Source: a phage. Taken from it: a stretch of 64,000 nt of DNA. The first letter of the stretch is position 1. Every line of letters begins with the position of its first letter. Below are positions 1-64,000 of this stretch, piece after piece. The notes under the pieces were generated by a model. The model worked only from the letters and a program-made list of their open reading frames with translations. It did not search any database and had not been told where the DNA came from. A program made the translations under genes and the position numbers. The stretch lies in assembly GCA_020241125.1 (NCBI GenBank), contig GCA_020241125.1_4708.1. One strand, given 5' to 3'.

Positions 1-645
1 TGCAAGATAACGATGATCGTCTAATGTAAACCCCTCTTGAGTATAGCCCGTAAACGATGCGGTGGGGGAAATGGGAATATAAGGAGGGTCGCAATAAACG
101 ACGTCACCCGGAACCACCTTTTCAAGATGCTTCTGGAACCCACCACTTACAATTTCTACCCCCCCCCCCTCGACGAAGGCAGCCTGAAGATGGTTCGCTG
201 CCAGACGCAATTCCTGTTTCGGGAAATAGACGGTCTTATACCGCCCATGCGCAACATTAAATAAACCATCACGATTATAACGACATAAGCCATTGAAACC
301 GTAACGGTTTAAATACATGAAGCAAACTGCGCGTTCCCACGGATCTTCAGCGCGGTTAAAACGTTCACGTATCTCGTAGTAGCTTCTGACGTCGGTAGGA
401 TCCGTTTGAAAAAGACGTTCCACTTCTTCGATGAAAGATTCTGGACGCGCTAGCAACGCAGACCATACTGAGAGAATATCCTCATTCGCATCACCTATCG
501 AATACGCTGGGTACTTAAGAGCAAGCGTAACAGCGCCGGAACCAACGAATGGTTCAACAAGACGCTTTCCTTTAGGTAACACTTTTTCAATCTCAGGGAT
601 AAGCCTGGTTTTGTTCCCAAGCCATTTAAGAAATGTTCTGCTCAT
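1..645 (-). CDS. dam: DNA adenine methyltransferase, Dam family (partial; C-terminus lies beyond window start)
   Basis: Own translation of minus strand from ATG at 645: MSRTFLKWLGNKTRLIPEIEKVLPKGKRLVEPFVGSGAVTLA...FNRAEDPWERAVCFMYLNRYGFNGLCRYN...VVYCDPPY; matches E. coli Dam motifs (FxGxG SAM site, LNRYGYNGLCRYN, DPPY). Open to position 1. Absent from ORF track because it runs off the edge. Confidence 0.85.
   Translation of the reverse strand, partial: MSRTFLKWLGNKTRLIPEIEKVLPKGKRLVEPFVGSGAVTLALKYPAYSIGDANEDILSVWSALLARPESFIEEVERLFQTDPTDVRSYYEIRERFNRAEDPWERAVCFMYLNRYGFNGLCRYNRDGLFNVAHGRYKTVYFPKQELRLAANHLQAAFVEGGGVEIVSGGFQKHLEKVVPGDVVYCDPPYIPISPTASFTGYTQEGFTLDDHRYLA
159..169 (-). repeat. homopolymeric C11 (G11 on coding strand) tract inside dam coding sequence
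   Basis: 11 consecutive C on plus strand; encodes E-G-G-G-V in-frame in Dam. Confidence 0.9.
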
Positions 646-1060
646 CGATTGGCGTTCCGATAATGTTGATGACTATTTCCGTTCGAACCGGATTGGTCAG
701 TACGGCCTGCATGCATTCAAGCATTGTTGGGTTATCCGTAACCACCACATCGGCGTAACACAACGGATGGCTTTCGAACGCTTCGGTATCACTTACTAAC
801 AGAACACCCATCACATTTACGTATTGCGGTATGCGACCACGAATGCGTTGCCACATGTCTTGAGTAAGGTCCTCGCTTTCTAATGCAACCACAACAACAG
901 GACTGATATTTACCGGAAAACGCGGATGCACCGTACGACGAAATGTTATCCAGTTTTCGATGTGGGATAATGCAAGTTCGAGAGAACAGCATTTTGGAGA
1001 AATCTGTATGTTTATTTGTTGAATCAATGAAAGGGGGTTTTGTACAGTCGCTTCAGCCAT
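626..1060 (-). CDS. hypothetical protein (144 aa)
   Basis: ORF track; stop/start TAA-ATG junction with upstream gene; overlaps dam start by 20 nt. Confidence 0.5.
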   Translation of the reverse strand: MAEATVQNPLSLIQQINIQISPKCCSLELALSHIENWITFRRTVHPRFPVNISPVVVVALESEDLTQDMWQRIRGRIPQYVNVMGVLLVSDTEAFESHPLCYADVVVTDNPTMLECMQAVLTNPVRTEIVINIIGTPIDEQNIS

Positions 1061-2038
1061 TTACTTTTTCCTGAAAATTAATGTTGGTAAGCCGTTTCTT
1101 ACAGCATAATACAACACTAAGAGGTTAATCTTACCTGCGGATACCGTAAGCATTTTACGACGACGTGGTAAACTAACCGGTACGGTAGATGCCATCGTTG
1201 CGCTGTTCTTGAACGTTTGGGAATAACGTCGCAGCGACGCTTCACCTAACAATGGAAGGAACAGATCCTCAGTAAGAATATCATCGCAGATATACGTAAT
1301 CGCAAGTAACGGTGGATTCCACTCGTTCAGGAACTCGAAAATCTCGTTTGCGATACCCAGCGCGTTATTGGGAAGCGGAACCTCACGAACGTATTTCTGA
1401 TTGCCTTTATCCAGCAGGATTCTTGACATACAGTAATCGTGGATTATACCCGCAACATCATCCGCTGTTTCTGCGTTCTGCATCAACGCCCGTGCTTCTT
1501 CCCAGGTCAGCTGACGTTTTGTTTCGTAGTAGGTTGGTTTCAAAACCGCGTAAAAATCGTGGATTAAGCGACCAACATCCCCACGGGTTTTCTCTGCCAA
1601 CGCGATCGCGTACGCTTTCTTCTCCGCATCCGTTAAGATCTGATTACGCCACAGTTCGTATTCGTCTAACAGCTCGGTGTATTTGGCTGTCCATTCAGAG
1701 GAAAGATAATAACCAATACTGTCAATCAATGCGTGCGTTAAAACACCCAGACGCTCGCGTTTTGGATCGACTGACGGCTCATAGACAAAAGGTAGCTTCG
1801 GTTTTTCAAAGCCGCTGGCTACGACGGTATCTGAAAAAGCGTTAGCGAAAACACCCATCGGTTTCCATGACGTAAGGAGATCCTGATATAGCATCGGATG
1901 AACGTTATTAATCGCTGTGAGTTTATCATCGAAAAGACTCACGCTTGGATGTTCAGCATTCGCAAGCTCAAAATAAATTCTTTCGAGCAACGCCTTTACC
2001 GCATCGCGTGTCTTATCGATTGGGCCAATAGAAGCCAT
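1061..2038 (-). CDS. hypothetical protein (325 aa)
   Basis: Long ORF on dominant strand; no motif recognised. Confidence 0.6.
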   Translation of the reverse strand: MASIGPIDKTRDAVKALLERIYFELANAEHPSVSLFDDKLTAINNVHPMLYQDLLTSWKPMGVFANAFSDTVVASGFEKPKLPFVYEPSVDPKRERLGVLTHALIDSIGYYLSSEWTAKYTELLDEYELWRNQILTDAEKKAYAIALAEKTRGDVGRLIHDFYAVLKPTYYETKRQLTWEEARALMQNAETADDVAGIIHDYCMSRILLDKGNQKYVREVPLPNNALGIANEIFEFLNEWNPPLLAITYICDDILTEDLFLPLLGEASLRRYSQTFKNSATMASTVPVSLPRRRKMLTVSAGKINLLVLYYAVRNGLPTLIFRKK

Positions 2039-2052
2039 GTAAATTATCCTCG

Positions 2053-2319
2053 TTAAAAAGTACCCATGATCGATAGGGCAATATGGTCTTTGTTCACACG
2101 CGCATTTAACGACATATCGAGACCGTTTTTCTTAATATGCCAGCGTGCCACCAGTTCCGGTTGGTCAACGGAATACAGCCCTTCTCGATGTTGATTCAAC
2201 CATTTAGCAATTGGATGCAGTTTATCGGGATTGACCACACCCAATTCCAACCCACCGGGTGTTAATGGTTTAGAATAAAAGTCAAGTGCGTTCCGTAAAA
2301 AGTCATCCTCGATGCTCAT
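2053..2319 (-). CDS. hypothetical protein (88 aa)
   Basis: ORF track; ATGA overlap with upstream small ORF. Confidence 0.5.
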   Translation of the reverse strand: MSIEDDFLRNALDFYSKPLTPGGLELGVVNPDKLHPIAKWLNQHREGLYSVDQPELVARWHIKKNGLDMSLNARVNKDHIALSIMGTF

Positions 2320-2432
2320 CGTAGCATACCTACCATGCCGATTACAGCAAACAGTACGCCGACAGCGCTATACGCAAGCAGCGCTTTAGCAACCCAAGAT
2401 TTTATTTCCGTATACTCTTCATTATTCACCAT
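2316..2432 (-). CDS. small hydrophobic protein (38 aa, single predicted TM helix)
   Basis: Own translation MVNNEEYTEIKSWVAKALLAYSAVGVLFAVIGMVGMLR; below ORF-track size cut-off; stop overlaps next start (ATGA). Confidence 0.35.
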   Translation of the reverse strand: MVNNEEYTEIKSWVAKALLAYSAVGVLFAVIGMVGMLR

Positions 2433-2604
2433 GTCTCACCTCGTTCGGTTATTGTCTGATCTCATACCTTTACTTAAGCGTATCCCCCGTCATTAAGACG
2501 GGGTGTTTATCACCAGAGACGATTACCTTCCTCGTCCCACCAAGCAATCGCTCGTGTCGACTCGAATGTGTTAGGGCGTAACGTCATGCCCTTGCGGTCA
2601 ACGA

Positions 2605-2883
2605 TTAACCGCAACTCAGTACCGAACCACTCAATCGAGATAAACAAACCCTTCCGAATGATTGCTTGATAACCTGATAGCCGCTCAAAGAGTCGTTGAA
2701 AGATCCATCATGCCCACACGACACTAATGCTTCTGAATAGCGTCGCATCGATTTTGCATCGCTAGGTAAACGTGTTTTACAATCCCACCATAACACAGCG
2801 TACATCAGTGCAGCATTACGCAATCGTAACGATTGAACTGGTGTTAGCTGTCGTCCTTCAACATCATCGATAATGACATACAT
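2605..2883 (-). CDS. hypothetical protein (92 aa)
   Basis: ORF track, dominant strand. Confidence 0.4.
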   Translation of the reverse strand: MYVIIDDVEGRQLTPVQSLRLRNAALMYAVLWWDCKTRLPSDAKSMRRYSEALVSCGHDGSFNDSLSGYQVIKQSFGRVCLSRLSGSVLSCG

Positions 2884-2889
2884 CGCATC

Positions 2890-3144
2890 TTATTCCGCGC
2901 TTGTTTCCTTAACATGGACACATTCCGCATCGATAGTCACACCGGTAGAACGATGGGTCTCGTTGGTAGAATCAAATCCGCTGTTGAACAACACTGCGAA
3001 TGTGTTATTATCCATACGAGCAAAGGTCTCCGCAATACGATCGGGATGAAAATCAGTGCGGCTGATGGTCGATTTCACAAAAACTCCTATAAACAATTTA
3101 ATTATTGGTATTAAGATTAAAGCAGGATCTGCGGACAGCAGCAT
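2890..3144 (-). CDS. hypothetical protein (84 aa)
   Basis: ORF track; overlaps next gene by 28 nt. Confidence 0.3.
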   Translation of the reverse strand: MLLSADPALILIPIIKLFIGVFVKSTISRTDFHPDRIAETFARMDNNTFAVLFNSGFDSTNETHRSTGVTIDAECVHVKETSAE

Positions 3145-3602
3145 GATTCGTAACCACCTTCATGTGGTAACGTATTGCTGGTGTCAGGCCAAACGAGCTG
3201 AATACCCGCAACCTTTTTACCATATCGAGCGAAAGCCGCTATCGCATACACTTCGTTGAAGGATTCAATATCCTCTATTTCACGCACGTCAAGACGCAAG
3301 GTTTCACCCGTACCTTTCAGAGTTAGATTGCCATCGAACGCGCCTAACGGGATGGTCTTTGCCTTCACCATGAAGTTACCCAGTTTGTTGATTGCTGAAC
3401 CGAGAGCAGGGCAATAACCGGATACGAAGATTTCCGGCATTCCGTGTTCGGTTAGACCAACAGTATACATAAAGCCAGGCTCGTCGCTTCCCTCATCAGG
3501 AGCGACACTGATAATAGCCCATTGCTTTTTCTCGATATATTCTTCGATAAAATCGTCCAGTTTTGAAAAATTGTTTTCATTAAGTTTAACTGTGTTACTC
3601 AT
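3117..3602 (-). CDS. hypothetical protein (161 aa)
   Basis: ORF track, dominant strand. Confidence 0.55.
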   Translation of the reverse strand: MSNTVKLNENNFSKLDDFIEEYIEKKQWAIISVAPDEGSDEPGFMYTVGLTEHGMPEIFVSGYCPALGSAINKLGNFMVKAKTIPLGAFDGNLTLKGTGETLRLDVREIEDIESFNEVYAIAAFARYGKKVAGIQLVWPDTSNTLPHEGGYESCCCPQILL

Positions 3603-3888
3603 GTTCTTTATCCTTTAATGCGTTTTCTAACCAGCGGACATAACTTTCACGATAAAGGTGAATATGTCTTTTACCGTCGCGAAAGTTAGGGTCAATAAGA
3701 TGAATCGCAGCATGGGTTGAGGTCGTCGCATGCTGTAAATGTTTTCGTGTTAATCGCCCAAGTTTTACCCAACGTTGAATATACCGTGCGTCTGCCGCTA
3801 AACAGGTACGTTCATCGATGAAAGGTACCAATACCTGAACGATACTACCGTAATACACCATCGAACTGTTGAACATCTGCGTCTCCAT
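3595..3888 (-). CDS. hypothetical protein (97 aa)
   Basis: ORF track. Confidence 0.5.
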   Translation of the reverse strand: METQMFNSSMVYYGSIVQVLVPFIDERTCLAADARYIQRWVKLGRLTRKHLQHATTSTHAAIHLIDPNFRDGKRHIHLYRESYVRWLENALKDKEHE

Positions 3889-3906
3889 GCAAATGGATGG
3901 GGCGGA

Positions 3907-4215
3907 TTAGTGAAGAATTACCGTTTGCGATCCGTTCTCGTATTCGGTAAGTAACTCGTCATACCGACGATCGACTACCTTGATTGCATTATCGATCTCT
4001 GTCGTGTCTGATACAACAGATCGTTTCGCTTCCAGTCGATATACTAACGCATCACGCATACCCTCGGCTGCAGCGAGTTCACAGGTTGCTTGATGTTTAT
4101 TATCCGAAAAGACGAAGAATGGTTTGTTCTCTTCATCGGCCAGGAAGTAGTTACGAATCTCAACCAACCTTTCATCTGGAACCAGTTCACATTTGTTTTC
4201 GTTCATTTTCATCAT
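3907..4215 (-). CDS. hypothetical protein (102 aa)
   Basis: ORF track. Confidence 0.5.
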   Translation of the reverse strand: MMKMNENKCELVPDERLVEIRNYFLADEENKPFFVFSDNKHQATCELAAAEGMRDALVYRLEAKRSVVSDTTEIDNAIKVVDRRYDELLTEYENGSQTVILH

Positions 4216-4220
4216 CTCTC

Positions 4221-4553
4221 TTAAAGTTTTAACGTATTGACGCCGCTTATAAAGGCGTTGATTTCATTGTCAATATTACCAGTTTGCTCGATAATCTTCT
4301 CCACGGTCAATCTTGGTTTGTTGTAAGCGATACATACAGCATCGGGACCATTTCCATACATGCTCGCGACGTAAATTCGAAGTTCTTTTAAACGATCAAG
4401 TAACAACTGTGTGATATCCAGAACTTCTTCTGTGGCGGTCTGTGTGTTGCATTCGCGTAACTTGTGTTCTAACAGCGAAGTCGCAGCATCGAGCATGGAT
4501 GTGTATTTACGGTAGTTATAAATATCAATTATAGCTGTCTGATTCATATACAC
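4221..4553 (-). CDS. hypothetical protein (110 aa)
   Basis: ORF track. Confidence 0.5.
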   Translation of the reverse strand: MYMNQTAIIDIYNYRKYTSMLDAATSLLEHKLRECNTQTATEEVLDITQLLLDRLKELRIYVASMYGNGPDAVCIAYNKPRLTVEKIIEQTGNIDNEINAFISGVNTLKL

Positions 4554-4558
4554 GTTAT

Positions 4559-4927
4559 TTATTTATCGGGGTCTGGAAAATAGTAAAATCGCCAATGCAA
4601 CATAGAAATCGCATTTCTTATTCGATTCGCACGAACACGGCGTCCGAGAAAGGACTTGTAGCAAGAATCGCAATCCATAAACAACTCATGGCTCGATTTC
4701 ATCAGAACCACGATATCTCTTATATACGAATTGCAGTACTCGATAAACGGGTCTGTATCGTACGTATATTTCCTCGCACTACCTATCCCCAACCCTCTAT
4801 TTAACTCACGACAATTTATCATGAGCTTCACATAACGGATAAGCCGAACGAAGTCACGTAAATTACGATTAAACCAATATCGATACCAAAATGACTGTAT
4901 ACTCCGAACAGTTCTATTTAACTTCAT
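4559..4927 (-). CDS. hypothetical protein (122 aa)
   Basis: ORF track. Confidence 0.5.
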   Translation of the reverse strand: MKLNRTVRSIQSFWYRYWFNRNLRDFVRLIRYVKLMINCRELNRGLGIGSARKYTYDTDPFIEYCNSYIRDIVVLMKSSHELFMDCDSCYKSFLGRRVRANRIRNAISMLHWRFYYFPDPDK

Positions 4928-5555
4928 TGATACCTTCTATTAGTTGTACAGCAACTTCTTTTTCGGTGCTATAAAAGAACTTGCGATGGAACTGAACAAG
5001 AAGTTTTTCGAATTTACATTGAACGATCTTTTTGCGTTCGATATGACCCAGGGAGAGCAAAGCACCCATGCAACGTACCGCTTGTTCGAGAACTTGTTTC
5101 GCGGTATCGTGATCGTCCGGTAACGGTAAATCTTCCTCATCGTCTTTAGCGATAAGGCGTCTGATGATGTTATCGATACGTATCTCATCACCGTTAATAA
5201 AAGCCCCCTTCTCCCAGTCATCGAATCGTTGATGGATTCGACGTTGTAAGTTGGCCCTGTCTTCCATTAACTCTTTCAACTGGCTTTCTAAATGGGATAC
5301 GGTACGGCGGTCGGTTTCAGTGAAGTTTTCCGATTCTTTGTACCACCAATCATTACGCGATAGTAAATCGTTAACGCGCGAAATCGTCCGACGACACTCA
5401 CTAACAAGCCCGTCACCATTCGGTAGCTCTGTACCAAAATAGCATTTGTATTTATAACGCATAACACGGATTAAACGTTTCGCTAGAAAACCTTGCCTTT
5501 CCAGTTTCTTCTTCAGTTGTGTGTATTTCTCTTCTTTTGTTTCCATTAATTCCAT
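4914..5555 (-). CDS. hypothetical protein (213 aa)
   Basis: ORF track. Confidence 0.55.
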   Translation of the reverse strand: MELMETKEEKYTQLKKKLERQGFLAKRLIRVMRYKYKCYFGTELPNGDGLVSECRRTISRVNDLLSRNDWWYKESENFTETDRRTVSHLESQLKELMEDRANLQRRIHQRFDDWEKGAFINGDEIRIDNIIRRLIAKDDEEDLPLPDDHDTAKQVLEQAVRCMGALLSLGHIERKKIVQCKFEKLLVQFHRKFFYSTEKEVAVQLIEGINEVK

Positions 5556-5944
5556 GATGTTGTACCTCGTTCAGCAATCAGGAGAGTCGTGGTTGTGCTT
5601 TTCACTAATCTATTAAAGTCTTGATATATCCGCCTGAGGGATGATTTCAAATCACAATAACGGCTGAAATAAACCTTCAAGTCATCTTTTGTCACAGTCT
5701 CCGTATTTATTTTCGTAGAAACACCGAGATCGATAAACTCTTTTCTTAATTGGGATAATTCATCAAGAAGTCGATGATGGCTTAGATAAATAACAGATTT
5801 ATCGGATAACAACTCGCCGGTTATCCGGCTCTGGCGTTCATCGAAATATTGGAGCCGCCATTCAATTCGCTTACGTAATTTATCAAGTAAATCAACAAAA
5901 GCGGTATAGCTGTTAACGGCTAGGTTAACTTGACTCGTTATCAT
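5546..5944 (-). CDS. hypothetical protein (132 aa)
   Basis: ORF track. Confidence 0.5.
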   Translation of the reverse strand: MITSQVNLAVNSYTAFVDLLDKLRKRIEWRLQYFDERQSRITGELLSDKSVIYLSHHRLLDELSQLRKEFIDLGVSTKINTETVTKDDLKVYFSRYCDLKSSLRRIYQDFNRLVKSTTTTLLIAERGTTSWN

Positions 5945-6291
5945 TCCACTTTCTCCGTTATATGCTTTAAACTGTTACGTATACTTTTCAATCGATGGTT
6001 AAATCCGGAACGATAACATTTCCGTACATCCCGTGCTGATCGCGCTTTATTCGCCTGATTAAGCTGCTCATTCACCTGCGACGCTATACGTAAACGCTCT
6101 AATAAAGACCTCAACCGAACGACAACCAACGGCTGTTCTTTCACCTTCTCTAGTTTGAGTAAAGAGTCAATATGAAACTTTATTTCGATAATCTGATTCC
6201 TGTTTTTGCGGTACTGATGAATATACCAACATCGACGAAAATAGGCGATGTTTAGCATCGGGTAGATCCTTTTCAACGCTACCTCCAACAA
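5941..6291 (-). CDS. hypothetical protein (116 aa)
   Basis: ORF track; 4-nt overlap with neighbour. Confidence 0.5.
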   Translation of the reverse strand: MLEVALKRIYPMLNIAYFRRCWYIHQYRKNRNQIIEIKFHIDSLLKLEKVKEQPLVVVRLRSLLERLRIASQVNEQLNQANKARSARDVRKCYRSGFNHRLKSIRNSLKHITEKVE

Positions 6292-6476
6292 TACATCGGA
6301 TTAGGCGCTTTATGGTATTTATAGATACCTACTTTCTTCTGTCTGCCTTTACCCGGGCCTCGTTTAATACGTTTGTTATAAACACGATCCAAATATCGAT
6401 CAACGATAAATCGGGATAAATACACCGGATCGATATAAGCCAGGGTACCCGCTTCTGTTTCTTCGAGACATTGCAT
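6279..6476 (-). CDS. hypothetical small protein (65 aa)
   Basis: ORF track. Confidence 0.3.
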   Translation of the reverse strand: MQCLEETEAGTLAYIDPVYLSRFIVDRYLDRVYNKRIKRGPGKGRQKKVGIYKYHKAPNPMYCWR

Positions 6477-6502
6477 GCGTAACCTCTCTTTCCTCTAAAA
6501 AG

Positions 6503-6709
6503 TCAGTCCAACATAAGCCATGGCATCGCTTTCGCGATAGAATCCACCGCAGCATTTGCGATCCTTCGTTCGGTGGTTGGTACCACATGCGCCACGAACC
6601 GTTTTCCTTTATTGCAACCTTTCTTGTGTTTTCCTTTGACTAAACGAACACCAATCATGTCGTTGATAACATGATTTAGTATATGGCGCTGTAGAGAATT
6701 AATCATCAC
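6503..6709 (-). CDS. hypothetical small basic protein (68 aa)
   Basis: ORF track. Confidence 0.3.
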   Translation of the reverse strand: MMINSLQRHILNHVINDMIGVRLVKGKHKKGCNKGKRFVAHVVPTTERRIANAAVDSIAKAMPWLMLD

Positions 6710-6875
6710 TTTTACTCCAGGCCGAGAAGATTCTCGGTTTTAGTTCTATCTGTCCGCATATCCAGGTGTATCTCCATTTACCTTTACGAGGACCTTTCTT
6801 ATTTTTAACACCTATCAGAATACGATAGGGATATGACCAAGCCATTCTAAACTCCTAAAATAAATCTCGATATTC

Positions 6876-7202
6876 TTAATGCAGTTGCTTCTTAAAACCT
6901 AATTTAAGAAGCGTCATTCTCTTGTCGATGGTATCTAATGCTTCCAGCAAGGATTCACGCTGTTCTTTCGTAAGCATATCGACGCGTAGACGTTCGTTAA
7001 TTTCCGCTTTAAGCTGTATAGGAAGGGTTTGTGTAAGTATGCTATCAGCCTCCATCTCGTAACTATTTTTCGGTGTGGGTAATGCTTCAGTAACACCAGT
7101 GAGATAAAAACCGATAGTGGTTACTCGTTCATCCATTGCTTCTAGCAGTTCAGAACTTACCTCATCCACGATAGTTCTCCGTATTAGGGTGGGCGTACCC
7201 AC
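6876..7202 (-). CDS. hypothetical protein (108 aa)
   Basis: ORF track. Confidence 0.5.
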   Translation of the reverse strand: MGTPTLIRRTIVDEVSSELLEAMDERVTTIGFYLTGVTEALPTPKNSYEMEADSILTQTLPIQLKAEINERLRVDMLTKEQRESLLEALDTIDKRMTLLKLGFKKQLH

Positions 7203-7216
7203 CCTCAGTTGTTAAT

Positions 7217-8236
7217 TTACACCGCCACCTTAGCCTTGATAGCGGGGTGTGATTGATATCCGACGAACACAAAGTCTTCGTAACGGTAATCCGTAATACT
7301 TTCTGGTTTACGTACGATTGTTAGCTTCGGTAATGGATACGGCTCACGACTAAGTTGTTCTTTAACCTGTTCGAAATGGTTGTGATAGATATGACAATCT
7401 CCACCTGTCCACACGAACTCACCAACGTCCATATTCAGCTGTTGGGCAAGCATATGTGTTAACAACGAGTATGATGCGACGTTAAAGCTCCAACCCAAGA
7501 GCGTGTCGCACGAACGTTGATAAAGCTGACAGGATAAAGCACGTGTTGGTACGTTATGCGCATTCAACCAGAGTTCTGTTTCACTGTGTCGTACATCATC
7601 CGTAACCCACTGGGTTCTTAGTACGTCATTGCGCTGGACATAATCAACGCGTTCATCGATCGTGAGTTCGTGGGTATAGAACTGATAGAATGAATGGCAC
7701 GGAGCGAGATGCATATCGTCTAAATCACCTACGTTCCACGCGCTAACGATGATTCGTCGAGAATCAGGATCTTCTTTGAGTTGACGCATCATGTTTGCGA
7801 TTTGGTCGTGGTGTTTAACATACAAGAGATGTTTGACCATACCGGCGTCAACAACACCGCAATACTCATAGCCGCGTTGCATCAACTCACGAGTACGTTC
7901 TGTATCATGCGGAACAACCACTTTGTAGTCAATCCATTCTCGCCATTGTCTGCCGTAAATCGGTCCTAGATTCCCTTCCTTATCAGCCCATTCATTCCAA
8001 ATACGAACACCGTTATCTTGAAGATAAGCAACGTTTGTGTCGCCGTTAAGAAACCAGAGCAGTTCGTGGATAACGCTCTTAAGGTGAATCTTCTTGGTGG
8101 TTACCAGCGGAAATCCTTTCTTCAAGTCAAAACGCATCTGACGCCCGAATACCGAACGGGTCCCGGTGCCCGTGCGGTCGGCCTTATCGCGACCGTTATC
8201 CATGATGTCTTGCAAAAGGTCCAAATACTGTTTCAT
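7217..8236 (-). CDS. thyA: thymidylate synthase, ThyA family (339 aa, two insertions relative to E. coli ThyA)
   Basis: [31 protein letters not shown]...[12 protein letters not shown]...[30 protein letters not shown]...[11 protein letters not shown]...SFNVASY...[16 protein letters not shown]; catalytic Cys in the PCH motif and the dUMP-specifying Asn are present. Confidence 0.9.
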
Positions 8237-8445
8237 TTTAATCCTCTAAGTGTTTCGAGTAGTTCCTGAAATTTATAACGATATTTAGGATTGCTTAACG
8301 TGTAACAGCAGCCATGTAACACGTTATACGCGTAATCAACTTGTAAACCATGAACCTTCGGATCCGATGATAGATTCAATGGCACATCATCAAAAATCCA
8401 CGCTTCAATGTTCTTCTTAGATTCCTTCGTTAACATCGTTTTCAC
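8233..8445 (-). CDS. hypothetical protein (70 aa)
   Basis: ORF track; ATGA overlap with thyA. Confidence 0.45.
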
Positions 8446-8509
8446 CTCGTAGTAAAAATAAATAGAGTTTTTGTCGAGACGCCCTAATTACTTACAACGT
8501 AGGTTATCC

Positions 8510-9394
8510 TCAATAACGACCGTAGCGTTCCTCGAGCCGTTTTGGTTTTCTCAGAAGGCTATCTTTAAGTGGTACGACGTCGATATCAACACTCTCTGAG
8601 TAATAGCCGTTAGAACTACCATACCAACGGATAACAACACAACCCTTTGCAGTACGGATATGGTAAAATGTCCATTGTATACGTTCGCTGTAATAACCGT
8701 AGTTATCGGTTCTTTCCTCGGTTCTTTCTTCAGCACTGAGTATCTTTTCACCGATGATATCATTAATATCGCCGTCAATGTCTTCAAGATACACCTCTTC
8801 GCAGCAATCCTGCTGATGACAGAATTCGACAACGTTTCCATCACCACGATAGAAAAGAAGGGCGATACCGTTTCGTAATTGCTCGCTCGTTACATCAGAC
8901 ACACAATGCAAACTTTTATCGTCGGTAATCACCAAGACGTTGTTGATTACATGTCCGGCAAGCGCTCCGATCTTATTTACCGTGATAATCGGACGAACCG
9001 GTTCAGATTGAACGATAGGAATACGGACACAACCAATTAAAGCCATCCGTCCTTTCTTTGGTCTAACCGCAAGATACGGTGATTTTCTTGGGTGGTTATG
9101 TAGTCGTATTTCTACTTCGTTGAATTTAATCCCGTATGAACACAGAAAATAATTGAATAGTTTACGGAATTCCTCGGTTGCTTCTTGCAACGTGATGTTA
9201 TTTACTGTGAGTTTATGTCCCCTGAACACCCGGGTTAGATCGATAACATCCAGCGTTTTGAAATATATTTCCGTAAGGGGATGACCTGTGTATTCCAGGC
9301 AAGTAATTGTTCTTTGAACCACGATTTTAGGTTGTGCACCTTTAAAACGTTTCAGGTATTTAACACGATAGCGTGTATGATCTGATGTTAACAT
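8510..9394 (-). CDS. hypothetical protein (~294 aa; start moved to internal ATG with GGAGAGGAG RBS)
   Basis: ORF track 8510..9493; the longer N-terminus would overlap a terminator hairpin. Confidence 0.5.
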   Translation of the reverse strand: MLTSDHTRYRVKYLKRFKGAQPKIVVQRTITCLEYTGHPLTEIYFKTLDVIDLTRVFRGHKLTVNNITLQEATEEFRKLFNYFLCSYGIKFNEVEIRLHNHPRKSPYLAVRPKKGRMALIGCVRIPIVQSEPVRPIITVNKIGALAGHVINNVLVITDDKSLHCVSDVTSEQLRNGIALLFYRGDGNVVEFCHQQDCCEEVYLEDIDGDINDIIGEKILSAEERTEERTDNYGYYSERIQWTFYHIRTAKGCVVIRWYGSSNGYYSESVDIDVVPLKDSLLRKPKRLEERYGRY

Positions 9395-9467
9395 TTTAAT
9401 CTCCTCTCCCGACTTCAGAGAATTCTTAAAATCCGTTAGTTTTGATAGATAGGGTAAGACGGCATAA

Positions 9468-9490
9468 AAGCATCCCATTACGGGATGCTT
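9468..9490 (-). terminator. hairpin (AAGCATCCC/GGGATGCTT) with UUUUAUGCCG tail in minus sense
   Basis: Inverted repeat directly after stop of 9502..10050. Confidence 0.5.
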
Positions 9491-9501
9491 CATTAATCAG
9501 C

Positions 9502-10050
9502 TTATTTCACAAGAACAGCGAATTCGAGAACATGAATAGCTTCATCGTCCATCGGATTTGTCGCGGTATAACCAACGAAGCAATAGCCCATATCCACGAT
9601 AAACTCGCTAAGTTTATCGATGACTGATACCCCGATACGATCGTCAACAGACAGACGACATTTACGGGTTATGTTTTGCCCGCGAGGAACGCCAGCTAAC
9701 ACGGATAGGAAATGTACGATCCGGTTATTGGTTGCGAACTGCATGTAATCATCGTAGTACTTAAGGTCTTTCATCGCAGACTCTACCGTCATACGACGAC
9801 CAGGTGACACATACTCAGAATAAGAATAAGCTGCGATCGTACGACGATCTTCAGTAAGGTAAGTATTCCCTTCGGGATGATAACTCTCGACTGTTCCGTC
9901 TTCATGGGTGACGGTCACAACAGGTGCGCCGTACTCGTCGCGACCGAATTCAATCTTACATTTATCCGAAAGCGGTAGAATCGTACAAGGCTTTGCGTTG
10001 TTCTCATCAGGGAGATTGTAACCGCTCATCATTTTCAAAAAGATAGACAT
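9502..10050 (-). CDS. hypothetical protein (182 aa), paralog of 10137..10670
   Basis: Shared features with neighbour: NNAKP near N-terminus, IEFxRD, TIAxYxYS. Confidence 0.6.
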   Translation of the reverse strand: MSIFLKMMSGYNLPDENNAKPCTILPLSDKCKIEFGRDEYGAPVVTVTHEDGTVESYHPEGNTYLTEDRRTIAAYSYSEYVSPGRRMTVESAMKDLKYYDDYMQFATNNRIVHFLSVLAGVPRGQNITRKCRLSVDDRIGVSVIDKLSEFIVDMGYCFVGYTATNPMDDEAIHVLEFAVLVK

Positions 10051-10102
10051 AATAGAACCTCATGATAATAGATAATAGAAATGATAGATAGTACAACAAA
10101 TT

Positions 10103-10126
10103 GAGGGGGTATTATCCCACCCCCTC
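10103..10126 (-). terminator. GC hairpin (GAGGGGGT/ACCCCCTC) followed by U-rich tract in minus sense
   Basis: Inverted repeat after stop of 10137..10670. Confidence 0.5.
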
Positions 10127-10136
10127 GTAGGGATTA

Positions 10137-10670
10137 CTACTTAACGACCGCGATGATTTTGCCGCTCGCACCGGCGTAATATGCCGTTAATTCACCAGTA
10201 AACAACTCTTGTAAAAGACGATTTACATGACTAACAAAGTTAGGATTGTCTGATTTTACAAACTCGATATTGCGCGTTTGTTTTATATCACGATCGATTA
10301 AACGTATTTCCAACAACGCACAAATAAGGCGATCGTCGAGTTTACCACTCGTATCCAACACTTCCCCATACGTCGTAGCACGGACGTCCGCATACATACG
10401 GTCAACATCATCCTTCCCAAAACCACAGGAATAGGCGTACGTTGCGATGGTATTACCGTTGTCCATCACGTAAACGTTACCGCCCGGGTAATCGATAAAT
10501 CGTTGATCCTTATCGCCATGAGCGACGAACTCCAGTGTCGGTCTACCCATCGAATCACGGTTGAATTCAATTGTGGTCAAACGGTCAGGCACCACATGCA
10601 ACGTAAACGGTTTCGCGTTGTTACGATCGCTAGTATCGCAGTTACCCATTACTTTTACGATAACACTCAT
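10137..10670 (-). CDS. hypothetical protein (177 aa), paralog of 9502..10050
   Basis: See paralog. Confidence 0.6.
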   Translation of the reverse strand: MSVIVKVMGNCDTSDRNNAKPFTLHVVPDRLTTIEFNRDSMGRPTLEFVAHGDKDQRFIDYPGGNVYVMDNGNTIATYAYSCGFGKDDVDRMYADVRATTYGEVLDTSGKLDDRLICALLEIRLIDRDIKQTRNIEFVKSDNPNFVSHVNRLLQELFTGELTAYYAGASGKIIAVVK

Positions 10671-10747
10671 GTTTTATTCCTTAGTAGTCCTAGTAGTAGT
10701 AGTATTGAGGAATTTCACCTCATTAGATAGTCTATTTTGGTAATGTT

Positions 10748-11047
10748 TTACTGAAACAAGACATTAAATTCGACAAGATACCCATCGGATCTATCACCAC
10801 GATATCTGTTGCAGAAAACACCGAATTTCATCAAGAACGCACATAACTCTTCGGCTTTGTATAACGGAATACGATTTTCGTCGAGCAGAGGGCAACTATG
10901 GCTAACCCGCTCCGACGAATCAACGCAACACAAATAAAGAAGGAACCGAACAATAGCTCGGTTCTTAGTGAAGCTCTCGAATTCACCCGCAGTTCTGAAC
11001 TCATCGAGGAGCTTTGTCGTTTTCTTCAATCGTTCACGATCGAGCAT
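10748..11047 (-). CDS. hypothetical protein (99 aa)
   Basis: ORF track. Confidence 0.45.
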   Translation of the reverse strand: MLDRERLKKTTKLLDEFRTAGEFESFTKNRAIVRFLLYLCCVDSSERVSHSCPLLDENRIPLYKAEELCAFLMKFGVFCNRYRGDRSDGYLVEFNVLFQ

Positions 11048-11110
11048 GTTAACCTCAATACGAACATAACCCTCCTCCTTCCCTGTTGGGTTGGAGGAGG
11101 GAATATGCTG

Positions 11111-11425
11111 TTATTCTGTTTTCGGTGTTGAACCGTTCTTCTTGAAGTCGGATTCGTATTTCACGTTAGAATCGAGAACCTCACGAACGGTTTTATCCGT
11201 ACAACCACGAGCGATGTATGCATTAAGATCATCACGTAATTTACGCATCGTTGTTTTATCCGCATCAGAAACATCTGACTTGGTAAGACGGAATGCGATT
11301 GCATCGCGAATTTTATTCAACGTTGCTGGGTTATTACGCTGTTCTGCAAATACCGCTTTGATGAACTTATCGCTATCTTTCGAAGCAATAGCAGCATCAA
11401 GAATCTCAATATGCTTTTCAGACAT
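11111..11425 (-). CDS. hypothetical protein (104 aa)
   Basis: ORF track. Confidence 0.5.
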   Translation of the reverse strand: MSEKHIEILDAAIASKDSDKFIKAVFAEQRNNPATLNKIRDAIAFRLTKSDVSDADKTTMRKLRDDLNAYIARGCTDKTVREVLDSNVKYESDFKKNGSTPKTE

Positions 11426-11476
11426 CTTCTTTCCTTTAATAAACGATCATCGTCATATTCATTGCGCGTGACGTCG

Positions 11477-12730
11477 TCACTTCAGAAGCTTAGACGCCGC
11501 CATGCTTCGCGCCTTCGCAACGTCATACGCATCCATGATTGCGTCACCGATAGCGGTATGACGGATCAACGGAATACCCATATCTGGATACTCTTTGGTA
11601 CCTAAGATGGATACCGGTTTGTCTTGATATGCGGCAATCATCGAACGGATATCCTGAACCTGGTTATAACGACAAACTGGCTTAAAGCCTGCTTTACGGA
11701 ACCAATGCTCTAATTGAGGCCAATCTGTTTCACCGCGAGCAAGATAATAGAAGGCATCCTTACCGTAATATTCGGTCATTTCATCACGGATATTGTTAAC
11801 AAACGCATTCACTGTGGTAATGGCTTCTTTATAGTCCATCACTCCGTCATGCTGAAAACAATAGTCGCGCGCTTCCTTCGGTGCTTTGGTTTGCCACCAT
11901 TCTACCGTGGACTTACTAATATCACCACCATCAGCGATTTGACCATAAACGTCAGGGAAGATATCTATACGTGGGCCGTTAATAACAGATTCTGGATTAG
12001 CTAGATCAAAGAACAAGATGCCGATTTCCAGCAGTACCCCGTTCTTTTCCAGACTGAGATTCTCCACATCCAGGCAAAACGCAGGTTTCTCTACCGCTGA
12101 AAAATCAAAATATCCTTCGAAACGTGGCGTTGGTTCAGCAGCGAGAAACGTCTCATGGACGAACTGAGAGAATGTCTTATTCTCTGCTACTAAGTCAATG
12201 CCCAATTTACTTAGCAGTGGTATAAGCGCACGGTCGTTCTGCTCGATTATCACCAACTCTTGGTTTTTGATATAACGACCAATTGAGTAAAAAAGATGAA
12301 CGATATCTAACGGTTTATACGGAGCCCCAAATGTTGTTCCCTGGAACGACTGAGCTAGCGCCTTATGCGTTTCTTCGCGATGATTCATCAGTTGGATAAT
12401 AGCGCAGCGCAGATAATACCGTAATGTTATCTCGTGAAGATGCGACGTATCTTCCTGAAATAACGTCATGAAACCGTGATACGTATAATACTCTCCTCTT
12501 TTAATTTCTTCGAGGAGTTCTTTGTCCCCATTTATTTCCTCTGGTGTTATCGGTTCGATTTGATCGTGGATAATGTTGAGCAGGTCACTGCCGTGTACCT
12601 TAAACAGTTTTTCAACGTCAAGATTAGGTAAAGTCGCAATCGCCGCGTACATTAATGTTTCTGCGGGATTAAGTTCTTTATTGTCAATTGTGATGGTTAA
12701 AGCCATTTTGTTATACCTCATCGAAATCAA
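11477..12730 (-). CDS. putative 3'-5' exonuclease, DnaQ-like DEDDh-type C-terminal domain (417 aa)
   Basis: CLDVENLSL (Exo I-like D-x-E) and IRHTAIGDAIMDAYDV (Exo III-like H-x-A-x-x-D...D); N-terminal ~200 aa unassigned. Confidence 0.45.
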   Translation of the reverse strand: MISMRYNKMALTITIDNKELNPAETLMYAAIATLPNLDVEKLFKVHGSDLLNIIHDQIEPITPEEINGDKELLEEIKRGEYYTYHGFMTLFQEDTSHLHEITLRYYLRCAIIQLMNHREETHKALAQSFQGTTFGAPYKPLDIVHLFYSIGRYIKNQELVIIEQNDRALIPLLSKLGIDLVAENKTFSQFVHETFLAAEPTPRFEGYFDFSAVEKPAFCLDVENLSLEKNGVLLEIGILFFDLANPESVINGPRIDIFPDVYGQIADGGDISKSTVEWWQTKAPKEARDYCFQHDGVMDYKEAITTVNAFVNNIRDEMTEYYGKDAFYYLARGETDWPQLEHWFRKAGFKPVCRYNQVQDIRSMIAAYQDKPVSILGTKEYPDMGIPLIRHTAIGDAIMDAYDVAKARSMAASKLLK

Positions 12731-12731
12731 A

Positions 12732-13073
12732 TTAGTTCAGTTCTGGTTTATTAGCAGCCAAACCAAGTCCAGCTAATATCACGTAGTCGTACCAAGCTTT
12801 TACTTTTGCTTTCGCCTCATCTAAACTATCTGCGTTGATGTGCGAAAACTCATCGTTGACTGGGAAAGGTGAATCGCAGTCGTAGCTTGTATAGTCTTTC
12901 CAACCTTTCCATTCGATAGTTAGAGAACCAAAAACGGTCTCAGCAACAACGTGGTTATAGCGACATTCTTCACATGGCGAGCGCTCTTCCGACCAAACAA
13001 GCTCATGCTGCGCTAAAAGTTGTTGTACGACCGATAACGGTTGCTCTTCATTAAGTTCGATGCTGTCTATCAT
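12732..13073 (-). CDS. hypothetical protein (113 aa)
   Basis: ORF track. Confidence 0.5.
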   Translation of the reverse strand: MIDSIELNEEQPLSVVQQLLAQHELVWSEERSPCEECRYNHVVAETVFGSLTIEWKGWKDYTSYDCDSPFPVNDEFSHINADSLDEAKAKVKAWYDYVILAGLGLAANKPELN

Positions 13074-13666
13074 CGTATACCCTCCTTTTCCTTATCGTAA
13101 TCGCTGCAAATATTGACAAACGCAGTATTATCAGACAGCGTGGCGACCATCTGACGGATTGCGGCCAACGGTTCAAGTTTAGGATTGATTGATTCACCGG
13201 TCAACGCGCTTATTGCTCGTGTGATCTCAACCAAATCAACGTTCGGGTCGTTATCATCGATGATGAGCAGACTCTTCGCTGGTTTCTGACGACGTTTGAT
13301 GATCAACAAATACGTGATGAGGTTCTCACGCCAAGCATCAGAATCCAGATTGCGTATCAGGGTTAACGCGCGACGTTCTTCCGCCCACGATGGTTTCTCA
13401 CGGATAACAGGCATGTAAGATAACTGCTCAGCAAGCCCTTTCAAACTGACACGGTTGGTACCACCAGGATGCTCACTAATCCGCAACATCTCGGTTAACA
13501 GACGGACATAGGCGGCTGTTGTCGAAACACCCCTCAACGGCAGGAACACATTATGTCCTGGGACACCATCGTGACTCAGCGGTGCGATATACGCCATGAA
13601 TCGCCGAATATCATCATCGGTCTGTTCCCCAGCAACGAACTTAAACGCTTCACGTAAAACGCTCAC
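13070..13666 (-). CDS. hypothetical protein (198 aa)
   Basis: ORF track. Confidence 0.5.
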   Translation of the reverse strand: MSVLREAFKFVAGEQTDDDIRRFMAYIAPLSHDGVPGHNVFLPLRGVSTTAAYVRLLTEMLRISEHPGGTNRVSLKGLAEQLSYMPVIREKPSWAEERRALTLIRNLDSDAWRENLITYLLIIKRRQKPAKSLLIIDDNDPNVDLVEITRAISALTGESINPKLEPLAAIRQMVATLSDNTAFVNICSDYDKEKEGIR

Positions 13667-13952
13667 TATGAAGTCTCCTTAATGTTTCTTGCATACGTAG
13701 TCTCTTCGGCAGAAATAGACGTTTGTATAGATCAATTAACAGATAACGCATAACAGAAGCGACCGCCAGGTATTCACCTTCAGCTTCCGAATAACGTATC
13801 ATGTTAATTGGGTAATTCAAATAAGAATAAGAAAAGAGATCATCGTTGGTAAGGTGATGATCTTCAAGATACTGACGAAACAATTTTGCTAAGGCATCGT
13901 ACTCCATTCCGTAGTAACACAACGACACCTGTCTTGCAGATAGTCGTTTCAT
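13650..13952 (-). CDS. hypothetical protein (100 aa)
   Basis: ORF track. Confidence 0.45.
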   Translation of the reverse strand: MKRLSARQVSLCYYGMEYDALAKLFRQYLEDHHLTNDDLFSYSYLNYPINMIRYSEAEGEYLAVASVMRYLLIDLYKRLFLPKRLRMQETLRRLHSERFT

Positions 13953-14791
13953 GCTGGGTTACCTTTTAGTTTTCCACGTATCATGTCGACAACGCGTGAG
14001 GGATCAGAAATAACATTGGCGATAAGATGATCGATAGGTAGGTCGAGAATGATATTCTTCAGCTGGAAAGCCGTATCTTTACGACGCACGCCGTAGAACA
14101 CGCCATCTTTAAACACAACCTCGTACGAGATGGGGAGCTGGCTAATAACCGTGTTAGCGTAATCACCCAACCACATCGACCCCGCCATCAGATGCGCACA
14201 AACCGCATGACTAATACGCACATCTTTGTTCTTCCGGTTAACGTCTTTAGTTTTCGACATGGTAACCAGAAGCTCACCGATCTTACTCAGCATATCGTCG
14301 TATACCCCAAAGAACTTAATCAGTTGTCGGGCACCTAACGATATATATGTTTCTCGTGGTAAGACACAACACACCTGCGGTAACGTTCCAACCCCATAGA
14401 CACAACTGTGTGGTGATAATGGAAGCAAATCAGCAACCGCGTTCTTGATGTTGTTATACTCAACGATATCGTTGAACGGTGAAAGACCTTTCGTAATCGG
14501 TTTATCAATCGCCACATCGAACTCCGCGAACGTCCATGCTGCTTTACGTGGTTCCCCTTTCTGGTACGGTGGAGCCAGTACCGCGACAACACGAAGTCGA
14601 TGTTCATGGGTATCACGTAGCTTAAGTTGGATACCCTCACCGTCACCCTCACGCACAAGTGAGTAGCGGCTTGCGCAGTCATCACATACCACCGTTGGTT
14701 CGTGTTGACCGTATGCTGCAAGCATCGGTTTACTAAGATCTTTATCACAGTGTTTACAGCGATGATCCTGTTCCTGATAACTGATTTTCAC
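13949..14791 (-). CDS. hypothetical protein with N-terminal Cys4 zinc-ribbon-like motif (280 aa)
   Basis: CKHCDKD...VVCDDCASRY near N-terminus. Confidence 0.5.
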   Translation of the reverse strand: MKISYQEQDHRCKHCDKDLSKPMLAAYGQHEPTVVCDDCASRYSLVREGDGEGIQLKLRDTHEHRLRVVAVLAPPYQKGEPRKAAWTFAEFDVAIDKPITKGLSPFNDIVEYNNIKNAVADLLPLSPHSCVYGVGTLPQVCCVLPRETYISLGARQLIKFFGVYDDMLSKIGELLVTMSKTKDVNRKNKDVRISHAVCAHLMAGSMWLGDYANTVISQLPISYEVVFKDGVFYGVRRKDTAFQLKNIILDLPIDHLIANVISDPSRVVDMIRGKLKGNPA

Positions 14792-14806
14792 ACCGAGACC
14801 CCTTTG

Positions 14807-15763
14807 TTAATGCAAGACACGATCTGCTGGAATTATCGTGGCATTGCTGTCGGACAGATTCGTCGCTTTACGATCAGGACTGAATCGACGAGCGTTCTCT
14901 TCATGGTAGTTGACGGGGTTATCCTGTTTTAACAGTTCCATTGCCTCATCAAACGTTAGTTCCCGAAATCCTCTTGGATAGAGGAACAGGGGTTCATCAA
15001 CATCCAACCCTTTAACAAACCCGTGCGACAACCAGACGCTGCCATCAGCACTGTAAAGAACCGGCTCAACGTCATAATCCAAGACGTATTGATACCAATA
15101 ATTAAACAGTTGAGCAATCCACCGATTACGTAATAAGTAATCGATCATAACCGCACTGCGCACGCTGTGGCACCAGCCGATCTTACCATCGACTTTCTGC
15201 AACAACGTACCCTCATTTGCTTGATGAATAACCGCATTAAATAACCACGCGAGATCGGTTGCGAAAAGTGCGGCTTCTTGAATATCGCTAATGTAACGCA
15301 CGGGTATCGTCAGATGCGTGCGGTAATGCGACATCGCCTCTTCGTAGTTGTCTCCTTCGATGCAGAGAGTCCCGTTTGGTGACAGATGCCCCTGATTCAA
15401 CGACTGACCAATATAAAGATCAGCGATCGCGTTAATGTATTCGACGGTACCCAAGGTTAACTCAGACATAAAACAATCGACATCAACAGCCATCGATGTA
15501 CTGGAAACAAACGGATTGGTTGGGTGAGTTGTATTAGAGAAAATAATAGACCAAACCGCTTCATGTTTTTCATCCGATGGCAAAAACGAAATATGGCGTT
15601 CTGCGCTATTATCGACAACAAATACCTTTACGGTTTTCAAGCAGTTAGTACAAACATAGCACGTGTTCGGCAACGGCATATCCGAAAACATATCGTAACG
15701 AATCGATGCCAGCGAAATGTCATGTCCGCAATGAGGGCATGTCGTATCAATAAGCGTTTTCAT
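14807..15763 (-). CDS. hypothetical protein with N-terminal CxxC...CxxC motif (318 aa)
   Basis: CPHCGHD...CYVCTNC. Confidence 0.5.
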   Translation of the reverse strand: MKTLIDTTCPHCGHDISLASIRYDMFSDMPLPNTCYVCTNCLKTVKVFVVDNSAERHISFLPSDEKHEAVWSIIFSNTTHPTNPFVSSTSMAVDVDCFMSELTLGTVEYINAIADLYIGQSLNQGHLSPNGTLCIEGDNYEEAMSHYRTHLTIPVRYISDIQEAALFATDLAWLFNAVIHQANEGTLLQKVDGKIGWCHSVRSAVMIDYLLRNRWIAQLFNYWYQYVLDYDVEPVLYSADGSVWLSHGFVKGLDVDEPLFLYPRGFRELTFDEAMELLKQDNPVNYHEENARRFSPDRKATNLSDSNATIIPADRVLH

Positions 15764-16026
15764 TATTGAATTCCTTTTGATAAGAATAACTGAATATCGG
15801 TAAACTGTTCTTCAGGAACATCGTCAGCGGCCGTTAGAACCTTAGGACCGTGTTCATTGAGGTAAGCTTCCCGTAGACAATGATGACGTCGATTGGCTTC
15901 CTGGAACTCAGTGTCCGTCATGTAAACCAGCGTAAACTTCGAACGTTTATTCGGATTATATCTCTTATTACGTTTCTTTGGTTTCTTCGCCATAATAGCC
16001 TCGTGAAGGTGGATGGATACACCCAT
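15763..16026 (-). CDS. hypothetical small basic protein (87 aa)
   Basis: ORF track; Lys/Arg-rich N-terminus. Confidence 0.45.
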   Translation of the reverse strand: MGVSIHLHEAIMAKKPKKRNKRYNPNKRSKFTLVYMTDTEFQEANRRHHCLREAYLNEHGPKVLTAADDVPEEQFTDIQLFLSKGIQ

Positions 16027-16041
16027 CCACCTTCCTCCATG

Positions 16042-16563
16042 TTAAAGTGCGTTCAATTCTTCAGGCGTACGTACAGTACGCGTGTTGGGATCAACCATTG
16101 CTGGCACGCCCGCTGGACATTTACGGACATCGATCCGCATCTCCGGCTCGATCGGACGAACGCGATACGTTTTGCCGTCATCGGTTAACACCGAAATGGT
16201 CAACGCTTGGTTCAATTCACTAACGAAGTTCACCAAACGCTGTTGTCCACCCTTCGACCAGAAGTTAAGATCGGTTTCTCCATTGAAATAACTGATTCCA
16301 TCAGCGGTTCCAATCGTGATTTTAACGATACCCGGATAGTCACGAAGAAGAGGTGCCTGATAACCTTCATCTTCCGTATCCAGTTTTACCCACGCGCCCC
16401 CCGTAGACAAGCAGTTAACTTCCAAGGCGGTTGGTGCGCTGACTTCCGCCGATGACCAGGTATACATCGTGCCTAGTTTAGCGTGTCCGGTTTCCAGCTC
16501 GCTGTAATCCCAAGCATGTGCTGATGCCGTAATAAATAAAGCCGCAAGAAACAACTTTTTCAT
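16042..16563 (-). CDS. predicted secreted/periplasmic protein (173 aa) with Sec-type signal peptide
   Basis: N-terminus MKKLFLAALFITASAHA|WDY: basic n-region, hydrophobic core, AxA cleavage motif. Confidence 0.55.
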   Translation of the reverse strand: MKKLFLAALFITASAHAWDYSELETGHAKLGTMYTWSSAEVSAPTALEVNCLSTGGAWVKLDTEDEGYQAPLLRDYPGIVKITIGTADGISYFNGETDLNFWSKGGQQRLVNFVSELNQALTISVLTDDGKTYRVRPIEPEMRIDVRKCPAGVPAMVDPNTRTVRTPEELNAL

Positions 16564-16618
16564 TCTTTTCGATTCCTATTAAAAGTGACCGATTTCTGTG
16601 GTCGAGATTGCTAATAAA

Positions 16619-17080
16619 TTAATTCCGGTTTTGTTTCCGTATTGCACGGTTACGTTTACGTTCTTGGTCTTTGATGGCACCAAGAAACTTCTTTAATTCT
16701 GACGGTTCGAGCGTACCCTCACATACCACACCGTTTTGTTCGATATGGTACGACCAATAACCAACTTCAGCCGTTAAGGATAACGTTGTCGGCTGCTCAT
16801 CGGGTAACGATCGGGGTGAGAAAATAAAGAGTAATTCAAAAGGCGTTTCTCGGCTGATGATGGGACGGATACTAACATCAAGCCCCTCCCATCGCTGAGG
16901 TTTAAATATTCCTCCAGCCGCGACGATTGTCTCCGAGCGTTGTTCTACAAGCTCGGCTAATTCACGATCGTCATTGAAATAAATATCGTGAAGGATATCC
17001 GTATCGATAAAAAACCCGCGATCCGAATCGTGACGAACAATGGAATTCTTCATTCTAACGCCTTTGTTGTTTGTTTTCAT
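16619..17080 (-). CDS. hypothetical protein (153 aa)
   Basis: ORF track. Confidence 0.5.
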   Translation of the reverse strand: MKTNNKGVRMKNSIVRHDSDRGFFIDTDILHDIYFNDDRELAELVEQRSETIVAAGGIFKPQRWEGLDVSIRPIISRETPFELLFIFSPRSLPDEQPTTLSLTAEVGYWSYHIEQNGVVCEGTLEPSELKKFLGAIKDQERKRNRAIRKQNRN

Positions 17081-17129
17081 GTCCTATACGAACATGAAAA
17101 ACCGTTAATTTTTACCATAGCCGCGTGCG

Positions 17130-17405
17130 TTAAAATTCCACACCGCGACCTGTCATCGACGAAGGAACCGCGCGATAATAGAAGTAGATGTAATGGTCAC
17201 GATGGCTAAAATAGTTTTTGCAAGCATAGAACTCTCCAGATCCAATGAATGATTTAATACGTGTAACTTGAGGGTGTCGTGCGATTAACGCCTGTATGAC
17301 GATTTCCATTTGGTGTGCGCTCAAGCCTGGTCGAGCTGCAACATGATAATGAAGCTCTCTAAGAAATTGTTTCCAGGGGTCGTGGTGTGTCGATGATCGA
17401 GACAT
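17130..17405 (-). CDS. hypothetical protein (91 aa)
   Basis: ORF track; AAGGAGA RBS 5 nt upstream of ATG. Confidence 0.5.
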   Translation of the reverse strand: MSRSSTHHDPWKQFLRELHYHVAARPGLSAHQMEIVIQALIARHPQVTRIKSFIGSGEFYACKNYFSHRDHYIYFYYRAVPSSMTGRGVEF

Positions 17406-17443
17406 CTTTATCTCCTTAACAGGTGCTGGTAACGCAGCATAAA

Positions 17444-17461
17444 CCCTCCCCGAAGGGAGGG
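17444..17461 (-). terminator. hairpin CCCTCCC-CGAA-GGGAGGG with UUUAUGCUG tail in minus sense
   Basis: Perfect 7-bp inverted repeat after stop of 17472..18029. Confidence 0.5.
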
Positions 17462-17471
17462 CGGTTGACGA

Positions 17472-18029
17472 TTACTCCATCCATACTTCTTCGTCGTAAT
17501 GATTTTCTATCGCATTACGCCAAAAACGTACGGTGTCCAAACTAATCGGTGCGTAAAAATGTTGGTCAACGCCGACGTTAAGTCCGTTGGCCTTCGCTAA
17601 CATACAACGATGAATATGCCCGAATAGATTAAAGTAGCCTGGGTTTCTTTCGCTGGGTTTATGGCATAGCCAGTAGGATTCGTCATTGCTAATCGGCAAC
17701 ACCAACGGATGTTCATAAACAGCAGCAAACCCCATACCGAGCAGTTTATCACGCCACGCTTCGAAGCTTAATCCTGTCGCTTTGTATGCGTCTTCGTCCC
17801 AATTCCCCATTACCAATTGAACCTGGATATCAGAACGAATGGCTTCCACGAACTCGAACTTACCCCAATCACCTAAATGCCATAACACACTGTTCTTTGG
17901 AAGATTGTTGATGGCTTTCAGCATATGCTGGTTCATATCGGCGACGCTTGCGAACGGACGGCGTGAATACGTCCATGTACGCTCGCTATCAAAATGGGTA
18001 TCCGACATAAAGAAGATGGGTGGGGTCAT
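17472..18029 (-). CDS. calcineurin-like metallophosphoesterase (185 aa)
   Basis: Ordered motifs FMSDTH (D-x-H), GDWG (GD), GNWD (GNH[DE]-like), GHIH (GHxH). Confidence 0.6.
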   Translation of the reverse strand: MTPPIFFMSDTHFDSERTWTYSRRPFASVADMNQHMLKAINNLPKNSVLWHLGDWGKFEFVEAIRSDIQVQLVMGNWDEDAYKATGLSFEAWRDKLLGMGFAAVYEHPLVLPISNDESYWLCHKPSERNPGYFNLFGHIHRCMLAKANGLNVGVDQHFYAPISLDTVRFWRNAIENHYDEEVWME

Positions 18030-18508
18030 TGATCTAATTGCTCCAGAAATGCACGACCCGATTTACTTGCTTTTAAATGCTGTTCTGCGGAAGTAAGCAG
18101 AAGATCGGTTGGCGTGTATGCAGCGCTACCTTTCCACTCTGTTTTCAGTTTACCCTCTTCGATACTGAACTGAATCAGTTGTTGGGTACCGAAGTTAAGC
18201 GTGTTCGTCGCGGCGCTAAATACGCCACCCATCATGCTGTAACCAAAGACTTTCACGTTTTCCGTGTAGAAGTCATTGTCGATCAATTTGTTCTGGAGCT
18301 CGAGTTGGTCGGACGGCAGCAATCCTCCGTCAAAGACACTTAAAATACCAGCCAGGCGATACATACTCACCTTTCCTGAAACGCCCACCACGTAATTGCC
18401 GTACAGTGTTTCTTCCAGTTTAGCAACAACGGTGCGATCGTCGGAGGTTTTCATCGAAACCTCAATACCATCACCAACTTCTGTTAACGTTAAATCAACG
18501 ATACTCAT
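18026..18508 (-). CDS. hypothetical protein (160 aa)
   Basis: ORF track. Confidence 0.5.
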   Translation of the reverse strand: MSIVDLTLTEVGDGIEVSMKTSDDRTVVAKLEETLYGNYVVGVSGKVSMYRLAGILSVFDGGLLPSDQLELQNKLIDNDFYTENVKVFGYSMMGGVFSAATNTLNFGTQQLIQFSIEEGKLKTEWKGSAAYTPTDLLLTSAEQHLKASKSGRAFLEQLDQ

Positions 18509-18530
18509 TCATTATTCTCCGCTTTCATGT

Positions 18531-19217
18531 TTAACACATGATTTCACCATGTTTCTTTTCAACATACGTATAAACATCATCCAAATAAGCAATGAGTTTA
18601 TCACGATCCGCACAGAGCGATTTAATCATCGCAATCTCTTTCATATAAAGCTGCTGACCTAACGCCGGATAGGTAATCCAAGCGTAGCCGTCAGGCGCAA
18701 ATTTAGAAATAAGATAATCGGCGGTTTCCTGTAATGCGAACTCTTTGCTCATCTGGCCGTAACGATGTTCGATTGCACGGATACCAAAACGTTCGCTATC
18801 GAGACGGCCCATATCCGCCAGACGAAGCACTTGAGAGGCAACCGAACTACGTGGACCAGAATACGAGGCACGATGTTCAGCAATAAGTACGCGTATCTCC
18901 TCGATGTCTTCCGGTGTGAAAATATGCTGCTCGTTACGAAGCAGGATAACCGATGCACGAATACCCCCGATAAGGTGGTGGTATGTTCTGTTTTCGTGGC
19001 AAGCGATATCATGCATAAATGCAGCGGTTAATAGACGACGACGTTCCGTGGGTCTGATGATCCCAACCACATCAGCAAGTTCATTTGCCAGTTCAACAAC
19101 GGCAAGCACATGTTCTTCTTGATGTGCAAGATCGTTCTTCCGAATATTTTCAATTACTTCAGCGCGAGTTTCCCGAGATAAGAAATTTAAACAATCCAAC
19201 GAATATAAAGATTTCAT
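18531..19217 (-). CDS. hypothetical protein (228 aa), possible HD-motif hydrolase
   Basis: AAFMHDIACHENRTYHH contains an HD dyad (weak); AAAGAGG RBS; promoter-like motif 40 nt upstream. Confidence 0.5.
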   Translation of the reverse strand: MKSLYSLDCLNFLSRETRAEVIENIRKNDLAHQEEHVLAVVELANELADVVGIIRPTERRRLLTAAFMHDIACHENRTYHHLIGGIRASVILLRNEQHIFTPEDIEEIRVLIAEHRASYSGPRSSVASQVLRLADMGRLDSERFGIRAIEHRYGQMSKEFALQETADYLISKFAPDGYAWITYPALGQQLYMKEIAMIKSLCADRDKLIAYLDDVYTYVEKKHGEIMC

Positions 19218-19262
19218 TGCACGTACCTCTTTGAATCTATTAATAAATTTTCTTTACTCACG

Positions 19263-19282
19263 TAAGTAATATAGCCGTGAAA
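19263..19282 (-). promoter_or_regulatory. conserved promoter-like motif, copy 1 (minus sense TTTCACGGCTATATTACTTA)
   Basis: One of four near-identical copies; TATATTAC core ~40 nt upstream of ATG at 19217. Confidence 0.5.
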
Positions 19283-19361
19283 GGATTTGTGTTGGTCCGT
19301 TTCGATACCCATCGTATTTTATGGATTGTCGAATGACGTCATTTTAAGGGACATCCCCGGC

Positions 19362-19395
19362 CTCCTCCCCAGGAAAGGTGTGGGGAGGAGTTTTT
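19362..19395 (+). terminator. plus-oriented terminator-like hairpin (CTCCTCCCC/GGGGAGGAG + TTTTT) in a divergent intergenic region
   Basis: 9-bp stem followed by T5, ~30 nt upstream of the SNF2 ATG; function unclear. Confidence 0.35.
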
Positions 19396-19425
19396 ATCAT
19401 ACATTCTATTAAATCGAGCGCGATT

Positions 19426-21507
19426 ATGTTGGATAGAATCAATCGTTTAATGAACCGAATAGCGGTTAAAAATCAGAGTAACAATACCGTGCATATCGGG
19501 GGTATCGATGCCTGGCGTCTTTCAGATGACATTCAGCGAATATGGGGTACCTCCCGATTTATGAAACACATGTTTCGTAATTTCTCTTCCAGTGGTCTCA
19601 GTCTCCACAACTTTTACCTTCCCGATTTCGTTTATATTCTCGAAACGATCATCGAGGCAAAGAATACTCGCAGTAATAAACGCATGCTGAAACACCTTAT
19701 TGAGGTACTGCTGCAGGAAACCTGGTTGCAAAATACCACAATCGAGCAACCTGCAATCCTCGATAAAGCACGCATGAACAAAATGCTAACGCTCTCCCTG
19801 TTCGATTATCAAGATGAGTTTATCGACATCTATAACCGTAACGTACCTAAATATCGACTGAAAGGATACGTGTGTGCGATGGGTGCGGGTGCCGGTAAAA
19901 CAATCACCGCGTTGGCTTTAAGCGCCGCAATGAACGTCGACGTATTTGTGGTCTGCTGTCCTAAGAACACCATGCGTTCAGCATGGCAATCCGATGTAAA
20001 CAAAGCCATCGTTGACCCCGCAACAGAAACCGCATTCTGGTCAGATACAATGCCACCGTCACAGCTGCAGAAAAGCGATAAGTATTATTTTCTGCATTAC
20101 GAGTCGATGGGTTTATTAAACGATGTAATGATCAAGCATAAACGCACCGCGAAGCGCGTGTTGATCGTGGTTGATGAAAGCCATAACTTCAACGACAAGA
20201 ACAGCCAACGTTCCCAACGACTGGTTGATCTCGTACAGACGATGCGTCAGACCATGAATGCGGATGTGCATGTCTTGTTTATGTCGGGTACGCCCGTTAA
20301 ACAGATGGGTTCTGAGATGATCCCCTGTTTAGGTTGTATTGACCCGATGTTCCAAGGACAGGTGGTCGATAGCTTCAAAGCAATTTACGGTTTAACCAGC
20401 AGCCGCGCTAACGATATCCTCAGACATCGTCTTGGGTTCATGATGCATGTTGTACCTAAAGAGGCTTATCGTAAAACCCGGCCGGAAGTTCAGGACGTTT
20501 ACGTGAAGCTCCCTAACGGTAGCGATTATACCATCTCGAGTATCCGCGACGACATGGCGATATTCGTACGCGATCGGGCGAAGTATTACAAGGATAACTG
20601 GGGGCATTACAGAAAGATTTTTGATGACGCCTTGGACTACTATCGTAAGACTATTCGTACCGATGGTGAACGTAAAGAGCTATCTCGATACGAATCGATT
20701 GTTGCTCGTTTCCAGAAAGGTTACGACCCCGTCAGAGACAAAGAAGATGCGATGTTCTGCAACGCGTTTGAAAAACGTTCTATTATGCCGGTTCTTCCTT
20801 CTGATTTAAGGGTTGCTTTCAAAGACGCCAAGAGCGTCATCAAGTACGTTGGGTTGAAAATTCAGGGTGAAGCGTTGGCGCGTGTTCTAGGTGCAGCCCG
20901 CATTCGGTGTCATGTCGACATGGTGGAGTACATCGACTTCGAAGGGTACATCAATAACGCTGAAGCCAAGGTGTTGATCTTCACGTCGTACGTTCAGGTG
21001 GTTGAGCGTGTCGACAACATGCTTCGCGATGCCGGTTTCTTACCGGAACCCATTTACGGGAAGACCAACAAGAACATCAACCAGATACTTGCTCGCTTAC
21101 GCGATGATCCTGACAGCGGTCCCGCTATCGCAACATTTGATAGCTTAGCCGAAGGGGTTCCGATGTTGATGTGTAACGTGGGTCTCTTCTTGAACAACCC
21201 ATGGCGTTCATCCGATGAAATCCAAGCCATCAGCCGTCTCGATCGTGTAGGGCAAACGCAACCTGTTCGGATTTATCGTTTCATGTTAGATACAGGAAGC
21301 GAGGGTAACGTTTCTACACGTAGCCACGAAATCATGGAGTTAAGTCGACAGCTTGTTGAAGAAATCACAGGCGTCAAATACGTGGTGAACAAGCAAGATG
21401 CTGTTAACTTGCAGGAAACGTTGGCGATGGAAGGATACGATCAATACGTTACCGTAAACACCACGGAATACGATATTAAACCACGACCTGCGTTCTTGGA
21501 ATGGTGA
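19426..21507 (+). CDS. SNF2-family helicase/ATPase
   Basis: GAGAGKT (Walker A), VVDESHNF (DExH), SGTPV (motif III), QAISRLDRVGQTQPVRIYRF (SNF2 motif VI). Start placed at first ATG; the track ORF starts at an upstream GTG inside the hairpin. Confidence 0.75.
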   Translation: MLDRINRLMNRIAVKNQSNNTVHIGGIDAWRLSDDIQRIWGTSRFMKHMFRNFSSSGLSLHNFYLPDFVYILETIIEAKNTRSNKRMLKHLIEVLLQETWLQNTTIEQPAILDKARMNKMLTLSLFDYQDEFIDIYNRNVPKYRLKGYVCAMGAGAGKTITALALSAAMNVDVFVVCCPKNTMRSAWQSDVNKAIVDPATETAFWSDTMPPSQLQKSDKYYFLHYESMGLLNDVMIKHKRTAKRVLIVVDESHNFNDKNSQRSQRLVDLVQTMRQTMNADVHVLFMSGTPVKQMGSEMIPCLGCIDPMFQGQVVDSFKAIYGLTSSRANDILRHRLGFMMHVVPKEAYRKTRPEVQDVYVKLPNGSDYTISSIRDDMAIFVRDRAKYYKDNWGHYRKIFDDALDYYRKTIRTDGERKELSRYESIVARFQKGYDPVRDKEDAMFCNAFEKRSIMPVLPSDLRVAFKDAKSVIKYVGLKIQGEALARVLGAARIRCHVDMVEYIDFEGYINNAEAKVLIFTSYVQVVERVDNMLRDAGFLPEPIYGKTNKNINQILARLRDDPDSGPAIATFDSLAEGVPMLMCNVGLFLNNPWRSSDEIQAISRLDRVGQTQPVRIYRFMLDTGSEGNVSTRSHEIMELSRQLVEEITGVKYVVNKQDAVNLQETLAMEGYDQYVTVNTTEYDIKPRPAFLEW

Positions 21508-21513
21508 TTAAGA

Positions 21514-21552
21514 AGCTCTGCCTGATGTCAGGCAGAGCTTTATGCTGTATTT
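21514..21552 (+). terminator. intrinsic terminator (12-bp perfect stem AGCTCTGCCTGA/TCAGGCAGAGCT + TTATGCTGTATTTG)
   Basis: Directly after SNF2 stop. Confidence 0.7.
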
Positions 21553-21607
21553 GTTGCAAGATCGTATGACGTATATGCGTCGTAATTATTAAAATAGGGC
21601 AAAATAC

Positions 21608-23062
21608 ATGAAACTCAAACAAAGCTGGAAAGACGAACTTCTCGCGTTAGTAAACAGCAAAAACAGTTTACAACTGACATTAGACGATGTAAAATTTGAA
21701 CTAACGGCACCGGTAAGCGAAGTGCCTGGAACGGTCGTTGTTACAATCAAACCGAACGATAATAGTCGCTACTTTAACGAGCAGTCTCTGACCTACATCC
21801 GTCGAGACATCGCTAAAAACTTCACCGGGATCCCGTTACGGGTTATCGTTAAGCAAGATACCGCTGTAAGGGATATCATCAATACGATTGCTGAACGTTA
21901 CGGATTGGTATTTGACACAGCCGTCGACTTCCTCGAATCCGAGCTGAATAAACAAATTACGTTCGCAGACACCGGTATTAAAGACATTACGGTTCCGGTT
22001 GCAAACACGTCTTATGTTTGGGCGGGTAATCTTCAGTTCAATATTGCTAACGATACGTTAAGCTTGATTACTATCATCAAGAAAACCGATCTTACGAATC
22101 TGGTTTATCTGGATGGTGTTGAAGCTGACACATCTGGTTCGTTACTATTAGCAACCGCAGCACTTGTTAACGAACACGTAAATGAACCGATGGTTGAAAA
22201 CGAAGATATCGTTAATGAATTTATTAACGTTCTTAATACTCTAGCCAAATATGGTGACATAACCGGCGATGAATTAGATGCCGCCTTACAAGCGTACGAT
22301 GAAGCAGAAAACAGGAATAAAACCACGGTAATAACTCTTGGTGATATCCAGTGTGTTGCAACAGAAAAAGACGATTGGGAAATTGGACGTTTACGCGGTC
22401 AGATGGTTCTCGCGCTCAAATCCGATAAATACCCGGAGCCCGATAACACGTTCAGGTTGTTTACGAATGGTGGTGACGTATCGCTAACGTTAAACACAAT
22501 GAAAGATATAAGTATCGATTGGGGTGATGGGAATAAAGTAACGTTGGATGCTGAAGAAAGATACGCGCACCACACATACGCCGACAATAACCAGTACCAA
22601 ATCGAAATTGTGTCTCGTACGGACCCAGATGTGCTGCGACCAAATTATATTTCTGGGAGTGAGATAACCGAAGTAATTCACTGGGCTACTACTTCAACAA
22701 TAGCTCTGAATTTTGTTGGATGCGATAATTTAGCGACTGTTCCAGATGAGATCCCAACTTCGTGGACAACGTTGGACAGCATGTTTGAAAGTTGTACGAA
22801 TTTGAATGATCCGTCTATCTCTAACTGGAATACAAGTAACATCACATCAATGAATGGTATGTTCGGCGGATGCACTAAATTTAACCAACCTTTAGCTGCC
22901 TGGGATGTCAGCTCAGTAACTGACATTGGTGGTATGTTTAACGGATGCAACAGTTTTAACCAAGATTTAAGTGGGTGGCGATTACCGTCAGGAGTAACCC
23001 ACGACAATTACGATAGTGGTGCTTTCTCGTGGCAGACGGAACATAAACCGACGTTCCAGTAA
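21608..23062 (+). CDS. protein with C-terminal DUF285/BspA-type leucine-rich repeats (484 aa)
   Basis: C-terminal repeats NFVGCDNLATVPDEIPTSWTTLDSMFESCTNLNDPSISNWNTSNITSMNGMFGGCTKFNQPLAAWDVSSVTDIGGMFNGCNSFNQDLSGW match the FxxCxxF-NQDIS-xWDVSxVTxMxxMF pattern. Confidence 0.7.
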   Translation: MKLKQSWKDELLALVNSKNSLQLTLDDVKFELTAPVSEVPGTVVVTIKPNDNSRYFNEQSLTYIRRDIAKNFTGIPLRVIVKQDTAVRDIINTIAERYGLVFDTAVDFLESELNKQITFADTGIKDITVPVANTSYVWAGNLQFNIANDTLSLITIIKKTDLTNLVYLDGVEADTSGSLLLATAALVNEHVNEPMVENEDIVNEFINVLNTLAKYGDITGDELDAALQAYDEAENRNKTTVITLGDIQCVATEKDDWEIGRLRGQMVLALKSDKYPEPDNTFRLFTNGGDVSLTLNTMKDISIDWGDGNKVTLDAEERYAHHTYADNNQYQIEIVSRTDPDVLRPNYISGSEITEVIHWATTSTIALNFVGCDNLATVPDEIPTSWTTLDSMFESCTNLNDPSISNWNTSNITSMNGMFGGCTKFNQPLAAWDVSSVTDIGGMFNGCNSFNQDLSGWRLPSGVTHDNYDSGAFSWQTEHKPTFQ

Positions 23063-23083
23063 AAAAAAAAATAGTTAGCATAT

Positions 23084-23122
23084 CTTCCTCCCTACCCATA
23101 ACGGGCGGGGAGGAAGGTTTTA
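23084..23122 (+). terminator. intrinsic terminator (CTTCCTCCC/GGGGAGGAAG + GTTTTATGG)
   Basis: Follows stop and an A11 run at 23061-23071. Confidence 0.65.
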
Positions 23123-23134
23123 TGGCGTTATGAC

Positions 23135-23473
23135 TTAGAACCAGAGTTCTTTCATGAAGTAGGCTTCCGTATCGTAGATAAGCCACCCATCGGGGATTTC
23201 TAAAGGATCGTCTTCGGTTAAGGTGAGCATGTGCAGGGCGAACGCACGCTTAATATCTTCCAACAGCTTATCATCACCGTAACCTTCGGGTAGTTTACGG
23301 TCAGCCAGCTGAGTTTGTTTATAGACATCGCGGAACGCTTCAGGATTATGTTTATCCATCGGGAATTGTTCAGCAGCCTGAACCATCGAAAGCGTCCAGC
23401 TTACAACATTGTAACGCTCACCGTTAATTTCACTGAACTGATCATCGATTAAACAGATTTGTTGTATATTCAT
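23135..23473 (-). CDS. hypothetical protein (112 aa)
   Basis: ORF track. Confidence 0.5.
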   Translation of the reverse strand: MNIQQICLIDDQFSEINGERYNVVSWTLSMVQAAEQFPMDKHNPEAFRDVYKQTQLADRKLPEGYGDDKLLEDIKRAFALHMLTLTEDDPLEIPDGWLIYDTEAYFMKELWF

Positions 23474-24363
23474 TCATTTTCTCCATTCTTATCTTGGTCG
23501 CAATCACACTCTTCGACGTCTTTCTTACTTAAACGTAAGACACCGAGTGCGGCATGCTTGAGTTCTTGCAACGCGCTTTTCAGCTGACCTTCTTCATCGA
23601 AATCAAAATACTTCTCGTTGTAGCTTAATGCTGGAATCATATTTACGAGAGGCTCGATGGCAGGCATCAACATTTCGATGACGACCTTAGGATCAACAAA
23701 GCGATCGAACCCTTCAGGAAGTTTGCTCGCTACAACCTTATCGTTCTTGATGAAGAATTTGTTCTTGAACAAATCGTCAAGAATAGCGTTCTCTTCATCC
23801 GTACGTTTTGCGTGGGGACGATCGATCATCTGAACGAAAACACCACTCAACGCTTCAGGCAAAGTCGGATTTTCACGAAGAGAAGTTCCAGCCGGAATTT
23901 CAATATCGATCTTTGCCCACTCAACAACCTGGTGATCTCGTGTGTAGATAACGTCTACTTCCCACGCCAGGCCGTCCGGACTTTCCACGGTGTAACGTGT
24001 TTTCGCTTGACCTTCCGGAGCCATACGCTCAATGGCATCAAACATCTCGACTGGAATTTCTACCTCGCTTTCCGTTGCATCACCTGGACCACGATACACC
24101 TTCGTGGTCATGATGTATTTCGGTTCTTCGTTATCGATCTGTATAGCTCGTGCTCGTACTTGACCTTTCACACCACCAACGGCCGTGTTATCAAACAACC
24201 ATTGATGTTGCACCATATGTTCAATTTTTGATGCTACTTGACGAAGACGTTCAACACCATCCTCAGCCAGTTTGCCAAAGAAGACCAACTCACGTTCCTG
24301 CTGTGTCTCACCACTTAACATCATTAAATTGGCGATTTGTTTCACGCCTCTTACTTTTGACAT
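23470..24363 (-). CDS. hypothetical protein (297 aa)
   Basis: ORF track. Confidence 0.55.
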   Translation of the reverse strand: MSKVRGVKQIANLMMLSGETQQERELVFFGKLAEDGVERLRQVASKIEHMVQHQWLFDNTAVGGVKGQVRARAIQIDNEEPKYIMTTKVYRGPGDATESEVEIPVEMFDAIERMAPEGQAKTRYTVESPDGLAWEVDVIYTRDHQVVEWAKIDIEIPAGTSLRENPTLPEALSGVFVQMIDRPHAKRTDEENAILDDLFKNKFFIKNDKVVASKLPEGFDRFVDPKVVIEMLMPAIEPLVNMIPALSYNEKYFDFDEEGQLKSALQELKHAALGVLRLSKKDVEECDCDQDKNGENE

Positions 24364-24431
24364 ACATGCTCCGGTTATAAGGGCCTGCTTCGAGGCCCTT
24401 CATTGATTTTTGATTCCACCAAACGCTATCG

Positions 24432-26006
24432 TTACAATTCAAAATCTTCATCGATAACGCGCTGGGTAAGCACTTTGTCGCTGAAGAACTCCACCTTGCG
24501 CTGATGGTATTTACGATGTGCTTCTATCGAAGTACATACCAGATACCAGAACGTTGGTGTCATTCCTTCAAACTTCCCTTTCAGCTGACGTAGCCGTCCC
24601 AACACCTGAATGTTACCGGTTCGTGACCCCATCGCTAACGTCATGAACGTCATCACCAAGTCAGGAAGGTCGATGCCCGTACCTGCCGATTTCACGGTTG
24701 TAACGCTAATATCGTTATCCAACAAGACCATGAAATCTTCTTCAGCAGTATAAGGACCAATCTCTAACTCAGGAATACGTTCACTGAGATAATGCGACAA
24801 CGACTTACACATATCGACGGTTGCACAATACACCAGCATCTTCATACCTTCCTGATACTGGTTCATGAAACCTTTGATTATAACGGTATAGATGAAGTTA
24901 AAGTACGCGAGTTTGAGTTGCTTGTTCTTCATGATAGACTGTTCGAATATCGTGTGAGAATAAGAACCCCCAAAGCCTTTGTATCTGACTTTATCTGTAC
25001 TGCGTAGTCGATACGTCACGGCATTTACCGCAATGTATTTCTTGTATTCGCATTTCGCATAACGTGCTTCTTTCGGATACATCAAATACAACATCCGCTC
25101 GATGAACGGATCGTCGGACACCGCCGTTGCTGACAGATAGATGATTTCCGGAATATTCGCGTAGCACTTCACTTTGAACAAGAAATGCAAAGCTTCGTGA
25201 CATTCGTCATGGATTAACAACCCAATGCCTGTTTTCTCCCAGAACTCGACTGGATGGAAAACATACGGTGCGACACAGTTGTTCTTTTCATAATCGGTTA
25301 TGTATCTCTGAAACATGTTCAGTGAGAATAACGCAATTTTGAAATCCAGCTCACCTTGTTCCACCAACATCTGGAATTCCAGCATGCTGTAACGAGGAAT
25401 GTCGGGATGCGGTGGGTCAGATTGGGCTGTACCGCGTATCTCGATAACATCACCTGGTTCCATACCGAAGAAACTTAGCAACGAGCTGCGCCATCCAGGC
25501 ATGTATCTCGGTGACAGAATAATGCCCGTCCGTACACCACGTCGGAAAGTGATCTCCTGCGACATGGCTGTTTTACCACTGCCCGTGCCTGCGGTGTTTA
25601 GGCTCATTCTGAAGGGGGTATCCTTACCCCCGTCCATGTACTCCAACCATTCTTGCTGATCTTGACGCCATGGAAACTTCCATTTCTTTACGAACTCCAC
25701 TTCTTTACCTGGTACCGGATCGTGATAGACGATTTCCAACCACTCTTTTCGTATCCCTCGAGAAAAGATAAAATCCAAAAACGATTTCAACTGTTCACGG
25801 AGTAAGTATACCTCGCTATAATCGCTTCTTGCCGCGGCATACGTGTTTATGGTATCGGTAACCATTCTCCGTGTACGAGGATCGCGTCGTTTCCTCAGAT
25901 GCAAACAACGGTCTCGAAGGTAATGGCCGATAAGATGGGCAAATCGAAGTCCGTATCCGCTCAGCCTCATGCCGTGCGAGAAGACGTCGATACGAGCTAA
26001 CTTCAT
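24432..26006 (-). CDS. superfamily-2 DExH-box helicase (524 aa)
   Basis: NTAGTGSGKT (Walker A), LLIHDECHE (DExH), LSATAV (SAT), TVKSAGTGIDLPD (motif V), QVLGRLRQ (motif VI). Confidence 0.75.
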   Translation of the reverse strand: MKLARIDVFSHGMRLSGYGLRFAHLIGHYLRDRCLHLRKRRDPRTRRMVTDTINTYAAARSDYSEVYLLREQLKSFLDFIFSRGIRKEWLEIVYHDPVPGKEVEFVKKWKFPWRQDQQEWLEYMDGGKDTPFRMSLNTAGTGSGKTAMSQEITFRRGVRTGIILSPRYMPGWRSSLLSFFGMEPGDVIEIRGTAQSDPPHPDIPRYSMLEFQMLVEQGELDFKIALFSLNMFQRYITDYEKNNCVAPYVFHPVEFWEKTGIGLLIHDECHEALHFLFKVKCYANIPEIIYLSATAVSDDPFIERMLYLMYPKEARYAKCEYKKYIAVNAVTYRLRSTDKVRYKGFGGSYSHTIFEQSIMKNKQLKLAYFNFIYTVIIKGFMNQYQEGMKMLVYCATVDMCKSLSHYLSERIPELEIGPYTAEEDFMVLLDNDISVTTVKSAGTGIDLPDLVMTFMTLAMGSRTGNIQVLGRLRQLKGKFEGMTPTFWYLVCTSIEAHRKYHQRKVEFFSDKVLTQRVIDEDFEL

Positions 26007-28009
26007 AACGTGATTACATCCTCCGGTTTAGGTTCTTTACGCGGTAAAAGCATGTAGTCGATCGGATGATCTGGCTTCATGGTTGGGATATAACTGTTCG
26101 GGTTTTGGAACGCATCCAGTTGCTCTTGGTGAGCGAACTTCATACTCAAGGAGCGCATGTTCATGTTCTTCTTGAAGGTACTGAAGTATCGTGTTGTTCC
26201 CTGTTTCGGCATGCGATAATCTTTCGTGTGTGGCGAACGAATCATGCTGGCGTAGAGAATAACATCGAGATGCGAAAGGTTCATTCGCAGACGCTGGGCA
26301 CACAGACGATGCCAATAATACAGCACGTTTGCAACTTCTTCCGGCGTTGCTTCGTCTTCCGAAAGGAATCCGGCACTGAAAGAACCTTTCCCGAATTTGA
26401 ACTCACGTTCGATTTCTTTTGCGTATTCCATCATGTTTTTGTGGATTAACGGCATCTGGAATAACGTACGTGAATTGTCCCAATGTTTCAAGTCGAAAAT
26501 CACAATCCCGTCAGACGTCACTTCCCAGCTATGGCGTTTTAGATAACGGATAAACGCTTTACTCGGTACAACAGGACGACCGCAGAAATCGAAATTGACT
26601 TTGAGCTTACGATAGCTTTCATCTTTCCTGTCGTAAATCTCCATATCGCAAAGCGTCATGTTAAACAAACGTTGCGGTATCAGCGAACTAATTTCTTCCG
26701 CTTCGGCTACGTCGTACAACATGTTCGCAAGACCTAACTTCATCTTAATCAGCACGTGTTTACCTTTCAGCTCACGTGCGAGTTTGATGTCGTTCATGTT
26801 CTGGCTGTAGCGAAGGATATGTTGATATTCCGGTGGGATTGGTGCTGTGGATACCGTTGACGAACCATCGTGGTGTTTGGTAGAAAGAATGTTCTGCGTT
26901 ACCTGTTGCGAACAGGTACGCGCTGCGCCATCGCCGACATTATCGGTTAGTGCGAAGTTATGACTTAATTCACCGTAACACGTTGTACATACCCCAGCAG
27001 GATCGGGATGATGGCAATAGTTAACGGAGCGCATGCGTACCGTCGTACCAATCAATTCTTTCATGTGTGGTTGTATCGCTACCAACGAACCGTCATCACG
27101 AATAATGAATCGACCATGGAAGCCACGCAGGTCGGTCTCATCACGGATTGGCATCGGGATGGTCTCTTTACTACCACAATCACCAGGATGAAGTCGTTGT
27201 ACAACCGCTGTCGCTATCTGAAGTTCACGACCGAAATATTCAGACTTTTTAATCTGCTCTTTGTTGAACAGCAACGATTTCGCCGCAGAACGACTTTCTT
27301 TCAAGCTGTCGGGAAGAGAGATCAAACCAGCTGCGTACGACCGCATTACTGGATCACGGAATATCTCGGAGTTAATATCAGTCAAGAATCCACGCATCCC
27401 AATACACTGTAGCACCTGCCCAATCGAAACGTGTTCGGTTCTTACCGCACGTGCAATAGGGTTTGCATGTAACGTTTTATCGGTGCTCAGTACCTTGGTC
27501 AGTTTCTTGTATGCGCTTTCGATACCTTCACGGGTGGGTTCCGCTTCGGCGATGATTTTCTTAACTTCGGGGTGTACAGTAATCTGATAAAAATCATCCG
27601 CGCAAATCGTTGTTACGTATTCCTCCAACGCATACGTAAAGAAGTTATACACATTGTTAAACATATCGAACAATGCTTTCCAGAGAACCTCACGATTCTC
27701 TTGTGGGTAAGCATACATGCATTGACGATACGCGGCGCTTTGCAACGCAACCGATGAACCCGCTGTGAACTTGCGTTTATCAACCAGGTTCTCTTTTGTC
27801 AGTGGTGTCTCAGGATACATGCGATGCACAGACCAGTGCATGTAACTAAAGAAAATGCGTCGCGCACGTAATTCATGAACGCCATCGTCCATCTCGATAT
27901 ATACGCGGTCATTAGGCTGTGCCCACTCGAATACCTCATCAACCGGCCAGTGCATAAGCTCGCGTGCCCTCACACGACGTTTCGTGGTGGTCGTCTGTGT
28001 TGTAGTCAT
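26003..28009 (-). CDS. multisubunit RNA polymerase beta'-like subunit, C-terminal module (668 aa)
   Basis: GVCTTCYGELSHNFALTDNVGDGAARTCSQQVTQNILSTKHH resembles the E. coli beta' trigger-loop region CAHCYGRDL...GEPGTQLTMRTFHIGG. Confidence 0.6.
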   Translation of the reverse strand: MTTTQTTTTKRRVRARELMHWPVDEVFEWAQPNDRVYIEMDDGVHELRARRIFFSYMHWSVHRMYPETPLTKENLVDKRKFTAGSSVALQSAAYRQCMYAYPQENREVLWKALFDMFNNVYNFFTYALEEYVTTICADDFYQITVHPEVKKIIAEAEPTREGIESAYKKLTKVLSTDKTLHANPIARAVRTEHVSIGQVLQCIGMRGFLTDINSEIFRDPVMRSYAAGLISLPDSLKESRSAAKSLLFNKEQIKKSEYFGRELQIATAVVQRLHPGDCGSKETIPMPIRDETDLRGFHGRFIIRDDGSLVAIQPHMKELIGTTVRMRSVNYCHHPDPAGVCTTCYGELSHNFALTDNVGDGAARTCSQQVTQNILSTKHHDGSSTVSTAPIPPEYQHILRYSQNMNDIKLARELKGKHVLIKMKLGLANMLYDVAEAEEISSLIPQRLFNMTLCDMEIYDRKDESYRKLKVNFDFCGRPVVPSKAFIRYLKRHSWEVTSDGIVIFDLKHWDNSRTLFQMPLIHKNMMEYAKEIEREFKFGKGSFSAGFLSEDEATPEEVANVLYYWHRLCAQRLRMNLSHLDVILYASMIRSPHTKDYRMPKQGTTRYFSTFKKNMNMRSLSMKFAHQEQLDAFQNPNSYIPTMKPDHPIDYMLLPRKEPKPEDVITL

Positions 28010-28154
28010 TATTGCTTTCCGATTTAAATGGTTTTATCATACGGTTTACCAAATCCGTTGGACTTTACTATCGTTGTGATAGCATCGGGAATCCCTTCCC
28101 TTAGGTTATGTAGGTGTTAATATATCTCCACTGCTGACCTTTATGTCGGCAGCA

Positions 28155-28640
28155 TTATCCAGCTTTCTGTTGTAAAGCGTATGGATCCATAGCGTCAGAC
28201 ATATCCGCAAAAACGGTGAGAATAAACCCCTTTATCTGTCTCACCTCGGTTACACGAAGCCCTTTATCATTACGATATACGTTTTCTTCACCGACTAACT
28301 TTGGTCGAATAACATAAACCCCATCAACAAACGGGAATGTCGGATACGGATAAATACCAATACGAATGATGTTTGGGTGATCGCCTAGAAGGTCACGCCC
28401 AAACTTATCGACTCGACCATAAATCGTTCCATCCACACCTTCCACTTCAATGAGATCATTTCGAATATCCTGAAATAGCTGCTCTAACGTGTCGGCGGGG
28501 TACGTATATGCGACGCCTAACGCTGGATCCTCAATGGTTTTGACACTGAATCCGTTAAGCCAAACAATCTGTTCATCCGCCCATGTTTCTTCATATACCG
28601 TTAATCCATCGCCGTATATGTTGGCGTGTGCTATCTCCAT
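28155..28640 (-). CDS. hypothetical protein (161 aa)
   Basis: ORF track. Confidence 0.5.
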   Translation of the reverse strand: MEIAHANIYGDGLTVYEETWADEQIVWLNGFSVKTIEDPALGVAYTYPADTLEQLFQDIRNDLIEVEGVDGTIYGRVDKFGRDLLGDHPNIIRIGIYPYPTFPFVDGVYVIRPKLVGEENVYRNDKGLRVTEVRQIKGFILTVFADMSDAMDPYALQQKAG

Positions 28641-28753
28641 AATCTCATTTCCTCTTATACGTTAGGATAGATGACATGTTGGATATACGTTGCCTTTGCA
28701 TATATTGCTTTATTTCCGTCAGAAATAACGGAAAATAAAAACAACGACATAGT

Positions 28754-28784
28754 TCCCTCCCACCTCCACATGGGAGAGGGAGGG
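28754..28784 (-). terminator. hairpin (CCCTCCC...GGGAGGG) followed by U-run in minus sense
   Basis: After stop of 28798..29160. Confidence 0.5.
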
Positions 28785-28797
28785 CTATTCGTGTTTA

Positions 28798-29160
28798 TTA
28801 CTCTATGCTGTCTTCTTCAACACAATCCTCTTCGGAACCGTCGAACGTTTTCTGCACTGCAGTGGTATCCCAGTTGGCAGCGTAATCAGCCATCGCTTCG
28901 CGCAGCGCTTCTTCACCGGCATCACCAGCCAGGTCAAGCACAACCAAACCTTGCGCGACGTTTTGAGCAACTGTATCAATAACGGTTGCATCTTCTTCAA
29001 AACTACGTACCGGTTCAATGGTGCCTACATCAACAGCATAGTTCGTGGTCGCTGTAAGCACGGCGACTTGTAGCGCATCGCTATCTTCATCATGCAATGC
29101 TGCTTCAATACCGATTGGACGGGCAAGTTCTTGCAGTGTTAATTTGCGAATTAAGTTCAT
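28798..29160 (-). CDS. hypothetical acidic protein (120 aa)
   Basis: ORF track. Confidence 0.5.
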   Translation of the reverse strand: MNLIRKLTLQELARPIGIEAALHDEDSDALQVAVLTATTNYAVDVGTIEPVRSFEEDATVIDTVAQNVAQGLVVLDLAGDAGEEALREAMADYAANWDTTAVQKTFDGSEEDCVEEDSIE

Positions 29161-29183
29161 TATGTTTTTTCCTCAGGTGAATG

Positions 29184-29534
29184 TTAGCAATCGTTTAAAA
29201 CTTTTTCGATACGATGGTTGACGAGTTCATTGAACGATTCTTCAACTTGTTCAATAATTTCATCAACGTCGATATCTAATTGTTGGGGTTGGATAACATG
29301 CTCTTTCATAGTTTCTAGCCAGTATTCGGCTTTAACCATAACGTTAGCTACTTGTTCGACCTGGCTGCGTATGTCGACGATCTGGCAGTCAGGATTTTTA
29401 ATATCGATGATGTGTCCGTGGTGGTTGATAAAACCTAGCTTATTTGATGCCCTTACCGCATCGCGGGTAAGTTCTTGCAAGATTAAATTATTAACGTAGT
29501 TCACTGCTACGGAACGATTTTCGTTATCACTCAT
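29184..29534 (-). CDS. hypothetical protein (~116 aa; start moved to internal ATG with AAAGAGGA RBS)
   Basis: Track ORF 29184..29612 would run into the terminator hairpin. Confidence 0.45.
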   Translation of the reverse strand: MSDNENRSVAVNYVNNLILQELTRDAVRASNKLGFINHHGHIIDIKNPDCQIVDIRSQVEQVANVMVKAEYWLETMKEHVIQPQQLDIDVDEIIEQVEESFNELVNHRIEKVLNDC

Positions 29535-29612
29535 ACCAGGGATCCTCTTTAAGTCATCACATTCTAGTGTTAAGCAGTTAAAATAAACCGTTCCTTTTAT
29601 CAGCATAAACAT

Positions 29613-29641
29613 CCTCCTCCCACCACATGGGCAGGAGGAGG
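29613..29641 (-). terminator. hairpin (CCTCCTCCC/GGAGGAGG) with UUUAUGCUG tail in minus sense
   Basis: After stop of 29653..30063. Confidence 0.5.
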
Positions 29642-29652
29642 CGTAATATGCA

Positions 29653-30063
29653 TCAGAAAGGAGGACGATCTTTAAATTCTAGCAACGTGTCTTCGAAGCA
29701 AGCGATAAGTTCAGACCGCAATTCGGTACGGCCTTGTTCACCGAAGAGTTCCAGCAACATTAACCCCCGAGCGGTCTTCGTAGCAACCTCTTCGCAGATG
29801 CGGAGATCGCGAACTTCATCATCGCCGACATCTTTACGTAACTGCGCTGCAATGGGCTTAAGATTACCGTTTTCATCGTGTTCGTCACGAAATGCATCAT
29901 AAGCCGCATCGATGTTCGCGATCCGTGTCAACCCTTCAGAATCCCGCCAGTCTCGATATAATCCAAGCAGACGGTTATGATTCTTCGTTTTGACGTTCGG
30001 TGCTGGAAGGTTGCGCAACAGATGTGGTGTAATCATTGCTATCACGCTATCCGAATGATCCAT
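29653..30063 (-). CDS. hypothetical protein (136 aa)
   Basis: ORF track. Confidence 0.5.
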   Translation of the reverse strand: MDHSDSVIAMITPHLLRNLPAPNVKTKNHNRLLGLYRDWRDSEGLTRIANIDAAYDAFRDEHDENGNLKPIAAQLRKDVGDDEVRDLRICEEVATKTARGLMLLELFGEQGRTELRSELIACFEDTLLEFKDRPPF

Positions 30064-30074
30064 CGTATACCTCG

Positions 30075-32243
30075 TTAGCTTTCACAGTCATCTGCGTCGA
30101 TGATTTGTCCGCCAGCAACGTTCAGTTGATGATACAGAATCCTCAACGCACGGTTACCGCCAATGGGATACTTCTCGAAGTTGGTCGCAATAGGAATCGC
30201 TGATGGCTTATCGGTCGCATAGATACTCTCAGTGATGCTATCCACCTGTTTTGGATTGTTCGCATAGTCCATAAAGACGCTCGCGAACCATCCGCCAGCA
30301 AAGGCGGTAACTTCACGATGTTCAGATTCACCGCAGTAACGAGTCGGTTGCTCTTTACCAGGAGAACTGTATTTATCGCTATTACTGAGTTTCGACGGTA
30401 ATCCATGCGCTTGCAGTTTAGGGATGCCCACCGCTGACCAGTCGTTCGCCGTCTTCTCCAACATCATGATGTACGTGTCACCGATCGCAATATCGTTCTT
30501 GGTTGTCCGCCATTGCCCAGAACGTCCACGATACCGTACAGGACCTTTCTTCAACGGGAACTCACGAATCAGATTCTCCATACGTTCTGAACCTGCTGCG
30601 ATACTGTCCGTCGGGATATAAACTTCCGTACCATGGCGTTGTACGTACCGTAAATGATCCCATTTATCCTCATCCGTGATACAGTATTTTTCAACAACCT
30701 GTTCCACGAATTCAGGACTGACGATATAGTAGTAGCGCATCAGTGTGTTCCAAGCGGTCTCCAGATCGCCTGCATCCATCACCGGTTTCAGTTCACGCAT
30801 GATCTGATCACCAACACCGTTGATGTACGGTGCGTTAACACGACTTAAACTCATCCTTTTGATTACCGTACTATCGTCGAACATGAAGTCCGCAACGTTA
30901 CCCCATTGGTCGACCGGCATTTCATCGTCTTCCATGATGTCGGTTACGACGAATTTATCACCCGCCATACCGGTGAATTTAAACCCGATACCTGGAACAA
31001 CGTCGTACGTGTATGTGATGGTCACACGCCAATCATCGAGATTCTCTTTACGGTAATCGCGGGTCGGTAACACATGACGTAGCTGTCCGTTAGGATTGCG
31101 GATATCAATACCGTGTTCAGCATCAGCCAGGTTCAACCACCACATCACCGTTTGATGATGACGTATCGGCGTACCAACGCGTTCACGTTCGTACTTACGA
31201 ACAGCATCCTGAATTCGGGTGTAAAGCAAACCAATCGCGTTCTCGTATTTCAGGAATTGACGATACGGAGGACGCATCTTCTCTTCCATCATAATCGCAC
31301 GCTCGCGGGCTTGACGTCCAGAACGACGATGTCGGTCGCTGACAACATCGATATCCGTTACACGCGCATTCGGTTCCGCGTAAGTGAGATCATCGTAAAC
31401 ATAATCCACACGCTGAAGGTTACACGTCATCATGTCAACAACGCTGAGGATAGGATCGATTTCGCGTGTTGCTGCAAGTAACCCATCCTTACGAATACGC
31501 TCACCGTTCTCGGGTATTGCTTGATATACCTCATCATCACCGTAGAGATTGATTGGGTATCGTGATTTACCTGATGTGATCGTCCGCTTCTCAATGCCGG
31601 TACTGGTGAAATGCTTCAATACACCACGACGGGCAACACCACCATCCTCGATACACTGATAGAAGCTACCGAAACACACTTTGCAATCGCGACCGTAACC
31701 CCACTCGCGCGTTTCTTGATTGATCGCTGGACTTTCCATCAAACGAGAATATCGCGGTACGATCTGGCCTCGACGAAGGGAATGGAACAAGTTGGTTGGT
31801 CGAAAACGGAAACCGTACTGCTGATGCATGATGTGATGCTCGGGCACTTCAAGCAAGCGTAGCTCGTGACGGTTACCATCCTCTTGGTTTTCATACAGCA
31901 CGTAATGCATCGTGTTTGTTTTGATGCTGTTTGCTGTATGCCCAGGTTGGAAACGTGGGATGATATCTATGATGCGAGATTCAACTGGAAACTCTACTGA
32001 CCAAGTGTTCTGTCCGTACTGGTATTCAATCCCCGTCGTTAGTCGGGACGGTTTCGCATCTTTGATAACCAACGCTTGGCTAAGATGTCCACCAAACATC
32101 GCAGCGCGCTGTGCTGAGTTATAATGCAATAGCCCGTTAAGTCCAGTCCCTACGCCAGTATACTCCTGTTTAATGGGAATGATTTTACCTTCAGCGATTG
32201 CCTGCTTCACAGATTCATAAAGAGGTTTTTCTTTATAATGCAT
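30075..32243 (-). CDS. multisubunit RNA polymerase beta-like subunit, C-terminal module (~722 aa)
   Basis: Ordered matches to bacterial beta: NSAQRAAMFGG (cf NMQRQAVP), YGQNTWSVEF (cf GQNMRVAFMPW), MAGDKFVVTDIMEDDEMPV (cf GDKMAGRHGNKG...EDMPY), GESEHREVTAFAGG (cf GEMEVWALEAYGA). Start moved to internal ATG (MHYKEKP) with AGGAAG RBS. Confidence 0.6.
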   Translation of the reverse strand: MHYKEKPLYESVKQAIAEGKIIPIKQEYTGVGTGLNGLLHYNSAQRAAMFGGHLSQALVIKDAKPSRLTTGIEYQYGQNTWSVEFPVESRIIDIIPRFQPGHTANSIKTNTMHYVLYENQEDGNRHELRLLEVPEHHIMHQQYGFRFRPTNLFHSLRRGQIVPRYSRLMESPAINQETREWGYGRDCKVCFGSFYQCIEDGGVARRGVLKHFTSTGIEKRTITSGKSRYPINLYGDDEVYQAIPENGERIRKDGLLAATREIDPILSVVDMMTCNLQRVDYVYDDLTYAEPNARVTDIDVVSDRHRRSGRQARERAIMMEEKMRPPYRQFLKYENAIGLLYTRIQDAVRKYERERVGTPIRHHQTVMWWLNLADAEHGIDIRNPNGQLRHVLPTRDYRKENLDDWRVTITYTYDVVPGIGFKFTGMAGDKFVVTDIMEDDEMPVDQWGNVADFMFDDSTVIKRMSLSRVNAPYINGVGDQIMRELKPVMDAGDLETAWNTLMRYYYIVSPEFVEQVVEKYCITDEDKWDHLRYVQRHGTEVYIPTDSIAAGSERMENLIREFPLKKGPVRYRGRSGQWRTTKNDIAIGDTYIMMLEKTANDWSAVGIPKLQAHGLPSKLSNSDKYSSPGKEQPTRYCGESEHREVTAFAGGWFASVFMDYANNPKQVDSITESIYATDKPSAIPIATNFEKYPIGGNRALRILYHQLNVAGGQIIDADDCES

Positions 32244-32274
32244 AGGACTTCCTATTATCGAATTGAGGTACGTC

Positions 32275-32628
32275 ATGTCTAACACGCCCCTGAACGACTT
32301 TCTTAAGACAAACCCCGATGACCTCATCCACGATCTTGATTTCAGGAACGTTGTTGAGATGCATCTGGAATATTTCAAAAATGCCGGACTGGTCTCTACG
32401 ATAGACATACCACCCGAACGCGCCTACGAATTCGATGGTAACTTTTATGGATTGTGTCGTGTTCTGCTTGGCGAGGGCAGTGAACCAATGCACTGGATAA
32501 CCATGAGACTCAATGGTTATCGTGACCCTACGGAATACACCGCCGATGTTCTAACCATGAAGATTGTCGATACAAGCGCAATCAACACATTAAAACAACA
32601 GTACCGCACAATCCACTACAGCGCTTAA
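32275..32628 (+). CDS. hypothetical protein (117 aa)
   Basis: Plus-strand ORF with GAGGT RBS and a terminator right after its stop. Confidence 0.45.
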   Translation: MSNTPLNDFLKTNPDDLIHDLDFRNVVEMHLEYFKNAGLVSTIDIPPERAYEFDGNFYGLCRVLLGEGSEPMHWITMRLNGYRDPTEYTADVLTMKIVDTSAINTLKQQYRTIHYSA

Positions 32629-32633
32629 GATAA

Positions 32634-32662
32634 CCCTCCCACAGCGTAAAGCGTAGGGAGGG
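32634..32662. terminator. hairpin CCCTCCC...GGGAGGG between convergent genes
   Basis: Lies between stops of 32275..32628 (+) and 32694..33974 (-). Confidence 0.5.
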
Positions 32663-32693
32663 CATTTATACCGTCGTTCGATGACTTAATACA

Positions 32694-33974
32694 TCAGAAA
32701 CGATTTACAGTACGTCCTGTCCACGCGCTCAGGATGTTGTTACGTTCCATCTCAGCACGACGACGTAAACCGTTTGGCGACTGCGGTGCTGGCGGCATCC
32801 CCCATCCAGCAGGTTGCATGCCCATGCCTGGCCAAGCAGCATTATTGAACATCGTACCGTTACGTTCCGCAACACGGTTCATCAACGCATCAAACGTGCT
32901 ATTACCTGCCGGTTGGTTACCACCACTTTCCCACTGATTAGGTTGGACAGGTGCGGTTTTACCTAACAGGTTATCGATCACACTGCCTGTTGAAGCAGGA
33001 CGCGGTTGCATACCTTCATGTGCAGCTGCTGATGGATTTGGCTTAACCGTCGGCTGCGGACGACTGTTCAGCGTTACACCCATGTTGTATTTCGCTGGCG
33101 GAATCTGACCACGATGTTGATTGATCGGTTCAAAATCCTCAACCCAAGTAACATCACAGTAGCCGTTCTCTTTACCGTCGTACTTATCACCAAACAGTTT
33201 GATGAGATTGTTCAGCGGTTCCATCAGCTTAGCGAAGCTGTGGATAAGACAATCGAAATACGGAGCATGAGGATCGCTTGACCCAGCGTTGTACGTTTCA
33301 CTTACCTCACCCGCGTGCGGGATAACGTACTCAACCAGGTTTCTCAGCATGTTAAGATCTTTCTTGGAAATCTCAACACCACACCAATACGTTTTCTTAT
33401 CTTTCGTGCTGATATGTTCTTCTTCCATGAACGGGAAAGTAACGACCGCAACGCGGGTCATCTTCTTACCCATGTAGGTTGCGCCGGTACGACGAAGATA
33501 AATTTTGGACAGCGTATACGGTGTGTCGCGTTTCAGCCAAACGGTGACCAGTTTACCCAGGGTCGTTAATGTTTTATCGCTGGCGTCCGCAAGGATGTTG
33601 AAGAACTCTTTTTGCTTCGGTCCGAAACGTTTTGCTTCTTTAGGATTGATTGCGGTTTCAACCATCCAAATCAGCATGGAGCATAGCGTGGCGTTAAAAC
33701 GAACAACCATCGCACGACGCAGGAACTGAAGTACTTCCGATTCGCCGTTCATCACGTCTTCACTTAGCGGATGGAACAGCACACGTTCAGCCAGCTGATT
33801 TCCGGTACGAACTTCAGAAACCGGCATCAGCAACGGCATGCTTTCCACGGTAGCGGCAACTGCAACAACTTTACCATCCCCATCCGTAAAACGATATTCT
33901 AATTCGTGGGCGTCATTCTCAAAATAGTTAACGCTCTGTAGTGCTTTGCGATAAGCTTCGATAAGCTTCGACAT
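32694..33974 (-). CDS. hypothetical protein (426 aa) with Gly/Pro/Gln/Met-rich low-complexity C-terminal tail
   Basis: C-terminal ~110 aa: GMQPRPASTG...GMGMQPAGWGMPPAPQSPNG. Confidence 0.55.
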   Translation of the reverse strand: MSKLIEAYRKALQSVNYFENDAHELEYRFTDGDGKVVAVAATVESMPLLMPVSEVRTGNQLAERVLFHPLSEDVMNGESEVLQFLRRAMVVRFNATLCSMLIWMVETAINPKEAKRFGPKQKEFFNILADASDKTLTTLGKLVTVWLKRDTPYTLSKIYLRRTGATYMGKKMTRVAVVTFPFMEEEHISTKDKKTYWCGVEISKKDLNMLRNLVEYVIPHAGEVSETYNAGSSDPHAPYFDCLIHSFAKLMEPLNNLIKLFGDKYDGKENGYCDVTWVEDFEPINQHRGQIPPAKYNMGVTLNSRPQPTVKPNPSAAAHEGMQPRPASTGSVIDNLLGKTAPVQPNQWESGGNQPAGNSTFDALMNRVAERNGTMFNNAAWPGMGMQPAGWGMPPAPQSPNGLRRRAEMERNNILSAWTGRTVNRF

Positions 33975-34029
33975 ATTGTATTTCCTTTTCTTTACGTCAA
34001 CGGTCCCCCTACAACAGGGGACCTATGGA

Positions 34030-35616
34030 TTAGAAGTTGCCTTTGGTAGTTACCGCATCCACCAGGTTAAACAAATCAACGCTCAGCTTATACACCTCCT
34101 GCTGGCTACGGTTGAGCAGCGGGCTGTATGCGGATGGGTTGATGTTCGGCATGGTGTACGGAATCGGTGCAGAGCCGTCAACGCTGATCTTGAACTGGCT
34201 GTCCAGGAACAGGTTAATCGCGCCGCTCACCATAACCGCATTCGGGTTGTTACCCAACATGGAGGGTAGGATATTGGTAATCATGTCAGAACGCATTTGT
34301 TCAGCAGCACGGTTACAATCGTATCCTTTAATGAACGGTACAGCGTCGGTAACCGCAACCGCCCACTGACCAGGCATGATACCGAGTTCTGGGTGACCAT
34401 GGTTGTCAGCAATGAAACGGAACGACTCCAACATGCGATACGTCATCGCAGCAGGCATCATTGCAGCAAGCGATGAGCAATACAGCGTTGGATAATCGAT
34501 CACGTCCCAGCTCTGGCTGTCGGTCGGCATCCAACCAAACTCGGTGGTTGCTGATGTACCACGACGAGCTTCCACATACGGGAATAACGTTAAGACGTCA
34601 CGGATATGTTCACCGAACATCCGTTTCATGTCAGCCCAACTCAGGCTACCGCTGAAAGCGAACCCTTCATCACGCATAATCGCACCGAATACCGGATGTG
34701 CAACCAGCGGTTCTTCACGAACAGCTTGAGCGGCTTCTACGTAAATATCCTCGTTCTCTGCGCTACCTGGATGAGACCCGCTTTCGTACGTCTGACGAAT
34801 AGCGCCAACATTATCGAAGGCTTTTCTCAGATAGATGGTTGGGATGTTCGTATCAGCACTAGCGGGTTTGATTTTCTCTGTTGCGAAACACATTGCTGCT
34901 TCCACACCACGGAAAACCGGTTCCGGTTGCGGTGGGTAGGATGTACGATGAACCACATCAGCGTAGGCTGGATCGAACTGTTGCATCACGTTCTGCATGG
35001 CTGGGTCCATGAACTGGTTATCAAAACCACCATTACCTACCCAACGTGCTGTTGATGCATAGGTCAGCGTATCCTGAACACGAGTACTGAACTGAACATC
35101 ACGATTAACGGGGTCGTATGCGCCGGTCAACAGGTTCGTTGCGTCCATCGGGGTTGCACGAACAATTTGCTTACCGAACATGTCCGTTGTGGTTGTTTCG
35201 GTTACCTGGATTACGTTCGTGAAGAAGAACACCAGTTCGTTCGGCAGATCGATAGCGCGCGTTGTAAACGCATCGAGGCTTACAGAATGGTCGGTGTATC
35301 CAGAAATGTAATGGACACGCTTGGTTCCTGGTGCGAGGGCCAAGGATTCTTCTACCGCCATCATGAAATGGAAACGACGTGTGCCCCAACCATTCGCAAT
35401 CTCCGAAACCCCCTCAGGTTCTGCAGACTGCTGCAACAAACCGGTTGCAAGCTTATTGATTGCTGATGGTGTTGTTGCCGTACCGAACCGCGTCGTGTTA
35501 ATGAAGTCTTCGATGCTACGCATGCTATCTGCGTGGAATCGTAGTGGACGACGTTGTACGTTGTTATACGGTGCGGTTTCAACCATCAGTATTTCACGAA
35601 CATTCATCGGGATCAT
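34030..35616 (-). CDS. hypothetical protein (528 aa)
   Basis: Long ORF; 2-nt gap to upstream gene suggests co-transcription. Confidence 0.55.
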   Translation of the reverse strand: MIPMNVREILMVETAPYNNVQRRPLRFHADSMRSIEDFINTTRFGTATTPSAINKLATGLLQQSAEPEGVSEIANGWGTRRFHFMMAVEESLALAPGTKRVHYISGYTDHSVSLDAFTTRAIDLPNELVFFFTNVIQVTETTTTDMFGKQIVRATPMDATNLLTGAYDPVNRDVQFSTRVQDTLTYASTARWVGNGGFDNQFMDPAMQNVMQQFDPAYADVVHRTSYPPQPEPVFRGVEAAMCFATEKIKPASADTNIPTIYLRKAFDNVGAIRQTYESGSHPGSAENEDIYVEAAQAVREEPLVAHPVFGAIMRDEGFAFSGSLSWADMKRMFGEHIRDVLTLFPYVEARRGTSATTEFGWMPTDSQSWDVIDYPTLYCSSLAAMMPAAMTYRMLESFRFIADNHGHPELGIMPGQWAVAVTDAVPFIKGYDCNRAAEQMRSDMITNILPSMLGNNPNAVMVSGAINLFLDSQFKISVDGSAPIPYTMPNINPSAYSPLLNRSQQEVYKLSVDLFNLVDAVTTKGNF

Positions 35617-35617
35617 T

Positions 35618-37204
35618 TTATTTTTTTCCTCTTAAATTTACTACGTGTTCATTTAATCGAACAACTAATTGCACAAGCTGCTGACGGATATCTGCTGGAC
35701 AAAGCATCAATCCTTTACGGTCAGCTGGGACTTTCTCAAGGATTTCCGGGCCTGCTGCTGAAACATCCCAGTCCCATTCACAAAACGCATCGGCCACCAT
35801 GTTAATACCGACAACCGGTAAAGTTGTACGTTCATCTTCATACATGGCGTGTGGATACAATTTATTGACAGTAATGATCTCCTGTGGTTTTAATTGGTGG
35901 ATAATCTGATAAACATCGTCGCGTTTGACCTGGATACCTACGGTCAGCGCGGCCAGTTGAGGAAAACCCCAATGGTCTAACAAACAAGCTGCGATCGCTA
36001 ACGCTTTTGCCTGATGCACGGCTTCAATCGGTGCCAGACTTCTCGCCGGAAGATGGCTATCAAGCAACCATTGCGCCAGTGCTCGGCATCCGCGGTTAAT
36101 TGGTTTTAACTCAACGGTGTCATCGTGTTTAGCGTACGTGTATCCGTCGTAACGTTTTGCGATACGCGCATACATGTCTTCAACTTTACCGTAAGGTGCC
36201 GTTTCGTCGACGTCGTGCAACACACGTTCCATCTGGGTAAGATACGCAATGTCGAGAATGAGTACACGTGGTGAACGTTTATCTTTCACCATCAACGCAT
36301 CAATCACGCCTTGACTGTCTTCATCTTGCGCATTCCCTCGCGGCGTTTTCTCGCGAATCGGTCCGCTGAAACGTCGTTCCGTACAAAGGTTATTCACATA
36401 GCTGAAGATCAGTGTTACTAGATGCGTACAACTCACTAACACCCCATCTTTAACGACAGGCTGTACAGCTTGGTCCAAGTCGCGTACGGCGAGACGGCGG
36501 ACGATGGCTTGTGAACGCAACCAGCCGGGCACTTTCTCCGTCGACATGTAATCCACGGTCATCGACAGCGTGATCTTTTTATCACCCGTCTGTGCGCGGA
36601 TATAGTCTTCCAGTCGGTCGTAAGCGGCGATATCATGAATGCGTGTTTTATACATCAACGACATAGCCACTTCTTCTTTACGAACCGTTCCGTACGTTTT
36701 CCCTGCGTCAATCAGAAACTCTGCCCAAATCGGCACCATCAGACGGACGTAGATCGCTAACGCCGTTAACTCAACGTAATCATTTCGTAAATAGGTTTTC
36801 TCAGGTATGTCATCCTCACCTAATGTTGTTTTCATGTCCGGTGGTAATTTTACCCAACCTGGGGTATTACACAATGCCAGAATCTCTTCGTACACAACCG
36901 GTTTGTAAATTTCACCAACAGCGCGACTCAACTCCTCCATTTGTTGTTGTGGAGCAATGTAGTTATCCATCGCTTCACGTGCTTTAACGAACCCTTCGAA
37001 GATGTCGTCAATTCGACGTGGGTTCTTTTGTTCTATCCAGGCGAGATACTTGTTAATCTCCCGCATCTGATTGCTAGCCATATCCCCATCAATCTTGATG
37101 TAACCCTGACCTGAAAATTCCACAGTACGTCCATCACGGTGTTTGATGAGATAGTGATCCAGCTTTTCTTTTCCTTGCGTCGTAATGACGGGCACTATGT
37201 GCAT
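35618..37204 (-). CDS. hypothetical protein (~528 aa; start at internal ATG with AAGAGG RBS)
   Basis: Track ORF extends to 37339, but the promoter-like motif and RBS support the ATG at 37204 (MHIVPVITTQ). Confidence 0.55.
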   Translation of the reverse strand: MHIVPVITTQGKEKLDHYLIKHRDGRTVEFSGQGYIKIDGDMASNQMREINKYLAWIEQKNPRRIDDIFEGFVKAREAMDNYIAPQQQMEELSRAVGEIYKPVVYEEILALCNTPGWVKLPPDMKTTLGEDDIPEKTYLRNDYVELTALAIYVRLMVPIWAEFLIDAGKTYGTVRKEEVAMSLMYKTRIHDIAAYDRLEDYIRAQTGDKKITLSMTVDYMSTEKVPGWLRSQAIVRRLAVRDLDQAVQPVVKDGVLVSCTHLVTLIFSYVNNLCTERRFSGPIREKTPRGNAQDEDSQGVIDALMVKDKRSPRVLILDIAYLTQMERVLHDVDETAPYGKVEDMYARIAKRYDGYTYAKHDDTVELKPINRGCRALAQWLLDSHLPARSLAPIEAVHQAKALAIAACLLDHWGFPQLAALTVGIQVKRDDVYQIIHQLKPQEIITVNKLYPHAMYEDERTTLPVVGINMVADAFCEWDWDVSAAGPEILEKVPADRKGLMLCPADIRQQLVQLVVRLNEHVVNLRGKK

Positions 37205-37257
37205 AACAACCTCTTTTCGCGGTTCCCTGTTAAAACGTCTTCTGTGACGTCTACCAC

Positions 37258-37280
37258 AAAGGTAATATAAGCGTGAATAA
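37258..37280 (-). promoter_or_regulatory. conserved promoter-like motif, copy 2 (minus sense TTATTCACGCTTATATTACCTTT)
   Basis: TATATTAC core ~58 nt upstream of ATG 37204. Confidence 0.5.
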
Positions 37281-37408
37281 TTTTGGATTCCGGCTGAGTT
37301 ATCGCTCAGCATGCAAGGCATCCCGCCGAAGCGAGACACCTTGCACTAACGGAAAATATTCGCGTTACCTTCTGAATCGAGGACTCAGAATGCGATGCTA
37401 AAGCATGA

Positions 37409-38200
37409 TTAGAACGCTAAGCCATCAAAGGCTACGGACGGATCATCGTCGTCATTTGCGCTTGGCGCATCCCAACGGGTATCAGGGGCCGCTGAAGCCG
37501 AACTTGATGCGTTAGAGTTACCGTTGTACTGGCCGTTACCAGCATTACGGTTACCGCCGCCGTTGTTATTGTTACGGTTATAGCTATTGTTGCCACCATT
37601 ACTTACGCTACGGCTTTCACCGTCGAAATTGGTTGCGAGGATGCTCGGCAACACTGCGCGATGAATACGTACAAATTCCAACGCACAAAGCGGAGAAACA
37701 ACCCCGATCTGTAAAGGTTGCCCAGACTCATCAACCAGAGCGTGGAAACGCGGTGGCTTGAATACGAATTGGATGTTCGGTTTTTGGTACGCGGTTACAG
37801 CGATATATACCGAACCATCATCGTTCTTACCAACCCATGTTGTACTTTCGGTAATCTGTTTCTTCTTACCTGGATTATTGCGATCGTCGATAACCTTTTC
37901 GTTCTTCATCGCAAAACGTTGGCCTGGCTTACCCTTAGCAACCTGCTCGAGGATCGCAAGCAGGTTATAGAACGCGTATGAACTCATGCGTGCCCAAATG
38001 CTTTCGGCGCGACCCTGCTGGTCTTTACGACCTGTATAAACCGTGATGCGCGGTTGATTCTTAGCAACGCTAATTTTCAATGAGGGGATTGAATTACCGC
38101 CCTCAACCTTTTCGTCCGCCCACAGTTTCCAGTTGTTGTCGTCATACGCTGTAGGAATAATGTTTCCTTGTGGTTTACTGCCCGAATTCCAATTGCTCAT
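37409..38200 (-). CDS. putative single-stranded DNA-binding protein (SSB-like architecture, 263 aa)
   Basis: Folded N-terminal ~200 aa, Gly/Asn-rich linker (SNGGNNSYNRNNNNGGGNRNAGNGQYNGNSN), acidic tip ANDDDDPSVAFDGLAF, as in bacterial SSB (DDDIPF). Confidence 0.4.
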   Translation of the reverse strand: MSNWNSGSKPQGNIIPTAYDDNNWKLWADEKVEGGNSIPSLKISVAKNQPRITVYTGRKDQQGRAESIWARMSSYAFYNLLAILEQVAKGKPGQRFAMKNEKVIDDRNNPGKKKQITESTTWVGKNDDGSVYIAVTAYQKPNIQFVFKPPRFHALVDESGQPLQIGVVSPLCALEFVRIHRAVLPSILATNFDGESRSVSNGGNNSYNRNNNNGGGNRNAGNGQYNGNSNASSSASAAPDTRWDAPSANDDDDPSVAFDGLAF

Positions 38201-38273
38201 TTTCAGCCTCGTTACGTAGTGTGAATCAATTTCTGGTTCAGATGATAGTCAATATTAGTTAAAAATTACAGCC

Positions 38274-39071
38274 TCAGCGGAACATGTCCAACAGAAAACG
38301 TTTTGCGAAGGGGTCACGTAACTGGTTGACACCAAAGCGTGTACGGTCTTCCGTTGTTAATGGATTCCACTGACTCTGTTTCGCAAGATCTAACAGCATC
38401 CTTTTTATTTTCACCGGCCCGCTATTGAACTGTACGGCTTGGTCACCGAACGTTCCCAATGTCATCTTTGTAAATGGAAGGTTCGCAACCTCTGGACGAT
38501 CCCCACCAGTAAGTTTGGTCGACCACTGATGTTTTCGTTTCAAGGTTCCGGTATGGCTCTCCACCAAAATAAGTTCACCAAAACCGGTTCTTGCCAACAA
38601 GTCAGAAACATAGTGCGTGGTGATATACGATGTCTTGGTTATCGTGGGTAATTTACAATCCATCGATTCGATATTAGGGAGTCGATCTACAGACGCCATC
38701 AACCCACGATAAAGTGTAGCGAGTCCTTTTTGTTTTTCGGTGTGTGGCTCCTTATGTATAGCGTGCGGATAAACACGCTTTATTGACGCATAGGTTGGCG
38801 CATATATCCGCAAACGAATATGGGGAATGAGTTCATTCACCAACTGCCTTAGCTGCAGTAACTCGTTTTGAAAATCCCCTGTTATCATCGATAACGGTAA
38901 TTTATGTTGTTCAACGTCTTCAAAGCTTTCAACGAAATTGCGTGCTAAAGTACGCAGGTTGAACAACCAATCCATCGGTGTTTCTGGCTGTTGCTGTACT
39001 GCTGATAGTGTTGCTGACGTCCCTACCGATAAAGGATAATCACCTAACGTGCGGGCGTACATATTGCTCAT
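38274..39071 (-). CDS. hypothetical protein (~265 aa; start at MSNMY with AAGGAG RBS)
   Basis: ORF track 38274..39107; RBS favours internal ATG. Confidence 0.5.
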   Translation of the reverse strand: MSNMYARTLGDYPLSVGTSATLSAVQQQPETPMDWLFNLRTLARNFVESFEDVEQHKLPLSMITGDFQNELLQLRQLVNELIPHIRLRIYAPTYASIKRVYPHAIHKEPHTEKQKGLATLYRGLMASVDRLPNIESMDCKLPTITKTSYITTHYVSDLLARTGFGELILVESHTGTLKRKHQWSTKLTGGDRPEVANLPFTKMTLGTFGDQAVQFNSGPVKIKRMLLDLAKQSQWNPLTTEDRTRFGVNQLRDPFAKRFLLDMFR

Positions 39072-39090
39072 ACCCCACAACTCCTTCTTA

Positions 39091-40233
39091 TCATGGCAAC
39101 GTATCAAGCCAAGCAGAAACCTTTAAGGCATCAACGTTCGGGTATTTATTACGAATGCGTTCGACCAACAAACGCTTAACGTTGTCCTTTGTCAAGTCTC
39201 CACCTTTCTCGATAACGTTATTGACAAAACTGTTCTTTAATAGCGACTGGTTGTTCTTGGCGTCCGTTTTAATTGACCAAACGAAGCCTGGATACAAAGA
39301 AGGGATAGAACGAAACGTTTTCGCCGCATCGTCTTCCTTATCGCAGCGTATTCGGATATGATCACCCTTCTTCAATGGAGCCAATTCCCGTTCCAACACA
39401 CGGACAATTTCATCTCCAACAAGACCATGCAGTTTTATCGTCTTGTAGACATCTGCTTTCTTGTTTTCAACAAATTCCCACTGGTCGTTAAACGTTTCCG
39501 TTAACATATAACGGAGATACCCTTTTGGACCTTCTTCACCGTGCGCCAAGCGACCGAACGAACCGCCAACCATGATACGTCCTTTCTGGGATTGTAAGTG
39601 AATATGTCCGCTCACGATCCATCCCTGGGTCTTCTCCACCATTGCGTTATACGCATCGCTGCTATGAACACATGTCGCTTTTAACGCTTCTGGTGGAAGC
39701 TGATATTCAAACGCACCGTGCATCAGAATGAAGCCCGGCGATCCCTTCTCATCAATAAGTCGGTTCACGGCTGACAACGTCACATCCGGGTCGTGGCTGT
39801 AGTTATCTGGAAGATAAAGTACTTTTAAACCAAAGTCTTCATCAACCATGCAGAGGTCATCGTAATAACGAACTTTCGCTCCTATCTCCATGACCTCGTT
39901 CTGTTCAACGAACCACTGACTTTGCTTCTGGTCGTGTAAGTTGGTACCCTCAAGAAAGATCAACGTAATATCGTGTTTTCTTGCATACCGTAACAACCAG
40001 GTACCCCAGGCACGAACAGCAACCACGTCACTCGTCACAAACGTCGTGATACGATCGAAGACATCACCACTGAACGTAATCACATCAAGCAGCGCAGGAT
40101 CTTCTTTTGTAATGTAATAACGCAGCTGGCTAATCAGGTTTACTGTCGGTGTTTGACGATGGATAAAGTGAATATCCGACAAGTTGATTCCACGTAATAC
40201 CCCAGGCGTTTTATTTCGACTGAAGTCTCGCAT
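39091..40233 (-). CDS. calcineurin-like metallophosphoesterase, possible SbcD/Mre11-type nuclease (380 aa)
   Basis: Ordered motifs INLSDIH (D-x-H), FSGDVFD (GD-x-x-D), GTNLHD (GNHD-like), LMHGAF, SGHIH (GHxH). Confidence 0.5.
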   Translation of the reverse strand: MRDFSRNKTPGVLRGINLSDIHFIHRQTPTVNLISQLRYYITKEDPALLDVITFSGDVFDRITTFVTSDVVAVRAWGTWLLRYARKHDITLIFLEGTNLHDQKQSQWFVEQNEVMEIGAKVRYYDDLCMVDEDFGLKVLYLPDNYSHDPDVTLSAVNRLIDEKGSPGFILMHGAFEYQLPPEALKATCVHSSDAYNAMVEKTQGWIVSGHIHLQSQKGRIMVGGSFGRLAHGEEGPKGYLRYMLTETFNDQWEFVENKKADVYKTIKLHGLVGDEIVRVLERELAPLKKGDHIRIRCDKEDDAAKTFRSIPSLYPGFVWSIKTDAKNNQSLLKNSFVNNVIEKGGDLTKDNVKRLLVERIRNKYPNVDALKVSAWLDTLP

Positions 40234-41015
40234 CAGAATTCCTCTAAGTTGCTGCTGCTAATAGTCCCCGTCGTAGACGGCATGTTTCTACTACCCACCG
40301 ACGCAGTTGTTGAAGAGGTTCTGGCTAGATTCAATCCGTTTAATAACCCACACTCTTTTACCGTACGACGTGAACCATCACGAACGTCATAAAGAGGTAC
40401 GTTATAATGGTCAAAAATCCGAAGCCATTGCACGTAATCAGCAACAACATGGTCTTTGCTTTCATTCGGGGCAAAGCGATCAAGCTGATGGTCGACGTAA
40501 GCTTTAGCGCTTTCAGGATTGAAGTTATACTGTCGACGTGCTTTGTCCACCATCGCGAGGAAACATGTATTGGGGTCACGATTGATGTATGAACGCGTCC
40601 GGATAAAGATAGCCGGTACCGTAAACAGAACCTTGTTGTTATTCCCATCAGCAACGATGTTAACCGCACGATGCGGTTGGCCTGCTATCTTACACCAATC
40701 GTGAACAATGGTGCTATTACTCAGCATCTCCGCGTATTCAGGATCCTGGGAAAACATTCCTGCGAACGGATACAAGAAATGTTTAACGAACAGCGATTCA
40801 GGCAGGATGTTGGGACGCGTCATCTCCTGTAAACCTTTTCGTAGAAGCTCGCTATTGTCTACCAGCTCCTGCCACATGTCCGGTCGTGTTTTCGGGATGG
40901 ACGGATCCTGAGCGCGGCGAATGCGCTCTTCCTCATTTACAACCACTACCCCAGCCGGATACCCCAATAAATCCGTTCCTTCGCTAACGTTGCTGTTAGT
41001 TTGGCGCGCCTTCAT
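40233..41015 (-). CDS. hypothetical protein (260 aa)
   Basis: ORF track. Confidence 0.5.
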   Translation of the reverse strand: MKARQTNSNVSEGTDLLGYPAGVVVVNEEERIRRAQDPSIPKTRPDMWQELVDNSELLRKGLQEMTRPNILPESLFVKHFLYPFAGMFSQDPEYAEMLSNSTIVHDWCKIAGQPHRAVNIVADGNNNKVLFTVPAIFIRTRSYINRDPNTCFLAMVDKARRQYNFNPESAKAYVDHQLDRFAPNESKDHVVADYVQWLRIFDHYNVPLYDVRDGSRRTVKECGLLNGLNLARTSSTTASVGSRNMPSTTGTISSSNLEEF

Positions 41016-41403
41016 TTACTTCCTCCTGCCACTTGATAAAATTACCACGCTCGGATCGCAGAACACCACCCAGATCGTACGATATACCTTTCTCTGTGAC
41101 AATCCCCCCAATCTGGAGATCAACACGTTCCGTCGTCGGATCGATATACTTGACACGGACTTTCAATTCCACGCGATCGTAATAACGCATTAAATAATCA
41201 TACAACATCCGGTACGTCGCATCTTCCAATTTGGGTGCGCTATACTGCGACGTTGCAATGAGGTACGGTAGTGAAACGATGGAACCTTGATAGCAATACG
41301 ACTGGGAATAATTCGATATTGCGAAATTGGTCATTAACCCATCCAGCTTTTTACCCGACGCGGTTAAAAAGCTCGACAGTCCCGGTAACGGATTCGATGC
41401 CAT
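40996..41403 (-). CDS. hypothetical protein (135 aa)
   Basis: ORF track. Confidence 0.45.
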   Translation of the reverse strand: MASNPLPGLSSFLTASGKKLDGLMTNFAISNYSQSYCYQGSIVSLPYLIATSQYSAPKLEDATYRMLYDYLMRYYDRVELKVRVKYIDPTTERVDLQIGGIVTEKGISYDLGGVLRSERGNFIKWQEEVNEGAPN

Positions 41404-41416
41404 GAGGAACTCCTCT

Positions 41417-41866
41417 TTAAGCGTAATTCATTCCAACCAATCTATCGTAGTTAGGCATATGCCCTAACTCCAGTTCGACGGGCATGGATACATTGGTGCG
41501 TGGTGCGTAAAATGTTCGCGTATGCATATCGATATACCCACAGTCCAAATAAACAATATCGGACAACTCCGCTGGATGTTTAGGTGCGGGAATCTTTAAG
41601 CGATTGTAACACTCAAGCTGCCACCAGGCATGAAAAAAGTTATTGTAAGCGTACGATTTACTGTTAGCAACTTTAAGTCCGTAGATCACCCATAACGCCG
41701 CCATGAAGTTGGTCGCGTTAATTCGCATCGGTTGTTCATTATTGAGCATGTACGTGTAGGTAAACAACGGTGTGTTACCATCACCGAAACGTCCGACCAA
41801 GGTATTGTTTGTGCGTTCGACCTCAAAGGAAAAATGCTGGCTGCTATTGCCATCAAAATGGATCAT
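41417..41866 (-). CDS. hypothetical protein (~149 aa; start uncertain)
   Basis: Track ORF starts at a GTG inside a hairpin (41956); in-frame ATGs at 41890 and 41866, the latter with GAGGAG RBS. Confidence 0.4.
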   Translation of the reverse strand: MIHFDGNSSQHFSFEVERTNNTLVGRFGDGNTPLFTYTYMLNNEQPMRINATNFMAALWVIYGLKVANSKSYAYNNFFHAWWQLECYNRLKIPAPKHPAELSDIVYLDCGYIDMHTRTFYAPRTNVSMPVELELGHMPNYDRLVGMNYA

Positions 41867-41985
41867 TCCGTTCTCCTCAAGCTTTTTCATTTCATAGAGT
41901 GGTGGAAATTCGTAGAAAGTTACAAAAATAAAAAAGAATGGGCAGCCCCTCCCCACCCGAAGGTAGGGAGAGACCGCAAATATAC

Positions 41986-42450
41986 TTAAACCAAAGCTGC
42001 GATAACGTCGTTAACATTACGGCCTCGCAACTCTGCCGCTAAACGAATAACTTCATCCAGGGAACGGTTTGTACGAATCTTGGCCACTTTCCAATTTTCA
42101 GGATACTGTTCGAAGTTAAGCAACCAAGTCATTACCTTTGCTTGTTCCATACCGTTGAGTTTGATTGTCGTGCGCGGATTGGCTTTGAACCACTTCTTGC
42201 TCAGCTGCGCCATACGGCGAACAGGGTAAGCGTAAGCGCGAGTCCAGTCTTTGGACAGATTGTCGAGTAATTCACAGTAGCTGTTGTCGTAGTCTTTGTT
42301 GATACGACGTAATAACCAGTTGGCGGTCATCTGATAAAGTTTATCATCTTCACGTAACCGCATACCCGCTACTGCTAAATAAATGATAAGACCTGCGCCC
42401 AGGATGAGAGACAGGATAAACAGAATTTGGGTTTCTTGTGCTAAAGTCAT
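41986..42450 (-). CDS. predicted membrane protein (154 aa, N-terminal TM segment)
   Basis: MTLAQETQILFILSLILGAGLIIYLAVAGMRL; GAGGA RBS; promoter-like motif upstream. Confidence 0.55.
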   Translation of the reverse strand: MTLAQETQILFILSLILGAGLIIYLAVAGMRLREDDKLYQMTANWLLRRINKDYDNSYCELLDNLSKDWTRAYAYPVRRMAQLSKKWFKANPRTTIKLNGMEQAKVMTWLLNFEQYPENWKVAKIRTNRSLDEVIRLAAELRGRNVNDVIAALV

Positions 42451-42540
42451 TTTACTATCCTCGGATTTCGTTAGGATTTAATTTCCAATATAAGGGCAAT
42501 GTGATATGCCTTATACAGTCGATTGATGTTGTACATCACT

Positions 42541-42560
42541 TAAGTAATATAGCCGTGAAA
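42541..42560 (-). promoter_or_regulatory. conserved promoter-like motif, copy 3 (minus sense TTTCACGGCTATATTACTTA)
   Basis: Identical over 20 nt to copy 1; ~85 nt upstream of ATG 42450. Confidence 0.5.
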
Positions 42561-42569
42561 AATGTTGGA

Positions 42570-43367
42570 TTAACGTGTTCTCCTATCACGATGCGTATAC
42601 GACTGAAGACCGATGTCCATATGCGGTAACGTCAGCGTCTGCCAGATCTGTCGTGCGTAGCGATCGAGCGTATGATCGTCAGTAACACAATCGACGGGTT
42701 CGATGAGGTGGGTCGTATACTGGCTTTTCTCAGAGAAAGGTTCGATGTTAGCTGTATCGCCTAATCCGCTTTTCACGGTGAAGACAAGACGTGTGACGAT
42801 CATCGCCTTATGCTGCTGTTCATTATAACGAAGGCTGCGGTATACGGCATAGCTTCCTCCCTTTAAGCTTCGGGTATAACGAAGGTCGGAGGTCGTCTCG
42901 GAAATCTGATACAGCATCCAGTCCAACGTATCACGCCAGTACGCATCATCCACATCAGGAACTGTAATACCATACCGCGTAGGTAGCAGTTCTAAAAGCA
43001 ATTTATAAAGTCCGCGACGCAGACCATGCTCTTCTGTTTCCGATAAACCGTTTCCAACGTAACGTGAAATACGTGTACGTAAATACGTACGGATGAACAT
43101 ATTCGCCATCAGTGTTTTCACTCTGCTACTGGTATCCTCAAAGCGATCAACGCTGAAACTCGTTTCAATCAGCCGTCCATTAAAATACAATGCGGCAACA
43201 TACATCGCGTTATTGCTATCACGTTCAATGTTTAAACGACCGCAGATATTAGCCGCGTCGTTCATGGTAAATTCTAATTTATCGTGTTCGATACGATAGA
43301 TAATATCCTCTTGGGTTGCCAGGCTCGCAATGCGACGGTAGCCCGGAGAAGTACGTTTTACACTCAT
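42570..43367 (-). CDS. hypothetical protein (~265 aa; start at internal ATG with GAGGA RBS)
   Basis: Track ORF starts at 43406 inside the UUUAUGCCG terminator tail; the internal ATG (MSVKRTS) has a proper RBS. Confidence 0.5.
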   Translation of the reverse strand: MSVKRTSPGYRRIASLATQEDIIYRIEHDKLEFTMNDAANICGRLNIERDSNNAMYVAALYFNGRLIETSFSVDRFEDTSSRVKTLMANMFIRTYLRTRISRYVGNGLSETEEHGLRRGLYKLLLELLPTRYGITVPDVDDAYWRDTLDWMLYQISETTSDLRYTRSLKGGSYAVYRSLRYNEQQHKAMIVTRLVFTVKSGLGDTANIEPFSEKSQYTTHLIEPVDCVTDDHTLDRYARQIWQTLTLPHMDIGLQSYTHRDRRTR

Positions 43368-43409
43368 GATTGTCCTCGTTTTCAATTTTAAGATTGCATG
43401 CGGCATAAA

Positions 43410-43434
43410 CCCTCCCCGCCTTATGCGGGGAGGG
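43410..43434 (-). terminator. hairpin (CCCTCCCCGC/GCGGGGAGGG) with GUUUAUGCCG tail in minus sense
   Basis: 10-bp perfect stem after stop of 43450..44088. Confidence 0.55.
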
Positions 43435-43449
43435 CAGCCATTAAATGGA

Positions 43450-44088
43450 TTAACCTAATTTACCACCGGCGATATTGGTGAAATCTTCGCCATCAGGAAC
43501 TTGCAGTAGGATACGTGCCATGTCCCAGTTGGTTAATGTAATTGCTTTATCATCGATACTCAGTTCTGGTAGGTCGAGTTCATGATCATCAAACTCGTAG
43601 GAAATACTCCACGTTTCATCTGTTTTAGGATCGGTTATCAACACACCGTCTGTTACACGCATGTAGTCCGGGTGCAGTTCATTACTGAACGTGCCGAACG
43701 GATCGGTGTAACATTCAGCATACCCCTCGATCTGCTGACGCTGTGCCTTCGTACGTAATTCAGGGCACGCCATGATCAGTTGTCGAGATATGCCGTTTGC
43801 AGCTCGGAAATCCTCCACGGTGTTACATGGCATAACCACATCGTCATGGAAGATGTTCTCCGATTGTCTCAGCAAAGTCTTACGGAGTTCAGCATAGTTT
43901 ATCTGATTGAATGCGTCGAACGTTGCTAACGATTCAGCGTAAAAATGCTTTACGTGTTCGCTTGCGCCGCCGAGGCTATTCATCAGCTTGTGGCCGTACT
44001 CCATAAAGCTTTTATCGAGACCGGAGGACATTTCTCCGAACCTCAGTGCACGATAACTGTCTCGTCCACCTGTAAATATTTGCGCCAT
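43450..44088 (-). CDS. hypothetical protein (212 aa)
   Basis: AGGAGG RBS 9 nt upstream of ATG; follows beta' exon 2. Confidence 0.6.
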   Translation of the reverse strand: MAQIFTGGRDSYRALRFGEMSSGLDKSFMEYGHKLMNSLGGASEHVKHFYAESLATFDAFNQINYAELRKTLLRQSENIFHDDVVMPCNTVEDFRAANGISRQLIMACPELRTKAQRQQIEGYAECYTDPFGTFSNELHPDYMRVTDGVLITDPKTDETWSISYEFDDHELDLPELSIDDKAITLTNWDMARILLQVPDGEDFTNIAGGKLG

Positions 44089-44103
44089 TACAGGCGTCCT
44101 CCT

Positions 44104-44346
44104 TTAGCAATGGTTGTTAGTTGCTTCTATTTCGTCAAGATAAGGTTCTACGTCATCGCCCTCCACGAATTCGTTGAACCAACAGTCAATAGTGGAAATA
44201 ACCGGTGACTGGTGTTCACATTTCTTAGATACCTTAAAAGGTACGTTATTATCCATCATGCCGAGTTCGGGTCGAAAACGCCCGAAATGTTTCGCAGTCC
44301 AAATGTCTGGGACGATATGGTTGTTCATTGCGTCGCCGTCAAAGTC
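44104..44346 (-). CDS. RNA polymerase beta'-like N-terminal subunit, exon 2 (begins at the DFDGD catalytic motif)
   Basis: Reading frame opens 3 codons upstream (UGA) and encodes DFDGDAMNNH...; cf bacterial beta' NADFDGDQMAVH. No RBS; joins exon 1 to give GYNA|DFDGD. Confidence 0.6.
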   Translation of the reverse strand, partial: DFDGDAMNNHIVPDIWTAKHFGRFRPELGMMDNNVPFKVSKKCEHQSPVISTIDCWFNEFVEGDDVEPYLDEIEATNNHC

Positions 44347-44696
44347 CACATATCTTCAGTATGAATCGCTACTTCATACCCGCAGCATTACCTGCAGCTC
44401 CTGGTGTTACCAGGACGGAGAGATCATCTCATCACCCACGAAGGGTGTTCCGCGCTACCCTCAGCGAATTCGAGGGACATGATCGTTGAACCTTCCACCG
44501 ATAATCGGTGGCTAGGCTGCTGATTAAACATTGTACGTTGGGGTGGCATCCTGGTTCAGGACTGTCGTTGAAGCCTCCCAACATCCACTCACTTATTTCC
44601 GCCTTATCGGCTCCCATAAGGGCAGAGTGGCTTTAGCCCGTCTCAGCAATTCACGGAATTCAAGCTCTTCCTTTCAGAAGGCAGGGCCTCATCTGA
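44347..44696 (-). other. putative self-splicing intron (group I-like, 350 nt, no ORF) interrupting the beta' gene
   Basis: Exon 1 frame ends ...KGYNA and exon 2 starts DFDGD, restoring the YNADFDGD motif; 5' exon ends in U and insert ends in G; insert carries GGUUCAACGAUCAUGUC and AAGAUAU near its 3' end (resembling group I R and S elements) and several stem-loops (CCUGGUAACACCAGG). Confidence 0.55.
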
Positions 44697-45947
44697 AGCA
44701 TTGTATCCCTTAAGGATCATCACGCTTAACCCGATGGTATTATCCTGCGGATCGCGTTTAACCTTGGTGATTTCAAGACATTGGTTACTGCTTCGGTCAA
44801 GTGATGGGTTTCGAACAAAACCGCACACAATCCCATCGAACGGTGTATCAGCAATAAGCTCATCGTGCAGCTCACTCATCATCGGATGATAATTACGGAC
44901 ATGTTCCGCAACGAACGCACGTGCTGCTCTCGGTGAATAACCACGATGGAATAACTTGGATTGGATATGTTCTTTATTGGTTAAAGTAAATGGTGCGTAT
45001 GGGAAATGCAGATGATAATAACGATGGTTCGCTGTTATCGAACTGATTACAGTACGCGTGGTGAATGGATGTAATGTACCTAATATGTTTTTACGTGTGA
45101 TACCTTTCTTCTTACCGATGAACTCATCGAAAATCGCCGCATGGTATTGCAGTAGCTTCAATTGCACTTTCGCCATCCAGTTTTCTTTCTTTCTGGCGCT
45201 CAAAGGTGTTGTTGGGTGATAGATACTATTCAACGTACCGATAGCATCGATCGCACCTTCCATTTTGCTATCCGCATAACGACCGGTTGGCGTATTCTCG
45301 ATAACGAACATCATGGCCGCAGGAAAGCTGATATACTGACTGAAGAACTTATCACGATGGATACGGATGAATTCTCGTAGCGTATCAACTTTCTCCGTGT
45401 TCTTCGGTCCGCGTAACGTCGGTCCTTTATACAAGATCTCCATGATGCGATCGAAGTTCTGTATAAAACTATTTACACCGCGACGTATCCCGAATACATC
45501 GAATTGCTGCTCCAGATAGTTCTTGAGTTCGATGGGTCGTTTTACATTTGGACGGTAACTGGCATCAATGAGCCACGTCATCGTTTCAAAGCTTTTGATA
45601 TTCAACTCGCTTGCCAGCACGAGATGGACCAACGGGTTAATGAACGCATCAATTCCTTCAGGAACACGCGCCCAAACCGTCGAACGAATCTCTTGTTCTG
45701 CTGGATAGGTTACAACCGTTTTACAGTTCGGACACACCGTGCCGAGCAGCTCACCACGATTGTAGAAACCACAACCACATTGTGGCGTGATATCCAACGT
45801 ATCGCTGGAGTAAACACGGGTGATAAAACTGTTTAATTTCTTCTTCTCTTCGACGACTTTTGTATCGTAATCATTCAACAAAATCGGCGTGAAAGGAAGT
45901 TCTGCGAGCTGTCTATCGAAACTCACGATATCGAGCATGATGGCCAT
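44697..45947 (-). CDS. RNA polymerase beta'-like N-terminal subunit, exon 1 (417 aa to the GYNA junction)
   Basis: N-terminal zinc finger CGCGFYNRGELLGTVCPNCKTVV (cf beta' CxC...CxxC); TAGGAG RBS; unspliced frame continues 17 codons to a stop. Confidence 0.65.
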
Positions 45948-45989
45948 GGGGTATCTCCTACAAATGAAAAAGAACGTTAGGACGTATAA

Positions 45990-46013
45990 GGGAGGGAGGT
46001 TGCCCTCCCTCCC
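45990..46013 (-). terminator. hairpin GGGAGGGAGG-TTGC-CCTCCCTCCC after the 631-aa gene
   Basis: 10-bp perfect inverted repeat 27 nt after the stop; U-run further downstream. Confidence 0.55.
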
Positions 46014-46039
46014 GTCAGATTACATCGAACGTTCTTCCA

Positions 46040-47935
46040 TTAGAACAGGTTGAATGCCCCACCCATGTTGTTAACGCCAACATTCGGACGATCGCTACGT
46101 GCGTAGATGTTACCGGAGATGTTACCCAGACCACGAGCACGTGCTGCCATGTTACCACGAACAGCGGTACCTGCCAGATGCTGGATGTTCTCAGGACGGA
46201 TGGTGAAGCCAGCATCAGCAGCGGCCTCGATCAGCGCCTGCAGTGCTAACGGATCGAAGTCGTAACGCATTGCCCAGCCGGTTTGTTCCCAGCTACCAGA
46301 CAGAACACGATCAATGATTTCGTGACGAGCGACAACACGCTGAGACATCGTCATATCGGTACGGTCGAAGCTGTCTTCCCAAGCTTCTACGGTATCCGGG
46401 TTAGTGATGTTCATCATGTACAGATCGTCCATATCACGAATATCGTGACGGTGACCATCCTGGTGGTTATAATGACCCAGCGGGATACGGTTACCGGTAG
46501 CGTAGACCAGTGGTGCGCCGTACTGATATTTCTTGCTGAAGCAACCCAGGGTAGTATCATCGAAGGCACGGAAGAGTGCTTTGTAACCTTCGGAGATTTC
46601 CCGGACTTCACCTTCAACTTTGCCCGTATAGATCTTCTCAGCCGCCGGGATCATACGCAGCAGCCAGCTGTATTCGCCTTCTTCCGGTACGTCGATAGAA
46701 ATCAGCAGAGACGGATACAGTACCTGTTGCAGGAACTTGTAAATCTGCTCGTTGGTTTGAGTAGACAGATCCAGCGGTGCGGTAACTTCCGGATCCAGTA
46801 CCATCGCCAGAGCACCCGGGTTATGCGGACCAATACCACGAGCAGCGTTGCTGATTAAAGACTGTGCCCACGCCATACCGCTGTTCAGCGTAGCGATGGT
46901 GCCAATCAGACCCAACACGAAAGTGTTCGGCGTGAACGCATCCAGCTCCAGCGGGTAAGCGCTGGTCATCACGTAACGCGGTTGGTATTGTACAGTCGGC
47001 GGTACCGGATAACCGTTAACCAGAACAGGGCCTTGGTTGAAGGTCGGGTTCTGCGGGCTGTAGGTCAGGTCAATGTAACCGGTGGTTGCGACCAGACGCT
47101 GCTGACTATCGTAATCGCTCATCGCTTGACGGATGCGGTTAGAGATAGTTACAGTGATGTCAGAACGCACAGGGTTACCAACAATATCGCTGTCCTGCAT
47201 ACCGCTGGTGTTGTACTGAACGCTGCTGATTGGCTGATCGCTTGCCATCATGCCCAGGTTGAACTGCGGCAGACCCAGTTTATCGCCGAGACGGATTTCG
47301 ATCGCGGTTTGGATTGCGTTATCTGCAGCAGACAGCAGGGTGGTTGCCAGATGCGCAGATTCAGCGGTGATTTCATTGGTCACCACAGCCAGACCAGCGA
47401 TACGAGCAGTACCATTAGACTTACCACCGATAGCTGCATACATTGCCGCCATGACTTCGTTGATGAACGTACCGTTCAGGTTATCAACCCAGGTACGCGG
47501 CACCAGAATGTTACCATGCGGGCCTTGTTCTTCACGACGCGGCAGCGGAGCCAAACCGGCAACCAGTGGAAGCACATAACCGAAGAAGTGGTTATGGTCA
47601 CCAACTTTTGCACCGCTCATAACAACCAGGGTCGGATACGGTACACTGTATTGGTTAGGATCGACGGTCACCATGATGAAGTCGTCTTTGAATCCTTTAT
47701 CTTCCAGTTCTTTTTCCATCAGACGACGGAGATTCAGTACCTGCTCGGAGCCAGTATTACGGCTAATACGACGGCTCAGTGTACGGTTGATCGTACGCAT
47801 CGTATGAGTTACTTTAGGCTGGCCAGCAAAATCTGCAGCGGTTTCCAGCGCCTCATCAGCACGTTGTGCGGTGCGGGTTTCAGCTGCACGAATTTCTACA
47901 TTATCGTTACCGTTATTACGTACGTCTAAGCCCAT
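46040..47935 (-). CDS. chmA: candidate chimallin / phage-nucleus shell protein (631 aa); major capsid protein not excluded
   Basis: Large ORF with strongly optimal codon usage, AAGAGGAA RBS, promoter-like motif 70 nt upstream, directly upstream of the beta'-N gene (order as recalled for phiKZ gp54-gp55), ~8 kb from PhuZ. No motif confirmation possible by eye. Confidence 0.45.
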   Translation of the reverse strand: MGLDVRNNGNDNVEIRAAETRTAQRADEALETAADFAGQPKVTHTMRTINRTLSRRISRNTGSEQVLNLRRLMEKELEDKGFKDDFIMVTVDPNQYSVPYPTLVVMSGAKVGDHNHFFGYVLPLVAGLAPLPRREEQGPHGNILVPRTWVDNLNGTFINEVMAAMYAAIGGKSNGTARIAGLAVVTNEITAESAHLATTLLSAADNAIQTAIEIRLGDKLGLPQFNLGMMASDQPISSVQYNTSGMQDSDIVGNPVRSDITVTISNRIRQAMSDYDSQQRLVATTGYIDLTYSPQNPTFNQGPVLVNGYPVPPTVQYQPRYVMTSAYPLELDAFTPNTFVLGLIGTIATLNSGMAWAQSLISNAARGIGPHNPGALAMVLDPEVTAPLDLSTQTNEQIYKFLQQVLYPSLLISIDVPEEGEYSWLLRMIPAAEKIYTGKVEGEVREISEGYKALFRAFDDTTLGCFSKKYQYGAPLVYATGNRIPLGHYNHQDGHRHDIRDMDDLYMMNITNPDTVEAWEDSFDRTDMTMSQRVVARHEIIDRVLSGSWEQTGWAMRYDFDPLALQALIEAAADAGFTIRPENIQHLAGTAVRGNMAARARGLGNISGNIYARSDRPNVGVNNMGGAFNLF

Positions 47936-48004
47936 TTGGGATTCCTCTTTTCTTAAACTTTATTAAATGACGTCATTGAATCAGCTTCTACTCGCTCATT
48001 CACC

Positions 48005-48024
48005 TAGGTAATATAACCCTGAAA
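48005..48024 (-). promoter_or_regulatory. conserved promoter-like motif, copy 4 (minus sense TTTCAGGGTTATATTACCTA)
   Basis: TATATTAC core ~73 nt upstream of ATG 47935. Confidence 0.5.
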
Positions 48025-48189
48025 TTTTTTTCAATATTGGTGTAACCACATTGAACGATATAAACCCCTAGGCGAACGCTGCCGAGAAGCAACATTCTTT
48101 CTACATATAATCAGGATATGTCTGTAAACTTTTACTTCTCTTATTGAGAGTAATGTCATATCCGTTTACCATCTTCTTACGGAGTTCGT

Positions 48190-49284
48190 ATGTTTCGTGT
48201 TTTAAATAACCTCCCGCGAACATCATCGGGTGTGCAACCCGTCCCTCAGAAAGACTATCTAATACGCGAAGTTCAAAGAAACCTACAGACAATCCAGAAC
48301 CACTATCAAGGTTTTACCTTCGCGGTTCAGAGCGATCACATCCTTGCGTTGCTGCTCGCACAGCTCCCTATGAGATACGACATCTCAGTACAAACTTACT
48401 ACGACATGATTCTCGATCTTACTCCAGAATTGGGTAATCGTGTTAAGTTGACAACATCAAGATACGCGGGTAAGTTATTCGACGGTGCTTTCTATCCGGG
48501 ATTGCACGAAGCTATTATCGCAACCGGTGAAAGTCGTCTTATTTCACGTGACGTTCTTGACAACTGGCGTAATTGGTCACCGGTTAGAATCGTGACGCAC
48601 CCATACGCAAATCTTCGTTACATTCCTCTTCACCGAAAGCCGGTTGAAGAAGGACGAGGTTTTGCGGTCATTATGGTTGATGTACCTTTATTAGCGCTAC
48701 AGTATCGAATGTGGTCTTTGGTCATGGGTCATAACGTCGACGGCAAATGGGTGGTTAAAGAACCGGTTACAAGCTTCCTTGCGAGTTTTCCGTTGGTTAA
48801 CGCATTATACTCACACAACGATGTTGTTATACGCAATCGTTGTTTGTGGGTATCTCCGGCTAAGAATCCACTCAAATCACCAATTTACGTTAACGACCTT
48901 GATAACGTATTCAGTCAAGTCGTTCTGTCCGTACAGCATCATTTATTACGAAGAAGACGAAGCTACACCGACATGCTTAAACAGATACCGAGTTTATACG
49001 GGGATCAGTACCAAGCAACCCGAATGGGTTACACCGTCGATCTTCGGCAAACGCGATGGGCAAGGGATCTGGGTTGTCTGTCATTATGGCAACAACTCGT
49101 CACGTTGCAAAACGTATCTGAAAGCGTCGGGTTCAGCAGTCAAATCGATAATGACCTGTACCGTGCTGCCGACCGGAGTCTAAAAGAAGGTAACTGGGAG
49201 TCCTCTCCGTTACCTGGCGATTTAAGACGTGAAGTTATCGCACAGGTTGCCGACCTCTTAAAAATTCTTCCCGCTGGTGCATAA
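48190..49284 (+). CDS. hypothetical protein (364 aa)
   Basis: Plus ORF with GGAG RBS; divergent from the 631-aa gene. Confidence 0.55.
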   Translation: MFRVLNNLPRTSSGVQPVPQKDYLIREVQRNLQTIQNHYQGFTFAVQSDHILALLLAQLPMRYDISVQTYYDMILDLTPELGNRVKLTTSRYAGKLFDGAFYPGLHEAIIATGESRLISRDVLDNWRNWSPVRIVTHPYANLRYIPLHRKPVEEGRGFAVIMVDVPLLALQYRMWSLVMGHNVDGKWVVKEPVTSFLASFPLVNALYSHNDVVIRNRCLWVSPAKNPLKSPIYVNDLDNVFSQVVLSVQHHLLRRRRSYTDMLKQIPSLYGDQYQATRMGYTVDLRQTRWARDLGCLSLWQQLVTLQNVSESVGFSSQIDNDLYRAADRSLKEGNWESSPLPGDLRREVIAQVADLLKILPAGA

Positions 49285-49288
49285 TAAC

Positions 49289-49344
49289 CTCCCTCCTCCC
49301 TTGCATCCTCCCAACCCGTAAGGGAAGGGAGGATGGGGTGGTGG
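49289..49344. terminator. compound GC hairpin (TCCTCCC...GGGAGGA) between convergent genes
   Basis: Between stops of 48190..49284 (+) and 49351..51504 (-). Confidence 0.45.
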
Positions 49345-49350
49345 GTTATG

Positions 49351-51504
49351 TTACTCTGCGGTTTCTTGCTTCGGTAAATAACTTGCTGCGATGTCTTGGG
49401 CTAACAATGTATTGTTTTTATTCGAGATGAAAATACCATAACTTTCCATTAACGCGTAATACGAACGCACGAGCGTAGAGATCAATCGACGAATATCCAT
49501 ACCTTGAATAAAGATATCAGGAAGCCCGGAGGCTTCGATCACCGGTAATGGTATCGTTAAGTTGCTTATCGTTTTCTTATCGTTACGTACAATCCAATCA
49601 CGGAAACGTTGTTGTAACCCTTTATCCTCCCAGGAATCAATCCAATCGTTAAGAAGCGTTTTGTTCTTCGTCGCCAACGGCACACGAACCCCAACATAGG
49701 GTGGTTCCTGGCAATGGCCGTACGATTGAGCAAACACCTCTTCCCACATATCGTAAGACTGTTTCGTTACTGCAACATGCGGTTTCACTTTAACACGTGT
49801 TAAGAAATCAGGATCACCACGTTTCATGGACTCAACGATTTCGTTTTCTAACGAGATAATATCGTCAAGAACCAATCGAATGCTGATCTTCTCGTTACGT
49901 AACAGCTTATCCATGATACCACACATCATGCGTTCAACACGTTTGACGATCATTTTTGGTGCTGACGCATCGCGCATAACCGGACCTTTCAATTCCAGCT
50001 TCGGTGGATTGATAGGAACCCCTTCACGCATGGTCATGTAACCGTAATAGTTTTTACCCATCGAGGTTAACGACAGAATCAAGAACATATATTCGTTCTT
50101 CATTTCCATCACGTACATATGCTCTTTCGCCACACCGATATTACCAGAACACATCGCCATCAGATGAACCGTAATCTGCGTAACCAGATAGATAAGCGTG
50201 TTTGCTAAGCGCGTCGAAACTGGATTGATCTCCATATTTCCAAATCGCCACTGAACCCACTCCTGGCAGGTAAACACCGTCGAGTCGGTATCAGACAACA
50301 CACCCACTTCACGGATTGCTGATGGGAAAGCATAAACACCAGCCGGTTGGTTCTCGGTACGCCAGAACGCCATAATCAAATCAGCATAGCTTTGAATACG
50401 CTGTAGCATTAATTTTGTCGTTGCTGCAGTAAGACGATAACCAAGCTCATTTCCTTTTTCTAGCGCTACGTAAATCGCTTCCCCATTCAAGAACTCCGTA
50501 CATTGTGCTGTAATCCAAGCGACCGTGTTGTTATCCATGGAAGCAATAATGGCTTTAGCCTCTTCCATCGTTTCAACAGGTTCGGATGCCAGCTCGCATA
50601 ACGAATCAAGAAAATCTCGAACAAATTCAGGATTAAGCTCACGTAACGAGTACAGGTTATTGCTATACATGTAGCAGGCGCGTTCCAGTGGGGTTAAACC
50701 GGTAATTAACTCCCGGATAGTCAGTTCTTTCTCTGGGTCGAAAGTATATCGATGCAAGCATTTCGATACGTTAGCCCAAACCTCTTCCGGCGTAGGGTAA
50801 TGTAGTTTGTATTTTACCATTACCTGTTCAATGGCTTTACGATCGCTGTTGCGGACAATACTCACGATGTTTTCAATTGCGATATCACAATCGTAATAAT
50901 GGAAATTGCCCGCAAGGAAGCGTTCGTTGTTCGCATTGGCTGAACCTGAAGCACAGCGACACGTTGTCGTTAAACTTGGATGCGCAATTGGATTATAAAA
51001 AGGGTTAAACTTGGACGCCTGGGTTCCTGACAAACTGTTGTTATCTAACTTGGTGTTGGTTTGTCGTTTATCGTGTAACTCAGCTTCATCTTTACGTCCG
51101 TGTGCTTGCGCTATCGACATTTGTTTCTTTTGTTTCTTACGCAACTTACCGTTTTCAACCGCAAAGTCGCTTAGCACACTGGAACGTGTTTCACGTGGAT
51201 AACAGTTAGCCCACACCGGCGTGATAATTAAATTATTTTCTTTAATATCATTGAAGTATTGGCTGAACTTGATGACTTCTTTTTCTCGATTTCCTTCGGT
51301 GCGCTGTGTTAATACAAGGCAGTCGGGATCAACCATCCCGTATTTTCCACCAGGACGAACCGTATCAAGGACAAACTGCAACGCTTCCTGCTGTGATATC
51401 CCACGCATGCGCATTAAGAACAGGGTATAATCCTGTACCGCTTCTTTGGTCATATCCAACGTACGGCCATATCCGTTTTCATCGTAAAAGAACGGATTTT
51501 CCAT
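49351..51504 (-). CDS. hypothetical protein (717 aa); candidate divergent family-B-like DNA polymerase catalytic module
   Basis: VGVLSDTDSTVF resembles polymerase motif C (YGDTDS); downstream GKNYYGYM resembles the KxY motif; motifs A and B not convincingly found. Confidence 0.55.
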   Translation of the reverse strand: MENPFFYDENGYGRTLDMTKEAVQDYTLFLMRMRGISQQEALQFVLDTVRPGGKYGMVDPDCLVLTQRTEGNREKEVIKFSQYFNDIKENNLIITPVWANCYPRETRSSVLSDFAVENGKLRKKQKKQMSIAQAHGRKDEAELHDKRQTNTKLDNNSLSGTQASKFNPFYNPIAHPSLTTTCRCASGSANANNERFLAGNFHYYDCDIAIENIVSIVRNSDRKAIEQVMVKYKLHYPTPEEVWANVSKCLHRYTFDPEKELTIRELITGLTPLERACYMYSNNLYSLRELNPEFVRDFLDSLCELASEPVETMEEAKAIIASMDNNTVAWITAQCTEFLNGEAIYVALEKGNELGYRLTAATTKLMLQRIQSYADLIMAFWRTENQPAGVYAFPSAIREVGVLSDTDSTVFTCQEWVQWRFGNMEINPVSTRLANTLIYLVTQITVHLMAMCSGNIGVAKEHMYVMEMKNEYMFLILSLTSMGKNYYGYMTMREGVPINPPKLELKGPVMRDASAPKMIVKRVERMMCGIMDKLLRNEKISIRLVLDDIISLENEIVESMKRGDPDFLTRVKVKPHVAVTKQSYDMWEEVFAQSYGHCQEPPYVGVRVPLATKNKTLLNDWIDSWEDKGLQQRFRDWIVRNDKKTISNLTIPLPVIEASGLPDIFIQGMDIRRLISTLVRSYYALMESYGIFISNKNNTLLAQDIAASYLPKQETAE

Positions 51505-51579
51505 AAATCCTCCAAAAGTTATTTAGTCTGTCTACATCATCTCGTATATCTGTTAAAAAAGAAGGACGGCATAAAAAAG

Positions 51580-51607
51580 AACCGATCCAGCCGAAGCCAG
51601 ATCGGTT
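51580..51607 (-). terminator. hairpin AACCGATC...GATCGGTT flanked by A/T runs (bidirectional), CUUUUUUAUGCCG tail in minus sense
   Basis: In the 300-bp intergenic region after stop of 51804..52217. Confidence 0.55.
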
Positions 51608-51803
51608 AAAAAGGATAATAACTGACAGAAAGATATCGATGATGTTCGTGAAACAAGATCTTCTCTCGTGTACAATGATGCTAGATCAGAGGGAGGTTGT
51701 AACACGAGAGGTGGTCCGCCAAAGAAGGAATAAAAAACACGAACCTATCTTATTTCACTGATGGCACTAACCACTCAAAATATATAGTACCGTATGTAAA
51801 AGT

Positions 51804-52217
51804 TTACTGATTAATCAAGTCGTTAGCAACAATCTTGGTGTAACCCGCCTGATTAAGAATTTGATTAATTTTCGTCACGTCGGTCGCATCCTCAATAACG
51901 ATGCTGGGTTTATAGATCAGCGTCTTGGTAACGACGATTGTACTCTCCTTAATCCAAGGAATCCCTAGAATCACATACTCACCATCGGCTGTAATGACCT
52001 CGACGTAATTGTATTTCGTCGGATCGTTCGGTACACTAGACGGGAGCCGGGAATAAATCTGTTGGTGAATGGCGTCTACATCACGACCGTTACGTACAGC
52101 TGTGCGATAATTGTACACAGCGCTAATTTCTACTCCGTTGAAGTTAACCCCAAGTTCTGGGGCGTACACATCAAAACTCACAACAGAGCCAATCTTTTCT
52201 AAATCAGAAGCTGGCAT
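51804..52217 (-). CDS. hypothetical protein (137 aa)
   Basis: ORF track. Confidence 0.5.
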   Translation of the reverse strand: MPASDLEKIGSVVSFDVYAPELGVNFNGVEISAVYNYRTAVRNGRDVDAIHQQIYSRLPSSVPNDPTKYNYVEVITADGEYVILGIPWIKESTIVVTKTLIYKPSIVIEDATDVTKINQILNQAGYTKIVANDLINQ

Positions 52218-52626
52218 AATAGCATCCTTTATTTAAAATGTATTCATATCCGAAAGTCGTCGCTGACCAGACCCGGATAGATGATAGTGTTCCGCCACGA
52301 TAAAACGTTTTTGTGAATTCCATATCCTGGACAACACGATAATAAACACGTCCGATAATACGCACGATAAGGTTTCGTGATAACGATCTCTCCTCGCAGT
52401 ATTCATCGATAAAGTCATCGTCGATATCCGATAAGACAACATCCGCAATTTCTTGCAGTAGATTCCTCATCAGCATCTGCCTTCCTTCGGTACCCCACCC
52501 AGACAAACAGTAATCGTCTTCTGCCTGACTATAGATGTCGTTAACCGCCTGTTCGAGCAGTTGCTCAAGATAGTAGTCATCGCGTTTTATAACGTGGCGA
52601 CGGCGCTCAGTGGCGTATTTTTCCAT
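52204..52626 (-). CDS. hypothetical protein (~140 aa; start uncertain)
   Basis: Track ORF 52204..52749 overlaps the upstream gene by 160 nt; internal ATG (MEKYATERR) chosen. Confidence 0.4.
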   Translation of the reverse strand: MEKYATERRRHVIKRDDYYLEQLLEQAVNDIYSQAEDDYCLSGWGTEGRQMLMRNLLQEIADVVLSDIDDDFIDEYCEERSLSRNLIVRIIGRVYYRVVQDMEFTKTFYRGGTLSSIRVWSATTFGYEYILNKGCYYASF

Positions 52627-53075
52627 CCTGTGTTTCTCTTGTTCGGCGTATGTATTAACGACGCCACAGTCTTTTCTGGATCGTCCCACAATGCGCGACG
52701 AAAACTGGATACTACCATAACGGTAGGATAGATTTGTACAACCTCCCATCCGTAACGATGTGCGTTAGTCGTACGTCCGACATTGAACAGACATAACTGA
52801 TTTAAGAAACAGAGCTGCATCTTCGTAAACAACACCATATCTTCACGTTTAACGTATCCGAGGATATATGCATTCTCGAACGCCTCGCGTGACAAGACGG
52901 GACGATTAAGATACCGTAACGCTAATACCAACAACGTTGTTATGCGCAACGGATCTTCTGGGTCATTCATGGTGCTCAGCTCTGCTTGTAACCAGTCAGG
53001 GATAGTAACCGTCAGACGATAGGTATCTGTTCCACGATCAACCACATTCAATGTTGAAAAAGGCAACATATCCAT
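52587..53075 (-). CDS. hypothetical protein (162 aa)
   Basis: ORF track. Confidence 0.45.
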   Translation of the reverse strand: MDMLPFSTLNVVDRGTDTYRLTVTIPDWLQAELSTMNDPEDPLRITTLLVLALRYLNRPVLSREAFENAYILGYVKREDMVLFTKMQLCFLNQLCLFNVGRTTNAHRYGWEVVQIYPTVMVVSSFRRALWDDPEKTVASLIHTPNKRNTGWKNTPLSAVATL

Positions 53076-53613
53076 GAATTCCTTCTAGCTCGAGGTTGTT
53101 CTCGCCGGTCTTCGGTAATAACCCACTGGCCGTTAACATCTGTGTCATCGAGTAGTCAAAGCACGGGAATATCAGGTTAACGGTTTCCTGGATCGCGTCA
53201 ACATAACTATAAATGGCTTCATAATACTCACCGTCATGATCTACGCTAACCAGTTCCTGACACAGTTCTTCGCTTATCATTTCATATACCGGCGGATACC
53301 ACGATTGAAATGGTCGCTGCATACGTAACGACCAATACTCGTACGTCGTATACTGAAGCACGTCGTAAGCCGATACGTTAATGCGGTCGAAGAAAGCATA
53401 CTTGTCCATATGCTGATACAACATCGCCAGCACGGTTTCCAAGCACACCGATATCCGCACGCCGTCATCTTTCCCGTTAAGAAAATTAGGTTTCTGCCGA
53501 TAACGCACAAATGCCGACGGCTTTGATTGCATTATTCCACCACCAACCATAACGTCATACTCGTATCTAACGTAAAATTGAAATGCCACCAATCTTCTAC
53601 ACGTGGAATCCAC
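53038..53613 (-). CDS. hypothetical protein (191 aa)
   Basis: ORF track. Confidence 0.45.
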   Translation of the reverse strand: MDSTCRRLVAFQFYVRYEYDVMVGGGIMQSKPSAFVRYRQKPNFLNGKDDGVRISVCLETVLAMLYQHMDKYAFFDRINVSAYDVLQYTTYEYWSLRMQRPFQSWYPPVYEMISEELCQELVSVDHDGEYYEAIYSYVDAIQETVNLIFPCFDYSMTQMLTASGLLPKTGENNLELEGIHGYVAFFNIECG

Positions 53614-54215
53614 GTACGAAGGATTTGGTTAACTTCGCTTCGCATCACCGATAAACGACAACGAAAATCGAACTTCTCATCGTGGCCGTAGTCTTCATGC
53701 ATGAAAACTTCATCCAAAACGAACTCAAGTTGCATGTCGACATCACGGCCAGAGATATTCCGTTTGTACAGATACAGTTCAATCGTGTCGTAAAGCAACG
53801 TGTGAATATCATAATTTCCGTTCGGTGAGAAATAAGGTAATCGCTCATCGAGCATCGTAAACAGATATTCGCTGTAGTTTAATAACGGGATGATGTACCG
53901 ACGCCCTGTCTGTGGTGTGCGAATATGTATCGAAACCTGACTTGGGCGCGGAATAACCGACGGCTTAGAATCGTCTCTCTGAAATTGCTCTAAAGATCGC
54001 AACAAAGGTGGCCGCATTGTAACTCTCCAACGCCCAATTGTAAGGCCCTTCCAACATGTGTTCCCATACGTGAATAAACTCACTACCGAAGACAGGCTCC
54101 AGCGCCATGGTGAGATTCGTAAGTTCTGACGCAGCCGCATGGTAAGCATCAACATGTCTTTCCATTGACGGATCGTCTTCATTGAAAATACGTTCTGTGT
54201 CGCCAGCCCGCTCAA
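53532..54215 (-). CDS. hypothetical protein (227 aa; boundaries uncertain, overlapping frames)
   Basis: Protein-like composition only in the C-terminal two-thirds; a second frame (53965..54594) overlaps. Confidence 0.35.
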   Translation of the reverse strand: MSGLATQNVFSMKTIRQWKDMLMLTMRLRQNLRISPWRWSLSSVVSLFTYGNTCWKGLTIGRWRVTMRPPLLRSLEQFQRDDSKPSVIPRPSQVSIHIRTPQTGRRYIIPLLNYSEYLFTMLDERLPYFSPNGNYDIHTLLYDTIELYLYKRNISGRDVDMQLEFVLDEVFMHEDYGHDEKFDFRCRLSVMRSEVNQILRTWIPRVEDWWHFNFTLDTSMTLWLVVE

Positions 54216-55189
54216 TAAGTTCGGTAATGAGATCTGTCCATGTCTCGTGACACGTCATCATTTCCTGTTCTCGACTTAGTATGCCGATGTCTGCGTGGAC
54301 GCTGGACTCGAACCGGTCTAAAAGGACCCGAAGAACGTGCACCTTGTCGATGTATTTCACCGTTATCCAGGAAAGCGGTTGCCACCGACTCAGCATCCAT
54401 CCGGTACTCGGGAACCCCAAACTCATATAGTACGGGTTGCACCGGACCGAAGACGGAGCGACGTTGTTTAAATCGCTCCTTAAGGGCAAGGCCTTGTTTA
54501 ATATAAACGGGTTCATTGGCGAGTTGTTCCGCTTTTCGTTTTGCGTGAGCCAATCGAAGTTCTTCCAATTGCCCAAGCCATTCAAATTGTTCATCTGTTA
54601 GCTCCTGGGGACGTTCAACAATCGCGCCAGACGGGCAGATATTGATCGTAATGTTAATTGACGGCATCGCCATCACTCGAGGATTACTATTACGTACGCG
54701 GACAACATGTTCGGTTGCTGATTTACGATCGACGCAATACTCTGTTTCTTGGAACTCAAATGCTTTTAACGGTGTTGGTTTTATTTGACGTTTAGGAACG
54801 CGGCCAAGATCAACAATATAGGCATAATCGCACACACGTTCTATTCCGTAAATACGGTTATCCGACCAGTTCTTACCAAACAGCTTATTGTGGTGATAAG
54901 ACAGATATTCGGTTACCATACCCTGGACAACATCGAAGTCTTCTCGAAATTCAGGTTGGTACCAAATCGGACCGAGAATATCTGCGAACGATTCATGACG
55001 ATATCGAGGATCATGTCGAGTCCAGGTCATTCTCTGATTAAGATCGAAATCCACCAACAACTCGGTTAATTGCAATTTTTCCTTCGGAGAAAGCTGGCGT
55101 TGATGATGCAAACTCAGGCAATCGATAAGCGGTAATGAAACCCACGATGCTAATGTGTACAAATCGATCCTGGCTAATCTCTTGGTCAT
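54212..55189 (-). CDS. hypothetical protein (325 aa; C-terminal Arg-rich stretch may be out of frame)
   Basis: ORF track; overlaps frame 53965..54594. Confidence 0.45.
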   Translation of the reverse strand: MTKRLARIDLYTLASWVSLPLIDCLSLHHQRQLSPKEKLQLTELLVDFDLNQRMTWTRHDPRYRHESFADILGPIWYQPEFREDFDVVQGMVTEYLSYHHNKLFGKNWSDNRIYGIERVCDYAYIVDLGRVPKRQIKPTPLKAFEFQETEYCVDRKSATEHVVRVRNSNPRVMAMPSINITINICPSGAIVERPQELTDEQFEWLGQLEELRLAHAKRKAEQLANEPVYIKQGLALKERFKQRRSVFGPVQPVLYEFGVPEYRMDAESVATAFLDNGEIHRQGARSSGPFRPVRVQRPRRHRHTKSRTGNDDVSRDMDRSHYRTY

Positions 55190-55280
55190 ACTCTTTTCCT
55201 AAGTCCCCATTGTTTATACACACGATATCTGGGAATAGTTAAAATATACGGCGTAAAACGAAGCAGGAGAGTTTCTGACG

Positions 55281-55601
55281 TCATTTTCTCCCTCTTCGAA
55301 TACTACCGATACCTCTTTCGTCTAAGACGTCCCAGGCACGCTTTATTTCATCCTCCGTTGCTCTGGTATCTGGAGGGACAACCATAACACAGTCGTGGAA
55401 CGGCCAATGTGTAGGTCTGGGGTTAGCGAACAAATCATCCCATTCAAATGTCCATTCTTTCTTTGAGCGATTGTAGTAGAGCGTAAGGTACGTGTTGGTA
55501 TACGCCGGATAACCGCGCATAACTTCAATATCCTTACGATCTTGCCGTTCCTGATTCCAATCGTTAAACCGCTTTCTTATTTTCTCCCACCACTTTCCCA
55601 T
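55281..55601 (-). CDS. hypothetical protein (106 aa)
   Basis: ORF track. Confidence 0.5.
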   Translation of the reverse strand: MGKWWEKIRKRFNDWNQERQDRKDIEVMRGYPAYTNTYLTLYYNRSKKEWTFEWDDLFANPRPTHWPFHDCVMVVPPDTRATEDEIKRAWDVLDERGIGSIRRGRK

Positions 55602-55623
55602 GCTTTCTCCTACACGGCATAAA

Positions 55624-55645
55624 AGCCTGCCCCGAAGGACAGGCT
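55624..55645 (-). terminator. hairpin AGCCTG-CCCCGAAGGA-CAGGCT with CUUUUAUGCCG tail in minus sense
   Basis: After stop of 55655..55855. Confidence 0.45.
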
Positions 55646-55654
55646 CGATAGAAC

Positions 55655-55855
55655 TTAACGACCATCCAATTTCAATGAAGGATGGTTGACGATATGTGCG
55701 TGTTTTGCTGGGTCATATAGCTGATATGGAAAATAGCCATGCCATTGACGGCCTTGGCATTTCGTACACAGGAACTGACCAACACCTTGTCGATTCTCGT
55801 AAGCGAGTTCGGTACTATCAACATGACCGCAACGTTCGCAGATAAACAGCGACAT
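55655..55855 (-). CDS. small zinc-ribbon protein (66 aa)
   Basis: CERCGH...CTKCQG (two CxxC pairs). Confidence 0.45.
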   Translation of the reverse strand: MSLFICERCGHVDSTELAYENRQGVGQFLCTKCQGRQWHGYFPYQLYDPAKHAHIVNHPSLKLDGR

Positions 55856-55892
55856 AGCGCATCCCCATTCACTTGAACCTTTTGGTTCGGCA

Positions 55893-56873
55893 TTAGAAAA
55901 GCAAGAAACCGCTATTCTTCGCTTCCGCTACAGTTTCGTCACCAACTTTCGGCGCTTGTTGACGTGCGTTACGATGTTCGATGTAACGTTTCGCTTCGTC
56001 CGCGATCTGTTTGATAATACCCCCTAAACGATCGGTACTTAAAACAAACGACGTCGCTTCACGAATTGGGCTGCTTTCAGGCACAAAACCATCGCAGCTG
56101 TAAATAGCGCTAACGCCCATGACTTTTGTCGCGTCTTTCGGATAAAGCGTACAGAAAGCAATCGGGCTATCGTTCTCTTTCGTCCAATCGTATCCCATGA
56201 ACGTATTCAGTTCGGTGATCGTTGGTTCCAAACCGGTAACACGTGGATGGTTTAAGAAGTTTTCCAGGTCGGCGCTGTCAAGACGACGGTTCTCGCCAGA
56301 AAACAGAACACAAAGCTGGCTAATAACAACCTGCACGTCCAGGTTGACATCCTGCTCCGATTTCCCATTTTCGCCATTCATGTGATAGCTAACAATCACT
56401 GGACGTTTCAACCCTTCTGCAGCCGCCATCAGTCCTTTGAAGGTGCGATCGGCGTTGATCGTTTGACGCTCGTCATCGAACGAGGCAACGATGCAACACA
56501 CCACACGTTCACCACGTTCCAGCAGGTTAGCAACCAACGCAGGACCTGCAACAGAACCTGAACCACCGCTCAGACTAAAGACCACGATATTAAATTTACC
56601 TGGCGTATGCTTATTCAGAATACCCGGGATTTGTGAACAGATCAGTTCAGCGTTCTCATCACGCTTCTTACCAGAACCGTCTAACTCACGACCGGCTACA
56701 TCTTTAAAGATGTAAATATGATCGTCACCCAGTGTGCTATCGCGTAGGTTAGCGCGGCTGGTATCGACATACGTCATGCTGTGTAATCCTTTCGCGACTT
56801 CGCCTTCAAATGCTGAGCCGATTTCGCCACCACAACCACCGACAGCCCAAATATGTACTTGGTTCTCTTGCAT
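55893..56873 (-). CDS. phuZ: phage tubulin PhuZ-like (tubulin/FtsZ-fold GTPase, 326 aa)
   Basis: N-terminal VHIWAVGGCGGEIGSAF (cf tubulin IHIQAGQCGNQIG) and VVFSLSGGSGSVAGP (tubulin signature GGGTGSG); size matches PhuZ. Confidence 0.8.
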   Translation of the reverse strand: MQENQVHIWAVGGCGGEIGSAFEGEVAKGLHSMTYVDTSRANLRDSTLGDDHIYIFKDVAGRELDGSGKKRDENAELICSQIPGILNKHTPGKFNIVVFSLSGGSGSVAGPALVANLLERGERVVCCIVASFDDERQTINADRTFKGLMAAAEGLKRPVIVSYHMNGENGKSEQDVNLDVQVVISQLCVLFSGENRRLDSADLENFLNHPRVTGLEPTITELNTFMGYDWTKENDSPIAFCTLYPKDATKVMGVSAIYSCDGFVPESSPIREATSFVLSTDRLGGIIKQIADEAKRYIEHRNARQQAPKVGDETVAEAKNSGFLLF

Positions 56874-56937
56874 GTGAACTCCTAACTTAATATGTATTTA
56901 ACGTACAATGAATCTTTCTTTGCTAAAGGGGTGACCC

Positions 56938-57780
56938 ATGGGTGCTATTGACTACAGTGTAGATCGTATCTGTCGTACAATACCGGCAGATATCCTACAG
57001 TATTGCTATATCGATCGTTACGACTGGCGTAATCGCTATCCTCGTTCCGTAGAAGACATCATTACCGATTGGGTAATCCGTAAACGGGTTATCGGCGACA
57101 TCGATATCTACGGGGGACTACAAACCGTTATTCCCCTTGATGATGCAGGTGTCACAATCGAAGAAGTCACCATTAACTGTTATGTTTTCCACATTCCGTT
57201 GGAAGCCACACAGGGACGTTATATCACGTCCGCATTATCCATTATTTCAGGGAGCGTGAACAACTACGGAATAAACTATAACGGGCAATGGGGCGCTTTC
57301 AACCAAACCCAATTTCAACGTCAGCTTTGTGGGTGGAACCCCGCAAGCAACACGTTACAGCAAGGGATGAACGCGTTCGGTCCCATGAACGTTCTTAGTA
57401 CAGCCAACGTTGATATCATCGCCCCTAACACCATCATGGTGAACAACGTCACGCCTGTACAATTTCCCCTGAGCCTACGCTGTTTCCTTGCCCACGATCC
57501 GGAACTTACCAACCTCAGCATGGAGGTTTGGAACGACTTCTACAAACTCTGTTTATACGCCACGCAAAGTGACATCTACAACAGAACCGTTATCCGTCTC
57601 GATAGAGGTGTTACAGCACAAGGACAAGAAGTCGGTGCATTCAAGGAATACATCGATCGCTTTGCTGATGCTGAAAACACATATCAGGAATTCCTGAACG
57701 AAACGTGGGCTGGCGTTGCTGCCTGGAACGATCCACAAACTAAACGTCGCGCCATTCGACTACAAACCGGTTACTTCTGA
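56938..57780 (+). CDS. hypothetical protein (280 aa)
   Basis: Plus ORF with AAAGGGG RBS; terminator follows. Confidence 0.55.
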   Translation: MGAIDYSVDRICRTIPADILQYCYIDRYDWRNRYPRSVEDIITDWVIRKRVIGDIDIYGGLQTVIPLDDAGVTIEEVTINCYVFHIPLEATQGRYITSALSIISGSVNNYGINYNGQWGAFNQTQFQRQLCGWNPASNTLQQGMNAFGPMNVLSTANVDIIAPNTIMVNNVTPVQFPLSLRCFLAHDPELTNLSMEVWNDFYKLCLYATQSDIYNRTVIRLDRGVTAQGQEVGAFKEYIDRFADAENTYQEFLNETWAGVAAWNDPQTKRRAIRLQTGYF

Positions 57781-58307
57781 TTAACGACAGCTTCCTCCCT
57801 CGGTGTTTTCGAGGGAGGTATTTGCCGTTTAAACACTTTCAGCACGTTCGCAAATTCAGCGGCAATAATACAGGCCGAGGTTGATAGCTTATTACTGAAA
57901 ATGAGATCGTCCGGTAAACAATCGAACTGAATACCGTATTGCGTCTTTGTCTCATCAACGATCAATGACGGTGTCGATCTTGTCTTCGCGATGTCGGTGA
58001 TATACAAACGTAGAAATAATTCACCGTCTTCGCTATCCATAAAACGATAGGCGTTACCAGAAAACGCAACACATGGCGTAACGATAAATTGAACACGATC
58101 GTCGGTCGGATGGATATTTAACCAACGTTCGATATCATTACTACTCACATTTCGCATATTTACTACGGTAAAAGCAAATAGCGTATCGTGATGTTTGGAA
58201 TAATGCAGCACGTACGCCGCACCTTTCTTTCTGTGAATCCCTTCAATGTATTCTATTGTCGTATAGCCGGATTTATATAGCTTTACTTGCGGTTTATCAC
58301 TCATCAT
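57771..58307 (-). CDS. hypothetical protein (~178 aa; start at ATGATG with GGGAAGGG RBS)
   Basis: Track ORF 57771..58388 overlaps the upstream gene; internal start chosen. Confidence 0.4.
   Translation of the reverse strand: MMSDKPQVKLYKSGYTTIEYIEGIHRKKGAAYVLHYSKHHDTLFAFTVVNMRNVSSNDIERWLNIHPTDDRVQFIVTPCVAFSGNAYRFMDSEDGELFLRLYITDIAKTRSTPSLIVDETKTQYGIQFDCLPDDLIFSNKLSTSACIIAAEFANVLKVFKRQIPPSKTPREEAVVNQK
57794..57830 (+). terminator. intrinsic terminator (CCTCCCTCG/CGAGGGAGG + TATTTGCCGTTT)
   Basis: 14 nt after stop of 56938..57780; overlaps the 3' end of convergent minus ORF. Confidence 0.6.
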
Positions 58308-58603
58308 AACAACCCTTCCCGTTTCATCGCAGCACGCATACTTGCGTAAAGCGCATTCTTCATCGCACCTGGACGCAACGGATAACAAATCTCATATCGA
58401 CGTCCTTGTTTTACAGCAATTTTCCTTCCATTCAGAAACAACGTGCCATTATCCAGCAACAACTCACCTTGTAGTACCATGAGTCCTGCTTTAACATGAC
58501 GTCCTTCTTCTTTCGTTAAGACCTTATAGCCGTGTTTATCCAATAACCACAATTCGTAGATACCATGCGCAGCCTTCGGCATTACTTTCTTCTTCGTCGT
58601 CAT
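58304..58603 (-). CDS. hypothetical protein (99 aa)
   Basis: ORF track. Confidence 0.45.
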   Translation of the reverse strand: MTTKKKVMPKAAHGIYELWLLDKHGYKVLTKEEGRHVKAGLMVLQGELLLDNGTLFLNGRKIAVKQGRRYEICYPLRPGAMKNALYASMRAAMKREGLL

Positions 58604-58615
58604 GGAAGATCCTCC

Positions 58616-58990
58616 TTAAACTCCTTGTCGGATCATCACCAACCGGAGCATGTTGTATTCCAATGTAGCGCTTTCTAATTCGAATTCATATCGATACCAG
58701 AAATTCGGCTCTAATTGACCTACAACACATTTACGAACATCTGTCTGCACCTTCCTCGACAACACCTGTAACAGTTGTGTTATCTCCGGCTTGAAGTAAT
58801 GCGCCAAACCTAACTGATCAGAATAAAACAGGCCACAATCAAAGATGGCCTGTAAAATAACATATTCAACCATCAGGTGACGCGCATCGGGGTCAGGGAA
58901 TGGCGAACGTAAAGCGAGATCTAACACATCGACGATTGGGCCGACATAAATGGCGGCACGGTACTCACGAATAACACTGATGTTATCCAT
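58616..58990 (-). CDS. hypothetical protein (124 aa)
   Basis: ORF track. Confidence 0.5.
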   Translation of the reverse strand: MDNISVIREYRAAIYVGPIVDVLDLALRSPFPDPDARHLMVEYVILQAIFDCGLFYSDQLGLAHYFKPEITQLLQVLSRKVQTDVRKCVVGQLEPNFWYRYEFELESATLEYNMLRLVMIRQGV

Positions 58991-59003
58991 GATAACCTAT
59001 TCG

Positions 59004-59828
59004 TTAACTATCGCTTTCTGACGTATCGACGTAGTTGAAAATACGATCCCGTAAACACTCGTAACGAGGCAACGCGCTAAGAATGATCATCTTCAACTGC
59101 ATCGCGATCGATACACGTTCTTCATTCGATGCATCGTCTCCCCATTTACCCGGCTTAACCTGAATGGGTTCGTGCGGATCCTGCGGGAATATAAAACTTA
59201 ACAACAGATAATCTGTGCGGAACTCCCACACTTCTCGACCGTCGTTATCGGTTTCCTTACGCAACGTGAAGAGTTGACGTTCGGTGGTTGGATCCAACAT
59301 CAGCGGTCGGCCACGAACAATCTCCAGTTTACGTGGGCTGACGAACGTCGTACGTTCAGGAAGGTATTTTTCAACATCATCCGTATCCAACAAGAACAAA
59401 ATGATGTCGTCGAAATACTTCGGTGCGTACGTGTGTATCGGTTCACCGTCGCTATACGAAGAGATCTCTTGAAGTATTGGTGTCTTACACGAAAAGTTCT
59501 GGCATGAGCCGCGGGTGATCGGTAAGGTGGTCCATTGATGTTCTGTAGACAATTCAACAGGCACTAACGGATAGTCATCAATGAAAACCACACACGTTGT
59601 ACTAATGGGTATTCTTCCATCATTACCGGGTTCAAAAACCAAACGTATCTTACCGGTAATCAACGCCATCTCATCTGGCATTAAATGGCTTGCTGAACGG
59701 GCAAGTCTGAAACCGCTCGCCTGTTTATAAGGTTCGGGTTTATAGCCACGGACAATAAGAGACACATCCGCAAGTTCAACGCTCACGAATGCATCTTTGA
59801 TGTCTTCATTGTTCGTCGTTAACGTCAT
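59004..59828 (-). CDS. hypothetical protein (274 aa)
   Basis: ORF track. Confidence 0.55.
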   Translation of the reverse strand: MTLTTNNEDIKDAFVSVELADVSLIVRGYKPEPYKQASGFRLARSASHLMPDEMALITGKIRLVFEPGNDGRIPISTTCVVFIDDYPLVPVELSTEHQWTTLPITRGSCQNFSCKTPILQEISSYSDGEPIHTYAPKYFDDIILFLLDTDDVEKYLPERTTFVSPRKLEIVRGRPLMLDPTTERQLFTLRKETDNDGREVWEFRTDYLLLSFIFPQDPHEPIQVKPGKWGDDASNEERVSIAMQLKMIILSALPRYECLRDRIFNYVDTSESDS

Positions 59829-60843
59829 TGTTCATTTTCTCCATTGCAACGAATCGTTCAAGCTCGCGTAATAAACGCTCTTTTAACGCAGGATCAACTT
59901 CCGGAGCATGTTTATCACGATACCACTCTGTCCCGTTGTATTGCAGGCTAACATGCCATGTTCCTAACGGGCTTTCCTCTGCAGCGGCGATGAAATTCTT
60001 AACGCCGGTTTTGGTAGGATACTCCATGATAGGAATAGCCTGCTTCAGATCCATTACGGTAAGATCCTGGAAGTTATAATCCAGGAGCGTTAATGCACGT
60101 TTGTCGCGTAACAGTAACCCGCAATCCAAGATAGTGAAATCGATACCCCAAAATTGTAGCTTACCGCCCGTACTGATAGGAATATGACCGCGATAAACCG
60201 CGAGATAAATCTCACCTTTATCGGTTTCTTTATTGTATCCTGCGATGAATGCTGCGGTAATTAACGGCTGATCGCCTTTCGCAAAGAAAACAGGATGCGT
60301 ACGATAAAGCCAATCATTACGGATTAAATCGGATACCTGACCTAAACGTGCCGTGGGCACCATTGTCGATCCTAAGTCACTATTACTAACTTCGAATTGG
60401 TAATATTCAAACAGAACACCGTCGACTTCTTCTTTAGCGTATGGTTCACGATCCGGATTAGCGAGTATATAACGCAACTTATTATCGATTTCGGCTACGC
60501 GTTCCTCATGGGTATCCATAAGGCTAGTGACGACGAAAGCAGCCAGATTACGTACGCTAAGGAACACGTCGTCTTTCTCCTGGTCGCTTAGTCCTTCTTC
60601 ATCTGCTAGCGTTGTCCAATGCAGTGGTCCCTCCACCATTTTCAACCATTTGTCTTCACGCTCTGGGTAAACAAAGGGCTTGTGTACAGGAACGCTGGTA
60701 TGCTGCACACGCAATAGTAACGAACAAGGGGATTGCATTATCGACTCCCATGGCACTATACCACTCGTGACAGCGATGACGTGACGATTAAGAACAAGAG
60801 AAGCTGAATAAGTAATGTTATCTAATCCTGGTAATTGATCCAT
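59806..60843 (-). CDS. hypothetical protein (345 aa)
   Basis: ORF track; AT-rich 300-bp region upstream. Confidence 0.55.
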   Translation of the reverse strand: MDQLPGLDNITYSASLVLNRHVIAVTSGIVPWESIMQSPCSLLLRVQHTSVPVHKPFVYPEREDKWLKMVEGPLHWTTLADEEGLSDQEKDDVFLSVRNLAAFVVTSLMDTHEERVAEIDNKLRYILANPDREPYAKEEVDGVLFEYYQFEVSNSDLGSTMVPTARLGQVSDLIRNDWLYRTHPVFFAKGDQPLITAAFIAGYNKETDKGEIYLAVYRGHIPISTGGKLQFWGIDFTILDCGLLLRDKRALTLLDYNFQDLTVMDLKQAIPIMEYPTKTGVKNFIAAAEESPLGTWHVSLQYNGTEWYRDKHAPEVDPALKERLLRELERFVAMEKMNNDVNDEQ

Positions 60844-61098
60844 GATAGAAATCCTTAGTATGTTTGATATGTTGTTTAATTAACATATTAAGTTTAAAAG
60901 AGGTTATGTTTTACGTATTGTTAATAACGTATTCTTATCTCTATTAAGTTATGTTCTATCTAAAGATAGTAAACAGATATAATGCTCCCCACCTCCCCAT
61001 TCTCCCAAGTAATACTGGCCTACCGGCCCTCTCCTTTTTAAGGGAGAGAGTAAGCATTCAGTATTGCTCAAATGAATAAGCAAAACAGTATAAACTTA

Positions 61099-61122
61099 CC
61101 GTCTCGAGATAACTCGAGACGG
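61099..61122 (-). terminator. perfect palindromic hairpin CCGTCTCGAG-ATAA-CTCGAGACGG with U-rich tail in minus sense
   Basis: 30 nt after stop of 61152..61505. Confidence 0.6.
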
Positions 61123-61151
61123 CGTAGTAGTATCTGTTTATCTCTTTTATG

Positions 61152-61505
61152 CTAACAGCCTATTTCTGCATGAACCTTTAACGATTCGAATACATCTTGC
61201 TTCTTTATCATCGTCTTGTATAAACGTGATTGAGCAATGATCTTTATCCATTGTTGTGGATCGCGTAAATTCACATTTTCAAAACGGGGTGGGGTATTAT
61301 CTCCGTCGAGTCGGATATACCCTAAGAGCAATCCTTCATGGTCTCCTCGACGGATTTCGATATGCGGTTTGAGGAAGACATGATTGTCTGGTGGATACCA
61401 GCTTACGGTGTAGTAATGGTTTCCTGAAACAACGAATTCGTGAACGGCTTTTGTCTCATCGTCAATGACCGCATTTACGCTGGGAATCATTAATTTTTGA
61501 AGCAT
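61152..61505 (-). CDS. hypothetical protein (117 aa)
   Basis: ORF track. Confidence 0.5.
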   Translation of the reverse strand: MLQKLMIPSVNAVIDDETKAVHEFVVSGNHYYTVSWYPPDNHVFLKPHIEIRRGDHEGLLLGYIRLDGDNTPPRFENVNLRDPQQWIKIIAQSRLYKTMIKKQDVFESLKVHAEIGC

Positions 61506-62089
61506 GGGACATAAACCTCCATCAACATCGCATAAAGCGCACCAAGCCCATGCAGGACTTGGTTAGGTGCAAAGGTCGGAGTGTAGCATACTTGTTCGGT
61601 TGGTGCTTGTTGACGTAAGTCTAACGGATCTCCGTTGATAAGCATCTGCAGGAGATCAGCATCATCTTGCAATGTGTCTTCATCGATATACGCATCAACA
61701 CAAAGCAGTCGGTGTAACTGTTCTGGTTTAATTGAAATACCTACAACCATGCAGTTGTTGTAGGTGGCGTTGTCCAGAAAGAAGTGAATGACGCCCGCTT
61801 GAGGATCGCCACCGTAGTGGAGCCAACGCGTAAAACCAGCCGACATCATCCATAGCGGGTTGTGTTGTAACGCACTGACGACGCGGGTCTCGAAATCCAA
61901 ACCAAACTTCTGGAAGATTGCGCCCATCTGGAAACGATCTTCATCGAGACGGTAACGGAATATACAGGCATCCGATCCCGTTGAGTTATCATACACCGAA
62001 AGATACCCACGATGGATTTCCACGGTAACATTGTTGTCGTCAAGCGTGGCGCTCGCAACGCCGTTAGAAAAGGTTGGAACAAAGCTCAT
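61490..62089 (-). CDS. hypothetical protein (199 aa)
   Basis: ORF track. Confidence 0.5.
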   Translation of the reverse strand: MSFVPTFSNGVASATLDDNNVTVEIHRGYLSVYDNSTGSDACIFRYRLDEDRFQMGAIFQKFGLDFETRVVSALQHNPLWMMSAGFTRWLHYGGDPQAGVIHFFLDNATYNNCMVVGISIKPEQLHRLLCVDAYIDEDTLQDDADLLQMLINGDPLDLRQQAPTEQVCYTPTFAPNQVLHGLGALYAMLMEVYVPCFKN

Positions 62090-62637
62090 CTTGTAATCCT
62101 TAATTTACCTGAATGAATTATCGTTGATGGGTCCACGACGCGACCGTATTTCGCGTTACGTAATACACGATGCCCAAAGAAGTCAGCGGTTTCCAAAACA
62201 ACCGTGTAACAACCCAGCTGATGTTGATGTCCCCAAAACCGTTCAATGGGAATCCAGCAGGGCGACATGCCTTTGTGTCGCCAATCCGTAACACAGCCGA
62301 ATTCAGCAAACTGTTCAGTAAACCACTCGTCAATGTCGGTATCCGTAAAGAGAAACACGTGGTTTTTAACCAGATAAGCGAACCCAGGATAAAAAAGCTG
62401 AGGGTCATCTGGGTCACGGAGATAAACACGAAGTTTGTCTAGCGTACCCTCGACAACGATTGTATCGGGTAATCCTGGCGGCGTGAACCGAAGTTGGAAG
62501 TTATCCTCGTTTGCCGAGGCGTTAACCAAATACCCCAGTTGAAGGGGTCGATGCAATTCGAAAAGGTTAAACGTTAATGCATATTCGATATACTCTAATC
62601 CTATATTCATGTCTGACCTATGTGGTATGGACGGCAT
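62086..62637 (-). CDS. hypothetical protein (183 aa)
   Basis: ORF track; ATGA overlap with downstream gene. Confidence 0.5.
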   Translation of the reverse strand: MPSIPHRSDMNIGLEYIEYALTFNLFELHRPLQLGYLVNASANEDNFQLRFTPPGLPDTIVVEGTLDKLRVYLRDPDDPQLFYPGFAYLVKNHVFLFTDTDIDEWFTEQFAEFGCVTDWRHKGMSPCWIPIERFWGHQHQLGCYTVVLETADFFGHRVLRNAKYGRVVDPSTIIHSGKLRITR

Positions 62638-62742
62638 TGCATTGCCTTCCGCGAGTGTAATCAGGAAGGTAATGTAGGTTTATTTTAATCTCCATTTCGC
62701 GATGATATGACAGTCTTTATTACGTTTACCATCTGAGGGAGC

Positions 62743-63987
62743 ATGCTCATGTCTTCTATTTTACAGGTGTTTAATGCGCATGCGGAAGGCATTGACATCG
62801 ACGAGTATTTTGTTAATCAGGTTATCCGTTACGCGACACGCTTCCGTACGCAAGACCAAGAACACATGCGTTTTTTCGGTGGGGTTCTGTTAGGTGTACA
62901 GAAAATCCGATTCACAACAAGACATAACGATACATGGTTTTCCGACGTCTTGATGATGGATGAAGAAAGCTTACGGCGCGATTTGAGTAAACTACCCTTC
63001 TACAATACGCAGACCAACCGTGTTGCCTCAAACGCCTTTAACCTAAGTTGCTGTTGGTTGCTTTATGCGATCTTCCACAGCAAACAAATCAAAAAAGAAA
63101 AGGTTCGTGAAGCCGGGATGCTTGCAGCAATGCAAGTCCTCCATTATAAATTCATTTGCGGTCTGGTAGCACGACGTTATCCTTATAACGCCGATCCGGC
63201 TATCGCCATTAAGGCGTACGATGAGTTAACCCTCAAATCAGGCATCAAGCGCATGAATAGCTGGAATGAGTACATCGACGAACGCTGTAACGCCATCATT
63301 GCGCGCAATAGCACGCATCTCAGTCGCTGGTCAACCCTGGAACCAGATAGTGTCGCCGAACGTTTTGTGCGTGATGTGAATACCGGAATCCGTAAGGTTA
63401 TCAACCGTATCACCGATACGTACTATGCGATGTATGAAGAGGGTAAGAAGATAGGCACGTCCTCTCAAACTGTAGAATTAGACGACGGCCTCGCTGTTCG
63501 CGATATCAAACGCAACGAAACCACTTATCGTCAATATCTGTTCGAAATCGCTTATGACCGAACAAGTTTCGTTAAACGTGAACTCATGGTCGTCATCCTC
63601 GACGTGCATCATACTACCAATCTTTTATCCCTTGAGCGAGCGTTAAGCTATATCAGCGCTAACGTAGAACGACCGACAAGAGACGGAAAACAGGTCTCTC
63701 AGATGTTGCGGCTTGTAATGGAGCATGCTATCGAGTATATCATCTTGAATAAGGTCGATATGCGCGATCTTACGTTCTTATTCTACATGCGTAACGTGTA
63801 CACGTCCAACCGTACCAGCAACCCGAAACTGTTAGAACTGCGTAAACTTGGCTCTGAAGTCATTAAGAAAGCAACCAACGCGAGAAACGACGCTGAAGCT
63901 GCAGCGACACGTACCGGTGTCTTTCTGTATATCCTGCTTCGTGTGTTTAGCCGTAACTATTACGTTCGACGTGCGATGTCACGTTAA
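62743..63987 (+). CDS. hypothetical protein (414 aa)
   Basis: Plus ORF with GAGGGA RBS. Confidence 0.55.
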   Translation: MLMSSILQVFNAHAEGIDIDEYFVNQVIRYATRFRTQDQEHMRFFGGVLLGVQKIRFTTRHNDTWFSDVLMMDEESLRRDLSKLPFYNTQTNRVASNAFNLSCCWLLYAIFHSKQIKKEKVREAGMLAAMQVLHYKFICGLVARRYPYNADPAIAIKAYDELTLKSGIKRMNSWNEYIDERCNAIIARNSTHLSRWSTLEPDSVAERFVRDVNTGIRKVINRITDTYYAMYEEGKKIGTSSQTVELDDGLAVRDIKRNETTYRQYLFEIAYDRTSFVKRELMVVILDVHHTTNLLSLERALSYISANVERPTRDGKQVSQMLRLVMEHAIEYIILNKVDMRDLTFLFYMRNVYTSNRTSNPKLLELRKLGSEVIKKATNARNDAEAAATRTGVFLYILLRVFSRNYYVRRAMSR

Positions 63988-64000
63988 CAATGTAACGGTA

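Follow-up and report, generated by a model that had tools for sequence, protein, structure and literature searches.

A palindrome in the chimallin leader of nucleus-forming jumbo phages, a candidate operator with a second copy in Goslar-type genomes

Nucleus-forming jumbo phages depend on chimallin as their first essential product; in its absence the phage nucleus does not form and the infection stops. We know of no sequence-specific transcription factor for the polymerases of chimalliviruses. Among the closest described systems are the promoters and leaders of phiKZ-type phages. Their early promoters contain an AT-rich motif of ~10 nt centred at -10 and are used by the virion RNA polymerase, and the late-promoter motif of phiKZ is T(-3)ATG(+1) (PMC7598289). 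The phiKZ chimallin gene (PHIKZ054) has a primary start site with an early motif and a secondary one with a middle motif, TACT centred 22 nt upstream (PMC8244752). An extra factor is suspected at the phiKZ middle promoters because the non-virion RNA polymerase alone does not use them in vitro (PMC7598289). Terminators within phiKZ 5' UTRs yield short RNAs of ~71 nt, for example upstream of PHIKZ221 (PMC10914365). For antisense oligomers tiled from -37 to +44 of phiKZ chmA, the accessible part of the published account reports effects only near the ribosome-binding site or the AUG.

The DNA analysed here is a stretch of 64,000 nt (the window; contig GCA_020241125.1_4708.1 of GenBank assembly GCA_020241125.1) from a close relative of the E. 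coli jumbo phage Goslar, a nucleus-forming chimallivirus, with 96-98% identity. Five blocks of the window are collinear with Escherichia phage vB_EcoM_Goslar (family Chimalliviridae; complete genome 237,307 bp) at 93.5-97.8% identity. About 1.47 kb of Goslar (168194-169661), comprising the HNH endonuclease gp186 and an annotated group I intron, is missing from the window at 44689-44698, beside the RNA polymerase beta' gene, so the window phage carries an intron-less allele. Four segments of the window (1-660, 5544-5941, 8509-9405 and 22155-23030) do not align with anything at the corresponding place in Goslar; among them are a ~0.9-kb insertion that holds most of a 327-aa ORF (8510-9493) and the divergent 3' end of the DUF285 gene.

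Two intergenic copies of a 12-bp palindrome

The perfect 12-bp palindrome AATGACGTCATT occurs exactly twice in the window, and the complete Goslar genome likewise has two copies and no more, at the corresponding places. Both copies are intergenic, although only 7.4% of the window and 7.6% of the Goslar genome are non-coding. Site 1 ends 83 nt before the ATG of an SNF2/DEAD-type helicase gene. This ATG, at 19426, matches the annotated start in Goslar, and the GTG at 19378 merely opens the longest ORF. Site 2 lies between a promoter motif and the ATG (47935) of a 631-aa gene that encodes chimallin (Table 1). The preliminary description had placed both copies correctly; the window contains no third exact copy, and the count over the whole Goslar genome finds none scattered into coding sequence.

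Table 1 Features of the two intergenic regions and chimallin-leader palindromes of related phages. Spacings run from the end of the promoter core to the palindrome centre and from the centre to the ATG; a slash marks the centre of a palindrome.
Feature	Position in window	Strand	Core to centre (nt)	Centre to ATG (nt)	Remarks
HD-domain gene	18531-19217	-			HD domain confirmed by Pfam
HD-gene early promoter motif TTTCACGGCTATATTAC	19266..19282	-			motif search; points away from site 1
Early-promoter motif TTTCAnGGnTATATTAC(yTAnGTGA)	19266-19282, 37262-37278, 42544-42560, 48008-48024	-			all sites on the minus strand
Non-palindromic block ATTTTATGG-AT-TGTCGAATGA	19316..19336	+			has TATG and the left half of site 1
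Site 1, second copy of AATGACGTCATT	19332..19343	.			palindrome only in Goslar-type phages
Hairpin and T-run, intrinsic-terminator-like	19361..19395	+			annotated terminator in Goslar, -14.8 kcal/mol; between block and helicase start codon
SNF2/DEAD-type helicase gene	19426..21507	+			PF00176, PF00271, PF04851; 3' of site 1
Chimallin (nuclear shell protein) gene, 631 aa	46040..47935	-			98.7% identity to Goslar protein annotated 'nuclear shell protein'; Pfam PF25677
Site 2, palindrome AATGACGTCATT	47966..47977	.			5' leader of chimallin gene
Predicted 5' stem-loop of chimallin early transcript	47977..48002	-			directly adjoins palindrome; folding prediction
Chimallin early promoter motif (virion RNA polymerase type) TTTCAGGGTTATATTACCTAGGTGA	48000..48024	-			motif search; conserved in relatives
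Goslar, AATGAC/GTCATT			36	36	
Lineage B, TTGACGTCAA			34	33	TTGAC/GTCAA
Lineage C, TTGTCGACAA			36	34	TTGTC/GACAA
Lineage C2, TGTCGACA			34	35	TGTC/GACA
Lineage D, AAAACATTCGAATGTTTT			44	23	AAAACATTC/GAATGTTTT
Lineage E, CAATTCGAATTG			37	39	CAATTC/GAATTG
phiKZ, TTCTTGATCAAGAA			41	31	TTCTTGA/TCAAGAA
RVTF4, TTCTTGATCAAGAA			40	32	TTCTTGA/TCAAGAA
PhiPA3, TACTTGATCAAGTA			40	35	TACTTGA/TCAAGTA
RAY, ACATTAGCTAATGT			32	37	ACATTAG/CTAATGT
SA002, CAATCGCGATTG			31	54	CAATCG/CGATTG
SNUABM48, CAATCGCGATTG			30	36	CAATCG/CGATTG
LucasX, TGTTCGCGCGAACA				43	TGTTCGC/GCGAACA; promoter core not found

The recurrence had been taken as unlikely by chance. As such it says little, since a 12-bp palindrome of some kind recurs in 19 of 300 sequences simulated from the window with a first-order Markov model (6%), and the 88 palindromic 12-mer positions in Goslar lead to an expectation of about one recurring pair, with one observed; what is unusual is that both copies are intergenic. 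When site 2 is fixed beforehand by its conservation, the expectation for a second exact copy of the 12-mer falls to 0.018-0.041 per Goslar genome, and to ~0.0014-0.003 for a copy at an intergenic location.

The further half-sites that had been linked to the palindrome exist: GTGACGTC is present at 37244-37251, and TGACGTA lies upstream of the DUF285 gene, at 21567-21573 rather than 21574. Their relatedness finds no support, as both occur at chance level and the region upstream of the DUF285 gene shows no conservation in relatives. TGACGT or ACGTCA has 58 occurrences in the window, most of them within coding sequence; the core TGACGTCA is found three times against 2.0 expected, and variants of AATGACGTCATT with up to three mismatches 58 times against 46 expected. 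At such frequencies the half-sites at 37244 and ~21570 were rejected as related operators. The string (A/T)ATGACGT was discarded as a general promoter motif, its seven scattered upstream occurrences forming no coherent class. The half-site at 37244-37251 sits inside what appears by eye to be a 5' inverted repeat of another early transcript. The third TGACGTCA copy, at 55274-55285, reads AATGACGTCAGA on the minus strand (10 of 12 bases matching). It lies in the gap before a 325-aa gene, where it overlaps the stop codon of ORF 55281-55601, and is probably due to chance.

On the minus strand, each of the two intergenic regions has a copy of the motif TTTCAnGGnTATATTAC. In its extended form, TTTCAnGGnTATATTACyTAnGTGA, it is found four times in the window and 11 times in Goslar, always on the minus strand. 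The motif upstream of chimallin is kept in relatives whose chimallin is only 47% identical, and its core, TATATTAC, is that of the phiKZ early promoters. The match to the published description of early promoters, with a start-site distance taken from phiKZ and AR9, is the basis for the early start sites predicted below. Neither copy of the palindrome overlaps a promoter core: site 1 is separated by ~64 nt from the core of the early promoter of the HD gene, on its upstream side, and site 2 is centred ~30 nt downstream of the predicted early start of chimallin.

Position and symmetry of the chimallin-leader palindrome

The centre of site 2 is 36 nt from both the end of the promoter core TATATTAC and the ATG, within a leader of 72 nt. 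Comparison among the closest relatives does not discriminate, both intergenic regions being nearly invariant in the four genomes of the Goslar group. The 254-bp region between chimallin and the divergent 364-aa gene (47936-48189) is virtually identical in these four, despite differences of up to 4% in the chimallin protein, and the Goslar-type IMG/VR genomes are uninformative at site 2 because they are identical across the whole intergenic region. Further blocks in 47936-48189, for example AGGGGTTTATATCG and TATATGTAGAAAGAATG, are also kept in lineage C.

More distant relatives carry a perfect palindrome of different sequence at the same place. Of 16 chimalliviruses checked, 13 have one of 8-18 bp in the chimallin leader, with a length of at least 10 bp in 12, and three (Noxifer, Eowyn and AgentSmith) have no palindrome at this position. 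In the 12 of the 13 in which a core was found, the distance from promoter core to palindrome centre is 30-44 nt; from the centre to the ATG it is 23-54 nt in all 13. Lineages B-E were collected by protein searches and share the gene order DNA polymerase, divergent 364-aa gene, chimallin; B, C, C2, D and E all keep both the promoter core and the palindrome. Shuffling the leaders gives P = 0.0008-0.13 for individual leaders, and a Fisher combination over 11 clade representatives, which include the three without a palindrome, gives p = 1.5e-9.

The two halves have changed together at least five times between lineages. Paired changes from A:T to T:A are seen at positions 5/8 (lineages A and B versus C), 2/11 (A versus B) and 2/13 (phiKZ versus PhiPA3), and two further paired half-site changes separate lineages D and E. 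The 5/8 pair belongs to the central tetranucleotide (ACGT versus TCGA) and cannot form in a hairpin, where it would have to close a loop of just 2 nt; as this pair nevertheless co-changes, the symmetry is that of a duplex. In all 13 palindromes the central four bases are self-complementary.

The sequence of the palindrome follows the phage clade. phiKZ, RVTF4 and PhiPA3 share the core CTTGATCAAG, and SA002 and SNUABM48 share CAATCGCGATTG, while the flanking leaders have diverged, as would be expected of a conserved trans-acting specificity. RAY and SNUABM48 both infect Erwinia amylovora and carry different palindromes, so the type follows the clade rather than the host, and host factors were rejected as its source.

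The element is also specific to chimallin. Only one of 11 predicted early leaders in Goslar, that of chimallin, has a palindrome of at least 10 bp, and among the 32 TATATTAC sites listed for phiKZ only the chimallin leader has one of at least 10 bp ~40 nt after the core. The phiKZ palindrome, even its 10-bp core, is single-copy in the 280-kb genome, so a putative factor would there serve a single site. No extra copies of the lineage palindromes occur in the ~14-45 kb available for each of lineages B-E, and among the IMG/VR matches listed for the phiKZ 14-mer there are random matches only. The chimallin-leader palindrome is thus apparently a family-wide, chimallin-specific cis-element that has not been described before; our literature search, which covered its sources in part, found no published description.

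Several features were noted in passing. In the phiKZ chimallin leader (45580-45625), three perfect palindromes follow one another, TAGTATACTA, CTAAGTACTTAG and TTCTTGATCAAGAA, and the TACT of the published middle-promoter motif is part of the first two. phiKZ also has recurring GC-rich 16-bp palindromes, CCTCCCCTAGGGGAGG three times (29351, 77867 and 84960) and CCCTCCATATGGAGGG twice (142925 and 266625), which are probably shared, possibly bidirectional, terminator stems. In PhiPA3 (HQ630627.1), an ATG at ~39571 is preceded by cgtaaaggaaaaagac and aligns with the start context of phiKZ, whereas the annotated chimallin start is at 39646. This suggests that the start is annotated 75 nt too far downstream; the ATG at ~39571 restores the usual spacing (35 nt).

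The second copy between the HD-domain and helicase genes

Site 1 differs from site 2 in its conservation. The corresponding position reads AATGACCCCAAC in lineage C and AATGATCCCTTA in lineage B, and relatives carry AATGACCCC or AATGATCCC where the Goslar-type phages have the palindrome; after AATGA, lineages B and C continue with CCCC or TCCC. What these lineages (helicase 58-62% identical) keep is the early promoter, a block ATTTTATGG(N2-3)TGTCGAATGA, and a hairpin and T-run of different sequence. The block is invariant in three lineages amid diverged intergenic DNA. It occurs once in the Goslar genome and was therefore rejected as a repeated promoter class. Since relatives keep the block without the palindrome, the palindrome at site 1 is a Goslar-specific addition to a different conserved element.

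The block contains a TATG (19320-19323), conserved in the three lineages; the palindrome at site 1 starts 9 nt downstream and spans 9-20 nt after it. By analogy with the phiKZ late-promoter motif, which it matches, this TATG is a putative promoter; AATGACGTCATT itself contains AATG, not TATG. Upstream of Goslar genes, TATG in the sense orientation is enriched twofold (71 versus 37 expected), consistent with a phiKZ-like late-promoter start motif in Goslar. A scan of 19100-19500 for sigma-70 promoters and terminators returned nothing and also missed the annotated terminator at 19361-19395, because its loop is longer than 8 nt. By comparison with the phiKZ short RNAs, the arrangement at 19316-19395 may give a predicted leader RNA of ~73 nt or act as an attenuator.

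A functional second site here is plausible. The competing explanation is that only the chimallin-leader copy is functional and that site 1 is a coincidence, in which the block supplies AATGA(C) and the right half was completed by drift. Lineages B and C, which conserve only ATTTTATGG..TGTCGAATGA, fit such an origin, as do the single copy in phiKZ and the fact that chance alone would let about one 12-bp palindrome recur in each genome; selection on site 1 could not show among the Goslar-type genomes, which differ too little from one another. The low expectation for a second exact copy given above, above all at an intergenic location, speaks against it, and we consider a coincidence possible though less likely than not.

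Candidate mechanisms and comparison with known systems

The best reading of the chimallin-leader palindrome is an operator for a putative phage-encoded dimeric DNA-binding protein. The palindrome, perfect and without a gap, follows the early promoter core at a distance of ~30-44 nt, with a 5' stem-loop before it and the ribosome-binding site behind it. Its double-stranded DNA would be the target of a homodimeric protein that recognises a specific sequence, a preference that would drift as phage lineages diverge. From its binding site, ~24-35 nt downstream of the predicted early start, such a protein could modulate transcription into chimallin, most probably as a roadblock to, or a shut-off of, early transcription by the virion polymerase as the infection enters its middle phase. 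In Goslar-type phages, the identical second site 9-20 nt after TATG would place the SNF2 helicase under the same factor. We assign a probability of roughly 0.4 to this explanation as a whole, that is, a duplex-DNA site for a putative protein in the chimallin leader with a second site in the helicase leader of Goslar-type phages. That a dimeric phage protein on the single leader palindrome times or limits the output of shell protein, and has also captured the Goslar-type helicase leader, is advanced only tentatively.

The preliminary description had likewise proposed an operator for a dimeric regulator. For the chimallin-leader copy this is the best-supported reading, as its position is kept and its halves co-change. 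The idea of one operator shared by several promoters is not borne out: site 1 is confined to Goslar-type phages, the phiKZ palindrome is single-copy, the half-sites are at chance level, and no promoter core is overlapped. This last point also counts against an operator in general, as do the single phiKZ copy, the lack of further copies in the partial contigs of lineages B-E, the missing site-1 palindrome in lineages B and C and the three of 16 phages without a chimallin-leader palindrome. Early transcription is reported to go on inside a vesicle or nucleus, where a protein made during the infection must first get in, which is a further argument against it. Domain searches offer Goslar gp119 (Myb/helix-turn-helix) and, weakly, gp115 as no more than DNA-binding candidates. 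The divergent 364-aa neighbour is not a candidate because it has no Pfam domain and sits at the position of PHIKZ052, a structural head protein in phiKZ.

Alternatively, the element could act in the chimallin mRNA and tune translation or stability, either through a weak hairpin or by pairing between RNA molecules. The partners could be two mRNAs or, in Goslar, the chimallin mRNA and a short helicase-leader RNA with the same palindrome; a start at the TATG of site 1 would produce such an RNA, ending at the 19361-19395 terminator, and phiKZ makes comparable short 5' UTR RNAs (PMC10914365). The location is suitable: the element is always in the transcribed leader, directly after a predicted 5' stem-loop, and the self-complementary stretch lies just 5' of the AU-rich ribosome-loading region. 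The predicted homoduplex of the 12-mer has -14.7 kcal/mol, and the other versions range from -12.7 to -20.1. Folding predictions, in contrast, give no stable hairpin or intrinsic terminator at the palindrome. Folded as isolated RNAs, the palindromes of Goslar and of lineages B, C and E come to 0 kcal/mol and the remaining ones to between -0.5 and -2.2 kcal/mol, and a hairpin gives no reason for self-complementary central bases in 13 of 13 palindromes. Minimum-free-energy folds of 12 leaders place a stem-loop ahead of the palindrome in nearly all, and RNAalifold on five Goslar-like leaders recovers a 5' hairpin, with five of 10 pairs kept through two-sided changes, and leaves the palindrome unpaired. 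An Rfam 15 search of both site regions gave just chance-level snoRNA matches (E = 2.6 and 4.1), far below the gathering scores. In lineages B and C the proposed leader-RNA partner does not carry the palindrome, and in phiKZ the chimallin copy is the only one. To our knowledge, there is neither a precedent for mRNA dimerisation in phages, which weighs against the proposal, nor a reason for phage mRNAs to dimerise. Since the changes are two-sided and the RNA is unstable and unpaired, the conserved property is duplex symmetry, which points to a two-fold symmetric protein on DNA and less to an RNA-RNA duplex. A role in the mRNA thus appears doubtful.

The palindrome could also mark a second, internal start used by the non-virion RNA polymerase in the middle phase; it would then belong to an initiator or to a region that binds a factor, and would not be a repressor site. 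In the phiKZ leader, counting 22 nt on from the two TACT motifs leads to positions 40-41 and 47-48, which fall within the 14-bp palindrome (35-48) or at its edge, and the resulting 5' UTR of 25-32 nt would be at or just under the reported typical 31-40 nt. The failure of the phiKZ non-virion polymerase to use middle promoters on its own in vitro (PMC7598289) would suit such a factor-binding region, and site 1 lies just after the conserved TATG. The published middle and late promoter motifs, however, are not palindromic, the palindrome is unique in phiKZ against 33 reported middle promoters (PMC10914365), and Goslar-like leaders have no TACT at a matching distance. We regard an internal start as improbable. 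That neither copy is functional, both being chance palindromes in AT-rich intergenic DNA, would agree with the 6% of random windows that show some recurring 12-bp palindrome, and is extremely improbable in view of a palindrome at the same position in 13 of 16 leaders, with co-changing halves and a combined p = 1.5e-9.

If the operator reading is correct, its protein would be the first sequence-specific transcription regulator acting with a phage's own multisubunit RNA polymerases. The element makes the timing and dosage of shell-protein expression directly testable. Its position is conserved across phages of Pseudomonas, Erwinia, Salmonella, Xanthomonas and E. coli, and it is a practical landmark for annotation, as for the chimallin start of PhiPA3.

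Among phage systems, there is a likeness to the phiKZ-type early promoters: chimallin is preceded by the AT-rich core TATATTAC in both cases, and the leader has the same length of ~70 nt. The promoter studies of phiKZ (Ceyssens 2014 as cited in PMC7598289; PMC8244752) describe motifs upstream of start sites, and their accessible portions mention no leader palindrome; the published geometry of the dual start sites of PHIKZ054 (Wicke 2021, PMC8244752) puts the secondary start at the palindrome. Site 1 resembles the phiKZ short RNAs made by premature termination (Putzeys 2024, PMC10914365) in lying between a TATG block and a hairpin with T-run, and the ~73-nt RNA, here predicted from sequence, compares with the 71-nt RNA upstream of PHIKZ221; palindromes are not reported in those RNAs (PMC10914365). 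The HIV-1 DIS loop is likewise a self-complementary 5' leader sequence able to pair between two RNAs, whereas the palindrome here lies outside any stable stem-loop; the likeness concerns only a role in the mRNA. The eukaryotic cAMP response element TGACGTCA, bound by bZIP proteins (CREB/ATF), is identical to the 8-bp core of the Goslar palindrome. This is a coincidence of sequence, and a bZIP protein is not expected: relatives use TGTCGACA, TTCGAA, TTGATCAA, TAGCTA and TCGCGA cores, so what is conserved is the symmetry and not this sequence.

Classic operators differ from the element in several respects. The element is usually present once per genome, with no array, and is centred ~30 nt past the predicted start, not over the promoter, and the polymerases involved are phage multisubunit enzymes independent of host sigma factors. 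MetJ requires at least two tandem boxes, while tandem AGACGTCT-like 8-bp boxes are absent here and each of the two sites has a single GACGTC core. Even so, the operators of lambda Cro/CI, P22 Arc/Mnt and MetJ are, like the element, short stretches of two-fold symmetric DNA near a promoter whose halves change together, and the CG-centred core of 8-12 bp resembles the sites of ribbon-helix-helix proteins, the MetJ 'metbox' AGACGTCT sharing its GACGTC.

Follow-up and report, generated by a model that had tools for sequence, protein, structure and literature searches.

Host recognition by nucleus-forming jumbo phages is poorly understood, and the idea of DUF7941 filaments is recent. The closest described system is the gp161/DUF7941 'fibre cloud' of phage Goslar (Basu et al. 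2026), a nucleus-forming E. coli jumbo phage. In the available part of bioRxiv 10.64898/2026.04.21.720040 (hereafter the preprint, always in that part), the DUF7941 N-terminal module is reported to build baseplate-anchored filaments, with head-to-tail polymerisation documented for Goslar gp22 alone, by negative-stain EM, and modelled for phiKZ gp126/gp127. The same source counts proteins that lack the DUF7941 C-terminal domain, such as gp23, as family members, gives ~111 copies of gp161 per virion by mass spectrometry, describes carbohydrate-binding or glycoside-hydrolase heads on the Goslar DUF7941 proteins gp86 and gp92, and proposes that DUF7941 heads bind host receptors; it names gp161 three times, and no mention of cassette polymorphism of gp161 is found in that part. 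The filament model itself is partly speculative.

Tailed phages exchange host-range cassettes in their tail fibres and receptor-binding proteins, for example in the distal fibre and adhesin genes of T-even phages. Chimalliviruses also encode virion-packaged SNF2 helicases (phiKZ gp203, 201phi2-1 gp300, EL gp166, RAY gp131, and OBP gp263). The phiKZ gp203 protein is processed, packaged in the head, and remains with the DNA on capsid breakage, and is dispensable (PMC12676376). RAY gp131-GFP co-localises with capsids, and RAY gp131 falls outside the strict core set of Prichard et al. (PMC10299810), while 201phi2-1 gp300 has been detected in virions by mass spectrometry, according to its annotation.

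The plus-strand gene pair and its surroundings

The DNA analysed here, a 64,000-nucleotide stretch of phage sequence (the window), is ~96% identical to Goslar. ORF calls and annotation place two plus-strand ORFs between minus-strand genes; ORF A and ORF B (Table 1) are the counterparts of Goslar gp160 and gp161, and both are genuine genes, an already annotated pair in this close relative of Goslar. The likely start of ORF A is the ATG at 19426 rather than the GTG at 19378, which lies within the T1 hairpin. GC skew is positive across 20–23 kb only, the GC content of the island (0.42–0.47) is the same as that of its flanks, and a domain search detected no mobility genes in the island.

Table 1. 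Features of the plus-strand island and its borders (positions in the window)
Feature	Position	Strand	Remarks
Early-type promoter motif TTTCACGGCTATATTACTTACGTGA	19258–19282	-	Points left into the HD-domain gene (18531–19217)
TTTTATG, candidate late-type start (T-3 A T G+1) of ORF A	19316–19322	+	Putative; short motif
Palindrome AATGACGTCATT	19332–19343		Invariant in all Goslar-like loci
T1, 10-bp hairpin and T5	19362–19395 (hairpin 19362–19390)	+	31 nt before the ORF A start
ORF A, SNF2-family ATPase	19426–21507	+	693 aa; Goslar gp160 orthologue, 99% aa identity
T2, perfect 13-bp hairpin, then TTTATGC	21512–21541	+	Between ORF A and ORF B
ORF B	21608–23062	+	484 aa; Goslar gp161 match
ORF B residues 1–183	21608–22156	+	DUF7941 N-terminal domain and disordered linker; conserved anchor module
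ORF B residues 184–474, exchangeable head cassette	22157–23029	+	Blastn, sliding identity, structure model
ORF B last 11 codons and stop	23030–23062	+	Conserved 3' edge; nucleotide identity recovers from here
T3: A11, 13-nt spacer, imperfect 15-bp hairpin (23082–23118), TTTT	23061–23121		ORF B 3' end

An initial annotation of the window had described a plus-strand SNF2 ATPase and a BspA-repeat protein inside a minus-strand block, preceded by a hairpin with T5 and a palindrome; the ORFs and their domains were confirmed, and the two upstream elements are T1 and AATGACGTCATT. Its claim that this is the only strand flip in 0–32 kb is true of sizeable genes only, since 10898–11131 encodes a further 77 aa on the plus strand, in an ORF that the Goslar annotation lists as gp145. 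Further plus-strand single-gene islets are located at 32.3, 48.2, 56.9, and 62.7 kb. The two strong terminators that it placed at the end of the island are indeed strong hairpins (T2 and T3), but only T3 ends the unit, T2 being intergenic.

The minus-strand genes on the two sides belong to different units: the right-hand unit is predicted to end at T3, and the left-hand unit to begin at a TATATTAC-type promoter at 19273. TATATTAC is what we take to be the phiKZ early promoter core. The remaining sizeable plus-strand genes of the region all encode virion proteins according to the literature, and the coding strand follows virion versus non-virion function in this genome region. The island would represent a native islet of virion-protein genes within a non-structural block, in which ORF A and ORF B form two independent transcription units that have their orientation in common, but not their function. 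This arrangement supports, by inference, the suggestion of a separately regulated module, with flanks that are two units and with island genes that encode virion proteins in Goslar and have a hairpin each. Taken as a whole, the locus is best explained, with good though by no means full confidence, as a native virion-gene islet carrying a packaged SNF2 helicase and a filament protein with an exchangeable head.

ORF B and its distal head

The N-terminal half of the DUF285 protein, singled out for analysis in the initial annotation, proved to be DUF7941, the baseplate-filament module: the N-terminal domain and linker fit the DUF7941 (PF25613) profile, and the domain can be superposed on the baseplate domain of phiKZ gp127 in a structural match. 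The profile match ends at position 195, and the DUF7941 C-terminal domain (~196–276) is absent from ORF B, unlike Goslar gp22, gp31, gp33, and gp34, which have one and span profile positions 3–275. The head comprises a helical segment, one or more beta-sandwiches with a PKD-like WGDG...H.Y motif, and a BspA/DUF285 domain, in which DUF285/PARCEL repeats make a leucine-rich-repeat solenoid. The structure model has a pLDDT >90 from ~residue 280 on, and Foldseek returned no significant match for the middle domain. The neighbours of a 584-aa paralogue of ORF B are genes for a 175-aa DUF7941 protein and a 967-aa tail fibre.

ORF B would belong to the DUF7941 'fibre cloud': the N-terminal domain and linker would slot the protein head-to-tail into filaments attached to the peripheral baseplate, and the distal beta-sandwich and leucine-rich-repeat head would be displayed to bind a host surface ligand. 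As the anchor is predicted to polymerise head-to-tail into filaments, the head would form a side branch on the polymer. ORF B shares with T-even-type fibres a conserved N-terminal attachment, a divergent C-terminal binder, a sharp breakpoint, and recombination, and differs from them in that its anchor would be a head-to-tail polymerising module that forms long flexible filaments, not a trimeric shaft, and in that its binding fold is a leucine-rich repeat of the BspA type. The BspA-like/DUF285/PARCEL surface proteins of Mycoplasma, Listeria, and Bacteroides are bacterial lipoproteins or adhesins, whereas ORF B is a phage virion protein with only ~100 residues of repeats.

ORF B is the same as Goslar gp161 in locus and architecture, and the two anchors are 97% identical, whereas the heads are only ~39% identical and belong to different cassette types. 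This cassette replacement is new in this analysis. The head (nt 22156–23029) is the sole segment replaced in the 64 kb: nucleotide identity falls from ~95% to ~45% at the head, for which blastn finds no match in Goslar, and the flanks are 96% identical. Five or more head types occur on a single conserved backbone, with an identity gradient of 39–82% among the types and 36–100% amino acid identity among head alleles; the sliding identity of the head to four other cassette types is 33–67%. Between loci L009 and L011, the flanks are near-identical (dS 0.04–0.13), whereas the heads differ with a pS of 0.80 and a pN of 0.39. Conversely, the window and L011 have a common head type at a dS of 0.16, against 0.33–0.48 in their flanks. 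As the heads of the window and L011 are younger than their backbones, only exchange explains the pattern, and the sequence comparisons indicate that the head is swapped by recombination. ORF B combines a conserved anchor, a divergent distal domain, and a recombinational history.

Homology arms would let related phages trade heads and thereby retune recognition; one arm is the ~550 nt that encode the anchor, and the other consists of the last 11 codons together with T3 and the gene that follows. A head swap probably alters which bacteria the phage recognises. As a serious but tentative proposal, the gp161-type gene may provide a plug-in recognition head for a polymeric filament, and may be a main determinant of which Enterobacteriaceae are adsorbed. 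Head exchange between otherwise near-identical genomes is independent evolutionary evidence that the filaments face the host, and the anchor, cassette, and conserved 3' edge constitute a small, precisely delimited module that could be swapped to engineer the host range of Goslar-like phages or used to predict it. The biology is otherwise ordinary, with this one useful host-range lead.

The head evolves with a dN/dS of 0.50, compared with 0.02–0.08 in the flanks, and within one head type the site entropy is ~10-fold higher at residues 300–400 than in the anchor, with amino acid changes clustered in short patches (residues 306–320, 333–350, 363–372, and 467–473). Locus L008 carries a nonsense allele at codon 277, and shorter ORF B variants also exist, which suggests that the head can be lost. 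One head type was found in phage contigs from assemblies labelled E. coli, Shigella, Salmonella, and Enterobacter, and no simple link is visible between head type and assembly host label. The raised dN/dS, the patchy and localised variation, the persistence of truncated alleles, and the lack of an obvious host link would also fit an account in which the head of an abundant exposed or injected protein varies to evade host immunity, not to switch receptor; defence sensors or surface exclusion systems would recognise ORF B, exchange and fast amino acid change would help it to escape them, and another or a purely structural role would fall to the leucine-rich-repeat domain. We consider this account unlikely, and to our knowledge no defence system senses the gp161-type family, which counts against it. 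The combination of a conserved anchor and a distal binding fold is the classic receptor-binding layout, the ORF B paralogue resides in a tail-fibre gene cluster, and the heads that the preprint describes on gp86 and gp92 likewise argue for ligand binding.

Exchange of a recognition head is preferred to the view that the head diverged where it stands, through accelerated point mutation or the action of a targeted mutator (a diversity-generating retroelement, for example), a view that is scarcely credible: the short patches of change and the gradient of identity among head types would accord with it, but head synonymous sites are saturated between L009 and L011 while their flanks are near-identical, and the heads of the window and L011 are younger than the backbones. 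A diversity-generating retroelement target was rejected, as the 64-kb window holds no second copy of 22101–23062 beyond 13–14-nt chance matches; the inspected Goslar annotations, which cover part of the genome, show no reverse transcriptase.

ORF A, an SNF2-family ATPase

In a profile search, ORF A matches ResIII, SNF2-rel_dom, and Helicase_C, all above cut-offs, and its C-lobe has structural matches to SWR1, ISWI, SNF2, and DDM1 chains. The GAGAGKT, DESH, SGTP, and DRVGQ motifs are visible and the SNF2 motifs are intact, and the protein has the two RecA-like lobes, Walker A, DExH, and SNF2-type motifs III/VI of an SNF2-family SF2 ATPase. ORF A is homologous over its full length to the chimallivirus SNF2 helicases (30–39% identity, E 1e-84 to 1e-149), and tblastn finds full-length homologues in 202 phage records at 90–100% query coverage, from jumbo phages of Pseudomonas, Erwinia, Vibrio, Aeromonas, Klebsiella, and Ralstonia. 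Named homologues are RAY gp131, 201phi2-1 gp300, and OBP gp263, and the annotation of 201phi2-1 gp300 ties that protein to phiKZ gp203 and EL gp166. Goslar gp160 was detected by mass spectrometry with 15 peptides, at ~10.6 copies per virion (the preprint). Across nucleus-forming phages, this gene is a widely conserved virion component of ancient origin.

ORF A would be a head-packaged SNF2-type DNA-dependent ATPase, the counterpart of phiKZ gp203, of which about ten copies may be ejected along with the genome. As a dsDNA translocase or remodeller, the ejected protein could strip packaged proteins from the incoming DNA or aid the injected RNA polymerase. Since phiKZ survives the loss of gp203, this role is probably conditional.

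As in the window, the SNF2 gene runs opposite to its neighbours in RAY, 201phi2-1, OBP, and Aphrodite1, which argues that it is not an accessory acquisition. The slot 3' of the gene is filled by different virion proteins in other genera, and the downstream partner varies by genus (unknowns in RAY and 201phi2-1, an internal-head-like protein in OBP, and none in Aphrodite1). The initial annotation had called the island possibly accessory; for the SNF2 gene, this reading is corrected by the 202 records, the inversion across genera, and the identical position in 7 of the 7 Goslar-like loci examined, the kind of conservation that the same annotation had named as evidence against it. ORF B, not ORF A, is the variable part of the island.

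It is likewise very improbable that both genes form one horizontally acquired accessory cassette, for example an SNF2 ATPase with a repeat-protein sensor in defence or counter-defence. Such a cassette would accord with the orientation opposite to the neighbours, the similar CCTCC/GGAGG arms of the bracketing hairpins, weak NCBIfam C-lobe matches to the DISARM DrmD, Dnd, and Dpd helicases, the label 'DarB-like antirestriction' given to homologues in some databases, and the dispensability of phiKZ gp203 (PMC12676376). However, CCTCC/GGAGG stems, such as the similar ones of T1 and T3, are the general terminator style of the phage, and the NCBIfam scores are far under cut-off (38 vs 610 bits). The GC content equals that of the flanks, all Goslar-like loci examined carry the unit at one and the same site, inversion of the SNF2 gene extends across distant genera with differing downstream partners, T2 lies between the genes, and the two proteins would belong to different parts of the virion. 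A mobile or accessory genomic island was rejected on the same site in 7/7 loci, the flank-like GC, and the lack of mobility genes.

Hairpins, promoter motifs, and the palindrome

T1, T2, and T3 are all genuine hairpins. T1 and T3 fit the stem and U run of intrinsic terminators, and compensatory changes occur in T1 and T2. T1 (-20.6 kcal/mol, z -2.1) is annotated as a terminator in Goslar; its closing A-U pair is converted to G-C by double substitution in L009 and L011, and its loop is inverted in L008 with the stem retained. It lies in the probable leader of ORF A, where it is likely to act as a promoter-proximal (leader) terminator or an insulator. In 201phi2-1, terminators just downstream of the promoters of the major capsid gene have been mapped with transcript ends (PMC11512511); T1 likewise has a putative promoter on one side and a virion-protein gene on the other, promoter and termination being read here from sequence. 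T2 folds with -23.7 kcal/mol (z -5.3) but has a poor U tract, with only UUUAUG after the stem, and in L006 a shorter stem is retained via paired changes. T3 folds with -28 kcal/mol in the plus-strand transcript direction and with -25 kcal/mol in the opposite one (z about -5.6 to -5.5), and its inner part is inverted in L011 with pairing retained. T3 would be the terminator of ORF B, and the converging minus-strand unit may be stopped there too, a two-way action that is uncertain because the minus-strand T run sits 13 nt from the stem.

In these phages, early promoters of the virion RNA polymerase carry a conserved AT-rich motif centred near -10, and phiKZ late promoters have the consensus TATG, which overlaps the transcription start (PMC7598289). 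The window contains four copies of the early-type motif, all on the minus strand and 56–101 nt upstream of minus-strand start codons; one precedes the chimallin gene. The Goslar HD protein is present at background level, ~1 copy per virion (the preprint). The stretch 19312–19361 is nearly invariant across 7 loci, and the sequences upstream of the SNF2 genes are CCCATCATTTTATG in 201phi2-1, GTTTTATG in RAY, and ACCCATCGTATTTTATG in the window; unlike ORF A, the SNF2 genes of RAY, 201phi2-1, OBP, and Aphrodite1 lack T1 and the palindrome upstream. TATG by itself is too short a motif to identify a promoter. A TATG-type late start near 19322 could drive ORF A, with T1 limiting or timing its expression and T2 separating it from ORF B, which would restart from TATG sites after T2; such a restart would fit the ~10-fold higher copy number.

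The palindrome AATGACGTCATT has two exact copies in the 64 kb, that of the island and one at 47966–47977 in the chimallin gene leader, both in divergent intergenic regions with an early-type promoter; a pre-specified 12-mer would occur a second time by chance with a probability of roughly 0.004–0.008. The functional case is weak because the 10-nt core is also found within coding sequence in Goslar (L004) and RAY (L003). T1 and the palindrome common to the chimallin leader could possibly form an antitermination or repressor circuit that times the packaged helicase. Plus-facing perfect-stem hairpins with a T-rich tail number three in the window (T1, T2, and one at 57794 that follows another plus-strand gene), and the form 'GC-rich hairpin + TTTATG[CG]' recurs ~10 times, mostly just after genes.

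The plus-strand island and its setting

Escherichia phage vB_EcoM_Goslar, a nucleus-forming jumbo phage, is the sole megablast match to 19000-23500 (96% identity, 81% query coverage), and blastn of the whole window shows it to be collinear with Goslar 116-192 kb at 93-98% identity, with few exceptions. Two whole minus-strand ORFs are extra relative to Goslar, the single equal-length replacement lies within the island, and no match to Goslar 116-192 kb was found for window 1-660. The initial annotation described a plus-strand pair of genes bracketed by terminators inside a minus-strand block, and that observation is sound: ORF A encodes an SNF2 ATPase of 693 aa and ORF B a protein of 484 aa, and the unit represents biology already known, met here in a new strain. 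The claim that the coding strand flips only here in the first 32 kb holds for sizeable genes, but a 77-aa plus-strand ORF also lies in this region. GC content is steady across the island, and the skew alone flips. The hairpins T1, T2 and T3, which lie before, between and after the two ORFs, are real, although the unit closes with one hairpin and not with two as had been described.

Features of the window
Feature	Position	Strand	Remark
Extra ORF, 132 aa	~5545-5944	-	blastn boundaries 5545-5940
Extra ORF, 327 aa	~8510-9493	-	DUF7448 domain; blastn boundaries 8510-9404
77-aa ORF	10898-11131	+	annotated Goslar gp145
TTTTATG	19316-19322		upstream of ORF A
Palindrome AATGACGTCATT	19332
T1	19362-19390		hairpin
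ORF A	19426-21507	+	Goslar gp160 orthologue
T2	21512-21541		hairpin
ORF B	21608-23062	+	Goslar gp161 counterpart
Equal-length replacement	22156-23029		blastn, versus Goslar
T3	23082-23118		hairpin
SF2 helicase	24432-26006	-	Goslar gp164 homologue
gp172 counterpart	32275-32628	+	inner baseplate
gp245 counterpart	48190-49284	+	~16 copies per virion
gp233 counterpart	56938-57780	+	neck
gp224 counterpart	62743-63987	+	~37 copies per virion
25-nt motif	19258-19282	-	at 19273, before HD-domain gene
25-nt motif	37254-37278	-
25-nt motif	42536-42560	-
25-nt motif	48000-48024	-
AATGACGTCATT, second copy	47966-47977		chimallin leader
Hairpin + TTTATG[CG]	9468, 17443, 21539, 23119, 29609, 43409, 51575, 55623, 61536

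Cryo-EM or mass spectrometry identifies gp172, gp245, gp233 and gp224, the Goslar counterparts of four further plus-strand genes in the table, as virion proteins; the coding strand therefore divides virion from non-virion genes in this region, and the island is one virion-gene islet among several set in a block that is otherwise non-structural. The minus-strand HD protein, Goslar gp159, is present at about 1 copy per virion.

The motif TTTCACGGYTATATTACYTAnGTGA occurs four times in the window, in each case 56-101 nt upstream of a minus-strand start codon, and one of the copies precedes the chimallin gene. A full-text literature search for TATATTAC, which we take to be the phiKZ early promoter core, returned unrelated papers only. 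Where jumbo phages have RNA polymerases of their own, their early promoters share a conserved motif, rich in AT and with its centre near -10 (PMC7598289). The 25-nt motif probably serves the virion RNA polymerase of Goslar-like phages as an early promoter. Because of the early-type motif at 19273, the minus-strand block is read as two units, one ending at T3 and the other starting at 19273, with the island filling the gap between them.

The SNF2 helicase and its partners

ORF A has its helicase motifs intact in ResIII, SNF2-related and Helicase_C domains, has a C-lobe resembling that of SNF2 remodellers, and is 99% identical to Goslar gp160. Homologues were found by tblastn in 205 phage records, 202 of them full length, across the phiKZ-like, 201phi2-1, PhiPA3, EL, OBP, Erwinia, Vibrio, Aeromonas, Klebsiella and Ralstonia groups; the same type of search for chimallin returned 102 records. 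RAY gp131, the SNF2 protein of that phage, co-localises with capsids (PMC10299810), and phiKZ gp203 undergoes processing, is packaged into the head, co-pellets with the DNA and tolerates transposon insertions (PMC12676376). A 2026 preprint places Goslar gp160 at ~10.6 copies per virion (bioRxiv 10.64898/2026.04.21.720040).

The suggestion that the island is accessory holds only loosely for ORF B and fails for ORF A, which is conserved family-wide. The comparison of synteny with relatives counts against a mobile island, which was rejected on base composition, synteny and family-wide conservation together, and neither ORF has a paralogue within the 64-kb window. Four distant phages likewise carry the SNF2 gene on the strand opposite to that of the adjoining genes: RAY (gp131, followed by gp130), 201phi2-1 (gp300, followed by gp299 and gp298, all three found in virions), OBP (gp263, followed by gp262) and Aphrodite1 (gp181, alone). 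The downstream genes in the first three are mutually unrelated; OBP gp262 bears a weak likeness to internal head proteins, and RAY gp130 and 201phi2-1 gp298 and gp299 were rejected as DUF7941 proteins, since that domain is absent from them. A functional operon or defence system formed by the SNF2 and repeat proteins was rejected, as the downstream partner varies among genera and T2 divides the genes, and the NCBIfam matches of ORF A to defence helicases fall far under cut-off.

Anchor and head of ORF B

The proposed check of the N-terminal half of ORF B revealed a DUF7941 domain at residues 4-189; DUF285 lies at residues 387-461. The N-terminal module matches PHROGs called 'virion structural protein' and is paralogous to Goslar gp22, gp31, gp33 and gp34 of the baseplate/fibre gene block. 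According to the same preprint, Goslar virions contain ten DUF7941 proteins, purified gp22 forms filaments, and phiKZ gp126 and gp127 fit the outer peripheral baseplate density; in gp161, present at ~111 copies per virion, carbohydrate-binding and leucine-rich-repeat domains are joined to the DUF7941 module, and its involvement in host recognition is proposed as possible (bioRxiv 10.64898/2026.04.21.720040). The AlphaFold2 model of ORF B (pLDDT 82) comprises a folded domain (residues 1-160), a disordered linker (161-176), helices (179-232), beta structure (239-360) and a C-terminal solenoid of very high confidence.

Compared with Goslar gp161, ORF B is 97% identical over residues 1-183 and ~39% identical over residues 184-484. 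Its homologues form more than 100 clusters, from contigs of ~235-247 kb, and among alleles of ~480-513 aa, with a 584-aa paralogue left out, the anchor (the DUF7941 part and linker) is 86-98% identical; for the C-terminal head the range is 36-100%, and at least five head types can be told apart. Measured over 150 nt at a time, nucleotide identity falls from ~95% to 33-67% precisely across 22150-23030 and rises again at the terminator. Between L009 and L011, two loci from other Goslar-like phages, Nei-Gojobori dS is 0.04-0.13 in three flanking genes and the anchor, and the head has a pS of 0.80 and a pN of 0.39; conversely, the window and L011 have a common head type with a dS of 0.16 on backbones with a dS of 0.33-0.48. 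The dN/dS ratio is 0.50 in the head and 0.02-0.08 in the flanks. These Nei-Gojobori comparisons settle the mechanism: the head is replaced by recombinational exchange, under relaxed or positive selection, and not by divergence in place.

Within the commonest head type, variation is concentrated at residues 306-320, 333-350, 363-372 and 467-473. A diversity-generating retroelement was considered and is unlikely, because no template copy of the variable region was found within the 64-kb window. Recombinational exchange makes the head of this DUF7941/leucine-rich-repeat protein an exchangeable cassette, which is the new and useful addition here. In one ORF B allele, codon 277 is a nonsense codon.

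The 584-aa paralogue is a second DUF7941-DUF285 gene present in some Goslar-like genomes (L005 8001-13348; GCA_961210045.1, 235,874 bp contig). Its anchor is just ~56% identical. In L005 the next gene downstream encodes a 175-aa DUF7941 protein, and after that comes a tail-fibre gene whose 967-aa product has a Peptidase_S74 chaperone domain.

Hairpins, candidate late starts and Goslar-like relatives

The fold energies of T1, T2 and T3 are -20.6, -23.7 and -28 kcal/mol. In two relatives an A-U pair of T1 has become G-C through a double change, and T2 pairing is preserved in L006 via paired changes. All three were overlooked by a terminator-scan tool owing to its loop and tail rules; in our own scan, only three perfect-stem hairpins with a T-rich tail face the plus strand in 64 kb, namely T1, T2 and a third that follows a different plus-strand gene. 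A 'GC-rich hairpin + TTTATG[CG]' form occurs about ten times in the window, T2 and T3 included, mostly right after genes and in many cases with CCTCC/GGAGG arms in the stem, and may represent a terminator consensus particular to this phage, or else a terminator coupled to a late start. In L008 (~3330-3360), the loop of the T1 equivalent is swapped for roughly its reverse complement, and in L011 (~7480-7520) the inner part of the T3 equivalent is inverted, the outer stem being retained in both; these rearrangements look like hairpin-mediated inversion.

The TTTTATG upstream of ORF A agrees with the phiKZ late start form T-3ATG+1 (PMC7598289), and 201phi2-1 and RAY have similar strings upstream of their SNF2 genes. 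A late start at this candidate site would place the palindrome and T1 within the ORF A leader; in 201phi2-1, terminators directly downstream of the promoters of one virion gene have been tied to timing control (PMC11512511). T2, followed by three TATG sites before ORF B, would match the ~tenfold higher copy number of gp161. From these motifs, we infer a regulatory scheme for the island in which ORF A would be driven by the late start and limited or timed by T1 in the leader, and ORF B would be transcribed anew from the TATG sites after T2. Among candidates for a shared promoter motif upstream of five plus-strand virion genes, TATG alone seems enriched (~10 in 900 nt versus 3.5 expected, own count). 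The single other exact copy of AATGACGTCATT in the window sits between an early-type promoter and the chimallin start codon, and a related GACGTC core comes after the early-type promoter at 37269. The 13-mer TTTTATGGATTGT was treated as chance, its second copy (32443) lying within coding sequence and having been picked post hoc.

Goslar carries gp186 (HNH endonuclease) and an Intron_gpI group I intron, ~1.47 kb (168194-169661), in or next to its RNA-polymerase beta-subunit gene. Both are missing from the window (junction 44689/44698), so that the window phage represents the intron-less allele. The gp164-type SF2 helicase is 524 aa long in the window, Goslar and L010, and 753 aa in L009 (8826-11087), L006 and L011; the ~229 extra residues, for which Pfam returned no match, split Walker A exactly between TGSGK and T, a typical intein insertion site. 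Near-complete Goslar-like genomes are numerous, occurring as 235-247 kb contigs in metagenomes as well as in public assemblies that bear the labels E. coli, Shigella, Salmonella and Enterobacter (ORF B homologue clusters P0001-P0104), and the group is far commoner than its two phage records imply.

Follow-up and report, generated by a model that had tools for sequence, protein, structure and literature searches.

The open reading frame (ORF) at positions 21608..23062 (plus strand, 484 aa) of the window, the whole 64-kb stretch of phage DNA that was analyzed, is a complete ORF and encodes a conserved N-terminal DUF7941 module followed by a C-terminal part that ends in DUF285/PARCEL leucine-rich repeats (LRRs). 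Comparison with related phages indicates that aa 184-484 form a cassette which appears to be swapped among these phages, with relationships at odds with those of the backbone. With a little better than even confidence, we regard the gene product as a virion adaptor or adhesin, whose DUF7941 end would sit on baseplate assemblies and whose sandwich-LRR end would bind a variable bacterial surface. The DUF285 gene had already been annotated with exactly this protein, and its ortholog gp161 had been described before the present analysis. Thus, what we report is one more allele, itself new, of a kind already known. The domain call and the idea of host recognition were already known, whereas the cassette exchange and the slot equivalence in the tail module described below are new here.

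Escherichia phage vB_EcoM_Goslar, a nucleus-forming jumbo phage (chimallivirus), is a close relative of the window phage, with about 96-98% identity to the window. Five megablast blocks with 93.5-97.8% identity span the whole window except four segments and align it to positions 125464-188963 of Goslar. The aligned stretch of Goslar holds the genes for the nuclear shell protein gp246, PhuZ gp234, DNA polymerase and RNA polymerase beta-subunit. Judged by this alignment, the window phage is of the chimallin-encoding, nucleus-forming type. ORF 21608-23062 is the positional ortholog of Goslar gp161 (YP_009820846.1), and is flanked by the ortholog of the gp160 helicase gene on one side and by the convergent ortholog of gp162 on the other. 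The neighbors are replication and transcription genes and do not form a structural module. A terminator-like hairpin at 21512..21541 (plus strand; RNA fold -25.3 kcal/mol, z -5.4 compared with shuffled sequences) closes the upstream helicase gene, and Goslar has an annotated terminator at the homologous place. The DUF285 gene, set off by this hairpin, is a self-contained transcription unit. A second strong hairpin, located between an A-run and a T-run at 23082..23118 (RNA fold -26.4 kcal/mol, z -4.2), lies directly 3' of the stop codon and is nearly identical in the Goslar alignment. It probably acts as a bidirectional terminator for both the DUF285 gene and the convergent gene at 23135-23473 (minus strand). 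A scan for sigma-70 promoters gave fewer sites than in shuffled sequence and is thus uninformative. Transcription in chimalliviruses is carried out by polymerases of the phage itself.

The C-terminal part of the protein belongs to the DUF285/PARCEL family. The first-pass annotation had been confined to positions 22650-23062, which correspond to aa 348-484, the last 137 codons of the 484-aa ORF. The repeats of the FxGCxxL and MFxGC type that it had read there are present, with FVGCDNL at aa 369-375, WNTSNITSMNGMFGGCTKFNQPL at aa 407-429 and WDVSSVTDIGGMFNGCNSFNQDL at aa 432-454. A scan with the Pfam profile PF03382 had been set beforehand as the test, and lack of a significant match was to speak against the assignment. 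As the scan gave a strong match to aa 387-461 (22766-22990), scoring 90.1 bits (E 1.2e-25) where the gathering cut-off is 25, this objection falls away, and chance can by no means account for the repeats. The NCBIfam model TIGR02167, which describes the 26-residue PARCEL repeat, matched three stretches with 50.7 bits against a cut-off of 30. The DUF285/PARCEL LRR solenoid occupies 22658..23059 (plus strand, aa 351-484). By register it consists of four plus-strand units of 25-26 aa at 22661-22738 (aa 352-377), 22739-22813 (aa 378-402), 22814-22891 (aa 403-428) and 22892-22966 (aa 429-453), followed by a C-terminal cap at 22967-23059 (plus strand, aa 454-484), and the whole amounts to 4-5 DUF285 repeats. 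Hydrophobic, Cys and Asn positions are kept in the tandem units and hydrophilic positions vary. The conserved positions include F393, F419, C422, N426, W432, M443, C447, F450, N451 and Q452, and the columns with the highest entropy are the x positions around MFxGCxxF.

The same 25-26-residue repeat is found in DUF285/PARCEL lipoproteins of Mycoplasma and Listeria, bacterial members likewise have variable hydrophilic residues interspersed among hydrophobic, Cys and Asn positions that are conserved, and the family has spread horizontally over unrelated taxa (PMC2996958). Many, though not all, of the bacterial members carry a membrane-targeting or lipoprotein signal, whereas inspection of the N-terminus of the window protein, MKLKQSWKDELLALVNSKNS, revealed neither a signal peptide nor a lipobox. 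This N-terminus is part of the DUF7941 globular domain. The window protein further differs from the bacterial members in having 4-5 repeats only and in their fusion to a phage virion anchor. At the DNA level only the last two repeat units are recognizable (49 nt, 73% identical, 75 nt apart, equal to a 25-aa period). Tandem Repeats Finder reported no repeat in the region because the repeats are too diverged in DNA. A dyad-symmetric ('palindromic') coding sequence has been described for the PARCEL repeat (Roske et al. 2010), and a single short example of 18 nt was the only palindrome found in the repeat DNA. An antisense ORF of 109 aa (22678-23007) is open across the repeats. It had no Pfam match and was treated as a by-product.

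Structure prediction, which had been asked for as a further check, agreed with the repeat assignment. In the AlphaFold2 model, built on 59 homologs, the region folds as a predicted LRR solenoid of short beta-strand/loop repeats. The mean pLDDT of the whole model is 84, with values >90 across aa 280-484. The label 'BspA-type', in contrast, was not borne out. The LRR_5 profile (PF13306) of TpLRR/BspA-type LRR proteins (PDB 6mlx, 4fs7) scored just 12.6 bits (E 0.13), short of its cut-off of 27.7, and 'BspA family' is merely the NCBI product name for DUF285 proteins. The repeats had also been called unusual in phages. They are indeed rare, but the statement was too strong, since at least 116 of 50,697 phage records carry DUF285 matches and giant-virus proteins labeled 'BspA family' occurred among the structural matches. 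The DUF285-bearing phage records belong mostly to jumbo phages, cyanophages, Lak megaphages and phages of Listeria and Campylobacter. On these profile matches, DUF285 is rare but recurrent across phages.

The N-terminal module (21617..22174, plus strand, aa 4-189) was matched by the Pfam profile PF25613 (DUF7941; E 3.7e-25, 89.4 bits against a cut-off of 27). The match extends over positions 5-195 of the 276 profile positions; it takes in the N-terminal domain plus linker and leaves out the C-terminal globule of the profile. PHROG 1037 and 2935, both 'virion structural protein' families, match the same module. In the model the N-terminal domain is a mixed alpha/beta globule, and its DUF7941 fold is shared with phiKZ gp127 and gp126 and with other DUF7941 proteins of chimalliviruses. 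A Foldseek search of the PDB with this module gave a single significant match, 9xqd_0 (E 1.6e-4, TMt 0.52, probability 1.00), a 150-residue chain from the phiKZ baseplate's outer peripheral part, which aligns to the DUF7941 part with 21% identity. This chain would be phiKZ gp127, an identification read from two papers rather than made by sequence. Neither a phmmer sequence search nor a profile search of the PDB found relatives. It has been shown that each star lobe of the outer peripheral baseplate of phiKZ has a band of gp139 dimers, at the end of which sits gp127, a DUF7941 protein (PDB 9XQD; PMC13250141).

Between the N-terminal domain and the distal domains lies a linker at 22085..22156 (plus strand, aa 160-183, TDLTNLVYLDGVEADTSGSLLLAT), with which the conserved block of the protein ends. 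Its pLDDT is low (49-65, and <50 at aa 164-170), yet the column identity reaches 94%. By analogy with linkers of other DUF7941 proteins, it is a candidate docking peptide for head-to-tail DUF7941 assembly. A two-helix hairpin (22211..22303, plus strand, aa 202-232) joins the anchor to the distal domains; its helices extend over aa 202-214 and 220-232 (AlphaFold2/DSSP) with a pLDDT of ~80-85. It is followed by a beta-sandwich (22322..22657, plus strand, aa 239-350), whose strands were modeled with a pLDDT of 79-96. The sandwich carries an invariant PKD-like WGDG...HxY signature, with G306, D307 and G308 invariant, and is the most variable part of the protein (mean column entropy 0.95, the highest among four segments). 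The match to PKD_4 was weak (E 0.027, below the cut-off), and Foldseek matches of the middle domain to jelly-rolls and carbohydrate-binding modules (CBMs) had E-values of 0.05 or worse. Thus, this domain is called just a 'PKD-like beta-sandwich'.

The exchangeable cassette (22155..23059, plus strand) begins at aa 183/184, exactly after the linker, and comprises the helical hairpin, the beta-sandwich and the LRR region up to aa 484. DNA identity to Goslar is ~96% up to position 22154, drops to ~50% from position 22155 and is ~100% again at the stop codon. Megablast left four segments of the window unmatched to Goslar. The cassette is one of them and, among these, the only in-frame replacement within a gene that is conserved on both sides. 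Goslar gp161 resembles the window protein in its flanking genes, its length (483 vs 484 aa) and its combination of DUF7941 and DUF285. The N-terminal 182 aa are 97% identical between the two proteins, whereas the C-terminal 300 aa are only ~40% identical (linker 27%, beta-sandwich 36%, LRR 49%). This identity, together with saturated synonymous sites in the cassette, shows that the window cassette and that of Goslar are different alleles.

The same division was seen in 57 orthologs of 480-513 aa (most of them 482-485 aa) from contigs of ~235-248 kb. Pairwise identity averaged 95.6% for aa 1-182 (minimum 86%) and 70.8% for aa 183-484 (minimum 36.6%). At 75% identity the alleles form 5 clusters in the linker segment, 10 in the sandwich and 7 in the LRR region, and these combine mosaically. 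The relationships of the cassette were compared with those of a backbone defined as 20 kb around the gene. The genome L006 and Goslar are 97-100% identical to the window in the backbone vs 35-63% in the cassette. The reverse applies to GCA_025812035.1 (L002), whose allele is the closest to that of the window and which shows 88-95% identity in the backbone vs 95-100% in the cassette. The dS values between the window and L002 fit this picture, with 0.23 for the N-terminus but 0.03-0.10 for the cassette. For the anchor the dN/dS ratio is 0.08; for the cassette, when close alleles are compared, it is 0.26-0.56, and it remains <1 overall. This indicates that the cassette is under relaxed or partly diversifying selection and not under gene-wide positive selection. 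An exchange of this kind would be as expected for a binding module. The conserved N-terminus combined with a variable, apparently recombining C-terminal module is an arrangement known from receptor-binding proteins.

With 42.8%, the cassette has the same GC content as the N-terminal part (42.4%) and lies inside the range of the window, and the idea that it was acquired recently from a foreign source was therefore rejected. No part of the cassette was found a second time in the 64-kb window, and a phmmer search with the three protein parts against all six-frame ORFs detected no paralogs there. A target of a diversity-generating retroelement was considered and rejected, as the window holds no template copy, the divergence extends over all 905 nt and dS is saturated. 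Thus, based on the matching GC content and the absence of a template copy, the cassette alleles are old residents of the gene pool of Goslar-like phages. Their shuffling would have occurred via homologous recombination, and the hairpin at 23082-23118, with its nearly identical counterpart in Goslar, is able to act as a 3' homology arm. Assemblies labeled E. coli and Salmonella alike contain members of the allele clusters drawn at >=90% identity. This shows that the cassette is not a host switch at the level of the genus.

Modular receptor-binding systems provide the closest parallel. The tail fibers of T-even phages, P2 and Mu and the receptor-binding proteins of lactococcal phages have a conserved N-terminal anchor and an exchangeable C-terminal specificity domain. 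The window protein resembles modular phage receptor-binding proteins in its conserved anchor, its sharp recombination boundaries, its many diverged C-terminal alleles and the conflict with the backbone. It differs from them in that an LRR solenoid is mounted on a PKD-like sandwich, the gene lies outside the tail module and a role in adsorption is putative.

A second class of homologs, 584 aa in length, combines DUF7941 with a longer DUF285 array (E 1.9e-45). In GCA_961210045.1 this protein is encoded between the homolog of gp94 and gp91 (DUF7941), adjoining the tail-fiber gene, and takes the exact slot of Goslar gp93 (DUF7941) and gp92 ('tail protein'). It was therefore rejected as an allele of the gp161 locus and is a paralog in the tail-fiber module. 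A Pfam search with Goslar gp92 gave no match. As the 584-aa paralog fills the slot of gp93 and gp92, the DUF7941+DUF285 architecture is interchangeable with a tail protein in the host-recognition cluster.

A preprint of April 2026 (bioRxiv 10.64898/2026.04.21.720040) presents a cryo-EM structure of Goslar together with quantitative proteomics of its virions, and identifies ten DUF7941 proteins. Three of these, gp86, gp92 and gp161, were grouped as DUF7941 proteins with host-recognition domains, a role that was proposed. In Table S4 of the preprint, gp161 is represented by 27 peptides that cover 53.8% of the protein, its copy number per virion is put at ~111 (74-174), and one of the virion peptides derives from the DUF285 region. 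Since the same virion preparation also held chimallin (~126 copies) and PhuZ, the ~111 copies of gp161 are no proof of virion incorporation. Purified gp22 formed filaments in negative-stain EM. For gp22/gp23, AlphaFold predicted a disordered linker that docks head-to-tail on the N-terminal domain of the next protomer, and a network of DUF7941-DUF7941 interactions was predicted in the same way. The authors proposed a 'DUF7941 fiber cloud' on the peripheral baseplate; DUF7941 density was not seen in the baseplate map (bioRxiv 10.64898/2026.04.21.720040). A word search of the text of the preprint gave no hit for the terms on variability, recombination or diversification that were tried, and a preprint by Kanhirun et al. 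(2024) has no bearing on the matter.

A binding or receptor-binding role is supported indirectly by the match of the DUF7941 fold, the detection of gp161 in virions, the cassette exchange and the paralog in the tail module. That the protein is built into filaments and binds a ligand on the host surface is inferred. The DUF7941 module and linker (aa 1-183) would plug the protein into DUF7941 assemblies or filaments at the outer peripheral baseplate. Hairpin, PKD-like sandwich and LRR solenoid would together form a distal binding module, which most likely would recognize a bacterial cell-surface structure in initial, reversible attachment. This module may be kept as a set of anciently diverged alleles that would be shuffled between Goslar-like phages, with the N-terminal domain and the downstream terminator/convergent-gene region serving as putative homology arms. 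Host recognition has to be reconciled with the non-structural neighborhood of the gene, the lack of DUF7941 density in the Goslar map and the overall dN/dS <1. The predicted monomer-type LRR fold would also be unlike the trimeric fibers and beta-helices of classical receptor-binding proteins.

The distal module might instead adhere to mucus glycans or gut surfaces and thereby enrich the phage near its hosts, as Ig-like capsid decoration proteins do. Evidence for virion association serves such an adhesin as well as a host-binding protein, the allele clusters are not partitioned by host genus, and Goslar originates from duck dung, its relatives from gut-derived samples and isolates. A Lactococcus study, which reportedly concerns adhesion determinants and mucus interaction (PMC5071367), was counted on the same side. 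Against this stand the location of the paralog in the tail-fiber module and the large number of recombining alleles of ancient divergence, a pattern that is met more typically where a phage is in an arms race with a bacterial surface that varies. Adhesion to mucus is considered unlikely.

It is quite improbable that the protein is packaged and acts inside the cell, where, once ejected, it would use the LRR region to bind a factor of host or phage, in analogy to the LRRs of bacterial effectors. Chimalliviruses inject many virion proteins, the gene lies among early and middle-type genes and the protein has no secretion signal. Yet the protein matched by its N-terminal domain sits externally on the phiKZ baseplate, DUF7941 proteins make extended filaments in vitro, those injected proteins that have been identified to date are members of other families, and the matches to effectors reflect the generic LRR fold only.

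A purely architectural function has an equally small probability. The LRR region and beta-sandwich would then cross-link or cap DUF7941 filaments or tail fibers without host contact, for which the use of LRRs as generic scaffolds of protein-protein interaction, the ~111 copies as a low multiple of 6 per baseplate and the predicted DUF7941-DUF7941 network of the preprint can be quoted. An internal structural partner would constrain the sequence, but the cassette is the most variable in-gene segment of the window in comparison with Goslar, while the other virion genes in view are ~96-98% identical.

Least probable of all is an abundant late or cytoplasmic non-virion protein that co-purifies with virions, for instance an anti-defense protein that sequesters a host sensor; chimallin and PhuZ at similar estimated abundance in the virion preparation and the non-structural genomic neighborhood would suit it, but the DUF7941 fold matches a modeled chain of the phiKZ baseplate, PHROG 'virion structural protein' families were matched and the paralog lies in the tail-fiber module.

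Little is settled so far about the way in which nucleus-forming jumbo phages recognize their hosts, and such phages are therapy candidates. The cassette exchange and the slot equivalence are modest additions that make the hypothesis of host recognition directly testable. If the LRR cassette is a binding module, its conserved arms, the N-terminal domain and the terminator, would mark a natural engineering site for specificity, and public assemblies would supply a ready-made library of dozens of natural alleles. As a tentative and rather doubtful extension, the DUF285 cassette and the tail-module paralog might be a principal specificity determinant of Goslar-like phages, displayed in ~100 copies on long DUF7941 filaments and traded between lineages. 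If this were true, an LRR solenoid that is monomeric and borne on a flexible filament 'cloud' would represent a new type of receptor-binding device, which could be re-targeted simply via a swap of aa 184-484.

The SF2 helicase gene of the window (24432-26006, minus strand), the ortholog of gp164 of the reference phage Goslar, belongs to a type that occurs in two lengths. The protein comprises 524 aa in the window, in Goslar and in L006, a relative's locus that is among the closest to the window in its backbone, and 753 aa in the relatives' loci L002 (GCA_025812035.1; gene at 12823-15084), L003, L004, L005 and L007. The 229 additional residues of the longer proteins lie within the Walker-A loop (GSGK|T), and the corresponding empty insertion site of the window is located at 25572/25571. 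The insert starts with ALALHTPV and ends with IVTHN, followed by T. Such termini are characteristic of inteins, and the class may be Ala-1. Among the Pfam models, those for Hint matched the insert no better than E ~0.1. The helicase allele of the window is the intein-free one.

The window also lacks a ~1.47-kb segment of Goslar (NC_048170, 168194-169661) that is annotated as a group I intron with an HNH endonuclease gene and is positioned adjoining or inside the RNA polymerase beta' gene (gp247/gp186). The junction lies at 44689-44698, and an uninterrupted ORF of 434 aa (44643-45947, minus strand) is present at this intron-free site. Conversely, an insertion of ~0.9 kb at 8510-9404 is specific to the window in the comparison with Goslar. 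It encodes a 327-aa protein (ORF 8510-9493, minus strand) with a DUF7448 domain (E 1.4e-23). No megablast match to positions 1-660 and 5545-5940 was found in the compared Goslar stretch 122500-189500. A second locally divergent spot in the window was observed at the 3'-5' exoribonuclease gene, the gp147 ortholog (ORF 11477-12730, minus strand). The patch at 11608-12800 shares merely 34-71% DNA identity with L004, L005 and L007, compared to 80-95% in the adjoining genes, and ~90-99% with L002, L003 and L006.

An antisense ORF of 109 aa (22678-23007, minus strand) is open exactly over the DUF285 repeats. It is repetitive in its own sequence, has no Pfam match and is reminiscent of the dyad symmetry known from the coding sequences of PARCEL repeats. 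The ORF was treated as a by-product. Three genes upstream of the DUF285 gene, a 160-aa protein is encoded at 18026-18508 (minus strand). Its Goslar ortholog, gp158, was detected by label-free mass spectrometry at ~926 copies in virions and ranks among the most abundant Goslar virion proteins without assigned function (bioRxiv 10.64898/2026.04.21.720040, Table S4).

Near-complete Goslar-like genomes (contigs of ~235-248 kb) are present in many isolate assemblies (homologs P0001-P0104 and their cluster members) labeled as E. coli, including O157, Shigella, Salmonella and Enterobacter, which may stem from a carrier state, from co-culture or from carry-over in the laboratory. In one Goslar-like locus (L008) a 584-aa DUF7941-DUF285 gene (6001-7755) stands in place of gp93 and gp92, the latter a tail protein of 1198 aa, in the Goslar locus (L009, 9398-13838). 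The fibre gene beside this slot is also unlike, with a 967-aa protein harboring a Peptidase_S74 chaperone domain versus a P1 gpS-like fibre and a separate assembly protein. The tail-fibre module of Goslar-like phages has a swap slot of its own.

Follow-up and report, generated by a model that had tools for sequence, protein, structure and literature searches.

The 64-kb stretch of phage DNA analysed here (the window) almost certainly comes from a chimallivirus of the Goslar type, one of the nucleus-forming jumbo phages that infect E. coli. In the same reading, which we hold with high confidence, a conserved gene block encodes four of the five subunits of its non-virion RNA polymerase (nvRNAP): the N-terminal part of beta' (beta'-N), a sigma-like subunit resembling phiKZ gp68, and the C-terminal parts of beta (beta-C) and beta' (beta'-C). 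The N-terminal part of beta (beta-N) is encoded elsewhere, and expression of beta'-N is predicted to require removal of an intron. The polymerase finding itself is already known and is ordinary for the family; a hotspot of intron insertion within the beta'-N gene is the only item that is possibly new.

Relationship of the window to Goslar and phiKZ

The whole window is colinear with positions 125464-188963 of Escherichia phage vB_EcoM_Goslar (NC_048170). DNA identity to Goslar was 96.8% over positions 26003-32408, and the polymerase proteins were 99.8-100% identical to their Goslar orthologues. The genes are the same as Goslar gp165, gp171, gp175 and gp247 plus gp185, and they are found in the same order. 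The nearest of 11 related contigs was L014, with 97.5% identity.

The phiKZ proteins were only 24-31% identical to those of the window. The tblastn matches to phiKZ gp54, 55, 56.1, 65, 66, 67, 68, 69, 70, 71, 73, 74 and 75 were strictly colinear, and the nvRNAP genes sit inside a block, running from chmA to a helicase gene, that is colinear with phiKZ gp54-gp75 (Table 1). Chimallin forms the upstream end of the conserved block and the helicase its downstream end. The arrangement is that of the published conserved chmA-nvRNAP-ChmC cluster (10.1101/2023.09.22.559000). The window differs from phiKZ in having five extra small ORFs between the beta-C and beta'-C genes (28155-30063), none of which had a PHROG or Pfam match.

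Table 1. Features of the conserved block, listed by position in the window.
Feature	Position	Strand	Evidence and remarks
SF2 helicase (phiKZ gp75 / Goslar gp164 orthologue)	24432..26006	-	tblastn with phiKZ gp75 5e-49; phrog_16
nvRNAP beta'-C (phiKZ gp74 / Goslar gp165 orthologue; half with bridge helix and trigger loop), 668 aa	26003..28009	-	phrog_3015 E 4.7e-170; 99.85% identical to Goslar gp165
nvRNAP beta-C (phiKZ gp71-73 / Goslar gp171 orthologue), 722 aa, uninterrupted	30075..32243	-	phrog_3295 E 2e-180; 100% identical to Goslar gp171
PicA/Imp1, a factor for import of proteins into the phage nucleus; not an RNAP subunit (phiKZ gp69 / Goslar gp174)	34030..35616	-	100% identical to Goslar gp174
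nvRNAP fifth, sigma-like promoter-binding subunit (phiKZ gp68 / Goslar gp175 orthologue)	35618..37204	-	phrog_3209; blastp 1e-32
nvRNAP beta'-N exon 2 (DFDGDAMNNH... to stop codon 44104-44106)	44104..44346	-	matches phiKZ gp56.1 and Goslar gp185
Predicted 350-nt group I intron Ia, similar to subgroup IA, without endonuclease ORF	44347..44696	-	between NA and DFDGD codons
nvRNAP beta'-N exon 1 (417 codons; zinc finger; end ...ILKGYNA)	44697..45947	-	phrog_2987 E 4e-115; 100% identical to Goslar gp247 residues 1-417
ChmA (chimallin), protein of the nuclear shell	46040..47935	-	Pfam PF25677 E 2.7e-26; phrog_4795; 98.7% identical to Goslar ChmA

Identification of the polymerase subunits

The beta and beta' pieces were nearly missed by Pfam, which gave only Rpb2_6 at 0.0056, below the cut-off. 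Identification rested on PHROGs, a sequence search of the PDB and direct comparison with phiKZ, for which the composition of the nvRNAP and the functions of its subunits have been described (PMC8287921). The profile searches placed beta'-C, beta-C and beta'-N in RNAP families at E values of 5e-170, 2e-180 and 4e-115, respectively, and matches to the PDB chains of phiKZ gp74, gp71-73, gp55 and gp68 spanned essentially the full length of the proteins. These chain matches, together with the gene colinearity, uphold the proposal of a first-pass annotation that the window encodes the fragmented beta/beta' polymerase of phiKZ-like phages (Chimalliviridae).

The beta and beta' pieces had all been recognized in that annotation for what they are. 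For the ORF at 26003-28009, read as the trigger-loop part of beta', the PHROG assignment was joined by a match of residues 11-654 to PDB 7ogp_D (PHIKZ074; E 1.3e-86) and by an alignment of residues 192-416 of 668 with the bridge-helix and trigger-loop part of bacterial beta' (1e-4). The ORF at 30075-32243, read as the C-terminal part of beta, matched PDB 7ogp_C (E 6e-86) in addition to its PHROG, and its residues 420-601 aligned with residues 1063-1241 of E. coli beta. This ORF extends over 30075-32408; position 32243 corresponds to the annotated start of Goslar gp171. Its conserved lysine motif, GFKFTGMAGDKF, aligns to ...GAFKMTDFHG of phiKZ, and the sequence from GFKFTGMAGDKF to MPVDQWGN is continuous at the place where phiKZ has its gp72 intron. 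The beta-C gene is therefore unsplit in the window, whereas that of phiKZ is split. The distances given earlier between these genes and that of beta'-N were also right (11.9 kb from 32243 to 44104 and 16.1 kb from 28009 to 44104).

Two ORFs of 528 aa at 34030-37204 had been put forward as candidates for the missing beta-N half. They are close in size to phiKZ gp123 (543 aa) and lie between RNAP genes, but neither phiKZ gp123 nor Goslar gp039, the beta-N proteins of these phages, matched them. Instead, the ORF at 35618-37204 aligned over its full length with phiKZ gp68 (PDB 7ogp_B and 9rjs_B, PHIKZ068, E about 5e-28; query residues 68-563 against chain residues 20-517), which acts as a sigma-like promoter-binding subunit (PMC8287921). 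The ORF at 34030-35616 is identical to Goslar gp174, known as PicA (PMC11087766), and aligned over its full length with phiKZ gp69 (blastp 6e-15); a sequence search of the PDB returned no match for it. We consider it extremely improbable that either ORF encodes beta-N, and identify them as the fifth polymerase subunit and PicA.

The phiKZ nvRNAP (gp55, gp68, gp71-73, gp74 and gp123; PDB 7OGP, 7OGR, 8QUE and 9RJS) is likewise a five-subunit enzyme with split beta and beta' and a sigma-like fifth subunit. The nvRNAP of Bacillus phage AR9 (PDB 7S00 and 7S01), also a split beta/beta' polymerase of a jumbo phage, ranked second among the PDB matches to beta'-N, beta-C and beta'-C, at a much greater distance (E 1e-13 to 1e-17, partial coverage). 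AR9 is not known to encode chimallin.

Assignment to the non-virion enzyme

Sequence comparisons assign all the RNAP pieces in the window to the non-virion enzyme. Of the phiKZ polymerase subunits, the beta and beta' pieces matched only gp74, gp71/73 and gp55. The alternative is that the pieces, or a part of them, come from the RNAP packaged in the virion, the set homologous to phiKZ gp80, gp149, gp178 and gp180. Both enzymes are split beta/beta' polymerases that PHROG names do not tell apart, and the 668-aa protein had a weak secondary match to phrog_2962 (3e-10). However, BLAST at E ≤ 1 matched none of the window RNAP proteins to a virion subunit of phiKZ or of Goslar (gp078, gp196, gp205 and gp207), and beta'-C in particular did not match the virion beta'-C subunits gp80 and gp078. 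In the other direction, tblastn with virion-subunit queries gave no match in the window at E ≤ 1e-3. Overall, E values against the window were above 0.5 for the virion subunits of both phages (tblastn, blastp) and 1e-40 to 1e-95 for the non-virion subunits. In Goslar, the genes of the virion RNAP are found at 88 kb, 207-215 kb and 229 kb, none of them within the region colinear with the window, and synteny with phiKZ gp54-gp75 also speaks against a virion enzyme. We therefore regard a virion origin of any piece as highly unlikely, and treat the enzyme as non-virion below.

The beta-N gene was not found within the 64-kb window by tblastn or blastp with phiKZ gp123 and Goslar gp039. When the beta-N and virion subunits of both phages were searched against the window, the best E value was 0.12, which is not significant; all were found in the Goslar genome. 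There, beta-N is gp039 (39951-41621; found by phiKZ gp123 at 4e-53), located beside the major capsid gene and about 84 kb beyond the left end of the window. Because beta-N lies outside the window, a complete enzyme can be presumed only from the genome of Goslar, which is nearly identical.

A predicted group I intron in the catalytic motif of beta'-N

Positions 44104-45947 had been described as the beta'-N gene with its zinc finger and DFDGD motif. The identity and both motifs hold, but the region (1844 nt) is not one ORF: it contains a 350-nt insert that the first-pass annotation missed. The reading frame from 45947 ends at a stop at 44643, and DFDGD is encoded downstream in another frame, GAC TTT GAC GGC GAC following directly after the insert. 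The tblastn match of phiKZ gp55 exon 1 stops exactly at 44697. With splice sites ...AAUGCU/UCAG...AUGUG/GACUUU (5' site after U, 3' site after G), ...AAUGCU (44697) is predicted to be joined to GACUUUGAC (44346), which restores NA/DFDGD in frame. The spliced protein, with zinc-finger cysteines CGC...CPNC at residues 57-75 and NADFDGD at residues 416-422, matched PDB 7ogp_A (phiKZ gp55) at 1e-74, ungapped through NADFDGD. As judged from its sequence, the insert is a group I intron that splits the catalytic subunit gene inside the active-site motif, and splicing is predicted.

The structure of the insert is consistent with this reading. RNAalifold topology of Ia and a similar intron, Ic (see below), was that of a group I intron, with a conserved P3-P9 core, a P3/P7 pseudoknot and a hairpin between P7 and P3'. 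In this fold 31 of 96 pairs covaried, including three of the six in P7, and 97.7% of cells were paired, compared with 1-2 covarying pairs in slid controls; the alignment comprised five sequences from 2-3 lineages. These counts refer to the Ia/Ic subset only, with the phiKZ and I0 introns set aside because P4' and P7 were misplaced in the MAFFT alignment. A P1 hairpin, GCU/UC-AGAU-GAGGC, with U.G at the splice site, is predicted; it takes in only three nucleotides of the exon and, considered alone, does not stand out statistically. A pairing of the intron 3' end with the P7/P3 junction (CAUGUC with GAUAUG in the window, CGUGGU with ACCACG in Goslar) was rejected as P7: the true P7 is upstream (GAUCAU with AUGAUC), and the first pairing is apparently not kept in L012.

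Homology searches for the intron used an nhmmer profile instead of a covariance model, and linked Ia to the phiKZ gp55 intron at 2e-16; the latter scores 75.6 bits on Rfam RF00028. The beta'-N gene of phiKZ thus also has a homologous group I intron at NADFDGD. That intron is located one codon upstream, between N and A, and carries the HNH gene gp56, whereas the window intron has no endonuclease. The published position of DFDGD in phiKZ gp55, residues 417-421 (PMC8287921), fits the spliced product only, which supports intron removal in phiKZ.

The break in beta'-N could instead be a pseudogenising insertion or an assembly artefact, leaving the subunit non-functional or in two polypeptides. Rfam did not recognize the insert: at gathering scores it found no family anywhere in the window, and relaxing the threshold to E ≤ 10 brought up no group I hit in 43900-44900. 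Splicing in the phage of the window is a prediction from sequence, and in the RefSeq record of Goslar exon 2 stands as a hypothetical protein of its own, gp185. Against this, the insert is present and conserved in the independent assemblies L012, L014, L016 and L019, its helices covary, and it is homologous to the phiKZ intron, which must be removed if the published structure of gp55 is to be obtained. Its boundaries, after U and after G, bring back the universal NADFDGD in frame, and no plausible start within exon 2 itself would leave DFDGD joined to its beta-barrel. A pseudogene or artefact is thus very unlikely, and we favor a spliced intron.

Intron sites among Goslar-like phages

In 12 near-identical Goslar-like genomes we found five intron configurations at four sites (I0, Ia, Ib and Ic) within about 31 nt of this beta'-N motif, and none of the 12 was intron-free. 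Some genomes, such as the L013 type, have three introns separated by 13-nt exons. In Goslar, a 1440-nt intron with the HNH endonuclease gp186 interrupts the Phe codon and is followed by a 13-nt exon and then, ahead of ATGAAC, by a 355-nt intron. Both introns are missing from the window, which has a single 350-nt endonuclease-free intron located 5 nt upstream of the first Goslar site. The candidate target site of Goslar gp186 in the window reads GACTTTGACGGCGACGCA. We found no description of a four-site cluster within about 31 nt with 13-nt exons in the literature searched.

Introns Ia and Ic are about 72% identical, and each follows a GCU and has the same short guide sequence. A similarity of about 72-80% to the region downstream of the Goslar HNH gene had raised the possibility of one intron that had slid by 18 nt. 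This was rejected: L012 holds Ia and Ic in tandem, indicating that they are paralogues at two sites. The shared GCU and guide sequence would be consistent with colonization of a new site through reverse splicing, not through endonuclease homing.

Self-splicing group I introns that interrupt essential phage genes at conserved catalytic residues, some of them with HNH endonucleases and some lacking them, are also found in the PhiPA3 gp210 system and the multi-intron orf142 gene of Twort. PhiPA3 gp210 is the endonuclease of a mobile group I intron in a chimallivirus RNAP gene (PMC11620839); the copy in the window differs from that type in having no endonuclease. By analogy with gp210, the endonuclease-free "Ia only" arrangement of the window may act as an immune or a competing allele when co-infecting relatives carry HNH genes. 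We suggest, as a speculation that we think is probably not correct in full, that the 31 or so nucleotides encoding GYNADFDGDAM are a battleground of at least four group I intron sites, with Ia and Ic spreading by reverse splicing and "Ia only" perhaps an immune or competing allele.

Discussion

By extension from work on phiKZ, the nvRNAP genes would be transcribed early by the injected virion RNAP. The beta'-N message would first lose the 350-nt intron that separates the NA codons from those of DFDGD in the Mg2+-binding loop; without splicing, translation would run only 17 codons into the intron, and the truncated product would lack the catalytic aspartates. Again by extension from phiKZ, five polypeptides would form a beta/beta'-type enzyme without alpha or omega, and the enzyme would be imported into the phage nucleus, where it would transcribe middle and late genes without need of the host polymerase.

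Goslar is an established model and the genes of the window are essentially those of Goslar, so there is little new in the polymerase finding. The value of the analysis lies in the assignment to the non-virion enzyme, the re-identification of the beta-N candidates as the sigma-like subunit and the PicA importer, and the predicted need for splicing. The last matters for annotation: in RefSeq the Goslar gene appears as two, gp247 and a "hypothetical" gp185. If the hotspot is indeed undescribed, it would offer a natural system for studying how several ribozymes splice across 13-nt exons, and the competition between introns that have endonucleases and introns that lack them when co-infecting phages replicate in separate nuclei.

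Identity and origin of the RNA polymerase genes

The region 26003-32408 has 96.8% DNA identity to Escherichia phage vB_EcoM_Goslar and matched nothing else in the phage collection searched. Goslar 125464-188963 is colinear with the window apart from a few indels, the proteins of interest are 99.8-100% identical to their Goslar counterparts, and one ORF encodes chimallin (Pfam PF25677, 2.7e-26). Because of the DNA identity, the colinearity and the presence of chimallin, we assign the window to a Goslar-like phage of the Chimalliviridae, a nucleus-forming family. Megablast found no Goslar counterpart for 1-660, 5545-5940, ~8510-9404 or 22156-23029. The segment ~8510-9404, where a 327-aa ORF lies, is either inserted or replaced in comparison with Goslar. 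The segment 22156-23029 falls in the C-terminal part of the gene for a leucine-rich-repeat protein of the BspA family (Goslar gp161), pointing to a variable surface or host-range protein.

The minus strand carries all large ORFs of 24-48 kb. The first-pass annotation had placed RNA polymerase (RNAP) fragments at 26003-28009, 30075-32243 and 44104-45947, and PHROG and structure matches agree that these exist. Against solved structures, the 668-aa product of the first aligned over its full length with phiKZ gp74 (1.3e-86) and weakly with the bridge-helix/trigger-loop part of bacterial beta', in line with the trigger-loop region claimed there. The 722-aa product of the second, whose proposed start at 32243 is the annotated start of Goslar gp171, matched phiKZ gp71-73 (6e-86) and E. 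coli beta residues 1063-1241. The zinc-finger cysteines and NADFDGD were located in the third. On the basis of these PHROG, structure and motif matches we consider the labels beta-C, beta'-C and beta'-N correct. Pfam gave a sub-threshold Rpb2_6 match alone for the RNAP ORFs and by itself would miss these genes.

In phiKZ, gp73 and gp74 are adjacent, whereas in the window four ORFs of 120-161 aa and a short one that Goslar's annotation includes lie between beta-C and beta'-C; the four that were tested had no PHROG or Pfam match. An HNH-carrying intron (gp72) splits phiKZ beta-C exactly at a conserved lysine motif (...GAFKMTDFHG/...MPIDENGN; 13275-16595 of the phiKZ section, L002), whereas the window's beta-C gene (30075-32243) is uninterrupted there.

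Coordinates of features in the window and of the intron-containing loci of related contigs
Feature	Coordinates	Strand	Match
DUF7448 ORF, 327 aa	8510-9493	-	DUF7448, 1.4e-23; phrog_2650
beta'-C gene, 668 aa	26003-28009	-	phrog_3015, 4.7e-170
Small ORFs	28155-30063	-	Goslar gp166-gp170
beta-C gene	30075-32408	-	phrog_3295, 2e-180
Nucleus-associated protein gene	32694-33974	-	phiKZ gp70 / PhiPA3 gp64
528-aa ORF, PicA	34030-35616		Goslar gp174
528-aa ORF, gp68-like	35618-37204		phiKZ gp68
ChmC RNA-binding protein gene (by position and match)	37409-38200	-	Goslar gp176 / phiKZ gp67
Intron Ia	44347-44696	-
beta'-N gene, ORF part	44643-45947	-	phrog_2987, 4.1e-115
Chimallin ORF	46040-47935		PF25677
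GYNADFDGDAM sites, L011	5257-7064
GYNADFDGDAM sites, L012	5252-5976
GYNADFDGDAM sites, L013	5244-6365
GYNADFDGDAM sites, L020

Assignment to the non-virion polymerase

We compared the window with the whole Goslar genome and with selected, relevant sections of the genome of phiKZ. By tblastn, phiKZ gp54 (chimallin), gp55, gp56.1, gp65, gp66, gp67, gp68, gp69, gp70, gp71, gp73, gp74 and gp75 matched the window in strictly colinear order. There was no tblastn match in the window to the phiKZ virion subunits gp80, gp149, gp178 and gp180 or to the non-virion beta-N gp123. By blastp, the window RNAP proteins matched the non-virion set only, with no similarity at E≤1 to the virion paralogues of either phiKZ or Goslar, and the Goslar virion RNAP genes (gp078, gp196, gp205, gp207) all lie outside the window. 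The first-pass annotation had recognized the fragmented multisubunit RNAP of phiKZ-like phages, as these comparisons confirm, but held that the enzyme could not be decided. Given the colinear phiKZ series and the matches to the non-virion set only, we assign every RNAP piece in the window to the non-virion RNAP (nvRNAP). In phiKZ this enzyme consists of gp55, which has the DFDGD motif, gp68, a sigma-like subunit required for promoter binding, gp71-73, gp74, which has the bridge and trigger helices, and gp123 (PMC8287921).

The two 528-aa ORFs at 34030-37204 had been proposed as candidates for beta-N, and both are ruled out. One aligned over its full length with phiKZ gp68 (~5e-28), which identifies it as the fifth, gp68-like nvRNAP subunit. 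The other has no relative in PDB, aligns with phiKZ gp69 (6e-15) and is 100% identical to Goslar gp174, the nuclear protein importer PicA (PMC11087766). A phiKZ gp123 query found Goslar gp039 (Goslar 39951-41621, 4e-53); both genes adjoin the major capsid gene. Goslar gp039 is positioned ~84 kb past the window's left end and matched nothing in the window significantly (best E 0.12). We place beta-N elsewhere than in the window.

The nvRNAP genes here form a block that is already known, that of a Goslar-type phage. A published conserved cluster unites chmA with the genes for nvRNAP subunits and for nucleus-associated proteins (10.1101/2023.09.22.559000). In the window, the ChmC gene and the gp70-like gene sit among those for the RNAP subunits.

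A group I intron in the beta'-N gene

The span first annotated as beta'-N (44104-45947, 1844 nt) contains the zinc finger and DFDGD as claimed, but it is not a single reading frame. The ORF starting at 45947 ends at a stop at 44643, and DFDGD (GAC TTT GAC GGC GAC, 44346-44332) is in another frame. Comparison with Goslar and phiKZ set the intron boundaries (...GGA TAC AAT GCT / 350 nt / GAC TTT GAC...), and the phiKZ gp55 exon-1 alignment stops exactly at 44697. The conceptually spliced protein (497 aa) aligned without gaps through LKGYNADFDGDAMNNH to the solved phiKZ gp55/gp56.1 chain (1e-74), and the published phiKZ numbering of DFDGD, residues 417-421, is compatible with the spliced product only. 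The phiKZ gene is interrupted in the same way one codon farther upstream (CCT AAT / ... / GCT GAT TTT GAC). The window's intron has no endonuclease ORF and is the sole copy in the window by profile search.

Rfam did not detect the 350-nt insert. Its assignment as a group I intron is supported by four lines of evidence: end nucleotides, profile homology, fold layout and compensatory changes. The insert starts after U and its last nucleotide is G. A profile of the insert and its closest relatives found the phiKZ gp55 intron (2e-16), which scores 75.6 bits on RF00028, the phiKZ gp71/73 (gp72, beta-C; nhmmer, 1e-11) and gp178/179 introns, and the Goslar virion RNAP intron. RNAalifold on five homologous copies gave a group I layout with P2, P3, P4, P5 with an extension, P6, P8 and three P9 hairpins, plus the hairpin that subgroup IA has between P7 and P3'. 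Once P7 was included as a pseudoknot, the fold had 97.7% of cells paired and compensatory changes at 31 of its 96 pairs, compared with 1-2 pairs in slid controls. P7 is GAUCAU/AUGAUC in the window, GAAUAC/GUAUUC in Goslar Ic and GACUAU/AUAGUC in phiKZ. P1 is predicted to form a hairpin of 5 bp (GCU/UC-AGAU-GAGGC) in which a U.G pair falls at the splice site, and the minimum-free-energy z-score is -3.1.

Intron content differs among Goslar-like genomes

Scans of IMG/VR and metagenomes yielded ten more Goslar-like loci, not counting Goslar's own IMG/VR copy. Four distinct group I intron sites (I0, Ia, Ib and Ic) lie within the ~31 nt encoding GYNADFDGDAM in the beta'-N gene, and we found five intron configurations over 12 genomes. 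The window, L014 and L019 have Ia only, and L016, incomplete on its 3' side, has at least Ia; L012 has Ia and Ic. The Ia site of the window is empty in Goslar, which has a 1440-nt Ib in the Phe codon, carrying HNH gp186 (Intron_gpI in RefSeq), then a 13-nt exon, CGACGGTGACGCT, and a 355-nt Ic that precedes ATGAAC, is unannotated and has ~72% identity to Ia. L013, L015, L017, L018 and L021 have I0, Ib without an endonuclease and Ic, with two 13-nt exons, and L020 has only I0, with its own long ORF, presumably an endonuclease. No intron-free allele was seen among the 12 genomes. Most other chimalliviruses have the gene uninterrupted here, with 159 of 236 records spanning a 216-aa motif query in one piece.

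In L012 (IMGVR_UViG_3300011560_000001, 5602-5620), Ic seemingly follows C (GAT GCC/AGAG...) and not the usual U; splicing after GAU would instead remove the Ala codon following DFDGD. RefSeq splits the Goslar beta'-N gene (NC_048170 167622-170910; L001 38098-41386) into two CDSs, labelling gp247 as 'RNA polymerase beta subunit' and gp185 as 'hypothetical protein', and annotates the first intron only, without the 13-nt exon and Ic.

Implications

The original observation of split RNAP genes is real and its general interpretation right. The sequence shows what the four nvRNAP subunit genes are, where the intron's boundaries lie and how it folds, and that the window lacks beta-N and virion RNAP genes. 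From the phiKZ and Goslar literature, we infer that injected virion RNAP would express the nvRNAP genes early, and that a five-subunit enzyme would assemble without alpha and omega, be imported into the phage nucleus and transcribe middle and late genes. Self-splicing of the 350-nt intron would be a precondition for active beta'-N. The literature searched, with incomplete coverage, contained no description of the intron-site cluster; the intron content of beta'-N and the hotspot among relatives are the sole feature that might be new. Intron content alters how the beta'-N gene should be read.
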